Origin: Syntrophaceae bacterium UBA2251
GTDB taxonomy: Bacteria; Desulfobacterota; Syntrophia; Syntrophales; UBA2251
DNA length: 64,000 nt
NCBI GenBank assembly: GCA_002347815.1
Contig: DDXV01000016.1
Span: forward strand, 3,909 to 67,908
Direction of reading: 5' to 3'
Part shown: positions 1-64,000 of the stretch, one piece after another
Numbering within the stretch: position 1 is the first letter of the stretch
How the letters are laid out: each line of letters starts with the position of its first letter
Notes under the pieces: model-generated
Told to the model about the DNA's origin: nothing
Databases searched by the model: none
The model's input: only the letters and a program-made list of their open reading frames with translations
Program-made: the position numbers and the translations under genes

Positions 1-432
1 GGGGCTGAAGAAGTGCGTGCCGACGACGCGCTCCGGCCGGCCCGTCGCCGAGGCGATCTTCGAAATGCTCATGGTGGAGGTGTTCGACGACAGGATGACC
101 GACGGCCCGCAGAGGCGGTCCGCCTCGGCGAAGATCCTCTGCTTCAGCTCCATGGACTCGAACACCGCCTCGATGACCATGTCCACGCCGGCGAACCCTT
201 CCTCGGGGCTCGTGGTTCCCTTGACGCGCCCGACGATCTGGTCGTGCGCCTCCTGGGAGATCTTGCCCTTTTCCAGCTTTTTGCCGATGAACTTGCGGAT
301 CGTGCCCAAGCCGCGCTCCACGAACGCCGCTTCGACGTCCCGGAGAACCACGTCGATGCCGCTTTCGGCCGCCACCTGGGCAATGCCCGCCCCCATCGTT
401 CCCGCGCCGATGACGCAAAGTTTCTTGATCAT
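1..432 (-). CDS. 3-hydroxyacyl-CoA dehydrogenase, N-terminal 144 codons (gene runs off the left window edge)
   Basis: It is absent from the ORF track because it has no stop codon in the window. The reverse complement from ATG at 432 reads MIKKLCVIGAGTMGAGIAQVAAESGIDVVLRDVE...LSSNTSTMSISKIASATGRPERVVGTHFFSP. This shows a Rossmann GxGxxG and the HBD-family NTS and THFF motifs. It is a paralog of 16115-17029. Confidence 0.85.
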   Translation of the reverse strand, partial: MIKKLCVIGAGTMGAGIAQVAAESGIDVVLRDVEAAFVERGLGTIRKFIGKKLEKGKISQEAHDQIVGRVKGTTSPEEGFAGVDMVIEAVFESMELKQRIFAEADRLCGPSVILSSNTSTMSISKIASATGRPERVVGTHFFSP

Positions 433-512
433 GAATCCGTCCTTTCTCTGTGATGATCTCGTCAAACGTCCGTTATCGCCGGTCACCCGCGAAAAAACGG
501 GGGACCGGTTCT

Positions 513-1379
513 TTACGGGGTTCCCGGATCCGCGTCTACGCCACGCCGTAATCCTTCCCCGTGATGCGCGACGCGCAGATGAGCCCGGCCGCCACGGCAC
601 AGTCCATGGCCACGCCGTAGCCCTTGACCGTGTCTCCGGCGAAGTACAGCCCGGCGACGCCCGGGGCCTCCACCGGGGCCTTGAGCGTCCCCGCCTGCGT
701 CTTCGATTTCGCCACGCCCTCCAGCTTCCAGGCCGTCGGGAACAGGGCCCAGTCGATGCTTTTCCGGAATCCCGGATAGCGGCGCTCCAGATAATCGATG
801 ATGAGCCGGCAAGCCTTGGCCATCAGCGCCTTGTCCTTGCCCTCTTTCTCCGTCACCGGGGCATAGGCCGTCATCAGATGGCGGCCGCCCGGCGCGCAGG
901 AGGGATCGATCTGGGACTGGATGTTCCAGCACATGTACACGTCGTACTCGAACCCCTCCTCCTTCGGGATCACGTAGGTGTCCTTCACGCCGACCTTCCA
1001 CTCCCGCTCCGGCATGACCAGTTTGTTCAGACCGAAGTACGGGGCGATGGAACCGTATCCGTAAAGCCCCTCCATCCGGTCGGCCCAATCGCCGGGAAAG
1101 GCGCCCTTGTCCGCGACCCTGAAGGCGTCCTGGATCGGGATGTTGCTGACGACCTTTCCGGCCGCGATCTTGCGGGACGCGCCCGAGGCGTCTTCGATCA
1201 CCACGCCGGTCGCCCGGCCGTTCTCGATCGCGATCTCCCGGACGCGGGTCTCGAGCAGGAGGGTGCCGCCCAGTTCCTCGAAGCGGCGGGCCACCGCCTG
1301 GCTCCAGCGCATGATGCCGCCGGTGGTGAACCCGGAGGGCCACCGCGCCCACCACAATCACATCGTATTTCCCTTCCAT
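513..1379 (-). pseudogene. Remnant of a CrtI/phytoene-desaturase-like FAD oxidoreductase (internal deletion plus frame change)
   Basis: The frame from ATG 1379 reads MEGKYDVIVVGA, the start of a GxGxxG fold, and then becomes nonsense. The other frame (536-1357) reads PSGFTTGGIMRWSQAVARRFEELGG...GLYFAGDTVKGYGVAMDCAVAAGLICASRITGKDYG. That part is colinear with residues ~245-509 of the 509-aa paralog at 8855-10384. About 225 codons are missing between the two parts. Confidence 0.7.
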
Positions 1380-1435
1380 GTCCGAATCCTCTTTCTTCTT
1401 CTACGTCTGCTTCCTGCAACGTACCCGTGTCCGCG

Positions 1436-2587
1436 CTATCGCAGCAGATGCCCCGCCACGATGGTCCGCTGAATCTGGTTCGTGCCTTCGTAGATCTGTG
1501 TGATCTTGGCGTCGCGCATCATCCGCTCCACCGGGTACTCCCGGACATAGCCGTAGCCGCCGAAGACCTGGACGGCGTCGGTCGTGACCTGCATCGCCAC
1601 ATCCGAGGCGTACCACTTCGCCATGGAGGCGATCTTCGGCAGTTCCGGGGCGTCGGGCTCGCTGTCGATCATCGAGGCCGCCCGGTAGACAATCGACCGC
1701 GCCGTCTCCACCTTGAGCGCCATCTCCGCCAGCATCCACTGCATCCCCTGGAAGGAGGACAGGGGCTTGCCGAACTGGACCCGCTCCTTGGCATAGCGGA
1801 TGGAGGCCTCGAGGGCCCCCTGGGCGATGCCCAGGGCCTGGCCGCCGACGGCCGGCCGCGTGTAGTTGAAGGTCGTCATCAGCGTCCGGAAACCGCCGCC
1901 CTCCGGACCGAGGAGACGGTCCGCCGGGACGAAGACGTCCTCGAACACCAGCTCCCGCGTGTCCGATCCGTGCATCCCCATCTTGTGCTCGTGCTTGCCC
2001 ACGGTGAATCCCGCGTCGCCCTTCTCCAGGATCAGCATGCTGATGCCGCGGTTGCCCTTGTCCTTATCCGTGTAGGCGAGCACCGTCACGATCTGGGCCT
2101 CGCCGCCGTTCGTGATGAAGATCTTGGCGCCGTTCAGGAGATACCCGCCGTCCACCTTCTTGGCCGTCGTCTTCATGCCGGCCACGTCGGACCCCGCCCC
2201 CGGCTCCGTGATGCCGCAGGCGCCGAGACAGGCGCCGGAGGCCAGACGGTAGAGAAAATTCTTCTTCTGTTCTTCCGTCCCCGCCAGGAGCAGCGGATCG
2301 CTCGCCAGGGCCTGCGTGGTCAGGATCACGGATGTGGAGGCGCAGACCCGCGCGATTTCCTCGACGACCAGGACCATCGCGAGCATCCCCGCGCCGGCGC
2401 CGCCATAGGTCTCCGGAATCTGCACGCCTAAAAGCCCGTTCTCGGCCAGGACCTTCACCGACGCCTGGGGGAAGGTCTCCTTCTCGTCAATCTCGGCGGC
2501 GATGGGCGCGAACTTCTCTTCGGCAATCCGCCGCACCGTATCCCGCAACATCGCCTGATCTTCATTCAAAATAAAATCCATATCCAT
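1436..2587 (-). CDS. Acyl-CoA dehydrogenase (short/medium-chain type, 383 aa)
   Basis: [40 protein letters not shown]...[18 protein letters not shown] is a classic ACAD from N- to C-terminus. GGAGG lies just upstream of the ATG at 2587. The 547-aa ORF in the track is an unsupported N-terminal extension. Confidence 0.9.
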
Positions 2588-2664
2588 CCTCCATCGCCCG
2601 CACAGGTCCGCGGGCTCACTGGTTTCCTTGAAAGGCCCACCCCGCCTCCCGTGGGGGCGCCGGC

Positions 2665-3141
2665 TTACGCGACGATATCGAAATACTTGATGTCCTGAAT
2701 GTTCCCCTGCATTTCCGCGGTATCCTTGAAGATCGCCCGCACCTTCATGCCGACCTTGATCTTGGACAAATCGGTTTCGTTGATGATGTGGGAGAAGATG
2801 TTGTCCGCGCCGTCGAGCTTGATGTAGCCGTAGGTATAGGGGATGGGGCGCCGCGCGCCGGTGTTCGGATCGATGAACGGGTAGTTCACCACCGAGAAGG
2901 CCGTAATCACGCCTGTGTCGGACAGGGCCACCAGTTCGGCGAGTTCCTGGAAACAGGGACCGCACACCCGCCGCGGCGGAACGTAGACCTTGCCGCACCC
3001 GTTGCACCGGATGCCGACAAACCGCCTGTTCTGTTTGATTTCCTGAAAAAACTTGCTGCCGTACAGCCCGATGGACCATTCGTAAGGCATCGGATAGGCA
3101 AAAACCGACACGAGTCGTTCGCTTTCGACTTGATGAGCCAT
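2665..3141 (-). CDS. DUF35 family protein (Zn-ribbon plus OB-fold, acyl-CoA-associated)
   Basis: [10 protein letters not shown]...[22 protein letters not shown]...[14 protein letters not shown]. It has the CxxC-x11-CxxC ribbon followed by an OB-fold-like C-terminus, and is 158 aa long. Confidence 0.85.
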
Positions 3142-3158
3142 GATCACTCCCCCTCTTC

Positions 3159-4319
3159 CTATGGTCTCTCGGTGCTCAGGATGACGACGTCCGACCAGAA
3201 GCAACCGCCGAATCCCGTGGCCAGGGCATTCTTCACGTCGGGCACCTGCCGCTTGCCGCCCCTGCCCATGACCTGGATCGCCGCCTCGGCCACCCGGAGC
3301 ATGGCGGTGGCGCCGATGCAGTTCGTCGAGATCACGCCGCCCGACGGGTTGACCGGAATCTTGCCGCCCATATGGGTGTTGCCGTCCCGCACGAAGCGTA
3401 CCCCCTCGCCGGGGCCGCAGAACCCGATATCTTCGATCCACTTGAGCCCCGCCCAGGTGTAGGGCAGGTAAAGCTCGGCCACGTCGATCTCCTCGGCGGG
3501 CTTCGTGATCCCCGCCTGCTGATAGGCATCCTTCGACGCCCGCTGCATCGAGACGAGTCCCTTGTTGTAGTCCGTGGAATCCCCGAACCAGGTGTACGTA
3601 TGCCGCACCGCCGCCGCCTTGAACCAGGCCGGCTTCCGGGCGATCTTCTGGGCCACGCCGTCCGCCGCGAGCACACAGGCGCAGGCGCCGTCGCTCCGCG
3701 GGCAGATGTCGCCCAGCTTGATCGGATAGGCCAGCATCGGCGAAGCCATGATGTCCGCCACGGTCAGCGGCCGTCGCAGGTGCGCGAAGGGGTTGTTCAG
3801 GGCGTTGTTCCGGTCCCGTTCGCCGATGATCGCGGCATCCTCCTGCGTGGCCCCGTACTTCTCCATGTAGGCCGTCGCCTCCGTCGCCAGGCTCGGAATC
3901 GCCCCGGAATACGAAAACCGGTCCCAGATGGCGTCCGAACAGGTGATGATGGCGCCCGTCGTGTCGCTCTCCGAATTCTTCTCGAACCCGATCGCCAGCA
4001 CCCGGTCGAAGAGCCCCGAGGCCACGTGGTAATAGGCGGCGATGGCGACCGTCGCCCCCGTCGTCCCGCCCGTCGAGACCTTCATGATGGGCTTCATGAC
4101 GCCGCCCGATCCTTCGACGCTGTACGTGTCGACGTAATTGATGGATTCGAAGTGGTCCATGTTGCCGATCACGATGGCGTCGATGTCCCGGATGGTGAGT
4201 TCGGCGTCGGCCAGGGCCGCCGTGACCGCCTCGCGGATCATCTCCCGCGAGGTCACGTCCGGCCGATGGCTTTTATGATAGGTCTGTCCCACTCCGACGA
4301 TGGCTACTCTTCTTCCCAT
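3159..4319 (-). CDS. Thiolase-fold protein, SCP-x-like, lacking the nucleophilic Cys (type B')
   Basis: [14 protein letters not shown]..., [15 protein letters not shown] and [20 protein letters not shown] are present. The position of the thiolase active-site Cys reads [22 protein letters not shown]. Confidence 0.85.
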
Positions 4320-4327
4320 GTCTCACC

Positions 4328-5470
4328 TCACTTCTTTCCGCCCATGATCCACACGCAGTGGCTCTGGCCGCAGGGTCCGTTGAAACCGTGTGCAAGCGCC
4401 GTCGCGGCGTTCTTCACCTGCCGGTCCCCGGCCTCCCCGCGGACCTGGAGGGTCGCTTCGATCAGCCTCGCGAGTCCCGCCACGAGGATCGGATTCGCCG
4501 AGAGCGCCCCGCCGGAGGGATTGACGGGAAGCCTGCCGCCCATCGTCGTGATCCCCTTCTCGATCAGGTGCGCGCCCTCACCGGGTTTGCAGAATCCCAA
4601 CCCTTCGAGCCACAGGGGTTCCATGTAGCTGAACGGTTCCAGGACCTCCGCCACGTCGATCTCCGCCATGGGATCCGTGATGCCGGCCATCGCGTAGGCG
4701 CGCCGGGCGGCGTCCTGAAGCGCCACGGGATCGGAAAGCCGGCGGTCTCCCAGAAAATACTCTTCGCAGCAGTGCGCGACCCCCTTGACCCAGACGGGTT
4801 TCTTTTTCGTCCTGGCCGCGATTTCCTCGTTCGCGATGATGATCGCCGCGGCCCCGTCGCTGATGGGGCAGCAGTCGAGGAGCTTCAACGGTTCGGCGAT
4901 CTTCCGCGACTTCATGACGTCCGCGACCGTGATGTCCATCGGCAGTTGGGCGTAGGGGTTGTTCTTCGCGTTGCCGTGGTTCTTCACGGACACCTGAGCC
5001 ACGTCCTCCTCGCGGATGCCGAAGCGGGCCATGTACGCATCGGCCTGAAGCGCGGCCGCGGAAATGGCGTCAATCCCCAGATGGCGGTGGAAGATGGGGT
5101 CGAACATCCCGTTGGTGGTGATGGGGACGCTGCCTTCGCTCCCCTTGTAGTGGGCCACGACAATCGTGGCCTTGTATCCGGACAGCACCCGCATGAGGCC
5201 GTAAAAGGCGCCAAAGGCGCCGTCCCCCGAGACGGTGGAGATGTTCTTGTCCTCTCCGCCGGCCGCATCGCCGACCGCCATGCCGGAAATGGTCCGGCCG
5301 TCGAAAAAGTCGTTCGACACGGTCACGACGCTGTCGATGTCGCCGATCGCAAGCCCCGCATCGTCCAGGGCCGCCCGGGTCACGTCGAAGACCAGGTCGG
5401 CCAGGATCTGGTCCTTTTTCCTCCGTTCATATTTCGTCTGCGCCACGCCGACGATCGCTGCATTGTCCAT
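4328..5470 (-). CDS. Thiolase-fold protein, SCP-x-like, lacking the nucleophilic Cys (type A')
   Basis: MDNAAIVGVAQTKYERRKK..., CCPISDGAAAIIIA and LPVNPSGGALSANPILVAGL are present. The Cys position reads TVSGDGAFGA. Start chosen at ATG 5470 behind GGAGGA; the ORF is open to a TTG at 5494. Confidence 0.8.
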   Translation of the reverse strand: MDNAAIVGVAQTKYERRKKDQILADLVFDVTRAALDDAGLAIGDIDSVVTVSNDFFDGRTISGMAVGDAAGGEDKNISTVSGDGAFGAFYGLMRVLSGYKATIVVAHYKGSEGSVPITTNGMFDPIFHRHLGIDAISAAALQADAYMARFGIREEDVAQVSVKNHGNAKNNPYAQLPMDITVADVMKSRKIAEPLKLLDCCPISDGAAAIIIANEEIAARTKKKPVWVKGVAHCCEEYFLGDRRLSDPVALQDAARRAYAMAGITDPMAEIDVAEVLEPFSYMEPLWLEGLGFCKPGEGAHLIEKGITTMGGRLPVNPSGGALSANPILVAGLARLIEATLQVRGEAGDRQVKNAATALAHGFNGPCGQSHCVWIMGGKK

Positions 5471-5490
5471 TCTCATTCCTCCACCGGCGC

Positions 5491-5946
5491 TCAAATGAGC
5501 TCAAAGGAGTCGATGTCCAGGATGCTCCCGGTGCGCTCCTCCTTGAACTTCGCCTTCACCCTGAGGCCGTTTTTGATTTTGTCCAGATCCTTCTTGATCA
5601 GGTGCAGAAATCCCACGTCCGTCCCGTCCAGCTTGATCAGCGCGTAGGCAAACGGCGGTTTCACCGGCTGGACGGGGTACGCGTAATGCACGATCGTATG
5701 GGCCTCGATGACCCCCTCCGCGGCAACCTCCACCCATTCCTCGATATCGACGAAGCAGCGGCCGCAATTCTTGCGTGGCGGCACGAAGACCGTCCCGCAG
5801 GACGGACACTTCGTCCCCAGAATCTTCCGATCGTCCCTGAGGGACATCAGAAACCGGCTCCCCGTGTCGCCCACCCACCAGCTATAGGGAACGGCGATCC
5901 GGCCCTTCAGGGTCAGGGGTTCCACGTCTTTCAACCATTCAGCCAT
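5491..5946 (-). CDS. DUF35 family protein (Zn-ribbon plus OB-fold)
   Basis: GTKCPSCGTVFVPPRKNCGRCF...IKLDGTDVGFLHLI. Its stop lies within 25 nt of the next start. Confidence 0.85.
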   Translation of the reverse strand: MAEWLKDVEPLTLKGRIAVPYSWWVGDTGSRFLMSLRDDRKILGTKCPSCGTVFVPPRKNCGRCFVDIEEWVEVAAEGVIEAHTIVHYAYPVQPVKPPFAYALIKLDGTDVGFLHLIKKDLDKIKNGLRVKAKFKEERTGSILDIDSFELI

Positions 5947-6033
5947 ACCTTTACCTCTCTCATGTGATGATGCGTCTCATGTTTCCGGTGAGGCGTCCAC
6001 CGCCGGCCGGCGCCCCCGGATCATATGGGAAAC

Positions 6034-7383
6034 CTACGCGCGCGCTTTCAGGATCTCCTCCGCGCAGATCATGGCGGAATTGGCGGCGGCATTCATCCCG
6101 ACGCCCCGGCCCGTATAGCAATCGCCCGCAAAGTACAGCCCGGGGACCTCGGGCAGGTGAACCGGCGGCCGGTAGCGGCCCGTCATGCCCGGGGAGCGGC
6201 CGAGGCCGTCGATGCCCACGTAGAAGCCGTCCTGCCGCCACAGGAGATCCTGCTCCACGTTGGGGAACATTTGTTTCACAAGTTCCCGGAAGGCCGCCAG
6301 GGTCTTCTCCCGGAAGGCCTTGTCCGACGCCTGGGCCGGCGTGCAGCAGGCCCCGATGAAGGCGATCATGTGATTCGCGGGTGCGATCGTGTCGTCGAAA
6401 AGCGTATGCCCGAGAATCTGCAGGGGCAGGCCCACGTTCGGAAGCCGCCAGGCGGACAGGTAGTACGGCGTCGTGAAGAGGGGCGCCTTCGTACCGATGG
6501 TGAACCCCATCGACGCGCTCGTCTCCCGCTCGAGGGTCGGCATGCGTTCGGCCCATGCCGGCGCATACCTCGCCATCTCGTCCATGGAAAGAATCTTCAA
6601 CATGTTCCAGATGGGCATCGCTATGACAGCGATGGGGGCCCGGTAGGTCTCGGCGTCCGTCACGATCTCCGTCGGCTTTCCCGGCTGCACATTGACGCGG
6701 CGGACCGATGTGCCCGTCAGAAGCGTCCCGCCCCGTTCCGTGTACGCCGCCGCCATCGCCTGCATCATCGTCGCGATGCCGCCCAGGGGCATGCGCACCT
6801 GGGCCAGGGGCTCGGCTTCCTTTTCGCTGAGACGCAGCGCTTCCCCATAGATGGCCACGACTTCCCCTGCGGAAATGTGGTCCGCGTCCGTCAGCGTCGT
6901 CTGGCACATCGCGATGGTTTTCAGAAACTCCGCAATCCGGGGCGACGCGATTTTCCGCCGGATCAGTTCGTTGAGCGAAACCCGGTCGAGGGCGTCGAGC
7001 TCCGCCTCGTCCGCCGCCCGCATCCAGGTTTCGAGATCGGCCAGTTCCCTGTCGTCCGACGTCGTCAGGTTCAGGTATTCCGGCAGGAGCTTCCACTGCC
7101 CCTCGTCATAGAGCATGGCCCCCTCGATGTTGCGCGACCAGGGGATCTCTTTCTCCAATCTCTTCAAAAGCGTTGCGCAGGCCGAATACTTGCCAAGATC
7201 GACGGCATGCGTCCCTGAATCCACCTTCCACCCGCCGGGCAGATGGAAGGTCTTGCAGCGTCCTCCGGACGTCTTGCTCTTCTCCAGGATGAGCGTCTTC
7301 AATCCCTTCCCCTGAAGCAAGCCGCCGACCCCGAAGCCGGCGATGCCCGCCCCGATGATGATCGCGTCGTACCGGTCCATCAT
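6034..7383 (-). CDS. FAD/NAD(P)-binding oxidoreductase, phytoene-desaturase (CrtI)/amine-oxidase-like, 449 aa
   Basis: N-terminus MMDRYDAIIIGAGIAGFGVGGLLQGKGLKTLILEKSKTSGGRC (dinucleotide fold). C-terminus GLYFAGDCYTGRGVGMNAAANSAMICAEEIL. Confidence 0.85.
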   Translation of the reverse strand: MMDRYDAIIIGAGIAGFGVGGLLQGKGLKTLILEKSKTSGGRCKTFHLPGGWKVDSGTHAVDLGKYSACATLLKRLEKEIPWSRNIEGAMLYDEGQWKLLPEYLNLTTSDDRELADLETWMRAADEAELDALDRVSLNELIRRKIASPRIAEFLKTIAMCQTTLTDADHISAGEVVAIYGEALRLSEKEAEPLAQVRMPLGGIATMMQAMAAAYTERGGTLLTGTSVRRVNVQPGKPTEIVTDAETYRAPIAVIAMPIWNMLKILSMDEMARYAPAWAERMPTLERETSASMGFTIGTKAPLFTTPYYLSAWRLPNVGLPLQILGHTLFDDTIAPANHMIAFIGACCTPAQASDKAFREKTLAAFRELVKQMFPNVEQDLLWRQDGFYVGIDGLGRSPGMTGRYRPPVHLPEVPGLYFAGDCYTGRGVGMNAAANSAMICAEEILKARA

Positions 7384-7508
7384 TCTTCTCCGTTCCCCCC
7401 TGATCGCTCCGCCCGCCCCGGGTTCCGGTCATTCACCAGGATCGGAGCGAATCGCTTTCTTTAAAAGCGGGTGCGGCGACCCCCCGGACGCCGCAACCGT
7501 TTCTTCAA

Positions 7509-8729
7509 TCACACCTTGACGAGGATCGCCTCGCCCTGCGAAAGACCGCCGCAGATGGCCGCCACGCCCGTTCCGCCGCCCCGGCGCATCAGCTCGTACA
7601 TCATCGTCATCGTGATTCGCGCGCCGCTCGCCCCGACGGGATGACCGATCGCAATCGCCCCGCCGTTGACGTTCGTCTTGTCCTGAAGGGCCTGCCATTT
7701 CGCCGGATCGTCCTTCGCCAGCATCTTGAGCGACACCAGCGTCACCGCAGCAAAGGCCTCGTTGATCTCGATGACGTCCACGTCGTCGATCGTCTGACCC
7801 GTCTGGGCGAACATCTTGTCGATCGTCTGGGCCGGCACGCAGGCCATGTATTTCGGAGAACCCGCCGCACACGCGCAGGCCTCGATCGTCGCGAGCGGCT
7901 TGAGCCCCAGGGCATCCGCCTTTTTCCGCGACATGATCACCATCGCCGACGCACCCGAGTTGAGACCGGGGGCGTTGCCCGCCGTGACCGTCGGGCTGCC
8001 GTAGACGGTCTTCAGGGCCGCCATCTTTTCCAGGTTCAGATTATCCCGGGGAGACTCGTCCTTCTCCAGAACGATGGGGGCCTTCTTCTGCGGGATTTCC
8101 AGGCGCATCAGTTCCCCGCCCACCTCATATTTGCCGGCCTTCGCCGCCGCGAAATACTTCGTGTGGCTGGCCAGGGCCCATTCATCCTGCTTTTCCCGGC
8201 TCACGCCGTACTCCACCGCCACGTGACCCGCATCCGTCGCCACCGGGGCGAACCCCTTGCGGCTGTAACCGAGTTCGAACAGGACATCCTCCAGCGGGAT
8301 GTGTCCCAGACGGCTGCCCCAGCGGGCCTTCGCGGCCGAGGCGATCAGGGGAACGTTCCCCATGTTCTCCGCCCCGCAGGCGACGACGATCTCCGCATCC
8401 CCGGATTTGATGGCCCGGCAGCCCAGCCGCAGCGCCGTCATAGACGAGCAGCAGGCCCGGTCGATCGTGAGCGAGATGTTCTCCTCGGGAAACCCGGCCA
8501 GCAGCGTGATCTGCCGGGCGGGGACGTTCGTGTAGATGGCGTATTCCGCCGGGATGCAGGTGCCGTAATAGACCTCGTCCACCTGTTTGGGATCGAGATC
8601 GATCCGGCGGACCACTTCCTTCAGGGCAAGCACGCCCAGGTCCATGCTCAAAACCGTCTTCAAAGCCCCGTCGAAACGCCCGAAGGGCGTCCGGACGGCA
8701 CTGACCACCACCACATCGTTTGCATTCAT
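7509..8729 (-). CDS. Acetyl-CoA C-acyltransferase (genuine thiolase, 406 aa)
   Basis: MNANDVVVVSAVRTPFGRFDGALK..., active-site Cys context TIDRACCSSMTALR, and C-terminus NGGAIAIGHPVGASGARI...CGGLSQGEA. The track ORF extends 35 codons upstream without support. Confidence 0.9.
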   Translation of the reverse strand: MNANDVVVVSAVRTPFGRFDGALKTVLSMDLGVLALKEVVRRIDLDPKQVDEVYYGTCIPAEYAIYTNVPARQITLLAGFPEENISLTIDRACCSSMTALRLGCRAIKSGDAEIVVACGAENMGNVPLIASAAKARWGSRLGHIPLEDVLFELGYSRKGFAPVATDAGHVAVEYGVSREKQDEWALASHTKYFAAAKAGKYEVGGELMRLEIPQKKAPIVLEKDESPRDNLNLEKMAALKTVYGSPTVTAGNAPGLNSGASAMVIMSRKKADALGLKPLATIEACACAAGSPKYMACVPAQTIDKMFAQTGQTIDDVDVIEINEAFAAVTLVSLKMLAKDDPAKWQALQDKTNVNGGAIAIGHPVGASGARITMTMMYELMRRGGGTGVAAICGGLSQGEAILVKV

Positions 8730-8854
8730 TTTTTCACCAACCACCTTTCTTCGGGATCCTTCGATCCCCGGTCCCGTCATGACGCCGCCGCTGCGCGGAA
8801 GCCGCCGCAGGCGCGAACGGCCTTTCCCGGGCAACGGTCAAACGCCCCCAATCT

Positions 8855-10384
8855 TTACTTGTGGCCGAAATCCTTGCCCAGGATCTCGCCCGCGCAGATC
8901 ATGCCCGAAACGATGGCGCAATCCATGGCCACGCCGTACCCCCGGGCCGTATCGCCCGCGAAATAGAGCCCCTGGATATGCTCCGATTTGACGGGAACTT
9001 TCTGCGTCCCCGCCTGGGAGATGCTCTTCGCCACGCCTTCGAGCTTCCAGCAGACGACATCGAGCTTCCAGTCCATGCTCGCCTTGAATCCGGGATAGAC
9101 CTCCTCCATGAATTCGGGCAGCCGGTTGACGATCTTCTTGACCAGCTCCGGCGTGGTGGCCTCTTTCTCCGTCAGCGGCAGATAGGCGGTGTAGAGATAT
9201 TTCCCGGCCGGCGCGACGGAGGGATCCAATGCGGACTGGATATTCCAGCAGATGTAGACGTCGAAGTCGAACCCTTCGGATTTGGGCAGGACGCAGGTGT
9301 TCTTGAGGCCCATCTTCGCCTCGGCTTCCGGCATCACGAGCTTGTTCAGCCCGATGTAGGGGCAATAGCTCCCGTACCCGTACATGCGCTCGATCTTTTC
9401 GGGATATCCGGCCGGAAAGTGCGCCTTGTCGATGACCTTGAAGGTCTGCTGAGCGGGAATGTTGCTGACGACCCTGGCGGCGGCAAAGGTCTGCTCTCCT
9501 TCCGCGGTGTCAACCAGCACACCCTTGACGGCGCCGTTTTCCACCAGAACCTTCTTGACCTTTGCATTCAAAAGAAGGTCTCCCCCCAGCGCCTGGAATT
9601 TCCGGACGACCGCCTTGGACCATTCCCCCACGCCGTCCTCGACGAATCCGCCGATGTCCCCCAGGACACCCCGCATCAGTTTGGGGCCGAAGGCGGTCTT
9701 GAAGTAGCGGAAGATTTCCCCGATGGAGATGTCCTCCGGGCTGTTGATCGTCGAAAAGAGGGTGGCCACCGAGTGCAGGTGGTTGAAGATCACATCGCTC
9801 TTGCTGATCCCCTTTTCGTCCGCCCACTGCTTGAAGGAAACCTTTTCGAGCGCATCCAGCTGCTCGTCCGTCATCATATGGGCATCGACGTAGAAGGAGA
9901 AGAAGGGGATCTTCATTTCCTTGGCGATCCGCTTGATTTCCGGATCGATCTTGGAGCCGGCGACGTCGTGATAAATCCGTCCCTTATAGTAGTTCCCCCA
10001 CATGCCTCCGTGCTTCTTGACCTCCGGCAACCCGCCGATCTGGTCCTCGAAGTCGAGCATGTAGCCGGCCCCGTTCGCGCTCAAGGCATGATAGCCGACA
10101 TCCAGGGTATACCCATCGAGCAGGCGGTTCTTGACGATCGTCTCGATATCGGGCTGCGATGTCGCGAGACAGGAATACTGCGCGGCCAGCATGTTCTTGT
10201 ACCAGTCGAACCCCTTGTCGGAAATCTCCTTGCCCTTGATGGAAAAGGCGCGTCCGCCGGGACGATCGCACTGCTCCAAAATCAGGACCTTCAAACCCTC
10301 TTTCGCCATCAAGGTTCCAACCGTCAGGCCGCCGACACCGGCGCCGACAACAATCGCGTCATACCGTTTTTCCTTCATGTCCAA
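8855..10384 (-). CDS. FAD/NAD(P)-binding oxidoreductase, CrtI/amine-oxidase-like, 509 aa
   Basis: KRYDAIVVGAGVGGLTVGTLMAKEGLKVLILEQCDRPGGRA...GLYFAGDTARGYGVAMDCAIVSGMICAGEIL. It is the full-length paralog of the remnant at 513-1379. Confidence 0.85.
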   Translation of the reverse strand: MDMKEKRYDAIVVGAGVGGLTVGTLMAKEGLKVLILEQCDRPGGRAFSIKGKEISDKGFDWYKNMLAAQYSCLATSQPDIETIVKNRLLDGYTLDVGYHALSANGAGYMLDFEDQIGGLPEVKKHGGMWGNYYKGRIYHDVAGSKIDPEIKRIAKEMKIPFFSFYVDAHMMTDEQLDALEKVSFKQWADEKGISKSDVIFNHLHSVATLFSTINSPEDISIGEIFRYFKTAFGPKLMRGVLGDIGGFVEDGVGEWSKAVVRKFQALGGDLLLNAKVKKVLVENGAVKGVLVDTAEGEQTFAAARVVSNIPAQQTFKVIDKAHFPAGYPEKIERMYGYGSYCPYIGLNKLVMPEAEAKMGLKNTCVLPKSEGFDFDVYICWNIQSALDPSVAPAGKYLYTAYLPLTEKEATTPELVKKIVNRLPEFMEEVYPGFKASMDWKLDVVCWKLEGVAKSISQAGTQKVPVKSEHIQGLYFAGDTARGYGVAMDCAIVSGMICAGEILGKDFGHK

Positions 10385-10520
10385 ACCTTTCTTTGAGTGA
10401 ATTGAGCATCTCGCTTTACAGATACATCAGTTCATGAAGCATCTGACCGGAAACGACGTCCCGCCGGCCGTTCCACATGGACAGATAATTCTTCTTCTCC
10501 ATCTCGTTCATGTCCACCCC

Positions 10521-10976
10521 TCAGAGAGGTTTGAAATACTGGATGTCCAGGATGTTCGCCTTGCGATCCCGGGCGAAGACCGGCCTCACCCGCATGCCGA
10601 TATGGACCTCGTCGAGATCGACCTCGTCGAGGAAGTGGGCCATGCCCGTATCGGCGCCGTCGAGCCTGATGACGGCATAGACGAAGGGGGCCTTCCGGGG
10701 CTGGACGGGCTCGTTGTAGGTCACGACCGTAAAGGTCTCCACCGTTCCCAGCGGGCCGATTTCGACGGTCTCCGTCAATTCCGAAAAACAGACGTGACAG
10801 GTCGAGCGGGGCGGCCAGAGGACCTTGTTGCATTTAGGGCATTTCGCCCCCAGAATTTTCTGCTGGTCCCTGAGCGCGACATAAAAGCGGCTGCCCATCC
10901 GGCCGGCATAGTAGCGGCTGTTGGCCGTCAGGTGCTGATCGACCTCGAAGGGTTCGTAGTGTTTGATCTCTTCCAT
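10521..10976 (-). CDS. DUF35 family protein (Zn-ribbon plus OB-fold)
   Basis: GAKCPKCNKVLWPPRSTCHVCF...IRLDGADTGMAHFL; 151 aa. Confidence 0.85.
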   Translation of the reverse strand: MEEIKHYEPFEVDQHLTANSRYYAGRMGSRFYVALRDQQKILGAKCPKCNKVLWPPRSTCHVCFSELTETVEIGPLGTVETFTVVTYNEPVQPRKAPFVYAVIRLDGADTGMAHFLDEVDLDEVHIGMRVRPVFARDRKANILDIQYFKPL

Positions 10977-11020
10977 CGGATTCGCTCCTTAGCTTTTTGA
11001 GATGAAATTGCTCGCCGGCC

Positions 11021-11521
11021 TCACTTCGGGCGGACCTGGCCGGGCAGCGGCTCATAATAGAGGATGTCGCTCAGGTCGCCGGTCCGCTGCTCCTTCGGGC
11101 GCAGGACGAGGCGCATCCGCATCCCCACCCAGACCTTCTCCATATCCGGCTCCACGTTGACGAAATGGTCAAGCACCGACGTCGCGCCATCGAGGCGGAC
11201 GGACCCGTAAACGAAGGGCGGCTCGTGGGGTTTCCCCGTCGTGGGATCCGTCAGGGGGAGATACATGATCGTGAAGGCCACGAGCGTCCCCTCCTGCGCG
11301 AGTTCCACCCACTCCTCGTTTTTGACATGACACTCGGCGCAGACGATCCGGGGCGGCAACTGCACCCGCTTGCACCGGGGGCATTTCACCGCGAAGATCT
11401 TGCCGTTATCCCGCATTTCGACCAGGTATTTCGTCAGGTACTGACCGGCGGCAAACCGGTAGGGGACGTCCACCGTCATGGGGATCGAGATCCATTCCTG
11501 TTCTTTCTGTACCATCTTCAC
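11021..11521 (-). CDS. DUF35 family protein (Zn-ribbon plus OB-fold)
   Basis: AVKCPRCKRVQLPPRIVCAECH...VRLDGATSVLDHFV; 166 aa. Confidence 0.85.
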   Translation of the reverse strand: MKMVQKEQEWISIPMTVDVPYRFAAGQYLTKYLVEMRDNGKIFAVKCPRCKRVQLPPRIVCAECHVKNEEWVELAQEGTLVAFTIMYLPLTDPTTGKPHEPPFVYGSVRLDGATSVLDHFVNVEPDMEKVWVGMRMRLVLRPKEQRTGDLSDILYYEPLPGQVRPK

Positions 11522-11527
11522 GCCTCC

Positions 11528-12697
11528 TCAATCATCCAGGGTCTTCGACAGGGCCGTCATGACCGTCCAGTTCGTGCCGCCGTATCCCGTCGTCAGGGCG
11601 CGGCGGACGTCCTTCGGCGCCTGATGTCCGCCGGCGTCCCCGCGGATCTGCAGGGCCGCCTCCCAGACTCGGAGCATCGCCGACGCCCCGATGCAGTTCG
11701 TGGACAGAACCCCCCCGGACGGATTCACCGGAATGGGGCCGTCGATGTTCGTCATCCCCTTCTCGACGAGGCGGAATCCCTCACCGGGGCCGCACAGACC
11801 GAGATCCTCGTACCAGATCAGTTCCGCCCAGGTCGCGGGTTCGTAGACCTCGAAGACGTCGAAATACTCCGCCGGTTTCTTGACGCCCAATTTCTTGTAC
11901 ATGCGCGCGGCGCACACCTTGGAGAAAATCGGCCGCTTCGTGTCGACAAACCGCCAGTCCAACTCGAACTGCTCGTTGTGGGCCGTATCCATCGCCCGGA
12001 TCCAGACGGGCTTCTTGCAGCGCTTCTTCGCCGTCTTTTCGTCGGCCAGCACCATCGCGCAGGCGCCGTTCGAGGCGGGGCACATGTCGAGCATCCGGAT
12101 CGGATAGGACAGCATCCGCGAATTGAGGGCGTCCTCGATGGTGATGTCCAGCTTCAAATGGGCGTAGGGGTTCTTCCGGGCGTTCTGACGCGCCTTGACC
12201 GCGACCATGGCGGAATGCTCCTCCGTGGCGCCCCAGGTGGCCATGTAGGACGAGCCCATCGTGGCGAAATAGCCCACGGCGGCGCCCGCCAGGGAACGGC
12301 CCCAGAGGGGATGGGCCACGCCGCTCAGGATCGCTCCCGTATCGCCCTCCTCCTGCTTTTCGAATCCGATGCACAGGGCCTTGTCGAAGAGGCCGCTGGC
12401 GATGTGGTGGGCGCCGACGCAGACCGTGGTCGCGCCGACCGTGCCGCCGGTCGTGATCTTGAGCCCCGGCTTGCCGTAGGCCCCGGTGCCGTGGACAAGC
12501 CAGCAGTCGGTCATGTGGACCCCTTCGAAGAACTCCATATTGCCCAGGAAGATCGTATCGATCTCGTCGATCGTCATCCCGGCATCGTCCAGGGCCCGGC
12601 GGACCGCTTCGTTCACCATCTCCGCCTGATCCACGTCGTGGCGCCGCGCCGCATGATAGGTCTGTCCTCCGCCGATAATGGCAACGTTTCTCTTCAT
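11528..12697 (-). CDS. Thiolase-fold protein, SCP-x-like, lacking the nucleophilic Cys (type B)
   Basis: MKRNVAIIGGGQTYHAARRHDV..., LKITTGGTVGATTVCVGAHHIASGLFDKALCIGFEK, DMCPASNGACAMVLA and [18 protein letters not shown] are present. The track ORF carries a 92-codon low-complexity extension that I reject. Confidence 0.85.
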   Translation of the reverse strand: MKRNVAIIGGGQTYHAARRHDVDQAEMVNEAVRRALDDAGMTIDEIDTIFLGNMEFFEGVHMTDCWLVHGTGAYGKPGLKITTGGTVGATTVCVGAHHIASGLFDKALCIGFEKQEEGDTGAILSGVAHPLWGRSLAGAAVGYFATMGSSYMATWGATEEHSAMVAVKARQNARKNPYAHLKLDITIEDALNSRMLSYPIRMLDMCPASNGACAMVLADEKTAKKRCKKPVWIRAMDTAHNEQFELDWRFVDTKRPIFSKVCAARMYKKLGVKKPAEYFDVFEVYEPATWAELIWYEDLGLCGPGEGFRLVEKGMTNIDGPIPVNPSGGVLSTNCIGASAMLRVWEAALQIRGDAGGHQAPKDVRRALTTGYGGTNWTVMTALSKTLDD

Positions 12698-12708
12698 GAT
12701 CGATCCTC

Positions 12709-13860
12709 CTACTCCTTTCCGAGGACAACGACGCACTGGTGCTGTCCGCAGAAACCGCTGTGTCCCTGGGCTACGGCGACCTTCACGTCCTTGCTCACCT
12801 GATGGTCCCCCGCCTGGCCCATGACCTGCAGGGCCGCCTCCGCCACACGGTTCAGGCCGTACACATTGATGGGCACGCCGCCCAGGAGGCCGCCGGAGGG
12901 GTTCACCGGGAGCTTTCCCTTGATCTCCGTGGCGCCCGACTCCACCATCCGCCCCGCCGCACCCCGATCGCACAGGCCGAGCCCTTCCATCCAGAGGAGT
13001 TCCTGGTAGGAAAAGTCGTCTCCGACCTCCGCCACGTCGATCTGGCGGCGCGGATTCTTGATTCCGGCCATCCGGTAGGCCTGGGCAGCCGCCTTCTCCA
13101 GGGCGAACACACCGGCCAGATCGCGGTCGCCCAGATAGTAGGCATCATAACAGGTCCCGATCCCCTTGATCCAGACGGGGGTTTTCGTGATCTGGCGCGC
13201 CCGCTTCTCCGAGGCCAGGATCATGGCCACGGCGCCGTCCGTATCCGGTGCGATGTCCAGCTTCCGGATGGGTGAGGCCACGAGCGGACTGCTCAGAACA
13301 TCGGCCACCGTGAAATCGCCGCTCTGATGGGCTACGGGGTTCTTCTTCGCGTTGGCGAGGTTCTTCACCACCACCCGGGCGATCTGTTCCGGGGTGACGC
13401 CGTACTTGTACATGTAGCGCCGGGCCTGAAGGGCCGCCGCCGAGGTATAATCAAACCCCAAAAGGCGCGTATAGATGGGCTCGAAGGCGTCGTTGTTCAC
13501 GATGTTCCGGTTCGTCTGGGACATCTTCGTATGCGCCATCAGCAGGGTGCACTCAAATTCCCCGGACAGGATGCCGATGGTTCCGTAATGGACGGCCGTC
13601 GAACCGTCCAGGGCCATCTTCTCCTCGTTGCGCAGATGCCCGCCGATCACGTCGGTGATCCCGATGTCGGAAATGGTCTGGCCGTCCCAGATGTCATGGG
13701 AACAACTGATGCTGTTATCGATATCCTCGTCCATCTTGAGCCCCGTCTGGCGCAGGACCGCCTCGATGACCTCGTAGGCCATCTCGCCGTAACTGACGTC
13801 CGCGCGCTTGGGGGCAAACTTCGTCTGGGCGATGCCCACGATTGCTACCCGATCTGCCAT
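12709..13860 (-). CDS. Thiolase-fold protein, SCP-x-like, lacking the nucleophilic Cys (type A)
   Basis: MADRVAIVGIAQTKFAPKRADV..., MALDGSTAVHYGTIGILSG, DIAPDTDGAVAMILA and LPVNPSGGLLGGVPINVYGL are present. Confidence 0.85.
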   Translation of the reverse strand: MADRVAIVGIAQTKFAPKRADVSYGEMAYEVIEAVLRQTGLKMDEDIDNSISCSHDIWDGQTISDIGITDVIGGHLRNEEKMALDGSTAVHYGTIGILSGEFECTLLMAHTKMSQTNRNIVNNDAFEPIYTRLLGFDYTSAAALQARRYMYKYGVTPEQIARVVVKNLANAKKNPVAHQSGDFTVADVLSSPLVASPIRKLDIAPDTDGAVAMILASEKRARQITKTPVWIKGIGTCYDAYYLGDRDLAGVFALEKAAAQAYRMAGIKNPRRQIDVAEVGDDFSYQELLWMEGLGLCDRGAAGRMVESGATEIKGKLPVNPSGGLLGGVPINVYGLNRVAEAALQVMGQAGDHQVSKDVKVAVAQGHSGFCGQHQCVVVLGKE

Positions 13861-13983
13861 GAAATCCTCCTTGCCCGTGCCGTCGATCCTCGAAATTACC
13901 CGCCTCCGGCGAAGCCGCCGCCCGTCCGGTGGCGGGTCCCGGCGGAAGTCGTTTTCCGCCGGGGACAACCGACGCCGGATGCG

Positions 13984-15168
13984 TTAAATCCGTTCAAAGA
14001 TCGTGGCGATGCCCTGACCGCCGCCGATACACAGGGTGGCCAGCCCGTAACGCCCGCCCGTCCGCTGCAGGTGCTTCAGCACCGCCAGGGCCAGCCGGCC
14101 GCCGCTCATGCCGTTGGGATGACCGAAGGCGATGGCGCCGCCGCAGGGGTTCCATTTCTCCGGATCCACCGCATGACCGTTCTTCTTGAGCTCCTTCATC
14201 ACGGCCAGCGTCTGGGAGGCGAAGGCTTCGTTGCATTCCACCGTATCCATATCGGCCAGCTTCAGGCCGGCCCGTTCCAGGGCCTTGGGAATGGCATAGG
14301 CCGGACCGATGCCCATGTACTTCGGCTCCACGCCCGCCAGGGCGCAGGTGACAAAACGGCCCAGGGGCTTGAGTCCCATGGATTCGCACTTTTCCTTCGA
14401 CATCAAGAGGACGGCCACGCCGCCGTCGTTCATCCCCGACGAACTCCCGGCGGTCACCGTTCCCCCCTTCTTGAAGGCGGGCTTGAGGGCGGCCATCTTT
14501 TCCAGCGTCGTCGCCCGGGGGTGTTCGTCCCGGTCGAAAACGATGGGATCGCCCTTCCGCTGCGGAATCGTGATGGGGACGATCTCGTCCTTGAAGTAAC
14601 CGGCCTCGATGGCCTTGATGGCGAGCGTCTGGCTCCTCAGGCCGAAGGCGTCCTGCTCCTCGCGGGAGATGCCCCACTCCTCGGCCAGGATCTCGGCGAC
14701 GATCCCCATCGGGGCGTTCGTTTCCGGTGTCGGTCCGACCTCGCGACCCAGGAAGGCGTTGGGCATCAGGGAGAAGGGAACCTTCTGGCGCTCCATCAGA
14801 TACGGCGCGTTGCTCCAGCTTTCGCAGCCGCCGGCGATATAGGTGTCGCCAAAACCGGCCAGAATCGCCATCGCCGCGGAATTGATGGTCTGCAGCGCGG
14901 AGCCGCACTGCCGCTCCACCGTCTGCGCCGTTACGGACACGGGAAAGCCCGCCTTGAGCACCGCCCAGCGGCCGATATTGACCGCCATGTTGTTCGTACA
15001 GGCATGACCGATCAGGACATCCTCCACGATGGCCGGGTCGATCTTCGTCTTTTCAAGCAGTCCCTTCAGGGCGAAGGCGGCCAGTTCCTCGGGGCGAAAC
15101 CCGGACAGGGCGCCGCCCATTCTTCCAATCGGTGTTCGCACACCGTCGACAATCCATACTTCCTTCAT
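13984..15168 (-). CDS. Acetyl-CoA C-acetyl/acyltransferase (genuine thiolase, 394 aa)
   Basis: MKEVWIVDGVRTPIGRMGGAL..., VERQCGSALQTI (active-site Cys), and GGAIAFGHPNGMSGGRL...CIGGGQGIA. Confidence 0.92.
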   Translation of the reverse strand: MKEVWIVDGVRTPIGRMGGALSGFRPEELAAFALKGLLEKTKIDPAIVEDVLIGHACTNNMAVNIGRWAVLKAGFPVSVTAQTVERQCGSALQTINSAAMAILAGFGDTYIAGGCESWSNAPYLMERQKVPFSLMPNAFLGREVGPTPETNAPMGIVAEILAEEWGISREEQDAFGLRSQTLAIKAIEAGYFKDEIVPITIPQRKGDPIVFDRDEHPRATTLEKMAALKPAFKKGGTVTAGSSSGMNDGGVAVLLMSKEKCESMGLKPLGRFVTCALAGVEPKYMGIGPAYAIPKALERAGLKLADMDTVECNEAFASQTLAVMKELKKNGHAVDPEKWNPCGGAIAFGHPNGMSGGRLALAVLKHLQRTGGRYGLATLCIGGGQGIATIFERI

Positions 15169-15284
15169 GTTTCACCTCGTCTCTCACTGCGTCACGCCCA
15201 CGCGCCGACCGGTTTGTCTTAAAAGATCCGCGGCGGACCGGATAACCCCCTTGTCCGGGGAACCCGGTCCGCCCCGGAGCATCC

Positions 15285-16070
<786 letters not shown>

Positions 16071-16114
16071 GCAATCCTTCTCCTTGTCATGAAAGAATCG
16101 TTCACTCCGCGGCG

Positions 16115-17029
16115 TTAACCGAAGATCTTGAAGGGCGTCTTGGTCCCGTCGGGATGGTAATCGTAGAACCCCTTGCCGTTCTTCCGTCCCAGGCGGCCCG
16201 CCTCGAGCATCTTACGGTAGAGGATGTTGAGCTTGGCGGACTCGCTGTGGGTGTATTCGAACACGGCATCCTGGGCCATCTGGATCACGTCGAAACCGCC
16301 GAAATCCGCCAGTTCGCAGGGCCCCATCGGGTGGCCGGCCCCGAGCTTCATGGCCGTGTCGATGTCTTCCGCCGTCGCCGTCCCTTCCAGGACCATCTGG
16401 GCCGCATCCATGTACAGTGGACCCAGGAGGCGGTTGACGATGAACCCGGGGGTGTCCTTCGTCCTCACGGGAACCTTGCCCATCTTCTTGCAGACGGCCA
16501 TGGCCGTCTCGACGGTCTCCGCGGCCACGCCGATCGGCATGACGATCTCGACCAGCTTCATGACGGCGGCCGGATTGAAGAAATGGGTCCCGACCACCTT
16601 GTCCTTGCGTTCCGTTGCCCCGGCGATGGCCGTGACCGCCAGAACGGAGGTGTTGGTGGCGAGAATCGCCGCCGGCTTGCAGATCTTGTCCAGTTCGGCA
16701 AAGATCTTCTTCTTGAGTTCCATGCTCTCCGGAACGGCCTCGATGACGAAATCGGCGTCCTTGGCCGCGTCCTTCAGATCCGTCGAGGTCCTCAGGAGCT
16801 TCAGCGTCGCGTCGGCCTGCTCCTGCGTCAGCTTTCCCTTCTCCACGCGCTTGCCCAGGCTCTTGCGGATCTGGGCCGCGCCCTTGTCCGCGAATTCCTG
16901 GGCCACGTCGTACAGCACCACGTTGATGCCGGCGGAGATCGCCGCCTGCGCGATGCCGTGGCCCATCGTTCCAGCACCCAATACGGTCATGTTCTTGACG
17001 TCCACTTGTTGAATCCTCCCTTCGTTCAT
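16115..17029 (-). CDS. 3-hydroxyacyl-CoA (3-hydroxybutyryl-CoA) dehydrogenase
   Basis: MTVLGAGTMGHGIAQAAISAGINVVLYDV...NTSVLAVTAIA...VVGTHFFNPAAVMKLVEIV. A GTG at 17005 behind GGGAGG is an alternative start. Confidence 0.9.
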   Translation of the reverse strand: MNEGRIQQVDVKNMTVLGAGTMGHGIAQAAISAGINVVLYDVAQEFADKGAAQIRKSLGKRVEKGKLTQEQADATLKLLRTSTDLKDAAKDADFVIEAVPESMELKKKIFAELDKICKPAAILATNTSVLAVTAIAGATERKDKVVGTHFFNPAAVMKLVEIVMPIGVAAETVETAMAVCKKMGKVPVRTKDTPGFIVNRLLGPLYMDAAQMVLEGTATAEDIDTAMKLGAGHPMGPCELADFGGFDVIQMAQDAVFEYTHSESAKLNILYRKMLEAGRLGRKNGKGFYDYHPDGTKTPFKIFG

Positions 17030-17054
17030 CGTGATATTGCGTGTTCGGTTACCG

Positions 17055-18208
17055 TTACTTTTTTGGAAATTCCTTTTCCATCTCCTGGTAGAGATCGAGC
17101 TTCTTCACCTTGCCGAGCAGCGTCAGGGGAAGCTGGTCGCGGAAGACGATGTCCTCCGGGATCTTGAAATTCGCCAGATGATCCTTGAGGAACGCCTTGA
17201 CGCCTTCCGCCGTCGGGTTCGTTCCGGGCTTCTTCATGATGTAGGCCCGGCCGACCTCCCCCATGACGGGATCGGGCCTTCCCACCACGGCCGACATCAG
17301 GACGTCGGGGTGCTTGGCCAGGGCCTCCTCCACCTCGGGGGGATAGACGTTCTCGCCGCCCCGGATGAACATCTCCTTTTTCCGCCCCACGATGTACAGA
17401 TACCCGTCCCCGTCGAGCCGGCCCATGTCCCCCCCGTGTGGAAGTAGCCCTTGGGGTCGAAGACCCGGGCGTCCTCGTCCGGCCGTTTCCAGTAGCCCTT
17501 CATGACGGGATCGCCCTTGATGGCGATCTCGCCGACCTCGCCCGTGGGCAGGATATTGAACTTATCGTCCATGATGGCGATCTCGATGGTGTTGATGGGC
17601 GCCCCGACGCTGTGCTTGAGCTTTTCCTCGCCATGACGGGGGTGCGTGAAGGTGATGGCGCCACTGACCTCCGTCAGACCGTAGGAGTTCTGCGGCATGA
17701 CCCCCATCCGCTGCCCGATCGCCAGGATCAGCTCCGAGGGACAGGGCTGGCTGGAGACGATGGCCGTCTGAATCGTGCTCAGATCGTACTTCTCCACGTT
17801 GGGATTGAGGAGCTCCAGGGCATACTGGGCCGGCACCTGCCCGATGATGGTCACACGTTCCTTTTCGATGACCTGCAGGGTCTCCTCCGGGACGAACATG
17901 TCCATGATGACAAGCTTGTTCCCCGAGTTGAGCGTGGCGATGACCGCCATGACGGCGCCGCCCACGTGGTTCAGCGGAATGTTCAACAGCAGCGTGTGCC
18001 CCTTCCCGTAATCGGAGGCCGCATTCTGGCCGTTCGTATAGGAGATCAGGTTTTTATGGGTCAGCATGGCCGCCTTGGGAATCCCGGTGGCGCCCGACGT
18101 GTAGAGAAAAAGCATGGGGTCGTCCGGCTCGACGGCCGCCTGGGCCTGCTCCAGGGCCGGCTGTTCCGCCGCGTGCTGCCTGAAGAAATCGTCCATCACC
18201 CTTGCCAT
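17055..18208 (-). pseudogene. AMP-dependent acyl-CoA synthetase, N-terminally short and frameshifted in a G7 run
   Basis: ORF 17297-18208 starts only ~30 aa before the P-loop (LFLYTSGATGIPKAAMLTH) and ends in ...KGYFHTGG. ORF 17055-17426, in another frame, continues MGRLDGDGYLYIVGRKKEMFIRGGENVYPPEVEE. The conserved YxTGD motif is split at CACAC-GGGGGGG-ACATG (17427-17436). Confidence 0.7.
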
Positions 18209-18345
18209 ACCGAACCTCCTCCTTTTTTTGTTGTATTCATCCCTGTGAACCGTTAACCCCTCCGCTCCCGCCTTCCCGAACCCCCGGCCGGTCCGGGTAA
18301 ACCTGCCGGGGGTTCAAGACGGGAAACATCCTAACCGCCCCCGTC

Positions 18346-19812
18346 TTATTCCTGGGGACGTTCGTCCACGATGCGCGTCACCTTCAGCGTGGCGCCGGGG
18401 TCGAAGATCTCGGAGAGCGGCACGAACTCCACCTTCGGCGTCAGTTCGACGGCCTTCTTCACCTTCTCCTTCAGGACCTTCTCCAGCGAGGCCAGGTCGG
18501 CCCCTTTATCGGCGCCAACCCGAAGTTTCAGCATATCCATCGAATAGGGATCATCCGCCTTCTCCTTCGTGACGACGAACTGGTACTCGACGACACCCGG
18601 GGTGTCGGCCACGGCATCCCGCATCGTTTCGGGGTTGATCAGGGTTCCCTTCACCTTCATCAACTCCTTGGTCCTCGTTCCGTAGGTGCTCCCCACGGCG
18701 GTCACGATCCGCTGGTCGTTCCGGCCGCAGTGCGGGCACGGCTTGTTGGTGACGGCAACGATGTCTCCCACCAGGTAGCGCAGCAGACAGGTCCCCCGGC
18801 GATCCAGGTGCGTGATGCACAGCAGGCCCGGTTCTCCGTCCGGCTTTCGCTTCCCGTTCTCGTCCACGGCCTCGAAGTAGGATACCTGCGGCGTGCCGGA
18901 ATGGGCGCCGCCCAGTTCCGAGCACTCCTGGAACGCGGTCTGCGCCTCGGTAAAGCCGAAGGCGTTGCAGACATACACATCGTCCGCGCCCATCCCCTGC
19001 AGGCGCCGGCGGATGTCGTCCCGCATCCCCTTGGGCACGGCCTCTCCCAGGGCCTGCAATTTATTGATATTCGAAAGATCCTTCCCCTGCTCCTCGGCCG
19101 TCATGATCAGCCGGCGGATGTACGAGGCGATGCCGGAAATGGCATTGACCTTCTTCCTCTCGATCTGGTCGATCGCCTCCTGCATGGAGCGGTGGATGTT
19201 GTAGGGGAATCCCGGCAGCGGCGCGCCCGTGAAGCCCCAGCACATCGTCATGCCCACGGCGGACGCGAAATGAAACGTCTTGTAGTACCCGATATGGGGA
19301 ATGAAGTGATACGGAAACAGGTTCATCACGATGTCATCCGGTTCGAGGTAGCAGATCTTGCAGCACATCCGGAAGATCCAGGACTGCATGAACATGTCGT
19401 AGGTTGTGTTGTAGAACCGGGAGGGCATGCCCGTCGTCGTGCCGGTGGTGTAGGTGATCTCGTAGAGGATGTACTCCATGACGTGCTCGAAATCCATGTC
19501 GAGCTTGAAGGACTCGCCCCGGTCCTTCATGAAGTCGGCCTTGCTCGTCAGCGGCGCCTTCTCCAGGTCGTCGAGGGTCTTGATGGACTGGTAATCGAGG
19601 CCCCATTCCTTGAACTTTTCCCGGTAGTAGGGGCTGAACTTCCCCAGGCGCTCCATCTGCTTGACCAGCGCCGTTTCCTGGACGGTGCGGATCTCGTCCT
19701 GGCTCTTGAAGGACAGGTCCTGGGGATGGTCGGCCTTGTACAGCGGGATGCTGTTGATCCAGGCCATGACCTCTTCGGGGTTCTTCGGGATTTTGAACGG
19801 CTTGTGCGACAT
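18346..19812 (-). CDS. PaaK-like adenylate-forming CoA ligase (phenylacetate-CoA ligase / F390-synthetase family)
   Basis: MSHKPFKIPKN...LYEITYTTGTTTGMPSRFYNTTYDM...LGGAHSGTPQVSYFE...RTKELMKVKGTLINPE. GGAGG lies 7 nt before the ATG at 19812. Confidence 0.8.
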   Translation of the reverse strand: MSHKPFKIPKNPEEVMAWINSIPLYKADHPQDLSFKSQDEIRTVQETALVKQMERLGKFSPYYREKFKEWGLDYQSIKTLDDLEKAPLTSKADFMKDRGESFKLDMDFEHVMEYILYEITYTTGTTTGMPSRFYNTTYDMFMQSWIFRMCCKICYLEPDDIVMNLFPYHFIPHIGYYKTFHFASAVGMTMCWGFTGAPLPGFPYNIHRSMQEAIDQIERKKVNAISGIASYIRRLIMTAEEQGKDLSNINKLQALGEAVPKGMRDDIRRRLQGMGADDVYVCNAFGFTEAQTAFQECSELGGAHSGTPQVSYFEAVDENGKRKPDGEPGLLCITHLDRRGTCLLRYLVGDIVAVTNKPCPHCGRNDQRIVTAVGSTYGTRTKELMKVKGTLINPETMRDAVADTPGVVEYQFVVTKEKADDPYSMDMLKLRVGADKGADLASLEKVLKEKVKKAVELTPKVEFVPLSEIFDPGATLKVTRIVDERPQE

Positions 19813-19842
19813 CTGATTCCTCCTCATTTATGAATTTGAGAT

Positions 19843-19856
19843 TGACTGATCAATCA
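19843..19856 (-). promoter_or_regulatory. Candidate TetR operator (TGACTGATCAATCA) 31 nt upstream of the PaaK-like start
   Basis: It matches 13 of 14 positions of the perfect palindrome TGACTGATCAGTCA at 25911-25924 in front of the TetR gene. The outer arms GATTGA/TCAATC are also palindromic. Confidence 0.5.
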
Positions 19857-19984
19857 CGCTCTGGACGAAAAACATGCCGGATGCCTTTCCGGGAATTTCA
19901 AACGACCGGGCGCGGATCGGGGGAGGAGCAAGCGAATCAGAACGAGAGCGTCCCCGATAAAAAGCCGATGCCGACCTTTTTCCG

Positions 19985-20740
19985 TCAGCGCGATGGGGCG
20001 CCGCCTGGCGGGCGCGTTTCCAACAACAGCGATGGGGCGGCCGCCCGCGTTTCGCAGGAGGGCGCGTCCGGACCCGACGGCCGGGCCTGAACGGCCCGTC
20101 CGTTCATCAAATTCAACGCCTTCAGACGACCCGAGCGAATCTCTTCACACAACTCGGCCACCCCGTTCACCGGCCGTTCAAAGACCGTCCGGCAGATCCC
20201 CACGGTGTGCAGGGCATGGGAATCGCTGGCGCCCGTCCCCGCGATGTGCATCGCCGCCATGGCCTCGGCCGCCTGCGCTCTCGCCTCGTCGTCATAATCG
20301 GGGTGCTCCGCCTCCAGGCCGTCCACCTTGAAGTCGTAGAGCTGCTTCCCCGCACCGTAATACCCCTCGTCGCCATGGCGAAACTTCTTGAAGGGGTGGG
20401 CGGCAACGACCACCCCGCCCTCCGCGTGGACGAGTTCGATCACCTCCTCCGCCGACCGGCTGGAACCGAGGCTCTTCGGGTATCCGAACACGAGGAACTC
20501 CCCCTGGAAGCGACCGTGACGCCAGTAGCAGGCCACCTCCTGACCGGGAATGATCAGGAGATCCCGGACGCCGCTCGCGCGGCGAAGCTGTTCAATCTGG
20601 TCGTCGCTCCAGCGGATGCCGTGCTCCGTCAGGGCAATCCCGTCCAGACCCACGGCCCGTGCCTTCTTGAGAAGTTTCGCCGGATCGATATTGCTGCAGC
20701 CGGAGTACCGGTTCGTGTGAATGTGGAGATCGATGTCCAT
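19985..20740 (-). CDS. PHP-domain metal-dependent phosphoesterase
   Basis: MDIDLHIHTNRYSGCSNI...GIALTEHG...VAAHPF...GASDSHAL are typical PHP His/Asp motifs. The start is 8 nt after the upstream ACAD stop. The C-terminal ~40 aa are low complexity. Confidence 0.8.
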   Translation of the reverse strand: MDIDLHIHTNRYSGCSNIDPAKLLKKARAVGLDGIALTEHGIRWSDDQIEQLRRASGVRDLLIIPGQEVACYWRHGRFQGEFLVFGYPKSLGSSRSAEEVIELVHAEGGVVVAAHPFKKFRHGDEGYYGAGKQLYDFKVDGLEAEHPDYDDEARAQAAEAMAAMHIAGTGASDSHALHTVGICRTVFERPVNGVAELCEEIRSGRLKALNLMNGRAVQARPSGPDAPSCETRAAAPSLLLETRPPGGAPSR

Positions 20741-20747
20741 GGACGGC

Positions 20748-21887
20748 TTAGAATCCCATCTGCTTGCCGATGACTTCATTCATGATCTCGTACGTCCCGC
20801 CGCCGATGGAGAAGAGCCGCGAATCGCGGTAGAGCCGCTCCACCAGATACTCCCGGCAGTAGCCGTAACCGCCGTGGATCTGCACGGCGTCGTAGACGAT
20901 CCGGTCGCAGACCTTCGTGGCGAAATTCTTGGCCATGCAGACATCCCGGTAGGCGTTCATCCCCTCGCCGATCATGGCCGCCACGCGGTAGTTGAACTGC
21001 TTGGAGGCCTCCAGCAGCGTCGCCATTTCGGCGAGTTTGTGGCGCGTCACCTGGAACCCCGTCAGGGGCTTGCCGAAGGCCGTGCGCTCCTTGGCGTACC
21101 GGACGGACTCCTCGAGGGCCATCTCCGCCACGGCGTGGGCCTCGACCGCCAGATAGAGGCGCTCCTTCTGGAAGTTGAGCATGATCCCGTAGAAGCCCTT
21201 GTTCTCCTGTCCGAGCAGATTCTCCGCCGGAACGACACAGTCTTCGAAGGAGAGCTCCGCCGTATCGGAGGCCCACCAGCCCATCTTCTCCAGTTTCTTG
21301 GAAACCGTGAATCCGGGGGTTCCCCGCTCGATGACGAGCAGGCTGATGCCGCCGTGCCCCGGGCCGCCGGTGCGGACGGCCGTGGTGACATAGTCCGCCC
21401 GGGTGCCGCTCGTGATGAAGGTCTTCGACCCGTTGACGATGAACGTGTCGCCCTTGCGGACGGCCCGGGTCAGCAGGTTCGCCACGTCGGAGCCGCCGCT
21501 GGGTTCGGTCACGCCGAGGACGGCCACCTGATCGCCGGCCAGGACGGGGGGAACGTATTTTCGTTTCTGCGCCTCCGTCCCCAGGGCCAGGATCGGGGGA
21601 ACCGCAATGGCGCTGGAACCCAGGCTGGAGACGAGTCCCACAGACCCGCAGCGGAGGATCTCCTCCGTGTAGGCCACCTGATGGAAGATGTCCGCGGGCG
21701 TTCCGCCATATTCCTCCGGTGATCCGAGGCCGAGGAAGCCCGCGTCGCCGGCCTTTTTGTAGAGTTCGAGGGGAAAGGTTCCTTCCTCCTCCCAATGCTC
21801 GATATGGGGCTTGATCTCCCGCTCCACGAATTTGCGGATGCTGGCCCGCAGCATCTCGTGCGATTCTCCGAAATAGCTTACGTACAC
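20748..21887 (-). CDS. Acyl-CoA dehydrogenase (379 aa)
   Basis: ...ESHEMLRASIRKFVEREIKPHIEHWEEEGTFP...GVTEPSGGSDVANL...IHGGYGYCREYLVERLYRDSRLFSIGGGTYEIM. Start assigned to the GTG at 21887 behind GGGAGAGG. The ORF is open to 21971, but that would overlap the upstream gene. Confidence 0.85.
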   Translation of the reverse strand: MYVSYFGESHEMLRASIRKFVEREIKPHIEHWEEEGTFPLELYKKAGDAGFLGLGSPEEYGGTPADIFHQVAYTEEILRCGSVGLVSSLGSSAIAVPPILALGTEAQKRKYVPPVLAGDQVAVLGVTEPSGGSDVANLLTRAVRKGDTFIVNGSKTFITSGTRADYVTTAVRTGGPGHGGISLLVIERGTPGFTVSKKLEKMGWWASDTAELSFEDCVVPAENLLGQENKGFYGIMLNFQKERLYLAVEAHAVAEMALEESVRYAKERTAFGKPLTGFQVTRHKLAEMATLLEASKQFNYRVAAMIGEGMNAYRDVCMAKNFATKVCDRIVYDAVQIHGGYGYCREYLVERLYRDSRLFSIGGGTYEIMNEVIGKQMGF

Positions 21888-21918
21888 GCCCTGACCTCTC
21901 CCTTCTCGTTTGTTCGTT

Positions 21919-22785
21919 TCATGCCGCCCCGGCCTGTAGCACGGGCGTATAAAGATCCTCGTAACGGCCATCCGTCTGTCCTTCCCGGAAGCTCCGCTCG
22001 ACGTGGCTCGTGGTCCCCCCGAGAATGATGCGTTGATCGTGGAAACGGAGCCCCGCGGGTCGCAGGCTGATCAGGGCCAGGTCATCCTTGGCGATGTCCC
22101 CGGCGTCGTAGCCGTCGATCAGAATATCCGGAATATCCTCCACCGGATGTTCTTCGAAAAGCCCGCGGATAAAATCCTCCCGGCGTTCCGGCGGCGGCGT
22201 CCTGAGATAGGTGAAGCCGTCCGTGGAAAGAAGCAACCGGGATTCATCCGAAAAGGATATGTACTCCACCTGGAAAAACCGGGGGGTCCGACCCACCATC
22301 CAGAAATTGCTCCGGGTGACCTGGAGAACCGTCGCGGCGCCCAGGTCATAATGCAGAAGGAGGCTGTCGCCGGTGTGAAGAAGCAGGCCCCGGCATCCCG
22401 TCGCCGCCTTCAGGATCAGAATGCCGGTGAAGGTGCAACTGTCCGTAAAGGACATCTCCCCCAGGATCTTCTCGGATTGACGTTCCACTTCCTCTCTGAG
22501 CGCCGCCTGCTGCGCATCGTCGAAGGATCGTGGGGCGCCGATGCCGTCCAATCCCTCCAGCAGGCCGGCAAACCGGAGCATGAAGGCCCGCGAGGACGAG
22601 GAATTGCGCTCCGAACTGTCGGCGACGGCGAAGAATCCCTTGCGGAAGTCCAGGAGCATGCAGTCCCCGACCCCCATCAGGTAGTCCGGCCGTCCGGACC
22701 CGGAACGCAACCGCGCACCCAGGAATCCGCCACACCGCACGGCCCGGCGCCCCTGATTGAGGAATATCGATCCCTTCCCCGCCAT
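21919..22785 (-). CDS. SpoIIE/PP2C-like phosphatase-fold protein (divergent), 288 aa
   Basis: By eye: GDCMLLDFRKGFFAVADSSE resembles GDfyd...igDvsGhG, LLLSTDGFTY resembles lytDGl.e, and DDLALISL resembles DDit.l. The GHG element is not conserved. No database search was possible. Confidence 0.5.
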   Translation of the reverse strand: MAGKGSIFLNQGRRAVRCGGFLGARLRSGSGRPDYLMGVGDCMLLDFRKGFFAVADSSERNSSSSRAFMLRFAGLLEGLDGIGAPRSFDDAQQAALREEVERQSEKILGEMSFTDSCTFTGILILKAATGCRGLLLHTGDSLLLHYDLGAATVLQVTRSNFWMVGRTPRFFQVEYISFSDESRLLLSTDGFTYLRTPPPERREDFIRGLFEEHPVEDIPDILIDGYDAGDIAKDDLALISLRPAGLRFHDQRIILGGTTSHVERSFREGQTDGRYEDLYTPVLQAGAA

Positions 22786-22848
22786 CCCGTCACTCCGCGA
22801 GATCTTCGAAGATCCCGATCTTTCCGTTTGCGCTGAAGACTTTGCCTT

Positions 22849-23301
22849 TCAGGGTTTGCGCCCGACGAGGGCCCGGGTCGTATAGATCACGACGTCTTCT
22901 CCCCGCTGGTTCTTGATCGAATTCTTGGAAACGATGACGCCCCGCTTGTCGTCCTTGGCCTGGAGATCCATGATCTCCCCTTCGCAATGGATGGTGTCCC
23001 CGATCTTGACCGCCCCGACGAAGCGGACGGAATCCATCCCGTAGAAGGCGATGAACGACTTGGGCAGGGCCACATAGGGTCCCAGTCGGAAAATCAGCGC
23101 GCTGCCGACGCACAGGCTCAGCATCCCGTGGGCGATGCGCTCGCCGAAGAAGGTCTTTTTCGCGAATTCCACATCCGTGTGGAGCGGATGCCAGTCCCCC
23201 GTGAAGGCGGCGAACAACGTGATGTCGGTCTCGGTGATCGTGCGCGCCGGAGAGATAAATTTTTCGCCTACGGTGTAATCCTCAAAATACGATTTCTCCA
23301 T
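22849..23301 (-). CDS. MaoC-like (R)-specific enoyl-CoA hydratase (hotdog fold)
   Basis: ITETDITLFAAFTGDWHPLHTDVEFAKKTFFGERIAHGML; 150 aa. Confidence 0.88.
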   Translation of the reverse strand: MEKSYFEDYTVGEKFISPARTITETDITLFAAFTGDWHPLHTDVEFAKKTFFGERIAHGMLSLCVGSALIFRLGPYVALPKSFIAFYGMDSVRFVGAVKIGDTIHCEGEIMDLQAKDDKRGVIVSKNSIKNQRGEDVVIYTTRALVGRKP

Positions 23302-23337
23302 CCTGTGTTGCCTCCTTCAATCCATGTCGGTTTATGC

Positions 23338-25140
23338 CTAGAGGTAATCCTCCGGAATCTCAACGGCCGTCGTATCTTCCATCCGGATGATCCGCGCGCG
23401 CCCAAAAACCTGGGGCAGGAAATTGCGGCAGTAGTAACGCACCGTCTCCACCTTTCCCCTGTAAAACGCCTGGTCGGCCGCCCCGCATTGACCCCGCTCA
23501 AGCGTCCCGAGGGCGATCATTCCCTGTTCCAGCAGGAGATGGGCAATGGCCACCTCCGCCGCGCAGTCCAGGAACCGGGTCGACGTCAACGGCACCAGAT
23601 CGAGCTTTCCCTCGCCGAGATACCTTGCGTAGTCCAGGGCGAGCCCCGCCACGGTCCGCAGGGCCTCCTCCAGAATTTCCAGCTCACGGGAGAAGGCCTT
23701 CTCCGCCTTGTGGGCCCCGATGAAGGCCGTGATTTCTTCGATCCAGCCCTTAAAGACGGCGCCGCCGCCCATGCTCAGCTTCCGGCCGACTAGGTCGGCC
23801 GACTGGATGAAGTTCGTCCCGTCCCAGATGGAGAAGATCTTGCAATCCCGGGTGTACTGCTCCACCGGGTACTCCTTCGTGAAGCCGTACCCGCCCAGGA
23901 TCTGGATCCCCTCCCGGCCCATCTCGAAGATCCGGTCCGAACAGTACGCCTTGACGAGCGGCGTGAAGAGTTCGAGGCGACCCTTTGCCCGCTTCCGCTC
24001 GGCCTCGTCGAGGCTGTTCTTGGCCAGATCCTCCATGAAGTACGTCTTGTAGACCAGGGCCCGCATCCCCTCGGTCAGGGACTTCAGATTCATGAGCATC
24101 CGTCGGACATCCGCATGCTCCACGATCCGCACCCTGGCGCCGCCTTTGCCGAACGGCGTCCCCTGGACCCGCTCCTTGGCGTACGCCAGGACGTTCGCGT
24201 AGATGTTCGCCCCGAAGGCCACCGACTCCAGCCCCACGGCCATGCGGGCCACGTTGACCATCTGGAACATGTAGGCGAGCCCCATGCCGGGTTCGCCAAC
24301 CAGATGGCCGCGGCACCGGCCGTTCTCGCCGAAATTCATGACGCAGGTCGCCGAACCGTTGAGCCCCATCTTGTGCTCGATCCCGATGCAGGACACGTCG
24401 TTGGGCTCCCCCAGGCTTCCGTCCTCGTTCACCCAGATCTTCGGCACCGCGAACAGGGAGACCCCCTTGGCGCCGGCCGGCGCCCCCTCGATCCGGGCAA
24501 TGACCAGGTGGACGATGTTTTCCGTCAGGTCGTGCTCCCCGGAGGTGATGAAGATTTTCGTCCCCTGGATCTTGTAGAAAGGCCCGTCGGGGATCGCCTT
24601 CGTCGAGACCATGTGGGCGTCGGAACCGACCGCCGGCTCCGTCAGGCACATGCCTCCGCCCCAGGTCCCGTCGTACATCTTGGCGCAGAAGAGGTCCTTG
24701 ATCGCCTGGGATCCGTAGTTTTCGATCATGGCGCCGTTGCCCGGCCCCATGCCGGCGAAGCAGCCGAAGGCGAAGTTGGCGCTCATGAAGAATTCCTGGG
24801 CCGCCTCCGCGATGATCAGGGGCACGCCCTGTCCGCCGTAATCGGGCTTGAGCGGCAGGGCGAACCAGCTGCCCTCCTTGAAAACGTTCCAGCAATCGTG
24901 AAACGACCGGGGAACCGTGACCTTGCCCTGGTTGAAATGACACCCTTCGCGATCGCCGTCCTGAAAGGTCGGCGCAATGTCGTTGGCCGCGATCTTCTGG
25001 GCCTGATCGAGGATCATGTCGAAATCCTCCATCGAAAAGGCCGAATACGGCTCGAATTCAAGCAGACGCTGAGTTCCCAGATGTTCCTTCAGAACGAACT
25101 TGACGTCCCGGTCATCGCGTTTGTAAAAATTCTGCCCCAT
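23338..25140 (-). CDS. Long acyl-CoA dehydrogenase (~600 aa, with C-terminal helical extension)
   Basis: MGQNFYKRDDRDVKFVLKEHLG...CLTEPAVGSDAHMVSTKA...IFITSGEHDLTENIVHLVIARIEGAPAGAKGVSLF...ILGGYGFTKEYPVEQYTRDCKIFSIWDGTNFIQ. GGGAGG lies 6 nt before the ATG at 25140. Confidence 0.88.
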   Translation of the reverse strand: MGQNFYKRDDRDVKFVLKEHLGTQRLLEFEPYSAFSMEDFDMILDQAQKIAANDIAPTFQDGDREGCHFNQGKVTVPRSFHDCWNVFKEGSWFALPLKPDYGGQGVPLIIAEAAQEFFMSANFAFGCFAGMGPGNGAMIENYGSQAIKDLFCAKMYDGTWGGGMCLTEPAVGSDAHMVSTKAIPDGPFYKIQGTKIFITSGEHDLTENIVHLVIARIEGAPAGAKGVSLFAVPKIWVNEDGSLGEPNDVSCIGIEHKMGLNGSATCVMNFGENGRCRGHLVGEPGMGLAYMFQMVNVARMAVGLESVAFGANIYANVLAYAKERVQGTPFGKGGARVRIVEHADVRRMLMNLKSLTEGMRALVYKTYFMEDLAKNSLDEAERKRAKGRLELFTPLVKAYCSDRIFEMGREGIQILGGYGFTKEYPVEQYTRDCKIFSIWDGTNFIQSADLVGRKLSMGGGAVFKGWIEEITAFIGAHKAEKAFSRELEILEEALRTVAGLALDYARYLGEGKLDLVPLTSTRFLDCAAEVAIAHLLLEQGMIALGTLERGQCGAADQAFYRGKVETVRYYCRNFLPQVFGRARIIRMEDTTAVEIPEDYL

Positions 25141-25269
25141 GAAAACCTCCCTCAAGAATTTGGCATCGGGCGCCGGACATCGGGCTTCGGGACCTTGAGC
25201 CCCGGCACGTTCCGATCCTTCCCGCGAACCGGCGCTCCGCCGGGAACCCCGGCCCGGCCGATCGTTCTC

Positions 25270-25887
25270 TTAAGATTTTTCGTCCTCCCCCTTCTTGGAA
25301 AACCCTCGCCGCAGGACCTTCATGATCTGATCCCGTGCTTCCTCGACGGGAAACTCCTCCTTGTTGAATTCCGGATTGTAGACGTACTGCCGGATCGTGG
25401 CATCCACCGCCCCGTGCATGATGTAGGTGGCCATGATCGGCGAGACGTCCGCGGCGAAGACGCCCTTCTCCTGCCCCTCGTGAAAGATCTCCATCAGGCC
25501 GCGGAAGAACAGGTTGTAGAGTTTCCAGTTTTCCGGATTGTAGAATTTGTCCAGGCGAGGCACATCCATGATCAGAACCTTGAGGAGATCGGGATTTTGC
25601 CGGTAACTGCGGAAGATGAAGTCGATCACCATCCCCAGTTGTTCCTCCGGACCGGCCCCCTGCTCCCGCGCCTGCTGCACCTTGCCGATCAGGAGATTCC
25701 AGCGTTCCTGAAAAATGGAGATGAGGATGTCGTCCTTGCTGCGGAAGTAGTGGTATAGAGAGCCATACGCCACCCCGGCCTCGTTCGAGATATCCAGGGT
25801 CCGGCTGGAGTAGTACCCCTTCTCGGCAAAGACCTTGATGGCGGCGTTCAGGATGATGTCCTTCTTCTGTGTGGTTGCTTCATCCAT
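25270..25887 (-). CDS. TetR/AcrR family transcriptional regulator
   Basis: KKDIILNAAIKVFAEKGYYSSRTLDISNEAGVAYGSLYHYFRSKDDIL is a TetR N-terminal HTH. Confidence 0.9.
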   Translation of the reverse strand: MDEATTQKKDIILNAAIKVFAEKGYYSSRTLDISNEAGVAYGSLYHYFRSKDDILISIFQERWNLLIGKVQQAREQGAGPEEQLGMVIDFIFRSYRQNPDLLKVLIMDVPRLDKFYNPENWKLYNLFFRGLMEIFHEGQEKGVFAADVSPIMATYIMHGAVDATIRQYVYNPEFNKEEFPVEEARDQIMKVLRRGFSKKGEDEKS

Positions 25888-25910
25888 AAGCGGGTCCCCC
25901 GTCCGTGAAG

Positions 25911-25924
25911 TGACTGATCAGTCA
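25911..25924 (-). promoter_or_regulatory. Perfect 14-bp palindrome TGACTGATCAGTCA; candidate TetR auto-operator
   Basis: It lies 24 nt upstream of the TetR ATG and 10-23 nt downstream of the predicted -10 element. A near-identical copy is at 19843-19856. Confidence 0.55.
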
Positions 25925-25933
25925 ATCCACACA

Positions 25934-25962
25934 CTCATAGTGATAAAACCGACGCCTGTCAA
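25934..25962 (-). promoter_or_regulatory. Putative sigma70-type promoter of the TetR-headed operon
   Basis: The minus strand reads TTGACA (25962-25957), N17, TATGAG (25939-25934). Confidence 0.45.
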
Positions 25963-25985
25963 TCAATAAATTCCGCCGGGGCGGA
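25963..25985 (-). terminator. Weak intrinsic terminator candidate after mdh
   Basis: The minus-sense RNA UCCGC-CCCG-GCGGA is followed by AUUUAUUGAUUG. The stem is short, so support is low. Confidence 0.3.
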
Positions 25986-26040
25986 TATATTTTCAAGAAC
26001 CCGGGATCACGGGAGAATCAAACGTTTTCGCCCTTGCCCG

Positions 26041-26979
26041 TCACGATGCGCCGAGCCTCTTCATGACCGCCAGGAGTTCCGCCACGGAGGCCGCCGACTG
26101 CTTCAGCGCCGCCATCTCGGTTTCGGTCAGCTTGAGCGCGATGATCTGTTCGATCCCCCCGGCGCCCAGCTTGACCGGCACCCCCATAAACAGACCCCGA
26201 ATCCCGTACTCGCCGTCCAGGTACGCGGCACAGGGGAGGATCTTCTTCCTGTCTCTCAGGATCGCCTCCGTCATTTCGACGGCGGCCGAGGCCGGTGCGT
26301 AGTAGGCGCTGCCCGTTTTCAGGAGCTGGACGATCTCGGCGCCCCCCTGCCGGGTCCGCTCGACCAGCGCGGCGATTCTCTCCTCCGGGATCAGTTCCGT
26401 GATGGGCACCCCGGCCACGGTGGAATACCGGGGGAGCGGGACCATCGTGTCTCCGTGTCCCCCGAGAACGCTGGCGTGAACGTTGTCCGCGGAAACTTCG
26501 AGCTCCATCGCGATGAAGGCCCGGAACCGCGCCGCATCCAGAACGCCGGCCATGCCCACGACCCGCTCCCGGGGAAAACCGCTGGCCTCGAAGGCGACGT
26601 GGCACATGGCGTCCAGCGGATTGCTCACGACGATCAGGATGGCGTGCGGAGAATGGCGGACGGCTTCGGTCACCACCTGCCGCACGATCTTCATGTTCGT
26701 CGCGATCAGGTCGTCCCGGCTCATCCCCGGCTTCCGGGCGATGCCGGCCGTCACGATGACGATATCCGAGTCGGTCGAATCCGCGTAACGGTTCGTCCCG
26801 ACGATCCGGGAATCGTGGCGCTCGATGGGGGCCGCCTCCATCAAATCGAGGGCCTTGCCCTGGGGGACCCCCTCCACGATATCGACGAGGCAGACATCGC
26901 ACAGCGCCTTCTCCGCGAGACGCTGGGCCGCCGTGGCGCCCACATTCCCGGCACCGACCACCGTGACCTTTTTCTGCAT
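26041..26979 (-). CDS. mdh: Malate dehydrogenase (LDH-like MDH family)
   Basis: [22 protein letters not shown]...[19 protein letters not shown]...VVSNPLDAM...[11 protein letters not shown]. Confidence 0.92.
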
Positions 26980-27352
26980 GCAAATCCCCCTTTTCGGCTT
27001 GACGCGCGGGGACGCTCACGACGAATACCGGAAACGGAAAGCCCGCCGCGCGCTTCGACCGTCTCCTTATCTCAAATCGTCGCCGAACTCAAGAGAGGGA
27101 ATGACATGAAACGCGGACGCCCACGAGAAGGCTGCTCCCCCGGGGACACCGTTTCCGTCGAGAGCGGAGAGGCGAAATCCGACGGGCGCGCCCCCTTCAT
27201 TTTCCGGTTGCAATTCCGCCCAGGAAAGGGTAGAAGTTACCGCTTTTCTGAATGATTCAGGCGGGGGGAGAACCACGCTGCGTTGAGGAACACGCCACCG
27301 GGACGGCAGCCTGATCCCGGCGGGGCAAAAAGACCCACCAAGGAGGAAGGGT

Positions 27353-28702
27353 ATGGGAAAACTGTTCGGAACGGATGGCGTGCGGGGGGTTGCCAATCAA
27401 TACCCCATGACCGCGGAAATGGCCCTGAACATCGGCCGGGCCACAGCCCTGCAGTTCAAGCGGGCGGGGCATGCCCCGAAAATCATCATCGGCAAGGACA
27501 CCCGGGTTTCCGGTTACATGATCGAGAATGCGCTCGTCTCCGGAATCTGTTCCATGGGGGTGGACGCCATCCTGGTCGGGGTGATCCCCACGCCGGGCAT
27601 CGCCTACCTGACCAACAGCATGCGCGCTGACGCCGGCATCGTCATCTCCGCCTCCCATAACCCGTTCCAGGACAACGGCATCAAGATCTTCTCCGGCGAG
27701 GGCTTCAAGCTCCCCGACGAGAAAGAGGCCGCGATCGAGGACATGATCTTCGCCAACAACATGGACAAGCTCCATCCGTCGCCCACCGAACTGGGAAAGG
27801 CATACCGGATGGACGATGCCCGGGGCCGCTACATCGTCTTTCTCAAGCACACCTTTCCGAAGGAGTACACCCTGGAGGGCATGAAGATCGTCCTCGACTG
27901 CGCCAACGGGGCCACCTATCGCGTCGCCCCGGAAACCTTCCTGGAACTGGGCGCCGAGGTCGTCACCCTGTTCGATCAGCCCAACGGGAGGAACATCAAC
28001 GTGGCCTGCGGCTCGCAGCACCCGGAAGGTTTGGCCCAGGAGGTTCTGCGACAGAAGGCCGACGTGGGGTTCGCCTTCGACGGCGACGGCGACCGCTGCA
28101 TCGCGGTTGACGAGACGGGCACGGTCCTGACCGGCGACCAGATCATCGCCCTGTGCGCGAACGTCATGAAAAAGGGGGGGACCCTGACGAACAACCTCGT
28201 CGTGCGGACCGTCATGAGCAATATCGGGCTGACCGTGGCTTTCGAAAAGCTCGGCATCGATTCGATCATGACCAAGGTGGGGGACCGTTACGTCCTGGAG
28301 GAGATGCAGGCCCGCGGATCCTCCATCGGCGGCGAGGACTCCGGACACATCATCTATCTCAAGGAGCACACCACCGGGGACGGAATCCTGACCGCGCTGC
28401 AGGTCGTGGCCGCGATGAAAAAGGAGGTCCGGCCCCTTTCCGAACTGGCCCGGGTCATGACCGTCTTTCCGCAGTCCCTGATCAACGTGGATACGAAGTC
28501 GCGTCCGGAGATCGCGACGATTCCGGAAATCATGACCGCCATCCGGGAGGTGGAGGCGGGCCTGGGAAGCCAGGGACGCGTGCTCGTCCGTTACTCCGGC
28601 ACGCAGAACATGTGCCGGGTCATGGTAGAGGGACCGACGCAGGAAGAAACGGACCGGGCCTGCCGAAAGATCGCCGACGCCGTGAAGGCCGCCATCGGAT
28701 AG
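27353..28702 (+). CDS. glmM: Phosphoglucosamine mutase
   Basis: MGKLFGTDGVRGVANQYPMT...GIVISASHNPFQDNGIKIF...FDGDGDRCIAVD...GGEDSGHIIY. AAGGAGGAAGGGT lies before the ATG. Confidence 0.95.
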   Translation: MGKLFGTDGVRGVANQYPMTAEMALNIGRATALQFKRAGHAPKIIIGKDTRVSGYMIENALVSGICSMGVDAILVGVIPTPGIAYLTNSMRADAGIVISASHNPFQDNGIKIFSGEGFKLPDEKEAAIEDMIFANNMDKLHPSPTELGKAYRMDDARGRYIVFLKHTFPKEYTLEGMKIVLDCANGATYRVAPETFLELGAEVVTLFDQPNGRNINVACGSQHPEGLAQEVLRQKADVGFAFDGDGDRCIAVDETGTVLTGDQIIALCANVMKKGGTLTNNLVVRTVMSNIGLTVAFEKLGIDSIMTKVGDRYVLEEMQARGSSIGGEDSGHIIYLKEHTTGDGILTALQVVAAMKKEVRPLSELARVMTVFPQSLINVDTKSRPEIATIPEIMTAIREVEAGLGSQGRVLVRYSGTQNMCRVMVEGPTQEETDRACRKIADAVKAAIG

Positions 28703-28810
28703 CCGATCCGAAACGGGACCGGGGCGCCGGCGGGACGCTCCCGGTCATCGTCCGGGGCGCACCGGGCGGGGGAAGCGGACATCCACATGAAGTGAGGGGG
28801 GAACTTTATC

Positions 28811-29839
28811 ATGCCATTCAGGGTCATCATCACCCGTGACTTCGACCAGATGAGCGAAGTGGCCGCCGCGATCGCCATTCAGCGGATCCGGGAGAGGCTG
28901 CGGGAGAAGGCCTCCTGCATCCTGGGGCTCGCCACGGGAAACAGTCCGACCGGCCTTTACAAGCATCTGGCCAAGGCCCTCAACGCCGGGGATATCGACG
29001 CCGCCAGGATCCGCAGTTTCAACCTCGACGAGTATATCGGCCTTCCGGGAGTAAACGCCCAGCAGCGGGCCCTTCATCCGGAGAGCTACAGCTTTTTCAT
29101 GATTCAGGAACTCTTCGGGCTTCTGCAAAAGAAGTTTGGCGCCACCCACGTCCCCTGGGGCACCCTGGTGGATCAGGAACGGCTGGCGGCGGAGCTGGCG
29201 GATCACCCCGAAGACTGGTCGGAACAGGGCGAGGACCGGGGCCGGGCCATCGTCATCCGCGCCGAGGCGCGCTCGGACTACCTGAAGTGGATCCGCCGGG
29301 AGATTCTCGATGCCTACCGCGAAACGATCGAGGCGGCCGGCGGCATCGATCTGCACGTCATCGGCGTGGGCGGCCGGGGCCACGTCGCCTTTCACGAGTC
29401 CGGCATCCCCTTCGAGGATAACGCCATGCTCCTCGTCCGTCTGGACGACAATACGGTGGCCAACGCCGTCGCCGACGGGCACTTCCACTCCCGTGAGGAA
29501 AGTCCCCGCTACGCCGTCTCCATGGGCGCGGAGCTCGTCTACCGCGCCGGAACCGTTCTCCTCCTGGCCAACGGGACGCGCAAGACGGCTCCCGTCGCCG
29601 AATCCCTCCTGAACGACCCGACGCCGCTCGTCCCCATCTCCTACGGGCAGAGCTACGCCCGTCGGGGGGGAGACCTGATTTACGTCCTCGACCGCGCCGC
29701 CGCCGCCCAGATCCTGGAGCAGCCGGAGCGTCTCCGCGAGCGGGGGATCCGGCTCGAAGATGTCAGCGAGGCCGGTGCGAAGGTCCGGGTTCGGGAATTG
29801 ACGTTTGCCCGCGATCCGGAGACGGGGCAGATGGGCTGA
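28811..29839 (+). CDS. Glucosamine-6-phosphate deaminase / 6-phosphogluconolactonase family (NagB-like) protein with an internal insertion, 342 aa
   Basis: ILGLATGNSPTGLYKHL...FNLDEYIGL...DLHVIGVGGRGHVAFHESG...LLLANGTRKTAPVAESL. An extra ~60 aa segment (VDQERLAAELADHPEDWSEQGEDRG...) is present. Confidence 0.75.
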   Translation: MPFRVIITRDFDQMSEVAAAIAIQRIRERLREKASCILGLATGNSPTGLYKHLAKALNAGDIDAARIRSFNLDEYIGLPGVNAQQRALHPESYSFFMIQELFGLLQKKFGATHVPWGTLVDQERLAAELADHPEDWSEQGEDRGRAIVIRAEARSDYLKWIRREILDAYRETIEAAGGIDLHVIGVGGRGHVAFHESGIPFEDNAMLLVRLDDNTVANAVADGHFHSREESPRYAVSMGAELVYRAGTVLLLANGTRKTAPVAESLLNDPTPLVPISYGQSYARRGGDLIYVLDRAAAAQILEQPERLRERGIRLEDVSEAGAKVRVRELTFARDPETGQMG

Positions 29840-29842
29840 AGC

Positions 29843-30793
29843 TCAGACGTGGTTCCGCAGCATCAGTTCCAGCGGATGGGGGTTCAGGTAAACCTGCCTT
29901 TTCAAGTAGGGCTCGTCATACCGCCGGACGTAATGACCCAGGAGCGTCAGGGGAACGACCAGGGGCACGAGCCCCCGGTGATACCGGTCGATGACGTCCC
30001 GGAGTTCCTCCTTTTCGTCCGCCGTCAATCGCTTCTTGAAGTATCCCGCCATATGATCGAGGACGTTCGTGTTCTTGCGCGTCGTCGCCGGCAGTTTCAG
30101 CCCCTCCATCATGCCCCGCAGATAGGCCTCGCGGAGCGCCCGCAGCGGACGGCGCTCCGGATTGGCGACCAGACGGCCCAGCAGGGTGACGTGTTTCGGG
30201 CTGTGGGAGAGAAGCAGGAGCTTGTGCTCGGCGTGAAACCGGACCAGGTCCGCCATCCGGGCCCCGTCCCGCCAGAGTTCCCGCCAGCGGTGGTAGACGA
30301 AGATCCGCTCCAGGAAGTTCTCCCGGAGGGAGGGGTCATGCAGGCGGCCGTCTTCCTCCACCGGCAGAAGCGGAAACCACTCCATCAGTGCCGCGGCGAA
30401 AACGCCCACGCCCCTCTTGACCGGTGAGCCCCCGGCGTCCGGATAGACCTTCACGGCCACCATGCCGGAACTCGGAGATTTTCCCTTGAAAACGAAGCCC
30501 CCGAGGCCCTCCCGCTCCAAGGCGGAGAGCCGCTCCCGGGCCCAGTGCCTCATGCCGTCCGTGTGATCGACGGCGGTGCGGATCGTGACCAGACGGGGAC
30601 GCTCCGGATCGCCGACGAGGCGCATGGCCTCACGGGGAACGCCGAGGCCGTACTCGACCTCCGGGCAGACCGGCACCCAGTCGAAGTACCGGGACAGGGT
30701 GTGCGTCAGGTAGCGATCCTCCTGGTGACCGCCGTCATACCGGACATGTTCCCCCAAAAGACAGGTGCTGATACCGATCCGGATCTTTTCCAA
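29843..30793 (-). CDS. YbgA-like protein (DUF523 N-terminal plus DUF1722 C-terminal domain)
   Basis: IRIGISTCLLGEHVRYDGGH...VPVCPEVEYGLGVPRE, followed by FHAEHKLLLLSHSPKHVTLLGRLVA. The start is a TTG. Confidence 0.8.
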   Translation of the reverse strand: MEKIRIGISTCLLGEHVRYDGGHQEDRYLTHTLSRYFDWVPVCPEVEYGLGVPREAMRLVGDPERPRLVTIRTAVDHTDGMRHWARERLSALEREGLGGFVFKGKSPSSGMVAVKVYPDAGGSPVKRGVGVFAAALMEWFPLLPVEEDGRLHDPSLRENFLERIFVYHRWRELWRDGARMADLVRFHAEHKLLLLSHSPKHVTLLGRLVANPERRPLRALREAYLRGMMEGLKLPATTRKNTNVLDHMAGYFKKRLTADEKEELRDVIDRYHRGLVPLVVPLTLLGHYVRRYDEPYLKRQVYLNPHPLELMLRNHV

Positions 30794-30801
30794 AGGCGTC
30801 T

Positions 30802-30957
30802 CTATCGCGAATCCGGCCGCTCCCCCGGCTCGGGGTCACGCTCTGCGAGCGTCCGCCGGCGCTGTTCCAGGGAGGCCTTGCGCTGTTCCTCCCGGCATGC
30901 CGCACAGCCGTCGTCGAAACCGCACTGGCCCTGACAAGGCTCATCTCTCAACGGCAT
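30802..30957 (-). CDS. Small Cys-rich ORF (51 aa), hypothetical
   Basis: It is below the ORF-track size cutoff. My translation is MPLRDEPCQGQCGFDDGCAACREEQRKASLEQRRRTLAERDPEPGERPDSR. It has four Cys arranged as CxxxC-x5-CxxC. It sits 15 nt after the FHA stop, and its stop is 8 nt before the RBS-less TTG start of the YbgA-like gene, which suggests translational coupling. Confidence 0.3.
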   Translation of the reverse strand: MPLRDEPCQGQCGFDDGCAACREEQRKASLEQRRRTLAERDPEPGERPDSR

Positions 30958-30972
30958 GGGCCCGCGTGAACC

Positions 30973-31671
30973 TCACGACTCCTTGAGATAGAACTGCATC
31001 TTGAGATCGCCGACCTCTACCAGATCTCCATCCTTGAGATCACAACGCTGGTCGACCTTCTTGCCGTTCACCTTCAGGTCCTTGCCGCCCGAAGGATTGA
31101 TGAAATACCCGTCCTTCCGGCGGTTCACGAGGGCGGCCACCTTCGGGGCGAAGAACCCCTTGAGCTTGATCAGGGCGCCGTCGTCCTTGCCGATCGTGCT
31201 GATCCGGTCCTTGAGGAGATAATCCTTCTTCTCCGTCGACCCCTCGACGATCAGAAACCCGCCAAGGACGTCCAGCTTTTCCGTCGACACCAGGATTTTC
31301 TTCTGTTCCGTGGGCGACAGCACCATCGTTTCGTCCATCGAATGGCCCCGGAGCGCCGGTTTCTTGACCTGGTCCTCTCCCGGCTTTTCGGAAAAGTACT
31401 CCAGGGTGTGGTTGCCGATCAGGATGACATCCCCGTTGTTCAGGATATATTTTGACACCTTTTTTCCATTGACGAAGGTCCCATTGAGGCTGTTGAGATC
31501 CTCGACACTGAAATCCTGTTCCTCTTTCACGATCCGGGCATGGGATCCGGAAACGGCCTGATTGTCGATCACGAGGTCATTCCCTTCTTTCCTGCCGATG
31601 GTCAGGATGTCCTGTGTCAATGGCATCTCCTTGATGACGGCATCCTTGAACTTGACCTGGATCTTCGCCAT
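30973..31671 (-). CDS. Protein with two FHA domains
   Basis: N-terminal LTIGRKEGNDLVIDNQAVSGSHARIV...NSLNGTFVNGKKV. C-terminal STIGKDDGALIKL...NPSGGKDLKVNGKKV. Confidence 0.85.
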   Translation of the reverse strand: MAKIQVKFKDAVIKEMPLTQDILTIGRKEGNDLVIDNQAVSGSHARIVKEEQDFSVEDLNSLNGTFVNGKKVSKYILNNGDVILIGNHTLEYFSEKPGEDQVKKPALRGHSMDETMVLSPTEQKKILVSTEKLDVLGGFLIVEGSTEKKDYLLKDRISTIGKDDGALIKLKGFFAPKVAALVNRRKDGYFINPSGGKDLKVNGKKVDQRCDLKDGDLVEVGDLKMQFYLKES

Positions 31672-31674
31672 ACT

Positions 31675-32490
31675 TCACCTCCTGCGGCCCCTGAAGAAAT
31701 TGATGAACGATGCAAGCCAACCGGTGTTGGCCAGATAAGCCACGACGACGGTGATGTTGTCCCGGCCGCCGTTCTCATTGGCGAGCTTCACCAGCGTCTG
31801 GCAGGCAAGCGCCGGATCGCGGGTGGAAAGGACAACCATCAAGATGTCGTCATCCGAAACCATGTTGCTGAGCCCGTCGGAACAGAGGACCAGGACGTCG
31901 TCGGCCAGGAGGGTCATCTCCTCCAGATCCACGTCGACCTCGGCTTCGGTCCCGAGGGCCCGGGTCAGGATGTTCTTGATTTCCGATCGATTCGCCTCCT
32001 CGCGGGTGATCAGGTCCCGCTTGACCTGTTCGGCCACCACGGAGTGATCGTCCGTCAGCTGCTCGATGTTCCCGTATCGGATGAGATACAGCCGGCTGTC
32101 CCCGACATGGGCAATGCTTAGCTTGTTTTTCCGGATCAGCGCGGCGACGACGGTCGTTCCCATGCCCCGCCACTGGGCGTTGCTCTCGGAGGCTTCGTAG
32201 ACGGCCATATTGGCCAGACGAACCGCCGAACCGAGCCGGTTGGTCAACTCGGAACGATCCTCGTCGTAGGCCCCGACCTGGAGGGGCGGCCCCGTGCCCG
32301 CGTCGGCGAAATAGCCCCGGATGAGATCCATGGACATCTTGCTCGCCACCTCGCCCGAGGCATGCCCGCCCATGCCGTCCGCCACCGCCAGCAACCCCTG
32401 TTCCGGCAGGAGGCAAAAGGCGTCCTCGTTGTTCGCCCGAACCCGCCCGACGTCCGTTTGCCCGGCGGCGTGCAGCTCAAATGCCTTCAT
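31675..32490 (-). CDS. PP2C-family Ser/Thr protein phosphatase
   Basis: GQTDVGRVRANNEDAF...AVADGMGGHASGEVAS...LLCSDGLSNMV...GGRDNITVVV. It overlaps the kinase stop by 4 nt. Confidence 0.92.
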   Translation of the reverse strand: MKAFELHAAGQTDVGRVRANNEDAFCLLPEQGLLAVADGMGGHASGEVASKMSMDLIRGYFADAGTGPPLQVGAYDEDRSELTNRLGSAVRLANMAVYEASESNAQWRGMGTTVVAALIRKNKLSIAHVGDSRLYLIRYGNIEQLTDDHSVVAEQVKRDLITREEANRSEIKNILTRALGTEAEVDVDLEEMTLLADDVLVLCSDGLSNMVSDDDILMVVLSTRDPALACQTLVKLANENGGRDNITVVVAYLANTGWLASFINFFRGRRR

Positions 32491-34964
32491 GAGACGACCT
32501 TCATCAGTTCCTGGAGGTCATCGACCAGCTCCTTCCCGCGCTGATAACGCTGCGATTTGTCCTTCGCGAGGAGCTTGCCGATGATCGTTTCGAACTGCTC
32601 CGGCAGATCCGGAACCATTTCTCGCACCGACGGCGGCGGCGTACTCGTGATGTTGAAAATGAGGGTGGCGATGCTGTCGCCGGCAAACGGCTTCTCTCCC
32701 GTCAGGAGCTCGAAGAACACGACCCCCAGGGAGAAGAGGTCGGAGGTGCCGTCCACCTTCTGGCCCGCAATCTGTTCCGGCGACATGTAGCTCGGCGTCC
32801 CCATGATGACGCCGGTTTGCGTCTTGGAACTCGCGATGACCCGCGCGATGCCGAAATCGGCCACCTTGATTTCCCCGTTGTTCAGGATCATGATGTTCGC
32901 CGGTTTGATGTCCCGATGCACGATTCCGCTCGCATGGGCGTAATCGAGCGCGCCGGCCACGGAGGAGACGATGCGGACGACTTCAGCCCGGGGCAGGAGC
33001 TGATCCTTCTGGCAGTTCTTGGCCAGATCCGCGCCGTCCAAGAGCTCCATGGCCATGTAGGCGATTTCGTAATCCTCGCCCACATCGTAGATGGTGACGA
33101 TGTTCGGGTGGGCCAGCTTGCCGGCGGCCTCCGCCTCCCGGAAAAACCGCGACTTGATGTCGGCGAGCTGTTCCTCGTCGAACTCCTCGTAGCGCAGGGT
33201 CTTGATGGCCACATCCCGGTTGATCTTGGGATCCTTTCCGAGATACACGGTCCCCATGGCCCCGCGACCGAGCTCCTTCAGGATCTCGTAACGGCCGAGG
33301 GTCGGCCGGGTCTGGGCATTTTCCACGATGACCGTGGAATCCTTCCGGGCGCCGCCCGCGCCGAAGATCACCGTCTCGCCCACGGCCTTGAGTTTCTTGA
33401 CCCGCTCTTCGATGTCCTTGAAGCTCCCGGCCGTTATCACATGTTCGTACACGGCCACGGCCTTGTTGAACATCCGCTTCCGCTCGAAATCCAGGCCGAG
33501 ATTGTAGAGCAGTTCCTTGACGGCCTCGTCCTCCACGGGGCATTTGCGGAACTTTTCGAAAGCCATGTCCAGCATGCCCTGCCCCTGGAAGGAGAGTCCG
33601 AGCATCTTGTTCGTCTCCACGCTGTCCGCCTCGATCCGCTCCTTCGATTGCTCCGTGAAGAGGTATCCCCGCGAGACGACGATCGTGTATCCCGCGAGCA
33701 GCAAGAGCGTCGGATAGAAGACCTTGAGCCAAACCCCCTCCGCCAGCATGAAATAGGCCGCCGTTACCAGCCAGGCCACGAGCAGGACGGACGAGATGAG
33801 GGCGCTGATTCCCGCCTTCAAATGGGGAATTCCCAGGGCCAGGAACAGACCGAACAGGATCAGAACGCCGATCTCCAGCGGTGTGGCCCAACCGGGACGG
33901 ACGATATGGTCGTTGTTCAGGATGTTGCTGATGGCGTTCGCGGTAATGAGCACGGAGGGCATGGCCGTGCCGATGGGCGTCACCTGCATCGTCCCCAGAC
34001 CCGTCGCCGTCGGGGCGATGATGACGATCTTGTTGCGGAACGATTCGGGCGACACCCGGTTGTTGAGGACCTCGACGAAGGGATAGGCCTCATAGCTGCC
34101 GCTGTAGCTGATGAGCATCCGGCTCTGTTCGTGGACCGGGATGCGGATCCTGCGAAACGTGAGCGCTTCGCCGATCACCAGATCTTTCAGATCGTACCCG
34201 AGGTACTTGAGGGACAGCTGGAGGCTCAGAGAAGGGAAGACCCGGCCGCCGTAGTCGATCAGGAGACAGTCGTTTCGCACGGCGCCGTCGCTGTCGGCGG
34301 CGAGGTTGATGTGTCCCAGGGCCAGGGCCGGGGTTGAAAATTCGGGAACGGGCGGGATGAGTTCCCGGGCCGTCACCAGGTCGGGCGCGCTGGCAAAAGA
34401 AACGGAGTTGCGCGCGAGCACCCCGGACATGCTGGCGCTGTCCATCAGGACGGGACCTCCGAGAACGAAGAAGAAGGGCAGAACGACCCGCTGGGAAGCC
34501 CCGATCGCCGTGCTCAGGGCCGCGTCATGGTCCAGGTTTTTCTCGGCCGTCTTCAGCGTGGCGTAGATTCCCGCGACCGATGCATTGTTCTGCAGCCCCG
34601 GCTTCGCCTCGATGGACGCGGTGACATCCCGGATGGCCTGCAATCCCTGGTTCGTGTCCTTTTCCGAGTACAGGATATTGAGGCCGATGACCTTGGCGCC
34701 GTATCCCTGGAGAAGGTCGATCATCCGGGCGATATGGCTCCGCGGCCACGGCCAGCGGCCCAGGGCGTTGATGCTGCTGTCGTCGATGGCGACGACGACC
34801 ACCGGCGAGGTGGTCGGCCCCTCCCGCAGGTTGATCCCCAGATCGTAGAATTTGTATTCCAGAAACTCCACCGGCGACCAGCGGAGGGCATAGACACCGA
34901 CAATCAGCAGCGTGAGGATAACACCGATGAACACATCGGTCCGGAAGACCTTCGTTTTTTTCAT
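32487..34964 (-). CDS. CHASE2 sensor domain / transmembrane / Ser-Thr protein kinase (825 aa)
   Basis: The N-terminus VVVVAIDDSSINALGRWPWPRSHIARMIDLL indicates CHASE2. A cluster of TM helices lies around aa 340-420. The C-terminus YEILKELGRGAMGTVYLG...AIKTL...GIVHRDIKPANIM...DFGIA...GTPSYMSPEQ is a kinase domain. Confidence 0.9.
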   Translation of the reverse strand: MKKTKVFRTDVFIGVILTLLIVGVYALRWSPVEFLEYKFYDLGINLREGPTTSPVVVVAIDDSSINALGRWPWPRSHIARMIDLLQGYGAKVIGLNILYSEKDTNQGLQAIRDVTASIEAKPGLQNNASVAGIYATLKTAEKNLDHDAALSTAIGASQRVVLPFFFVLGGPVLMDSASMSGVLARNSVSFASAPDLVTARELIPPVPEFSTPALALGHINLAADSDGAVRNDCLLIDYGGRVFPSLSLQLSLKYLGYDLKDLVIGEALTFRRIRIPVHEQSRMLISYSGSYEAYPFVEVLNNRVSPESFRNKIVIIAPTATGLGTMQVTPIGTAMPSVLITANAISNILNNDHIVRPGWATPLEIGVLILFGLFLALGIPHLKAGISALISSVLLVAWLVTAAYFMLAEGVWLKVFYPTLLLLAGYTIVVSRGYLFTEQSKERIEADSVETNKMLGLSFQGQGMLDMAFEKFRKCPVEDEAVKELLYNLGLDFERKRMFNKAVAVYEHVITAGSFKDIEERVKKLKAVGETVIFGAGGARKDSTVIVENAQTRPTLGRYEILKELGRGAMGTVYLGKDPKINRDVAIKTLRYEEFDEEQLADIKSRFFREAEAAGKLAHPNIVTIYDVGEDYEIAYMAMELLDGADLAKNCQKDQLLPRAEVVRIVSSVAGALDYAHASGIVHRDIKPANIMILNNGEIKVADFGIARVIASSKTQTGVIMGTPSYMSPEQIAGQKVDGTSDLFSLGVVFFELLTGEKPFAGDSIATLIFNITSTPPPSVREMVPDLPEQFETIIGKLLAKDKSQRYQRGKELVDDLQELMKVVS

Positions 34965-35209
34965 CGCGTTTTTACCTGGTTTTCATTCAATGGCCCCCGA
35001 ACTCGAGAACCGTGCAGGCGGGTGCTCCCCTCCCTCGCCCCCCCGGGCGGCCCCGGTACCCATGGCCCGGAAACGCGCCGCCCGACCGGACGGCGACCGG
35101 AAGTGCTCCCGTCCGACGTCCGATGGCTGTCACGCTAAATAAAATCCTTTTTCTTGTCAACAATTTTCATTCATTTTCGTTCATTTTGGGAATCGGCCCT
35201 TCGAACCGC

Positions 35210-35677
35210 TCAGCCCGCCCTCAAGGCCGCCAAGGCCTTCGGGACCGTATTCTCCGGACTCACTTTGTACCAGGCCGCCAGGATCCGTCCCCCGGCATCG
35301 ATCAGGAAGGCGGACCGGACGATCCCGAAATATTTCCTCCCGTAGAGGGATTTCTCCTGCCAGACGCCATAGGCTTCAGCCACGACGTGATCCGGGTCGG
35401 ACAGGAGGGGGAAATTCAGCTTCAGCCTGTCGCTGAACGTCTTCTGCGCCGCGACGGAATCGGGACTGATCCCCACGGCGTCGGCTCCCAGGGCGTCGAG
35501 TTTGGCCCGTGCGTCCCGCACGGCCTCGGTCTGCTTCGTTCACCCGGAGGTCCCGGCCTTCGGATAGAAATAGACGAGAAGCTTCCGTCCCTTGAAGTCC
35601 GACCGCTTCACCCATGCGCCCGCCGGATCCCTGAGGGAAAAGGCCGGGGCCGCATCACCGACGTTGAGCTTCGCCAT
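35210..35677 (-). CDS. bcp: Bcp-type peroxiredoxin with in-frame UGA (predicted selenocysteine) at the peroxidatic position, 155 aa
   Basis: AGGAGG lies 6 nt before the ATG at 35677. The reading is [48 protein letters not shown](35540-35542)-TKQTEAVRDARAKLDALGADAVGISPDSVAAQKTFSDRLKLNFPLLSDPDHVVAEAYGVW...LIDAGGRILAAWYKV. The frame is continuous, and the UGA aligns with Cys of the YFYPKxxTxGC motif. Confidence 0.75.
35504..35525 (-). promoter_or_regulatory. SECIS-like stem-loop 14 nt downstream of the UGA
   Basis: The mRNA reads GGCCGUGCG-GGA-CGCAC(G)GGCC: a 9-bp GC-rich stem with one bulged G and a G-containing apical loop, about 24 nt from the UGA. Confidence 0.6.
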
Positions 35678-35730
35678 CGTCCGCCTCCTGGGGTCCGCCG
35701 GCGTTGCGCCCGGCGGGATTGGGGGAATGC

Positions 35731-37401
35731 CTAAACGATTCCCGAGATATTTCCCGCGTCGTCGATATCGATGTGATACGCGGCCGGCGTTTTCGACAGA
35801 CCCGGCATGCGGAGGATCTCGCCGGTAATGGGGATCAGGAACCCCGCCCCGGAGGCGATCTTGATTTCCCGCACGGTGACGATGAAGTCCCGCGGCATGC
35901 CGAGGAGGCCCGGGTTGTCCGACAGGGACTGCTGGGTCTTGGCGATGCAGACGGGCAGCTTGTCGAAGCCGAACTTGCGGATGAGTTCCAGGTTGCGCTT
36001 GGCCAGCGGCCGGTAGTCGATGGACACCGCGCCGTAGATCTCGCTGGCGACCGTGAAGATCTTGTCCTCCACCGGCTGCTCCCAGTCATACAGGGTGCGG
36101 AACCGCCCGGTCGCCCCCGCGATGAGCCGGACCGTCTTTTCCGCGAGTTCCAGGCCGCCCTCGCCGCCCAGCCGGAAGATGTCCGCCGGCGCGATATTCA
36201 TCCCCTCGCGCTCCGCGGCGTCCACCACCGCCCGGATCTCCTCGTCCGTGTCGGACGGAAACCGGTTCAGGGCGATGATGCAGGGAACGTTGAATTTGTC
36301 GATATTTCCGTAATGCTTCCTCAAATTCGCCATGCCCAGGACCGCCGCGCGGGCATTGGGGACATTCAAATCTTCGCGTGCCACGCCGGCGTGGTACTTG
36401 AGGGCGCGCACCGTGGCCACCAGGACGACGATCCGGGGATTGAGATCACCGTAGGGCGCCACGATGTCGAAGAACTTCTCCGCGCCCAGGTCGAAGCCGA
36501 AGCCCGCTTCCGTCACCACGTAATCCGCCAGGCGGAGCGCGAGATCGGTGCCCATGATGCTGTTGGTCCCCTGGGCGATGTTGGCGAAGGGCCCGCCATG
36601 AATGATGGCCGGCACCCCTTCCGTCGTCTGCACCAGGTTGGGAAGCAGGGCGTACTTCAGCAGGGCCGTGACCGCGCCTTCGACCTTGAGGTCGCCCGCG
36701 ATGACGGGCTTGTCGTCATAGGTGAAGCCCACCAGAATCTTGCGGATCTTGTCCTTCAATTCCGCGTAGGACCTCGACAGGCAGAGGATGGCCATGATTT
36801 CGCTCGACGGGACGATATCGAACCCCGTCTCGCGGGGAACGCCGTTCGTCGATCCCCCGAGGCCGATCACGATGTCCCTGAGCGACCGGTCGTTCATGTC
36901 GACGACGCGGCGCCAGGTGATCTTGCGGGGGTCTATGTTTAAGGGATTGCCGTGGAAGACGGCGTTGTCCACGAGGGCCGACAGGAGGTTGTGCGCGCTT
37001 TCCACCGCCGGGAAGTCGTTGGTGAAGTGGAGGTTGATGTCGTCCACGGGCAGGACGCGGGACAGGCCGCCGCCGGTCGCCCCCCCCTTGATGCCGAACA
37101 CCGGCCCCAGCGACGGCTCCCGGAGCGCCGCGATCGTGGATTTCCCCAGCCGGGCCAGGGCCTGCGCGAGCCCGATCGACACCGTCGTCTTGCCTTCGCC
37201 CGCGGGTGTGGGCGTCATGGCCGAGACGAGGATCAGGTTCGAATCGTCCCGGCGCGGAAAGCGCCGGATTGCCTCGAGGCGGACCTTCGCCTTGTAGCGG
37301 CCGTAATATTCCAGATCCTCTTCCCGAAGGCCGATGACGGACGCGATGTCCCGGATCGGCCGGAGTCGCTGCGGGGCGGATGTTTTTTTCGAAGTTCCCA
37401 T
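35731..37401 (-). CDS. fhs: Formate--tetrahydrofolate ligase
   Basis: LILVSAMTPTPAGEGKTTVSIGLAQAL...PSLGPVFGIKGGATGGG...VHGGPFANIA. It is 556 aa long. Confidence 0.95.
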   Translation of the reverse strand: MGTSKKTSAPQRLRPIRDIASVIGLREEDLEYYGRYKAKVRLEAIRRFPRRDDSNLILVSAMTPTPAGEGKTTVSIGLAQALARLGKSTIAALREPSLGPVFGIKGGATGGGLSRVLPVDDINLHFTNDFPAVESAHNLLSALVDNAVFHGNPLNIDPRKITWRRVVDMNDRSLRDIVIGLGGSTNGVPRETGFDIVPSSEIMAILCLSRSYAELKDKIRKILVGFTYDDKPVIAGDLKVEGAVTALLKYALLPNLVQTTEGVPAIIHGGPFANIAQGTNSIMGTDLALRLADYVVTEAGFGFDLGAEKFFDIVAPYGDLNPRIVVLVATVRALKYHAGVAREDLNVPNARAAVLGMANLRKHYGNIDKFNVPCIIALNRFPSDTDEEIRAVVDAAEREGMNIAPADIFRLGGEGGLELAEKTVRLIAGATGRFRTLYDWEQPVEDKIFTVASEIYGAVSIDYRPLAKRNLELIRKFGFDKLPVCIAKTQQSLSDNPGLLGMPRDFIVTVREIKIASGAGFLIPITGEILRMPGLSKTPAAYHIDIDDAGNISGIV

Positions 37402-37403
37402 GG

Positions 37404-37943
37404 TTATTTGTTGATCACGGCATCGAACCGGATATCGATGTTGTACTCGTCGCTGACGCGGTTGAGGTCGTTTTTCAGTTCGAGGATCTTCACCGCCGGC
37501 GGCACGGAAAAGTAGCAGACCATCTGGAACACGTTGGCGCCCGTCACCGGATTGTTGTCCACGTTGGTCGCGATGTCGTCGATGCTGATCCCGCGCTGCT
37601 GAAACGTCCGGCTGATCTGGTGGATGATGCCCGGGCGGTCGATGGCCGTCGCGATGAGTTTGTAGGGAATCGACGGCAGGACCTCCCGGTGGCTGGGCGC
37701 CTTGGTCTTCCGAACGTAGACGTCCAGCCCCGTCTTCTGGCGGAGCGTGTCCAGATCGCCGATCAGGCGCTCGATATCGTCGGTTTTCCCCGACGTGAGT
37801 ATGATCATGCCGAACTCCCCCCCCAGGACGCAGCCGCGCGCGCGCTCGATATTGATGCCGCGCGCCGTGAAGAATTCCGCGAACTCCTTGGCCAGACCGG
37901 GGCGGTCGGGCCCCATGGATGAAAAGACGACGTAGGATCTCAT
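37404..37943 (-). CDS. Tandem ACT-domain protein (GcvR-like)
   Basis: VVFSSMGPDRPGLAKEFAEFFTARGINI and a second repeat LIATAIDRPGIIHQISRTFQQRGISI. Its stop is 2 nt before the fhs start. Confidence 0.7.
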   Translation of the reverse strand: MRSYVVFSSMGPDRPGLAKEFAEFFTARGINIERARGCVLGGEFGMIILTSGKTDDIERLIGDLDTLRQKTGLDVYVRKTKAPSHREVLPSIPYKLIATAIDRPGIIHQISRTFQQRGISIDDIATNVDNNPVTGANVFQMVCYFSVPPAVKILELKNDLNRVSDEYNIDIRFDAVINK

Positions 37944-38071
37944 GGCATCACCCCCCTGAATTTCCCGTTAGGACATCCCCCTTTGTGTTTGCGCTCTCTC
38001 CCCTATCCTTCGTTCCGGGACATTTTTCAAGCGAAAAGTACGTGCGGCGGCGCGAAGGGCGTCAATCCGGT

Positions 38072-38100
38072 TTGACAAAACCCCTCCCGATGCGTATAAA
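38072..38100 (+). promoter_or_regulatory. Strong sigma70-type promoter for the FeS/cytochrome b pair
   Basis: TTGACA (38072-38077), N17, TATAAA (38095-38100). It lies ~110 nt upstream of the ATG at 38211. Confidence 0.6.
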
Positions 38101-38210
38101 TCCCCCGAGAGGGGGGTGGCTGGAATTCGACGCCGATCAGGACCTCATCCGTCATCGGCGGCGGCGCGGTCCTGATCCGCCGCTGCTTCATTCGAGAAAA
38201 GGAGGGCAGC

Positions 38211-39206
38211 ATGAAGGCATCCTTGAAACTCAACCGCCGGGCCTTTCTCACGGCCACGGGCGGGGCGGCCCTGATCGGCGCGGCGAGCGCGCTGGGAGCG
38301 CCCCGAGAGGCGATGGCCTGCCGGGGAAGGCTCGCGACGCTCATCGACCTGACCCGCTGCGACGGCTGCGACGGGCAGGCGATCGCGGCCTGCGTTTCCG
38401 CCTGCAAGACGGCCAAGGCCGGCGACGTTCCGCAACCGGTCGACCCCATCCCCATCCCCTTCCCCAGCCGCAAGGTCGAGGACTGGTCCAGACGACAGGC
38501 GGTGTCGGACCGTCTCACGCCGTACAACCTCATCTACATCCAGAAGGCGGAAGCGGATACGGGCGGCCGGAAGACGACGGTGTTCATCCCTCGGCGGTGC
38601 ATGCACTGCGACAACCCGGCCTGCGCCACCCTCTGCCCTTTTTCCTCCAACCACAAGTTCGAAAACGGAGCGGTCGTCATCGATCCGGATACCTGCTTCG
38701 GCGGCGCCAAGTGCAAGACGGTCTGCCCCTGGGAGATCCCGCAGCGGCAATCCGGGATCGGGATCTACCTCAAGGTCCTGCCGACGCTCATGGGGAACGG
38801 GGTCATGTACAAGTGCGATCTCTGCCAGGACCTTCTCGAGGAAGGAAAAACGCCGGCCTGTATCGCGGCCTGTCCGAGGCAGGCCATGGCCATCGGGCCG
38901 CGGGAGGAGATTTTCGCCCGGGCGGAGGCGATGGCGAAACGGATCGGGGGCCACCTTTACGGCCAGGAGGAAAATGGCGGGACCTCCACCCTCTACGTTT
39001 CCCCCGTGCCCTTCGCCGACCTGAACGCCGCGGTTCAGACCGGTCCCGGCCGGCCCCACCTCCGGCCGGTTGCACGGCGCATGGCGGGCTCGGACGGCCT
39101 GGGCAAGGCCGTCCTCGCGGGTCCGGCCCTGGGCGTGGCGGCGGGCATCGCCGGCGTCTTCGCCGCAATCTCCAGACGCAAAGACCGATCGGGAAAGGAG
39201 GAATAG
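38211..39206 (+). CDS. Tat-exported 4Fe-4S cluster protein, HybA/FdnH (DmsB) family, with C-terminal membrane anchor
   Basis: Twin-arginine signal MKASLKLNRRAFLTATGGAALIGAASALGAP. Ferredoxin motifs include CMHCDNPACATLCP, CFGGAKCKTVCP and CDLCQDLLEEGKTPACIAACP. The C-terminal helix is AVLAGPALGVAAGIAGVFAAI. AAGGAGGG RBS. Confidence 0.85.
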   Translation: MKASLKLNRRAFLTATGGAALIGAASALGAPREAMACRGRLATLIDLTRCDGCDGQAIAACVSACKTAKAGDVPQPVDPIPIPFPSRKVEDWSRRQAVSDRLTPYNLIYIQKAEADTGGRKTTVFIPRRCMHCDNPACATLCPFSSNHKFENGAVVIDPDTCFGGAKCKTVCPWEIPQRQSGIGIYLKVLPTLMGNGVMYKCDLCQDLLEEGKTPACIAACPRQAMAIGPREEIFARAEAMAKRIGGHLYGQEENGGTSTLYVSPVPFADLNAAVQTGPGRPHLRPVARRMAGSDGLGKAVLAGPALGVAAGIAGVFAAISRRKDRSGKEE

Positions 39207-39209
39207 GCC

Positions 39210-40061
39210 ATGTCCCAGGATATCCGTGAAGCGGAAAACCGCGTGTTCCGGCACTCCGGACTCGAAATGGCCGAGCACTGGGCGATCGCGCTCTCCGGGC
39301 TCGTCCTCCTGATGTCGGGCATGTTCGAGCTCCCGATGGCGGCGCGCTACCGGATCACCGCCCTTCCCGGCTTCGCCTGGTCGGGGGATTTCATTGCCTC
39401 CCTCTACGTCCACTATGCCGCCTCGCTGGTCTTCGCCGCCGCCGCGTGTTTTCACCTGGTCTACCACGGCCTCCGGGGCGATCTCGGCCTCCTGCCGAAG
39501 CAGGGGGACGTGCGCGCCTCCATCGCCGTGATCAAAACCTTCTTCGGCAAGGGGAAGGAGCCGCCCTTCGGGAAATACCTCCCCGAACAGCGCCTCGCCT
39601 ATCTCGGGATGGCCGTGACCATCGCCGTCCTGATCCTCTCCGGCCTGGTCAAGACCTACAAGAACGTCTTCGCGCCCGACCTCGACTACACGCTCGTCCT
39701 CTGGGCAACGTGGCTGCATAACGCCTTCTTCGTCCTGTTCATCCTGGCCTTTGTCGCGCACATCGGGGCGCTGCTGCTGCGTCCGAACTGGCCGATGATC
39801 CGGGGGATCTTCACGGGAACCGTGCGCCTGGACTACGCCCGGCACCGCCATCCGCTCTGGATCGCAACGCTGGAACCGCCGCCCGCCCCGCCCGAAGCGG
39901 CGGCGGAACGGGCCGTGCCCGCACCTGTTCCGCCGGAAGCGGCCCCGGAGACGACACCGGAAACCGTCGCCGCCGAAACCGAAGCGGACCTTCCGCAGAC
40001 CCCTCCGGAGGGAGAGGCTACATCCCCGGCGGACGAACCGGACGGCGCCGCGCGGACCTGA
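39210..40061 (+). CDS. Di-haem cytochrome b membrane subunit (FdnI / Ni-Fe hydrogenase b-type cytochrome family) with Pro/Ala/Glu-rich tail
   Basis: RHSGLEMAEHWAIALSGLVLLMSG, HYAASLVFAAAACFHLVYHG and WLHNAFFVLFILAFVAHIGALL show four TM helices with conserved His. It begins 3 nt after the FeS gene. Confidence 0.8.
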   Translation: MSQDIREAENRVFRHSGLEMAEHWAIALSGLVLLMSGMFELPMAARYRITALPGFAWSGDFIASLYVHYAASLVFAAAACFHLVYHGLRGDLGLLPKQGDVRASIAVIKTFFGKGKEPPFGKYLPEQRLAYLGMAVTIAVLILSGLVKTYKNVFAPDLDYTLVLWATWLHNAFFVLFILAFVAHIGALLLRPNWPMIRGIFTGTVRLDYARHRHPLWIATLEPPPAPPEAAAERAVPAPVPPEAAPETTPETVAAETEADLPQTPPEGEATSPADEPDGAART

Positions 40062-40134
40062 CGCGCCGCGCCCGGGATTTTCATCGGCGAGGAGCGACGG
40101 ACCCTCGTTCCTCCTTCCGAGTCGCCATCCGCCT

Positions 40135-40677
40135 TCAGGTCAAGTCTTTCAGGTACGGTTTGAACAGCCAGTGGATCAAAGAGATGAGGCCGATACTCAG
40201 GACAACGGCGACGAGCACATGGAGGGAAATGCCGGTCATCGCCACACCGAGGGCGGTGCCGGCGGCCGGGGGATGTTCCGTATCCGTGACGACCATCGTA
40301 AAGATGGAAGCCCCGACGGCAAGAGAGTAAATCAGGATGGACGAGAACAGGAACGGGTGGGGGATCAGGGAAAACAGGAATCCGGAGAACAGGCCGACCA
40401 CATGCCCCCCGATGACATTTCGCGCCTGGGCGGTCACATAATCGGGCATCGCGAACACGATGAACGCCGAAGCGCCGATGGAGGCGATGATGACCGCATG
40501 CTGGAGGCTCAGAAAATAAAGGACAACAAACACGGACAACGTCGCCAGAAGGCTTTGCAGCACGTAATGCTTCCAGTATCGCCTGAATTCCCCGTCAATT
40601 TTGATCAGTGCCTTTCGCAAGCGACCCCCTGCTTCCGGTGAGTGCGCGTTGACCCGGCAAAGCGGGACTCCGGCCAT
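40135..40677 (-). CDS. HPP-family integral membrane protein
   Basis: IIASIGASAFIVFAMP...VVTDTEHPPAAGTALGV contains the HPP motif. The ATG at 40677 was chosen. The ORF is open to a GTG at 40770, so the start is uncertain. Confidence 0.7.
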   Translation of the reverse strand: MAGVPLCRVNAHSPEAGGRLRKALIKIDGEFRRYWKHYVLQSLLATLSVFVVLYFLSLQHAVIIASIGASAFIVFAMPDYVTAQARNVIGGHVVGLFSGFLFSLIPHPFLFSSILIYSLAVGASIFTMVVTDTEHPPAAGTALGVAMTGISLHVLVAVVLSIGLISLIHWLFKPYLKDLT

Positions 40678-40882
40678 CCCTCGGGACTTCCCCTTACGGA
40701 GCCCGTTCCGCGGCGGCGGCCGGACACGGCGGCCGGCAACGGTACCCTTCTTGCATATTTCTCGAATCACATCAACAAAAGACTTCGGGAAGGCTCCTGA
40801 CGTTCAATATCGGCAGATTCCGACGTTGCTTTACGCGGGGCTTTCTGATAAAAAGCCCGCATCACGTGACACGGGAACCGCC

Positions 40883-43861
40883 ATGCTCAACCGCATTGAA
40901 ATCGGGTTTCGGGAAGGGATCCGGGACGCCCTGGGCGAAAAGATCCGGCGACGGATCGTCGAACACTTGGGTCTGGCCGTGGATCGGGTCCGGACGGTGG
41001 ACGTTTACACCGTCGAGGGCGATCTCGCGACGGCGGAGCTGGAGGCGGCGGCCGCGGGGCCGCTCTCCGATCCGATCATCCAGACCTGGAGCGTCAATCG
41101 CGCCCTCGCCGACCGGTTCGACTGGCTCGTCGAGGTGGGCTTCCGCCCCGGCGTCACGGACAACGTCGGCAAGACGGCGGGCGAGGCCATCCGTCTCCTC
41201 CTCGGTCGCGCAGACGCCGCTTCCGTAAGGGTCTACACCTCGCGGCAGTACATCCTGAACGGCCCGCTCGGCCGGGCGGAGGCCGAACGGATCGCCGCGG
41301 ACCTTCTCGCCAACGACCTCATCGAACGATGCGAACTCATTGACGGGAAGGCATGGAATCCCGCCCGTGGCGTCGCCCCCTGCGCCCCGAAGGTCGCGGG
41401 CGAAGACCGCCCTCGAGTGGAGGAAGTCGACCTCGACGTCGACGATGCGGCGCTTCTCGAGATCAGCGGCGCCCGCGTGCTCGCCCTGAACCTGGAAGAG
41501 ATGCGCAAGCTCCGCGACCACCTGAAAGATCCGGGCGTCCTTCGAGAACGGGCCCGCGTCGGACTGGGCGCCCGGATGACCGACGCGGAGCTGGAGTGCC
41601 TCGCGCAGACCTGGTCGGAGCACTGCAAGCACAAGATCTTCAACGCCCGGATCGCCTACGACGACGGAACGGGCCGCGTCCGCGTCATCGATTCCCTCTT
41701 CGACACGTACATCAAGGGGGCAACCCGCGCCGTCCGGGCGCGGATGGGCGAAAACGACTGGTGCCTGTCGGTCTTCGTCGACAACGCCGGCGTCATCCGG
41801 TTCGACGAGAACTGGAACCTCGTCTTCAAGGTGGAGACCCACAACTCCCCGTCCGCGCTGGACCCCTACGGCGGGGCGCTCACCGGCATCGTCGGCGTCA
41901 ACCGCGATCCGTTCGGCACGGGCCGCGGGGCGAAACTGATCTTCAACACGGACGTCTTCTGCTTCGCGTCTCCGGATTACGCGCAGACCCTGCCACCCCG
42001 GATCCTGCACCCGCGCCGGATCTACGAAGGCGTCCGCGAGGGCGTGGAGCACGGGGGCAACAAGAGCGGCATCCCCACGGTGAACGGCTGCCTCGTCTTC
42101 GACGACCGCTATCTCGGCAAGCCCCTGGTCTACTGCGGCACCGGCGCGGTCATGCCCGCCCGGCTCGACGGACAGCCGACCCATGTCAAGGAGATCCTCC
42201 CCGGCGACCGGATCGTCATGACCGGCGGCCGGATCGGCAAGGACGGCATCCACGGGGCGACCTTTTCCTCCGAGGAACTGCACGAGGGCTCCCCGGTCAC
42301 GGCCGTCCAGATCGGCGACCCGATCACCCAGAAGAAGATGACCGACTTCCTCCTCGTCGCCCGGGACCGCAACCTCTACCGCTGCCTGACGGACAACGGC
42401 GCAGGCGGGCTCTCCTCCTCCGTGGGCGAGACGGCCCGGCTCGCCGGCGGCTGCGACCTGGACCTCGCGAAGGCGCCCTTGAAGTACGCCGGCCTCGACC
42501 CCTGGGAGATCCTCATCTCGGAATCCCAGGAGCGGATGACCGTCGCGGTGCCTCCGGAGAAGCTCGGCGCCTTCCTGGCCCTGGCCGCGAAGATGGACGT
42601 GGAGGCCACCGACCTGGGGCGCTACACCGATTCGGGCCGGTTCCACATCCGGCACGGCGAGAAGACCGTGGCGTCCCTCGACATGGACTTCCTCCACGAC
42701 GGCGTCCCGCAGCTCAAGCTCTCGGCCCGTTGGACGCCGCCGGACCACGCGGAGCCGGACTTCCCGGAGCCCGCGGACCTGGGGCCGGCCCTGAAGGCGA
42801 TACTCGCGCGGCTCAACATCTGCAGCAAGGAGTCCGTCGTCCGCCAGTACGACCACGAGGTCCAGGGGGGGAGCGTCGTCAAGCCCCTGGTCGGCGCCGC
42901 GAACGACGGCCCGTCGGACGCCGCCATGATCCGGCCCTTCCTCGACAGCTTCGCGGGCGTGGTCGTGGCCAACGGGATCTGCCCCCGCTACAGCGATCTG
43001 GACGCCTACCACATGGCGGCGGCGGCCATCGACGAGGCGGTCCGCAACGCGGTTGCCGTGGGAGGAACGCTGGACCACCTGGCGGGCCTCGACAACTTCT
43101 GCTGGTGCGACCCGGTGGAATCCGAAAAGACGCCGGACGGCGCCTACAAGCTCGCCCAGCTCGTCCGGGCGAACGAGGCCCTTTACGACGTGACGACCTG
43201 CTACGGCGTGCCGTGCATCTCCGGCAAGGACAGCATGAAGAACGACTATGCCATCGGCGACACGAAGATCTCGATCCCGCCGACCCTGCTCTTCTCCGTC
43301 TTCGGGCGGATCGACGACGTCCGCCGGGCCGTGACGATGGACGCCAAGAAACCGGGCGACCTTGTTTATATCCTGGGAATGACCTACGATGAGCTTGGCG
43401 GATCGGAGTGGTACGCCCTGAACGGCTTTGTCGGAAACACCGTCCCCCGGGTTCGTCCGGAGACGGCCAAGGCCCGCTACGACGCCCTGGCCCGGACCAT
43501 CCGCCTGGGCCTCGTCGCCTCGTGCCACGACTGCGCGGACGGCGGTCTGGGCGTCGCCCTGGCCGAGACGGCGTTTGCCGGGGGACTGGGAATGGACGTC
43601 GATCTCGCGAAAGTCCCGGCGGAGGCCATCGGGCGGAACGACGCCCTGATCTTCTCGGAGACGCCAAGCCGGTTCGTCGTGACGGTCTCCCCGGACCGGG
43701 AGGCGGCCTTCCTCGAACCGTTCCGGGGGCAGACCGCCGCCCGTATCGGCACGGTCACGGCGGACGGGCATCTCCGCCTGCGGGGTCTGCGGGGGGAGGC
43801 CCTCCTGAGCGAGACGATCGGCGTCCTCAAGGCCGCCTGGCAGCGCCCGTTGAATTTCTGA
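40883..43861 (+). CDS. purL: Phosphoribosylformylglycinamidine synthase subunit PurL with two N-terminal PurS-like repeats (992 aa)
   Basis: The core contains AQTWSEHCKHKIFNA, ETHNSPSALDPYGGALTGIVGVNRD and GGNKSGIPTVNG. The N-terminal ~215 aa contain two PurS-like units (IEIGFREGIRDALGEKIRRRI... and LVEVGFRPGVTDNVGKTAGEAIRLL...). The track ORF start at 40601 is an unsupported extension. Confidence 0.9.
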   Translation: MLNRIEIGFREGIRDALGEKIRRRIVEHLGLAVDRVRTVDVYTVEGDLATAELEAAAAGPLSDPIIQTWSVNRALADRFDWLVEVGFRPGVTDNVGKTAGEAIRLLLGRADAASVRVYTSRQYILNGPLGRAEAERIAADLLANDLIERCELIDGKAWNPARGVAPCAPKVAGEDRPRVEEVDLDVDDAALLEISGARVLALNLEEMRKLRDHLKDPGVLRERARVGLGARMTDAELECLAQTWSEHCKHKIFNARIAYDDGTGRVRVIDSLFDTYIKGATRAVRARMGENDWCLSVFVDNAGVIRFDENWNLVFKVETHNSPSALDPYGGALTGIVGVNRDPFGTGRGAKLIFNTDVFCFASPDYAQTLPPRILHPRRIYEGVREGVEHGGNKSGIPTVNGCLVFDDRYLGKPLVYCGTGAVMPARLDGQPTHVKEILPGDRIVMTGGRIGKDGIHGATFSSEELHEGSPVTAVQIGDPITQKKMTDFLLVARDRNLYRCLTDNGAGGLSSSVGETARLAGGCDLDLAKAPLKYAGLDPWEILISESQERMTVAVPPEKLGAFLALAAKMDVEATDLGRYTDSGRFHIRHGEKTVASLDMDFLHDGVPQLKLSARWTPPDHAEPDFPEPADLGPALKAILARLNICSKESVVRQYDHEVQGGSVVKPLVGAANDGPSDAAMIRPFLDSFAGVVVANGICPRYSDLDAYHMAAAAIDEAVRNAVAVGGTLDHLAGLDNFCWCDPVESEKTPDGAYKLAQLVRANEALYDVTTCYGVPCISGKDSMKNDYAIGDTKISIPPTLLFSVFGRIDDVRRAVTMDAKKPGDLVYILGMTYDELGGSEWYALNGFVGNTVPRVRPETAKARYDALARTIRLGLVASCHDCADGGLGVALAETAFAGGLGMDVDLAKVPAEAIGRNDALIFSETPSRFVVTVSPDREAAFLEPFRGQTAARIGTVTADGHLRLRGLRGEALLSETIGVLKAAWQRPLNF

Positions 43862-43960
43862 AGGGGCGCCCCGCGGCAGGGCGGAACAGGATCGAAAGAG
43901 GTCCGACGCGCGAAGGGAGCGCGATTCCCAAGGGTCTCAAAGGGTGGAGAAGCAAGCGAT

Positions 43961-44809
43961 ATGGCCCCAACGGTCAAATGCATCGTCCTTACCGGCAACG
44001 GCACCAACTGTGAGATGGAGATGGCCCACGCCTGCCGTCTCGCCGGCGCCGAGGTGGTGGAGATCGTCCACCTGAGCGAACTCCTCTGCGGGGAGAAGCG
44101 CCTGGAGGACTATCATTTTCTGAATCTGCCGGGAGGATTCCTGGACGGGGACGACCTGGGTTCGGCCAAGGCCGGGGCCAACCGGATCCTGCATGCAAAA
44201 ACCCGCGGTCGCGAAGCGGGAGCCACGAGCACCGAGGCGCGGCTCTACGATCAGTTCTCCCGCTTCATCGAGGACGGGAAGTTGATCCTGGGGGTCTGCA
44301 ACGGCTTTCAGCTCCTCGTCAAGCTCGGGGTGCTCCCCGCCTTCGACGCGATGGAGCGGGCCCAGACCGTCACGCTGACGTACAACGATTCCGGGCGGTT
44401 TGAGGATCGCTGGGTCCATCTCAAGGTCGATCCCGCCTCCCCCTGCGTCTATACGGAAGGTCTGACCGGCCTTTACCTCCCCGTCCGCCACGGGGAAGGG
44501 AAGTTCATCCCCGGAAGCGCGGAGGTTCTGGCGAGGCTTCACCGGGAGCACTGCATTGCGCTACAGTACAGCACGGCCGACACCGCCGCCGCCACGCTCG
44601 ACTACCCCGCCAACCCCAACGGTTCAGTCGACGCCGTCGCCGGCATCTGCAGCGCCTCGGGCCGCATCTTCGGTCTGATGCCCCACCCCGAGGCCTACCT
44701 CCACCGCACGAACCACCCCCGCTGGACCCGGGAAGATCTGCCGGAAACGGGGATGGGACTCGCCCTGTTCCGGAACGCCGTCTCGTTCATCAAACGTCAA
44801 CGCTTGTAG
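43961..44809 (+). CDS. purQ: Phosphoribosylformylglycinamidine synthase glutaminase subunit PurQ
   Basis: KCIVLTGNGTNCEMEMAHA...LILGVCNGFQLLVKLGVLP...GLMPHPE is a class-I GATase Cys/His triad context. Confidence 0.9.
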   Translation: MAPTVKCIVLTGNGTNCEMEMAHACRLAGAEVVEIVHLSELLCGEKRLEDYHFLNLPGGFLDGDDLGSAKAGANRILHAKTRGREAGATSTEARLYDQFSRFIEDGKLILGVCNGFQLLVKLGVLPAFDAMERAQTVTLTYNDSGRFEDRWVHLKVDPASPCVYTEGLTGLYLPVRHGEGKFIPGSAEVLARLHREHCIALQYSTADTAAATLDYPANPNGSVDAVAGICSASGRIFGLMPHPEAYLHRTNHPRWTREDLPETGMGLALFRNAVSFIKRQRL

Positions 44810-44861
44810 GCCGGCACGCAGCGCCCCCAAACGAAACCGAAGCCCCCGGGAGGGAAGACCC

Positions 44862-45278
44862 ATGGCCGAACGCACCGTGTATATGACCAGCTTCGATATG
44901 GAGCGGCTCGAGAGCCTCATTCAGACCCACCGCTCGTCGTCGCCGAAGCGGAAAGCACGGATCGACCGGCTGGAGAAGGAACTCGACCGGGCCGTGATCG
45001 TCGATCCGAAGGACATCCCGGCCGACGTGGTCACGATGAATACCAAACTGCGCCTGCGGGACGAAACCTCCGGGGAAGAAATGGTCCTGTCGCTGGTCTT
45101 TCCCGCGGACGCCGACCTGGAGAAGAACCGGATCTCCGTGCTCGCCCCGATCGGCACGGCGCTCTTGGGCTATCGGGTGGGCGACGTCATCGAATGGGAG
45201 GTCCCGTCGGGGACGAAGACCTTCCGGATCACCGAGACCCTCTACCAGCCGGAGGCCTCCGGCCACTACGACGTATAG
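44862..45278 (+). CDS. rnk: GreA/GreB-family regulator of nucleoside diphosphate kinase (Rnk-like)
   Basis: VVTMNTKLRLRDETSGEEMVLSLVFPADADLEKNRISVLAPIGTALLGYRVGDVIEW; 138 aa. Confidence 0.8.
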   Translation: MAERTVYMTSFDMERLESLIQTHRSSSPKRKARIDRLEKELDRAVIVDPKDIPADVVTMNTKLRLRDETSGEEMVLSLVFPADADLEKNRISVLAPIGTALLGYRVGDVIEWEVPSGTKTFRITETLYQPEASGHYDV

Positions 45279-45342
45279 CCGATGGATCTGGATTGTCCCC
45301 CCGCCCGGGCGAGACAGGCCGATGCGGCGGTGGACGGACGGA

Positions 45343-50768
<5,426 letters not shown>

Positions 50769-51029
50769 CGCGAGTCCCTCCGTCCTTTCATTTCCGGCCG
50801 CTTTGCGGAACACGGCCGTCAGCGAATCTTTGGATCCAGCAAAGCAAGACACGTACCACTCGCACACGCAAACCCGCCGTGACGGGCGGCGCGGCCGGAG
50901 GTGGAGCGCCCCTTGCGGCCACCGTTTCGTGGCCCTGTCTTGAAAGCGGGAAATCAAGGCCGGAGGCGGGGTGTGCCCGAAACGAAATTGTCCCTCCCGG
51001 GACGGGCACGACAAAAATGTATCCCCCCT

Positions 51030-60561: not shown

Positions 60562-61386
60562 TCATTCATAGCGGACGAGGCTGTCGATCCGCCCCATCAG
60601 TTCCGCCACGGCACGCTCCACGTCCGCCACCGCCACGCGGACGGCGGCCTGCGGGCAGACGGCGGCGCACCGGCCGCAGCCCTTGCACAGGGCGGCGTCG
60701 TGAACGATCCCCCCGCCCTCCAGGCGGATCGCCCCCATGAAGCACTCCTCCACACAGGCGCCGCACCGCACGCACAGATCCGGATCGACGGTGATCGCGA
60801 GCCCGGCCAGCGGATGAATGGCCGCCTGGGCCTCGGCCGGCAGATAACGGCCGGAATTCATGATCGTGCAGCAGCACCGGCAGCAGTAACAGATCGTCAG
60901 CAGTTTCCCCCGGTCCTTCACCCCCCAGATGAAGTTATCGATCCGGACGCGTCCGGTCATGGGGATGAGCCCTTCCCGAAGGGCGGCCTCCAGATGCGCC
61001 AGAGCCTCCTCCACCGTGACGTGGCGGGCGATCCGGGGATCGATCTCCTTCGTCCCCTCCCCCAGGAGGGTGCAGCCCATCGTGACGGGATGGCGGCGGC
61101 ACGATTTCGCGTCCCGGCAGGTGCAGCGGTTGATGAGGACCCGATGGGAGGAACGGCGGATGAGCGCCTCCACGACCTGGCGGGGCAGGAGGGTGCTGGC
61201 GCTGCCGCCGGCCTCTTCGTTGACGGGGAGGTAGGTGATGTTGAGGTTTTTCCCGGTAAAGAGGGGCAGGCTGCCCCAGGCGACCGCCCGGCCGACGATG
61301 GGCCAGCGGGTCATGCGCGCGCTGATCCAGGTCAAGGGCCAGATCCTGGCCAGAACGGCCAGCCACCATGCGGGTCTGACGGACAT
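60562..61386 (-). CDS. Cys-rich 4Fe-4S ferredoxin-domain protein with N-terminal hydrophobic segment (274 aa)
   Basis: CVRCGACVEECF and CKGCGRCAAVCP form a 2x[4Fe-4S] motif. CTCRDAKSCRRHPVTMGC and ICYCCRCCCTIM are also present. GGGAGG lies before the ATG at 61386. The track ORF extension to 61887 is rejected. Confidence 0.75.
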   Translation of the reverse strand: MSVRPAWWLAVLARIWPLTWISARMTRWPIVGRAVAWGSLPLFTGKNLNITYLPVNEEAGGSASTLLPRQVVEALIRRSSHRVLINRCTCRDAKSCRRHPVTMGCTLLGEGTKEIDPRIARHVTVEEALAHLEAALREGLIPMTGRVRIDNFIWGVKDRGKLLTICYCCRCCCTIMNSGRYLPAEAQAAIHPLAGLAITVDPDLCVRCGACVEECFMGAIRLEGGGIVHDAALCKGCGRCAAVCPQAAVRVAVADVERAVAELMGRIDSLVRYE

Positions 61387-61723
61387 GTTGCCTCCCTTCC
61401 CGGCCCGCAAACGGCCACGGCGACGCCGCTCGGGATCCGGATCCCGGGATCTTGATCCCCCCGGCGGATCCATGTATTTCAAATAGACGCATCCCCGCGC
61501 CGTTGTCAAGACCTCCGTCGGGGATCCGGGGGATGGACCGTCCGGCAGCGAGCCCAAGGAGGGTCCGTCCGGGCCGGCGGCCGGGGCGGGGCGTATTTTT
61601 CCTTGATTTCCCGGGGCTTCTTGTCTATGCCTGCCCGCGCCGACGCCGAGCGCGTGCACCGCCGGAAGGACGCGGGGGGGGCGCACGATCGGACGAAAAC
61701 CTTGACCCAGGAGTCCGTTTCCG

Positions 61724-62071
61724 GTGTTCAAAACCGTCGTGCTGCTGTTTTTCTCCAACCTGTTCATGACGTTCGCCGGGTACGGCCATCTCAAGTACAT
61801 GAACGGCCGGCCGCTCCTGGTCGTCATCCTGCTGAGCTGGGGCATCGCCCTGTTCGAGTACACTCTCCAGGTCCCCGCCAACCGCATCGGGTTCCACTAT
61901 TACAACCTCGGTCAATTGAAGGTGATCCAGGAAATCATCACCATGACGGTCTTCGCCGGATTCGTCTTTCTCGTCATGAAACAGCCGCTCAAATGGGACT
62001 ACCTGTGGGCGGGGCTTTGCCTGGTCGGCGCCGCCTACTTCATGTTCCGCGGCGGTCTGCCCCCCGCCTGA
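61724..62071 (+). CDS. Small DMT-superfamily membrane protein (DUF486-like)
   Basis: MFKTVVLLFFSNLFMTFAGYGHLKY...LGQLKVIQEIITMTVFAGFVFLVM is 115 aa long with four predicted TM helices. Confidence 0.7.
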   Translation: MFKTVVLLFFSNLFMTFAGYGHLKYMNGRPLLVVILLSWGIALFEYTLQVPANRIGFHYYNLGQLKVIQEIITMTVFAGFVFLVMKQPLKWDYLWAGLCLVGAAYFMFRGGLPPA

Positions 62072-62190
62072 TCGCGTTCCGTTCCCCCTTCGCCCTCCCC
62101 TGAAGCCCGCCCGGACCGGCGGCCATGACAACGGACAGCCGCCCGCCGACGCTCCCCGCCGGGGACAGGCATTCCCTTCCGGAAAATCGC

Positions 62191-62219
62191 TTGACATGAA
62201 ATATGAATTCAATTATTGA
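62191..62219 (+). promoter_or_regulatory. Putative promoter of the carboxyltransferase gene
   Basis: TTGACA (62191-62196), N17, TATTGA (62214-62219). The inverted repeat GAACC-GAATCA-GGTTC (62218-62233) overlaps the -10/TSS region. Confidence 0.4.
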
Positions 62220-62396
62220 ACCGAATCAGGTTCAGATTGTGAACTGGATAATCCCGTTTTAGAACCTTCTCGGCTTCATCGATCGCAAAACCTTTTCGCC
62301 CCTTGAGCCCCCGGATCCGTTAAACGACCGGGGGGAGATTTTCAGTCATCCGATTTCCACAGATTCAACCCATTTCGTCGACCACACGGAGGGCTT

Positions 62397-64000
62397 ATGG
62401 AGGTCATCGAGACGAGAATCGATCCCCGCTCGGAGGCGTATCGCGAGAATTACGAAGCCATGGAGGCCCTGGTGGCGACGCTGAAGGAGGAACTCCGGAT
62501 TGCCCGGGAGGACCGCTCGCCGCAGGCCCGGAACCGTCTCGCCTCCCAGGGAAAGATGCCCATGCGGGAAAAGCTCGACCTGCTGCTGGACCGGAACACC
62601 CCGTTTCTGGAGATCGCCCCGCTGGCCGCCCGGGGGCTCTACGACGGCAAGATTCACGGGGCGGGGCTGGTCTCCGGGATCGGCGTCGTCGGCGGGAGGG
62701 AAGTCCTGATCACCGGCAACGACGCGATGATCAAGGGGGGCGCCACCTATCCCCTGACGCTGAAGAAAAGTCTCCGCTGCCAGACGATCGCCATGGAAAA
62801 TCGCCTGCCCACGATCACCCTCATCGACTCGGCGGGCGGCTACCTGCAGCTGCAGTCCGAGGTTTTTCCGGATCTCGATGACGGCGGACGGGTTTTCTAT
62901 AACCAGGCGATCATGTCCAAGATGGGGGTTCCCCAGATCACGGCCGTCATGGGGCTCTGCACCGCGGGCGGCGCGTACGTGCCCGCCATGTCCGACGAGA
63001 CGGTGCACGTCAAGGGGACGGGCGCCATCTTCCTGGGGGGGCCGCCCCTCGTCAAGGCGGCCACGGGCGAGGAGGTGACGGCGGACGAACTGGGGGGCGC
63101 GGACCTGCACTGCCGCGAATCCGGCGTCTCCGACTATTATGCCGAGGACGACCGGCACGCCATCGCCATCCTGCGCAACATCGTCGAAACCCTGCCGCGG
63201 ACGGAAAAGGCCCGCCTGACGATGCATGAACCGGCGCCGCCGCTGTACGATCCGAAGGAGATCTACGGCATTGTCAGTCGCGAACTGAAGGCGCCCTACG
63301 ACGTGCGCGAGCTGATCGCGCGGATCGTGGACCGCAGCGAATTCCTGGAGTTCAAGGAGCTGTACGCGCCGACCCTGGTCTGCGGCTGGGCGTACCTCCA
63401 CGGCTACCCCGTGGGCATCCTGGGCAACAACGGCGTGCTGTTTCCCGACAGCGCCCTGAAGGGGACCCAGTTCATCCAGCTGTGCGACCGGCGTCAGATC
63501 CCCCTGATCTTCCTCCAGAACATCAACGGATTCATCATCGGCAGCGAGTACGAGCGGCTCGGCATCACGAAAAACGGCCACAAGATGGTCAACGCCGTGG
63601 CCACGGCGACCGTGCCAAAGTTCACCGTGATCGTGGGCGCCTCGTTCGGGGCCGGCAATTACGCCATGTGCGGCCGGGCCTATTCCCCGCGCTTTCTGTG
63701 GATGTGGCCCAACGCGGAAATCGCCGTGATGGGCGGGGAGCAGGCCGCCGGCGTCCTCGTCACCCTGAGAAACGACCAGCTCGCCAAGGCGGGGAAACCG
63801 CCCCTGACGGAGGAGGAGGCGGCGCAGATCCGGGATCCGGTGGTCGCCGCCACCCGGACGGAGAGCAACGCCTACTACAGCACGGCCCAACTGTGGGACG
63901 ACGGCATCCTCGATCCGGCCGATACCCGCGATGTGCTGGGGCTCGCGATATCCGCGGCCCTGAACGCCCCCATCCGCGACGATGTCTTCGGATACGGCAT
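62397..64000 (+). CDS. Acyl-CoA carboxylase carboxyltransferase (beta) subunit, MccB-like (methylcrotonyl-/geranyl-CoA carboxylase family); 3' end beyond the window
   Basis: It is not in the ORF track because it has no stop in the window. My translation is MEVIETRIDPRSEAYRENYEAMEALVATLKEEL...GKMPMREKLDLLLDRNTPFLEIAPLAA...ITGNDAMIKGGATYPLTLKKSLRCQTIAMENRLPTITLIDSAGGYLQLQSEVFPD...VMGLCTAGGAYVPAMSDE...FLGGPPLVKAATGEEV. GGAGGG RBS. Confidence 0.85.
   Translation, partial: MEVIETRIDPRSEAYRENYEAMEALVATLKEELRIAREDRSPQARNRLASQGKMPMREKLDLLLDRNTPFLEIAPLAARGLYDGKIHGAGLVSGIGVVGGREVLITGNDAMIKGGATYPLTLKKSLRCQTIAMENRLPTITLIDSAGGYLQLQSEVFPDLDDGGRVFYNQAIMSKMGVPQITAVMGLCTAGGAYVPAMSDETVHVKGTGAIFLGGPPLVKAATGEEVTADELGGADLHCRESGVSDYYAEDDRHAIAILRNIVETLPRTEKARLTMHEPAPPLYDPKEIYGIVSRELKAPYDVRELIARIVDRSEFLEFKELYAPTLVCGWAYLHGYPVGILGNNGVLFPDSALKGTQFIQLCDRRQIPLIFLQNINGFIIGSEYERLGITKNGHKMVNAVATATVPKFTVIVGASFGAGNYAMCGRAYSPRFLWMWPNAEIAVMGGEQAAGVLVTLRNDQLAKAGKPPLTEEEAAQIRDPVVAATRTESNAYYSTAQLWDDGILDPADTRDVLGLAISAALNAPIRDDVFGYG

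Follow-up and report, generated by a model that had tools for sequence, protein, structure and literature searches.

The window, a 64,000-nucleotide stretch of Syntrophaceae bacterium UBA2251 DNA, carries two paralogous A-B-DUF35-DUF35 units. All eight open reading frames are present on the minus strand, exactly where an earlier note on this DNA had placed them, each after a GGAGG-type Shine-Dalgarno sequence, and the gaps between A-type and B-type genes are 8-11 nt. Short motifs are given in brackets:

12709..13860, minus strand: A, A-type Cys-less SCP2-thiolase-fold subunit of module 1, 383 aa (LDG in the nucleophile loop, GDDF, GVP)
11528..12697, minus strand: B, B-type Cys-less thiolase-fold subunit of module 1, 389 aa (TTGGT, YEPA, TNC)
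11021..11521, minus strand: D1a, DUF35 Zn-ribbon/OB protein of the type encoded straight after the B-type gene, 166 aa
10521..10976, minus strand: D1b, DUF35 Zn-ribbon/OB protein of the D2a-like type, 151 aa
5491..5946, minus strand: D2a, DUF35 protein 5' of A', nearest to D1b, 151 aa
4328..5470, minus strand: A', A-type subunit of module 2, 380 aa (GDG, LEPF, ANP)
3159..4319, minus strand: B', B-type subunit of module 2, 386 aa (STGGT, YLPY, TNC)
2665..3141, minus strand: D2b, DUF35 protein 3' of B', 158 aa

Profile searches, which the earlier note had suggested, recover both thiolase and DUF35 domains in Pfam. A, B, A' and B' match Thiolase_N (weakly) and Thiolase_C_1 (E 3e-28 to 5e-38), and their scores lie under every curated thiolase cutoff. 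D1a, D1b, D2a and D2b all match zf-ChsH2 and OB_ChsH2_C, that is DUF35, and each contains a C-x2-C-x10-C-x2-C zinc ribbon. The pairwise relatedness of A to A' and B to B' holds, with identities of 46% and 47.5%, respectively, against 35-38% between A-type and B-type proteins. The two DUF35 types follow gene position, D1b and D2a being the closest pair (43% identity). All peptide strings quoted in the note were located, including RQCGSALQ (thiolase at 13984-15168) and RACCSSMTA (thiolase at 7509-8834). The shared thiolase landmarks were found as well, except that A reads DIAPDTDGAVA and lacks the Cys of D.CP.SDGA.

The units are embedded in a beta-oxidation island with the following features:

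19985..25887, minus strand: upstream conserved block of six genes, from TetR to a PHP-type metallohydrolase
25270-25887, minus strand: TetR
23338-25155, minus strand: acyl-CoA dehydrogenase (ACAD), 605 aa
22849-23301, minus strand: MaoC hydratase
21919-22785, minus strand: PP2C-like X288
20748-21971, minus strand: ACAD of the upstream block
19985-20779, minus strand: PHP-type metallohydrolase
16115-17029, minus strand: 3-hydroxyacyl-CoA dehydrogenase, ordinary beta-oxidation step
15285-16070, minus strand: crotonase-type enoyl-CoA hydratase, ordinary beta-oxidation step
13984..15168, minus strand: Thl1, classical Cys-containing acetyl-CoA C-acyltransferase directly upstream of module 1
10385..10520, minus strand: deletion scar of a CrtC-like gene, from comparison with the relative L006
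8855..10384, minus strand: AO1, FAD flavoprotein, CrtI/carotenoid-isomerase-like, found between the modules in 15-16 relatives
7509..8834, minus strand: Thl2, classical thiolase directly upstream of module 2 (start codon uncertain; profile match from residue 41)
6034..7383, minus strand: AO2, FAD flavoprotein, weakly HpnE/CrtI-like
1436..2650, minus strand: ACAD3, acyl-CoA dehydrogenase directly downstream of D2b (start approximate)
536..1357, minus strand: AO3 remnant, C-terminal 270 aa of a third CrtI-like flavoprotein

The thiolase upstream of each module and the three CrtI/HpnE-like flavoprotein genes in or beside the region were omitted from the earlier note. Its description of a TetR unit with a MaoC hydratase and several ACADs is accurate, and the block is syntenic. 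Relative to L006, which is 95-97% identical, about 1.15 kb is missing at the CrtC-like scar, leaving some 17 N-terminal and 18 C-terminal codons, and AO3 has lost about 227 codons and changed frame. Over 81 loci, neighbouring genes encode BKACE in 22, CrtC-like proteins in 16, CrtI-like in 15, HpnE-like in 15 and AOR in 5; at one locus an acetone-carboxylase-type enzyme lies beside BKACE. Within the 64,000-nt window we find neither an aldehyde dehydrogenase nor a ketone carboxylase, which counts against the retro-aldol reading proposed below. The neighbours that recur, CrtI/CrtISO-, HpnE- and CrtC-like proteins, BKACE and SCP2-DUF35 fusions, together with the one ketone carboxylase, suggest that the acyl-CoA substrates are β-branched and possibly isoprenoid.

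Residue columns were assigned from HMMER alignments to solved thiolases and from a MAFFT alignment of 202 sequences, and both bear out the loss of the nucleophilic Cys and of the GHP His, previously claimed from an alignment made by eye. In the MAFFT alignment A, B, A' and B' all have Gly in the nucleophile column; HMMER places Ala there in A, and in either alignment no Cys lies within 17 residues. The GHP His is replaced by Asn in B, B' and A' and by Val in A, and the HDCF motif is lost throughout (YEPA in B, YLPY in B', GDDF in A, LEPF in A'). A conserved nucleophilic Cys and His elsewhere had been named as what would speak against the loss; the alignments of the four proteins contain no conserved Cys in any active-site loop, and both catalytic His residues are gone. 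The only Cys invariant among B-type proteins, Cys206 of the D.CP motif, is shared with some normal SCP2-type thiolases, and A' has no Cys at all before residue 200. Judged from these residues, A, B, A' and B' cannot have thiolytic activity.

The four proteins had been treated as one kind; all of them lack the thiolase residues, but they are not equivalent, as an aldolase-type Tyr is found only in the B-type. Gly and Tyr occupy the nucleophile and HDCF-His columns in 100 of 101 B-type orthologues, even in 43%-identical variants and in a Streptomyces member, and Asn at the GHP-His position is a further invariant B-type feature. The A-type has a different invariant set, Asp-Gly, His and Tyr; A' lacks this Tyr and His in the present Syntrophales clade only, and its orthologues in other phyla keep both. 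Given that each type has private invariant polar residues, neither is decaying. B-type genes are the slowest-evolving of the cluster and B' is the most conserved: B' exceeds A' in 67 of 70 loci and the classical thiolase Thl2 in 33 of 43, although the loci were picked by similarity to B', which may inflate its conservation. The module 1 comparison, free of this bias, puts B above A in conservation at all 16 loci.

The unit occurs in hundreds of anaerobe genomes of several phyla, and a survey of gene neighbourhoods, proposed in the earlier note, finds the four-gene set conserved among them. The repeated 2+2 arrangement likewise stands; across phyla, an A-type gene always sits beside a B-type gene in translational coupling, and two distinct DUF35 genes accompany the pair. 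Gene fusions join the same parts: P0190 combines an A-like domain with a DUF35 domain, and L066, L071, L075 and L078 contain SCP2-SCP2-DUF35 fusions. In a homologous Streptomyces operon, whose A-type and B-type genes overlap by 4 nt, both DUF35 domains are fused in one 313-aa protein, encoded with a 349-aa and a 388-aa protein that exceed the PRK07937 and PRK08313 cutoffs, respectively, and best match the A-type and the B-type. Its order and gene sizes match Rv3521-ltp4-ltp3 of M. tuberculosis (Rv3521-Rv3522-Rv3523). From gene order, these sizes and the model name, we infer that PRK07937 and PRK08313 are Ltp4 and Ltp3. ltp3 and ltp4, known also from Rhodococcus, are adjacent and co-induced. 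Genetic evidence makes both necessary for breaking down beta-branched (C24-alkyl) sterol side chains and assigns them as aldol-lyases for C24-branched side chains.

What, then, would the modules do? On balance we favour the reading that each module encodes a heteromeric, non-thiolytic C-C lyase on a thiolase fold, performing retro-aldol cleavage of branched acyl-CoA intermediates. The core would be an A-type/B-type heterodimer flanked by two different DUF35 subunits, one per core subunit; the adjacency of the A-type and B-type genes, the position-bound DUF35 types and the gene fusions point to such an assembly. Acyl-CoA dehydrogenase and hydratase of the same island would produce a 3-hydroxyacyl-CoA that can be neither oxidised nor thiolysed, most plausibly one with a branched beta-carbon (a tertiary alcohol), possibly isoprenoid, and retro-aldol cleavage as in Ltp2 and Sal would yield acetyl- or propionyl-CoA and a ketone or aldehyde. 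The aldolase site is best sought in the B-type subunits, with their Gly at the nucleophile column and their Tyr at the position of the catalytic base of Ltp2 and Sal; the A-type, remodelled in another way, would be their partner and may carry out a second reaction or serve a structural purpose. The two modules of the TetR-controlled island would handle rounds beyond ordinary beta-oxidation. Two lines support the retro-aldol idea. On the one hand, the exchanges in B and B', Cys to Gly and His to Tyr, define CtSal and TcLtp2, in which Gly stands in for the thiolase nucleophile and the catalytic Tyr belongs to a YDCY/YDHF motif that corresponds to HDCF; the B-type Tyr is equated with theirs through this published motif equivalence. 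On the other hand, the unit is homologous to the genetically assigned Ltp4/Ltp3-type operon.

The non-thiolytic C-C chemistry foreseen in the earlier note gains from this, but the match to Ltp2 and Sal is partial. B-type proteins have an invariant Pro at the position of Sal Cys304/Ltp2 His296, and Asn at that of Ltp2 Tyr344/Sal Gln352, a column placed by residue-spacing arithmetic alone; by this assignment, the B-type lacks the general acids of Ltp2 and Sal. In place of the YD-motif Asp, B has Glu and B' has Leu, and the Cys after the B-type Asn (TNC) is not conserved. The predicted structure of B' is of moderate confidence, with low-confidence stretches that include the Asn333 loop, and its fold comparison fails to separate aldolases from thiolases.

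The missing acid residues would also suit other Cys-independent CoA-ester chemistry, be it decarboxylation of a malonyl- or beta-carboxy-acyl-CoA, a hydratase/isomerase step or a synthetic aldol/Claisen condensation, which we hold to be rather unlikely. Comparators for decarboxylation are the weak malonyl-CoA decarboxylase activity of TbSLP and KS-CLF-type heterodimers. Distinct A-type and B-type invariant sets would fit two reactions, and carriers of the unit include the alkane-degrading Smithella and Desulfatibacillum, whose alkane pathway needs a decarboxylation. TbSLP, Cys-less and SCP2-thiolase-like with a YDCF motif, slowly decarboxylates malonyl-CoA; its rate is however negligible, and its authors now propose an aldolase. 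Moreover, the conserved MaoC/ACAD neighbours suit hydration followed by a lyase step, and aldol-lyase is the only genetic assignment for the homologous actinobacterial pair.

A further alternative, to which we give little credence, is a non-catalytic pseudoenzyme scaffold that channels substrates to Thl1 and Thl2, perhaps also to the hydratase and dehydrogenase. Every thiolase catalytic residue is lost, a classical thiolase directly precedes each module, synteny extends to Thl2 in 43 of 82 loci, and DUF35 proteins are documented scaffolds in archaeal thiolase/HMG-CoA synthase and fatty-acid-synthase complexes. However, about half of the loci, and also Streptomyces, have the four-gene core with no adjacent classical thiolase, B-type proteins are more conserved than classical thiolases, and invariant polar residues, including the aldolase-type Tyr, persist in the former active-site loops. 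The reading as ordinary thiolases with a nucleophile elsewhere, favoured by the retained fold and CoA-loop motifs and by database labels ('acetyl-CoA C-acetyltransferase' or 'thiolase family protein'), is rejected as effectively refuted by the lost Cys and both lost His residues, a Cys206 that some normal thiolases share, the Cys-free first part of A' and the scores below curated cutoffs.

Among known systems, the best PDB match of A and A' is ST0096 of Sulfolobus tokodaii (4yzo), for which the searched literature gave no function; it too lacks the nucleophile Cys (Ser there), but keeps the HDCF-equivalent His (HDMA) and GHP. In the archaeal thiolase/HMG-CoA synthase/DUF35 complex and the Sulfolobus KT/DUF35 fatty-acid synthase, similar in sequence and fold to the window proteins, a DUF35 protein anchors the thiolase-fold dimer within a multi-enzyme complex. 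Their thiolases have kept the catalytic residues and catalyse Claisen condensation, whereas those of the window lack the Cys and have no HMG-CoA synthase partner. The top PDB sequence match of B' is the benzoylsuccinyl-CoA thiolase BbsAB (7pxp, E 1e-38), in which an SCP2-type thiolase likewise has a Zn-ribbon DUF35 protein as its partner subunit, in a modified anaerobic beta-oxidation pathway. BbsB, however, is a true thiolase that retains the nucleophile Cys, HDAF and GHP, BbsAB has a single type of each subunit, and the window proteins score 121-143 against its NCBIfam cutoff of 750. TcLtp2-ChsH2(DUF35) and CtSal-Shy(DUF35) (6ok1, 9myr) share the SCP2-thiolase fold (TM 0.78 to Ltp2, 0.76 to Sal), the Gly and Tyr exchanges of B and B', a DUF35 partner and a pathway with MaoC hydratase and ACADs. 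Identity is only 23-28%, and the acid residues Tyr344 of Ltp2 and Cys304 of Sal are not conserved here. Ltp2 and Sal form homodimers with an identical DUF35 domain on either side, these domains being fused to MaoC hydratase in ChsH2 and Shy, whereas each window unit has two different core subunits and two different free-standing DUF35 proteins.

Of the DUF35 precedents cited in the earlier note, the Ltp2-like retro-aldolase retains its relevance through the hallmarks in B and B', but BbsAB and the archaeal complex are not the nearest relatives. The closest known relative is the Ltp3/Ltp4-type pair, and the architecture is therefore less unprecedented than that note implied. Our literature search found no study of an Ltp3/Ltp4/DUF35 complex, whether biochemical or structural. 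Both systems have adjacent A-type and B-type Cys-less thiolase-fold genes with two DUF35 domains, the Streptomyces locus adjoins an enoyl-CoA hydratase and acyl-CoA ligases, and its B-type protein retains the B signature (YVPF/TNP). They differ in that the window proteins stay below the cutoffs (A 187 and A' 172 against 419 for PRK07937; B 388 and B' 367 against 514 for PRK08313), the DUF35 domains form two separate proteins instead of one fusion, the unit is duplicated, and the hosts live strictly anaerobically and have no steroid genes near the unit. Widespread and annotated everywhere as an ordinary thiolase, the unit has relatives in the Ltp3/Ltp4-type genes of actinobacteria that degrade sterols, genes that have been little studied.

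The two modules probably represent a heteromeric form of the thiolase-fold/DUF35 lyases that is widespread, misannotated and biochemically uncharacterised. The proposal of the earlier note, that each set of two Cys-less thiolase-fold subunits and two DUF35 proteins makes up a heteromeric non-thiolytic lyase, is strengthened by our analysis, and judging from sequence each module is probably a retro-aldolase. The proposal is amended in that the A-type subunits (A and A') and the B-type subunits (B and B') are asymmetric, the loss of the A' site is lineage-specific, and the nearest known relative of the modules is an operon of the Ltp4/Ltp3 type. All eight open reading frames lie on the minus strand, exactly where the note had placed them and each behind a GGAGG-type ribosome-binding site, and every string quoted there is found, including the Cys-bearing motifs of the classical thiolases Thl1 and Thl2. 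The thiolase-fold genes are as follows:

12709-13860, minus strand, A of module 1, Pfam Thiolase_N (weak) and Thiolase_C_1
11528-12697, minus strand, B of module 1, Pfam Thiolase_N (weak) and Thiolase_C_1
4328-5470, minus strand, A' of module 2, Pfam Thiolase_N (weak) and Thiolase_C_1
3159-4319, minus strand, B' of module 2, Pfam Thiolase_N (weak) and Thiolase_C_1
13984-15168, Thl1, classical thiolase, Cys-bearing motif present
7509-8834, Thl2, classical thiolase, Cys-bearing motif present

Profile searches assign thiolase domains to A, B, A' and B', and zf-ChsH2 and OB_ChsH2_C to the four small proteins, as the note had expected. The suspected pairwise paralogy also holds, with 46% identity between A and A' and 47.5% between B and B', against 35-38% between A-type and B-type. 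The DUF35 proteins, all of which keep the C-x2-C-x10-C-x2-C zinc ribbon, fall into two types; D1b of module 1 and D2a of module 2 are closest (43%), and the genes for D1a and D2b each lie directly 3' of a B-type gene. Intergenic gaps within each module are 6-44 nt. GC content of the window is about 60-69%, GC3 of real genes about 0.8-0.9, and a promoter and terminator scan gave signal at chance level.

The loss of the thiolase Cys and of the GHP His in all four subunits is borne out by HMMER alignments against SCP2-type thiolases of known structure (BbsB, 7pxp; the zebrafish SCP2-thiolase, 6hsj; P. furiosus, 7yvy) and by a MAFFT alignment of 202 sequences, in which the proteins of the window were joined by four PDB references and by orthologues taken from 80 genomic loci; the two methods are concordant on the landmark columns. 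At the nucleophile column A, A', B and B' have Gly (for A, Ala by HMMER), and this Gly is found in 16 of 19 orthologues of A, 73/74 of A', 18/18 of B and 82/83 of B'. The HDCF motif is replaced by GDDF in A, LEPF in A', YEPA in B and YLPY in B', and the GHP His by Val in A and by Asn in the other three, the motif reading GVP (A), ANP (A') and TNC (B and B'). None of the four proteins reaches any curated NCBIfam cutoff for thiolases, and on these alignments they would be incapable of thiolysis. The thiolase fold itself, with its N- and C-terminal domains, is kept, as indicated by Pfam and by the model of B' (TM 0.80-0.84 to SCP2 thiolases). Before the xNP motif, A-type and B-type proteins both lack one residue, a shared deletion which suggests that they split from an ancestor already without the Cys.

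The two types carry different active-site signatures. B-type proteins have Gly, Tyr and Asn at the three landmarks in 100 of 101 orthologues, a triad that persists in 43%-identical variants and in Streptomyces; further invariants private to this type are His15, Glu58, Asp64, His240, Pro286 and Arg342 (B' numbering). The private set of the A-type consists of Asp83-Gly84 in the nucleophile loop, Tyr90, His107, Asn120, Gln142 and Tyr282 (A' numbering). With invariant A-specific Asp-Gly, His and Tyr at hand, the view of the A-type as a dead pseudoenzyme was dropped. In most lineages A' reads VEGDG/YDAF/[AS]H[PA] at the three sites; in the Syntrophales clade of the window (at least 79% identity) it reads VSGDG/LEPF/ANP, amounting to five coupled substitutions. 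The Tyr that opens the HDCF-equivalent motif is present in 18/18 B, 82/83 B' and, as YDAF, in A' of other phyla (56/74). It is absent from A and A' of the window, where only the B-type has this Tyr, which would correspond to that of the Ltp2 and Sal aldolases.

In TcLtp2, Tyr294 of a YDHF motif acts as base and Tyr344 as acid; CtSal relies on Tyr302 and on Cys304, its general acid, both in a YDCY motif (PMC12329534). Both motifs are equivalent to HDCF of SCP2 thiolases, and in both enzymes Gly replaces the thiolase nucleophile, its backbone amide contacting the beta-hydroxyl (PMC12329534). B and B' thus appear to have both aldolase hallmarks: their Gly falls at the published position and so, by the published motif correspondence, would their Tyr. 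The general acids, however, are missing from the B-type: the third motif position, Cys304 in Sal, is an invariant Pro, and Tyr344 of Ltp2 (Gln352 in Sal), which we assign to the GHP-His column by residue spacing only, is Asn. The Cys after this Asn in TNC was considered as a general acid and rejected, as B-type proteins vary there between C, A and P. The missing Ltp2/Sal acids and the differing invariant sets of the A-type and B-type would leave room for another chemistry independent of Cys, for instance decarboxylation or condensation, which we consider unlikely. The fold is not decisive between thiolase and aldolase, because the AlphaFold model of B' (pLDDT 74.7, pTM 0.84) resembles SCP2 thiolases, Ltp2, Sal, BbsB, PhlC and archaeal thiolase to about the same degree (TM 0.76-0.84). 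In PDB sequence searches Ltp2 (6ok1) and Sal (9myr) rank 8th to 11th.

Could the subunits merely serve as a scaffold for the adjacent classical thiolases? The B-type genes are the slowest to evolve. B' is more conserved than A' in 67/70 loci and than Thl2 in 33/43, comparisons open to bias as the loci were picked by similarity to B'; B is more conserved than A in 16/16 loci of module 1, a comparison free of this bias. Such extreme conservation, together with the active-site-loop invariants of the B-type proteins, speaks against a pure scaffold, as do loci that lack a neighbouring thiolase, and we disfavour it. A true thiolase is excluded by the sequences: the check for a Cys elsewhere finds none conserved in any active-site loop, which rules out a relocated nucleophile.

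A lyase made of both subunit types with DUF35 partners agrees with the gene organisation. A-type and B-type genes are adjacent in all cases and translationally coupled, and each of the two DUF35 types keeps its place with respect to the core genes. Protein P0190 is a fusion of an A-like protein with DUF35, and in a Streptomyces protein the DUF35 domains are fused to each other. In four loci (L066, L071, L075, L078) an SCP2-SCP2-DUF35 fusion follows the A-B pair instead of two free DUF35 genes. One of these, L066:688-2304, encodes a 539-aa protein with SCP2 sterol-carrier matches and a DUF35 zinc ribbon, located after a divergent A-B pair and before BKACE, a near-cutoff match to beta-keto-acid:acetyl-CoA enzyme. 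This fusion suggests that a very hydrophobic substrate is delivered. The literature searched holds no structural or biochemical account of a heteromeric core that combines two differently remodelled active-site signatures with a pair of matched DUF35 partners.

The family is large and broadly distributed. Two Syntrophales MAGs encode proteins with 99% and 98% identity to B', which has relatives in 487 stretches of GTDB species genomes, with carriers including Syntrophales/Smithella, Desulfomonile, Desulfatibacillum, Leptospirales/Spirochaetota, Anaerolineae, Actinomycetota and Syntrophomonadaceae. In the cultured Desulfatibacillum alkenivorans (L001/L028) module 2 is accompanied by Thl2, an acyl-CoA ligase and an AO2-like (HpnE/CrtI-type) flavoprotein. 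An exhaustive HMMER search (E up to 1e-30) yields 451 clusters when grouped at 50% identity. The 117 full-length representatives include 31 with the B triad and many that are A-like, and true Cys/His/His thiolases are first met at about E 1e-50. The DUF35-A'-B'-DUF35 core is found in essentially all loci, with Thl2 immediately 5' in 43. At least 14 loci, from several phyla, have the full array Thl1-A-B-DUF35-DUF35-(CrtC-like)-(AO1)-Thl2-DUF35-A'-B'-DUF35. A block of ACAD (600 aa), MaoC, X288, ACAD and PHP often lies next to these genes. Our literature search found no link between these genes and syntrophs or Desulfobacterota.

When the genes flanking 81 loci were clustered de novo, the recurrent neighbours were BKACE (22 loci), a weakly assigned CrtC-like lipocalin-domain protein (16), the CrtI/CrtISO-like flavoprotein AO1 (15), the HpnE-like flavoprotein AO2 (15), each of two CoA-transferase subunit clusters (6) and aldehyde:ferredoxin oxidoreductase (5). 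Three CrtI/CrtISO/HpnE-like flavoprotein genes, absent from the earlier account, lie between and beside the modules of the window. The CrtC-like neighbour has only a weak Pfam lipocalin-domain match, with no NCBIfam or PDB match. Its gene sits exactly between D1b and AO1 in 16 relatives, and in L006, a 95-97% identical Syntrophales relative, it spans about 1.15 kb (carotenoid-hydratase lipocalin domain); in the window this gap (10385-10520) appears to be a deletion scar that retains about 17 N-terminal and about 18 C-terminal codons. The third flavoprotein, AO3 (536-1357 and ~1343-1400), is a remnant with a frame change that lacks about 227 codons, corresponding to residues ~129-355 in the L006 open reading frame; either genuine decay of the gene or an artefact of MAG assembly could account for this. 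An AMP-binding acyl-CoA ligase (17073-18208) is pseudogene-like: its N-terminal ~160 residues are gone, the upstream gene leaves no room for them, and its C-terminal domain resumes in another frame from ~17430. Proteins of phosphoesterase folds are conserved within the beta-oxidation-like, acyl-CoA catabolic island: X288 (21919-22785; a weak PP2C/SpoIIE-like match, no PDB match), a PHP/CehA-type metallohydrolase (19985-20779) and, in three relatives (L003, L023, L040), a Metallophos_2 protein. Farther away, a signalling trio of FHA-domain protein, PP2C phosphatase and CHASE2 Ser/Thr kinase occupies 30973-34964, and otherwise the stretch of ~26-64 kb carries mainly housekeeping genes (Mdh, PGM, FTHFS, PurL, CTP synthase, glycogen debranching enzyme).

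What would such a lyase act on? The neighbours, along with ordinary ECH, HCDH and thiolase, fit the hypothesis that ordinary rounds of beta-oxidation alternate with rounds blocked at beta-branched carbons, in which a tertiary 3-hydroxyacyl-CoA would be split into acetyl-CoA and a methyl ketone. Dehydrogenation and hydration would provide 3-hydroxy-3-methylacyl-CoA for this cleavage by the A/B/DUF35 lyase, the methyl ketone would be carboxylated to a beta-keto acid, and BKACE, or a CoA ligase and a classical thiolase, would convert the latter to an acyl-CoA for the next ordinary round. The hypothesis draws on the neighbourhood statistics and its carboxylase part on a single locus, L033, where a complete acetone-carboxylase-type enzyme (15739-20526; Hydantoinase_A, Hydantoinase_B, Acetone_carb_G) lies directly 3' of B'-DUF35-FeADH-BKACE-AO1. 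That the modules perform the key step of an unrecognised O2-independent breakdown route for beta-methyl-branched (isoprenoid-derived) acyl-CoAs is possible, if doubtful. Neither alpha-oxidation nor an Atu/Liu-type carboxylation at the methyl branch would be needed in such a route. It would be widespread among anaerobes, whether syntrophic, sulfate-reducing or fermenting, that live in sediments and digesters, and would give a molecular handle on the anoxic mineralisation of phytol-, archaeal-lipid- and terpenoid-derived acids. Regardless of the substrate, hundreds of anaerobe genomes, and Streptomyces, carry these proteins annotated as acetyl-CoA acetyltransferases despite their predicted inability to carry out thiolysis. 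As a result, thiolases are miscounted, and a putative dedicated C-C lyase step is overlooked, when the metabolism of syntrophs, sulfate reducers and digester communities is reconstructed.

Several known systems resemble the modules in part. Window proteins reach 121-143 bits against a cutoff of 750 for the BbsAB benzoylsuccinyl-CoA thiolase, and the Cys of BbsB aligns to Gly. In ChsH2/Shy the DUF35 is fused to a MaoC hydratase, whereas the window has four free-standing DUF35 proteins (151-166 aa) and a separate MaoC of 150 aa. ST0096 of Sulfolobus tokodaii (PDB 4yzo), the best solved-structure match of A and A', for which no assigned function was found in the literature searched, has Ser at the nucleophile position yet retains the His of the HDCF-equivalent (HDMA) and GHP; it appears intermediate between thiolases and the Cys-less clade. 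The nearest architecture is found in Streptomyces, where an operon encodes ECH, a 313-aa fused double-DUF35 protein, a 349-aa protein whose best matches are A'/A and which, with 563 bits, passes the PRK07937 'lipid-transfer protein' model (cutoff 419), and a 388-aa protein passing PRK08313 (706 bits, cutoff 514) and best matching B/B' at 42-43%. A (187) and A' (172), and likewise B (388) and B' (367), stay below these curated NCBIfam cutoffs, but the translationally coupled arrangement of two DUF35 domains with an A-type and a B-type gene is the same. In Streptomyces griseofuscus (AP018517.1; L085:8017-11167) the N-terminal DUF35 of the fusion lacks the zinc-ribbon Cys and the C-terminal one keeps CxxC...CxxC, so the two DUF35 positions are non-equivalent there too.

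The Streptomyces operon mirrors the gene order Rv3521-ltp4-ltp3 of M. tuberculosis, and the protein sizes and the DUF35 content of Rv3521 presumably match as well. PRK07937 and PRK08313 probably correspond to Ltp4 and Ltp3 of M. tuberculosis and Rhodococcus. We found no paper on Ltp4 and DUF35 as a complex in the literature searched. The adjacent genes ltp3 and ltp4 are co-induced about 97-fold by phytosterol. The blocked-round model mirrors the tertiary-alcohol logic proposed for the breakdown of C24-branched sterols, and likewise an anaerobic isoprenoid-ketone route of the geochemical literature. Work that cites Wilbrink 2012 terms ltp3/ltp4 aldol lyases needed for C24-branched sterol side chains, and solving the A/B/DUF35 core would throw light on Ltp3/Ltp4 of sterol-degrading actinobacteria, M. 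tuberculosis among them, where the long-standing assignment is purely genetic.

Follow-up and report, generated by a model that had tools for sequence, protein, structure and literature searches.

A probable selenocysteine codon at the catalytic position of a Bcp/PrxQ peroxiredoxin gene annotated as two fragments in an uncultured Syntrophales bacterium

When a peroxiredoxin gene carries UGA at the codon for its catalytic residue, is the gene broken, or does it encode a selenoprotein that gene callers have missed? The question is raised by a locus on the minus strand of a 64-kb stretch of DNA (64,000 nucleotides) from Syntrophaceae bacterium UBA2251, which was analyzed as a whole and is referred to here as the window. 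Direct reading of the sequence places the start codon ATG at positions 35675 to 35677, with a spacing of 6 nt from a Shine-Dalgarno sequence, AGGAGG, at 35684 to 35689. The AGGAGG is kept in the best genome match, a Syntrophales MAG from another study (L001), and is GGGAGG instead in L202, an ortholog with cysteine (Cys) at the catalytic position. From the ATG, the frame runs through 45 sense codons, a TGA at 35540 to 35542, and 109 more codons, which read TKQTEAVRDARAKLDALG... up to a stop codon TGA at 35210 to 35212. The TGA at 35540 to 35542 is the only one within the 155-codon frame. The original prediction had described this arrangement, from ATG 35677 with AGGAGG 6 nt upstream through 45 codons and the TGA and onward in the same frame, and it was found again when the sequence was re-read. 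The true stop codon is itself UGA, so UGA is an ordinary stop in Syntrophaceae bacterium UBA2251 and context decides how it is read. An alternative genetic code with UGA as a sense codon genome-wide was rejected, since UGA is the gene's own stop. Based on the open frame, on profile matches, and on dN/dS ratios, we predict a selenocysteine (Sec)-type Bcp/PrxQ peroxiredoxin gene of 155 residues that extends from the ATG to the final TGA (35210 to 35677), with Sec at residue 46.

In current annotation, two open reading frames (ORFs) that we regard as spurious stand in the place of this gene. One is a 45-aa ORF at 35540 to 35677, the N-terminal piece ending at the predicted Sec UGA, and the other is a 103-aa ORF at 35210 to 35521, which starts with GTG at V53. 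Both are in the ORF list, and both are called in the JGI annotation (contig Iso3TCLC_10000344, sample 3300002821, in which the window corresponds to positions 3910 to 67909 of 108,473 bp) as separate genes, the 45-aa one with a match to PF00578. The 103-aa C-terminal ORF was the only piece that the original prediction had seen in the ORF track; it is indeed there, together with the 45-aa piece, and the separate JGI calls bear out the further claim that the locus would be misannotated. The 103-aa fragment belongs to protein cluster P0026, whose 26 members lie on 4 contigs and which bears the name "peroxiredoxin Q/BCP."

Profile and structure matches indicate what the joined frame encodes. In the profile queries, which had Cys in place of U46, the product scored 115 bits with Pfam AhpC-TSA (PF00578; cut-off, 26) over residues 6 to 132 (2.5e-33). 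With NF006960, the Bcp equivalog of NCBIfam, it scored 153.8 bits (cut-off, 140) over residues 1 to 141. The 155-aa product aligns end to end with the Bcp structure 5enu_A (5e-28), and also with 5iph_A and 3gkk, and a thioredoxin fold is near-certain from this sequence match to solved Bcp structures. In the alignments, residue 46, the position of the UGA codon (35540 to 35542), coincides with the Cys of "PGC-T" in 5enu_A and 5iph_A, and with the Cys column of the closest full-length homologs (65 to 86% identity, several of them from Syntrophus), which read ...KAGT[SP]GC-T[KR]QTEAVRDA. U and C thus share one column in the alignment with Cys-containing Bcp homologs, and the UGA stands in the peroxidatic-Cys column of the PxxxTxxC motif, as had been claimed from the sequence at the outset. 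Read as Sec, the codon would supply the peroxidatic residue of an active-site motif P39-K-A-G-T43-S-G-U46 (35540 to 35563), that is, PxxxTxxU, a motif that has been described for Sec-containing peroxiredoxins (Sec-Prx) (PMC13188914). The residues after U46 are T-K-Q-T-E. The 155-aa protein is entirely free of Cys and thus has none at position +5, in line with the earlier suggestion of a 1-Sec type from the lack of a Cys five residues downstream. A second active-site element lies at R121 (codon 35315 to 35317), within GIVRSAFLID, which aligns with "GIERSTFLID" of 5enu_A and 5iph_A; on the basis of general knowledge about the family, we take this residue to be the Arg that is conserved in peroxiredoxin active sites.

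A Cys codon TGT or TGC that has mutated to TGA in a dead or dying gene would give the same arrangement at a single locus. Indeed, TGA is one substitution away from TGT, a syntenic ortholog with 86% identity has TGT at this codon, and the locus is handled as two fragments by gene callers. However, the relatives do not look like those of a decaying gene. L001, which shares 95.6% nucleotide identity with the window over 6.4 kb, has TGA at bcp codon 46, and its bcp differs from that of the window in 23 codons, 15 of them synonymous and 8 nonsynonymous. The dN/dS ratio was 0.18 against L001 and 0.23 against the Cys ortholog L202, and it was below 1 on either side of the UGA, with the N-terminal estimates coming from few substitutions (5 against L001). 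Codon 46 is also TGA in L214 (88% amino acid identity), L215 (76%), and L216 (72%), and in the more distant L138, L082, and L160 (56 to 61%). In all seven of these orthologs, the N- and C-terminal halves are both intact, so that TGA is kept from 95% down to 56% identity with no second lesion. Inactivation of the gene by mutation at this codon is, in our judgment, very unlikely.

The same codon is UGA far beyond these orthologs. In a protein database search with the 103-aa C-terminal fragment, approximately 96 of the best 120 relatives were calls of 90 to 108 aa (66 to 85% identity), and 21 of the best 120 were full-length Cys forms. Those relatives of about 103 aa that were read start at or near the same residue, which is consistent with the same UGA split. 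In the gene tables of P0121, P0123, P0144, and P0171, a 45-aa AhpC-TSA ORF ends 18 nt before the 103-aa ORF. In metagenomes, a degenerate DNA pattern that encodes F-[FY]-P-K-x-x-T-x-G-TGA-T matched at least 120 stretches, and all those listed were otherwise open, full-length Bcp-like frames with UGA at codon 46. Among species-representative genomes, 16 of 80 loci had UGA at this codon. Overall, at least 135 loci carry UGA at exactly codon 46. Since the UGA is kept in relatives, in the metagenome scan, and in independent assemblies, neither a pseudogene nor a sequencing error could yield such a pattern.

Sec insertion in bacteria would call for a SECIS element in the mRNA, and a putative one, GGCCGUGCG-GGA-CGCAC(G)GGCC, lies at 35504 to 35525. 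The hairpin begins 14 nt past the UGA and runs from 35525 to 35504, just as first described; its coordinates were re-read and are correct. A perfect 7-bp core spans 35507 to 35523, and the apical loop GGA, at 35514 to 35516, is 23 nt past the UGA. Published bSECIS criteria specify an apical loop of 3 to 9 nt, a stem of 4 to 16 bp, a G in the first two loop positions, a UGA-loop distance of 16 to 37 nt, and a minimum free energy (MFE) of at most -7.5 kcal/mol (PMC13188914). The window hairpin, with its GGA loop, a spacing of 23 nt, a stem of 7 bp when perfect or 9 bp with 1 bulged G, and -10.4 kcal/mol, scores 4 of 4. The original prediction was right in calling the G-containing loop and the distance from the UGA typical of SECIS elements, and folding agreed with it in this respect. 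The evidential weight of that likeness is low, however. The fold was no more stable than dinucleotide shuffles of the sequence (z = +0.44), and synonymous recodings drawn from the codon usage of the genome gave an equally stable hairpin in 16% of cases; the two values obtained for the synonymous-recoding null were 16% and 46%. All four bSECIS criteria were passed by 27% of recodings and by 10% of random in-frame sites in other genes of the window. With a perfect-stem implementation, the pass rate was 36% for Sec forms, the loci with UGA at codon 46, and 13% for Cys forms. The bSECIS fit of the window hairpin is therefore only weakly informative. Hairpins of this shape and distance are common in the GC-rich coding DNA here, which makes them weak evidence for Sec decoding, and hairpin stability was dropped as a primary line of evidence in view of the z score and the recoding null. 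An Rfam search of the 64-kb window gave no match. No general bacterial SECIS family in Rfam is known to us, which makes this blank uninformative.

Comparison across loci was more telling than the single hairpin. In the region from +6 to +50 after the UGA, structure was stronger in Sec forms (n = 135) than in Cys forms (n = 55), with mean z scores of -1.11 and -0.21, respectively (p = 1.4e-7). Loop starts of the Sec forms cluster 12 to 24 nt after the UGA, whereas the positions in Cys forms are flat, and G lies within the first two positions of the loop in 87% of Sec forms versus 55% of Cys forms. At the level of codons, the 31 nt directly downstream of the UGA (35509 to 35539) are identical in L214, L215, and L216, that is, across Sec orthologs down to 72% protein identity, with frozen synonymous sites. 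We took those of codons 47 to 58 that encode the same amino acid in both sequences and compared the share of identical codons with that in the rest of the gene by Fisher's test. Against L215, 11 of 11 such codons were identical versus 57 of 102 elsewhere (p = 0.0026), and against L216, 11 of 11 versus 49 of 96 (p = 0.0011). Equally distant Cys forms do not show this: identical codons numbered 6 of 9 in L204 (Syntrophus gentianae) and 6 of 11 in L205 (p of about 0.4). Both encode the EAVRDA peptide by way of other codons, and the hairpin is lost (local MFE, -4.3 and -9.0, versus -14.8 and -16.1). The same hairpin occurs in L138, a Sec form of 61% identity, where the outer pair shows a compensatory change from C-G to A-U. 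In L215 and L216, the substitution R57L turns the bulged G into U, and the outer GGCC:GGCC pairs stay. The structure at the group level, the frozen codons, and the compensatory change together support a functional SECIS, as judged from these comparisons of sequence. Synonymous sites past the UGA that are frozen only in TGA forms are not what would be expected of a decaying gene, and in Sec orthologs they are better evidence than the hairpin itself.

One Cys ortholog complicates the use of the hairpin. P0001, which is 86% identical to the window protein, has TGT at codon 46 and occupies the same syntenic position, sharing the genes for an Fe-S protein, an ACT-domain protein, formate-THF ligase, and Bcp. 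In P0001, the hairpin codons 51 to 58 are identical in nucleotide sequence to those of the window, and only codon 50 differs between the UGA position and the hairpin, whereas 47 of 155 codons differ overall. An identical hairpin in an ortholog with TGT means that the hairpin alone is no proof of Sec decoding. Between 70 and 88% identity, most relatives are Sec forms and have the 31-nt element unchanged, and the more distant Cys forms have lost the hairpin. Since most of the surrounding relatives are Sec forms with the same element, the simplest reading of P0001 would be a recent replacement of Sec by Cys. The converse history, in which parsimony would have the hairpin first arise in a Cys-encoding ancestor, was abandoned because the surrounding clade consists mostly of Sec forms. 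The resolving Cys at +5 also differs between the two kinds of protein. After clustering at 70%, it was absent from 52 of 77 Sec clusters versus 3 of 32 Cys clusters, and it was present in 51 of 55 sampled Cys forms. We suggest, tentatively and with more doubt than confidence, that P0001 may have recently reverted from Sec to Cys and retain a fossil SECIS and, as a separate matter, that Sec-containing Bcp proteins may preferentially lack the resolving Cys at +5. If true, P0001 would be an example of a Sec-to-Cys event in peroxiredoxins, for which Zhang et al. (2006) recorded none (PMC1794560), and the loss of the +5 Cys would suggest that Sec shifts the catalytic cycle from 2-Cys to 1-Sec.

There are also ways in which the UGA of an intact gene could be read as something other than Sec. 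Translation could terminate there, whether or not it starts again at GTG 35521 and yields a 103-aa fragment that is inactive, or the UGA could be suppressed by a near-cognate Trp or Cys tRNA, the Sec machinery being absent or lost. UGA is the normal stop of the gene as well, and a GTG start lies 6 codons past the internal UGA. The search for Sec machinery gave a result that would suit these readings and also an inactivated gene. Neither selA, selB, nor selD was found in the window plus contig extensions of about 10 kb (74 kb in all; NCBIfam annotation of about 50 window genes), and the same 74 kb (record 1 to 73,714) contained no tRNA-Sec, which, for a small part of the genome, says little about the whole; ARAGORN likewise found no tRNA on the 64-kb window. 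On the other side, the active-site loop would be missing altogether from a 103-aa fragment, and nonetheless the first 45 codons are conserved at the protein level in all Sec orthologs, and the constraint on the RNA directly past the UGA matches what a SECIS predicts. Moreover, Syntrophus relatives are documented Sec users; for Syntrophus aciditrophicus, 19 selenoproteins have been listed, a peroxiredoxin among them (PMC1794560). We give such non-Sec readings of the UGA very little chance of being correct. The probability that TGY became TGA through an error of sequencing or assembly is negligible: the source is a metagenome assembly, and one contig by itself leaves room for a single-base error, but the 103-aa fragment is present in exact form on 4 contigs, which implies an upstream stop in each, and TGA is also present in independent MAGs or assemblies from other studies (L001, L214, L215, and L216).

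In light of these comparisons, we consider it highly probable that 35677 to 35210 is a functional Bcp/PrxQ thiol peroxidase gene in which UGA codon 46 specifies Sec in place of the peroxidatic Cys. By analogy with known systems, we infer that Sec is inserted through SelB and the SECIS, that selenium is incorporated, that the protein acts as a peroxidase, and what its reductant would be. SelB-GTP with Sec-tRNA(Sec) would bind the mRNA hairpin, with its GGA apical loop 23 nt past the UGA, and, competing with release factor 2, would bring Sec to the ribosome. Translation would then continue to the true UGA stop at 35210 to 35212, where such a context is absent. In the protein, Sec46 would be oxidized by peroxide to a selenenic acid. 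It would presumably be reduced directly by an external thiol reductant, either thioredoxin or glutaredoxin or a low-molecular-weight thiol. The product has no cysteine at all, and this points to a 1-Sec cycle with no internal resolving Cys.

Sec-Prx proteins are not new, as the original prediction had itself stated; Sec-containing Bcp is a large and long-known group that has been reported in Syntrophus (PMC1794560; PMC1088965). Sec-containing peroxiredoxins with TxxU, classified in COG1225 and PF00578, were found in surveys of bacterial selenoproteomes (Zhang et al. 2005, PMC1088965; Zhang et al. 2006, PMC1794560; PMC13188914), with occurrences in Syntrophus, Syntrophobacter, Geobacter, and Anaeromyxobacter (PMC1794560) and thus among syntrophic Deltaproteobacteria, S. 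aciditrophicus included. The window gene shares with this group the fold family, the TxxU/PxxxTxxU motif, the predicted peroxidatic Sec, and a SECIS-like hairpin past the UGA, and in both cases Cys-containing homologs are widespread. We see no essential difference: the window copy has no resolving Cys and comes from an uncultured member of the Syntrophales, and the likeness does not imply orthology to the Sec-Prx of S. aciditrophicus. The PrxU protein of Eubacterium acidaminophilum is an experimentally verified Sec-peroxiredoxin, according to the mention of Sohling et al. (2001) in PMC13188914, and it shows that enzymes of this kind exist and work. Like the window protein as we predict it, PrxU is a thioredoxin-fold peroxidase with a UGA-encoded catalytic Sec, which is verified in the case of PrxU. 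However, PrxU belongs to another peroxiredoxin subfamily, and the window protein, at 47.4 bits against the NF040737 cut-off of 270, is not a PrxU ortholog. Cys-type Bcp/PrxQ proteins, known from Escherichia coli and from Xanthomonas and Burkholderia structures (3gkk, 5iiz, and 5enu), are closer, given that the window protein scores above the NF006960 cut-off and that P0001, the syntenic ortholog nearest to it, has Cys. They differ in having Cys where the window protein would have Sec, and in the +5 Cys that nearly all of the sampled Cys forms possess and the window protein does not. The peroxiredoxin-like thiol:disulfide oxidoreductase selenoproteins (UxxC/UxxU, PF00578) are in the same Pfam clan, contain Sec, and occur in Syntrophus and Geobacter, but the window protein has TxxU, with T-K-Q after the U and no Cys.

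With the TxxU Sec-peroxiredoxins known since 2001 to 2005, the window gene is mainly an annotation correction. It leaves the knowledge of Sec decoding and of peroxiredoxin chemistry unchanged. Along with roughly a hundred related protein clusters, however, it has been deposited as a 103-aa "peroxiredoxin Q/BCP" fragment without the active site, and with such annotation the peroxide defense capacity and selenium dependence of syntrophic anaerobes, and of many bacteria from soil and sediment, are undercounted. Once corrected, the gene would bring a 1-Sec Bcp into the selenoproteome of a syntroph, an uncultured member of the Syntrophales that comes from a methanogenic enrichment.

The window was searched for further in-frame TGAs flanked on both sides by 35 or more coding-like codons, and no second selenoprotein gene emerged. 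Each of the other in-frame TGA candidates proved to be a pair of adjacent genes in the same frame once annotated. A discrepancy between calls of 432 aa and 167 aa at the start of the contig in two assemblies was considered as a possible TGA gene and was found to be a difference in gene calling, the sequences being identical. A split PTPS gene that adjoins the bcp ortholog of L216 was likewise considered, and it carries a frameshift instead of an in-frame TGA. Identical copies of other genes from this contig are present in the MAGs GCA_002381965.1 (DFZD01) and GCA_003476105.1 (DMVI01), on short contigs that leave out the bcp locus. In the window, bcp is accompanied by the genes for formate-THF ligase and an ACT-domain protein. 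The remaining genes include an Fe-S/cytochrome b pair, a cluster for beta-oxidation with thiolase and acyl-CoA dehydrogenase, mdh and glmM, a trio encoding PP2C, FHA, and Ser-Thr kinase proteins, and purL/purQ, pyrG, glmS, moaC, ilvE, lolA, and a gene for glycogen debranching enzyme.

The P0001 protein is the syntenic ortholog of the selenocysteine-containing Bcp encoded at 35210-35677 (minus strand), to which it is 86% identical in amino acid sequence, and its gene carries TGT at codon 46. It is encoded at L202:3001-3585, the counterpart of the window gene, and also at L201 and L203. Codons 51 to 58, which make up the putative SECIS hairpin, are identical to those of the window gene at the nucleotide level, and 47 of the 155 codons differ overall. 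P0001 probably represents a recent Sec-to-Cys switch in which the SECIS is still kept as a fossil. Its reading frame runs about 39 codons beyond the stop position of the window gene, giving a protein of 194 aa.

We compared the Sec and Cys forms across Bcp loci from metagenomes and genomes (L081 to L200 and L002 to L080). Among the matches listed, the resolving cysteine at +5 was found in 35 of 126 Sec-form proteins, and 47 of the 126 had no cysteine at all; in contrast, it was present in 51 of 55 Cys-form proteins. Clustering at 70% identity gave the same direction, with the +5 Cys absent from 52 of 77 Sec clusters versus 3 of 32 Cys clusters among the matches listed. Sec forms thus mostly appear to lack the resolving cysteine, unlike Cys forms, a contrast that is suggestive only because the two sets were drawn by different sampling.

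About 96 of the best 120 relatives of the 103-aa C-terminal fragment reported by gene callers (35210-35521) are deposited at approximately 103 aa (90 to 108 aa; clusters P0121 to P0216), many of them under the name "peroxiredoxin Q/BCP." The split was confirmed in the DNA for four of these relatives and from the gene table for one more. This points to a systematic split-gene misannotation of the Sec-Bcp clade across JGI, ENA, NCBI, and Logan data. Two other discrepant gene calls were considered as selenoprotein candidates. A PTPS/QueD-like gene adjoining a Sec-form Bcp ortholog (L216:714-1093), called as pieces of 54 and 72 aa, was rejected since the split is due to a frameshift, probably an assembly error. 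At the beginning of the contig, 3.9 kb away from the window, a putative outer-membrane-type protein that is Arg/Gly-rich in its central stretch (L210:16716-18014) is called at 432 aa in one assembly and 167 aa in another; the sequence is identical in both, and an in-frame TGA was therefore rejected. This discrepancy may reflect a frameshift or a miscall.

Between the stop codon (35731-35733) of fhs, the upstream formate-THF ligase gene, and the bcp ribosome-binding site lies a perfect 7-bp inverted repeat, CCGCCGG-N8-CCGGCGG (35695-35716, minus strand). Its arms are kept, with a variable loop, in L001, a Syntrophales relative with TGA, and in L202, and no T-run was found 3' of it. The repeat could be a hairpin for processing, stability, or translational control, which would suggest that fhs and bcp are cotranscribed. 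Downstream of bcp is an unusually AT-rich 60-nt spacer, AAAATGAACGAAAATGAATGAAAATTGTTGACAAGAAAAAGGATTTTATTTAGCGTG (35140-35205, minus strand), that is conserved in L001; it contains TTGACA, and a consensus scan of the spacer found no sigma-70 promoter.

The spacer is followed by a signaling trio (30973-34964, minus strand): an 825-aa Ser/Thr protein kinase with a CHASE2 domain (32487-34964), a 271-aa PP2C phosphatase, and a 232-aa protein carrying an FHA domain. Of two paired plus-strand genes at 38211-40061, one encodes an HmcB/HybA-like Fe-S protein and the other a formate-dehydrogenase-gamma-like cytochrome b; the pair adjoins the ACT-fhs-bcp block in L202 too. No gene for the catalytic FdhA subunit, which often contains Sec, adjoins the pair. 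A dense cluster at 1436-25155 holds at least six SCP-x-type thiolase genes paired with DUF35/ChsH2 OB-fold genes. It also encodes several acyl-CoA dehydrogenases as well as FAD amine-oxidase-like proteins and CoA ligases, and looks like a large, syntroph-typical island for beta-oxidation or alicyclic/aromatic acid degradation.
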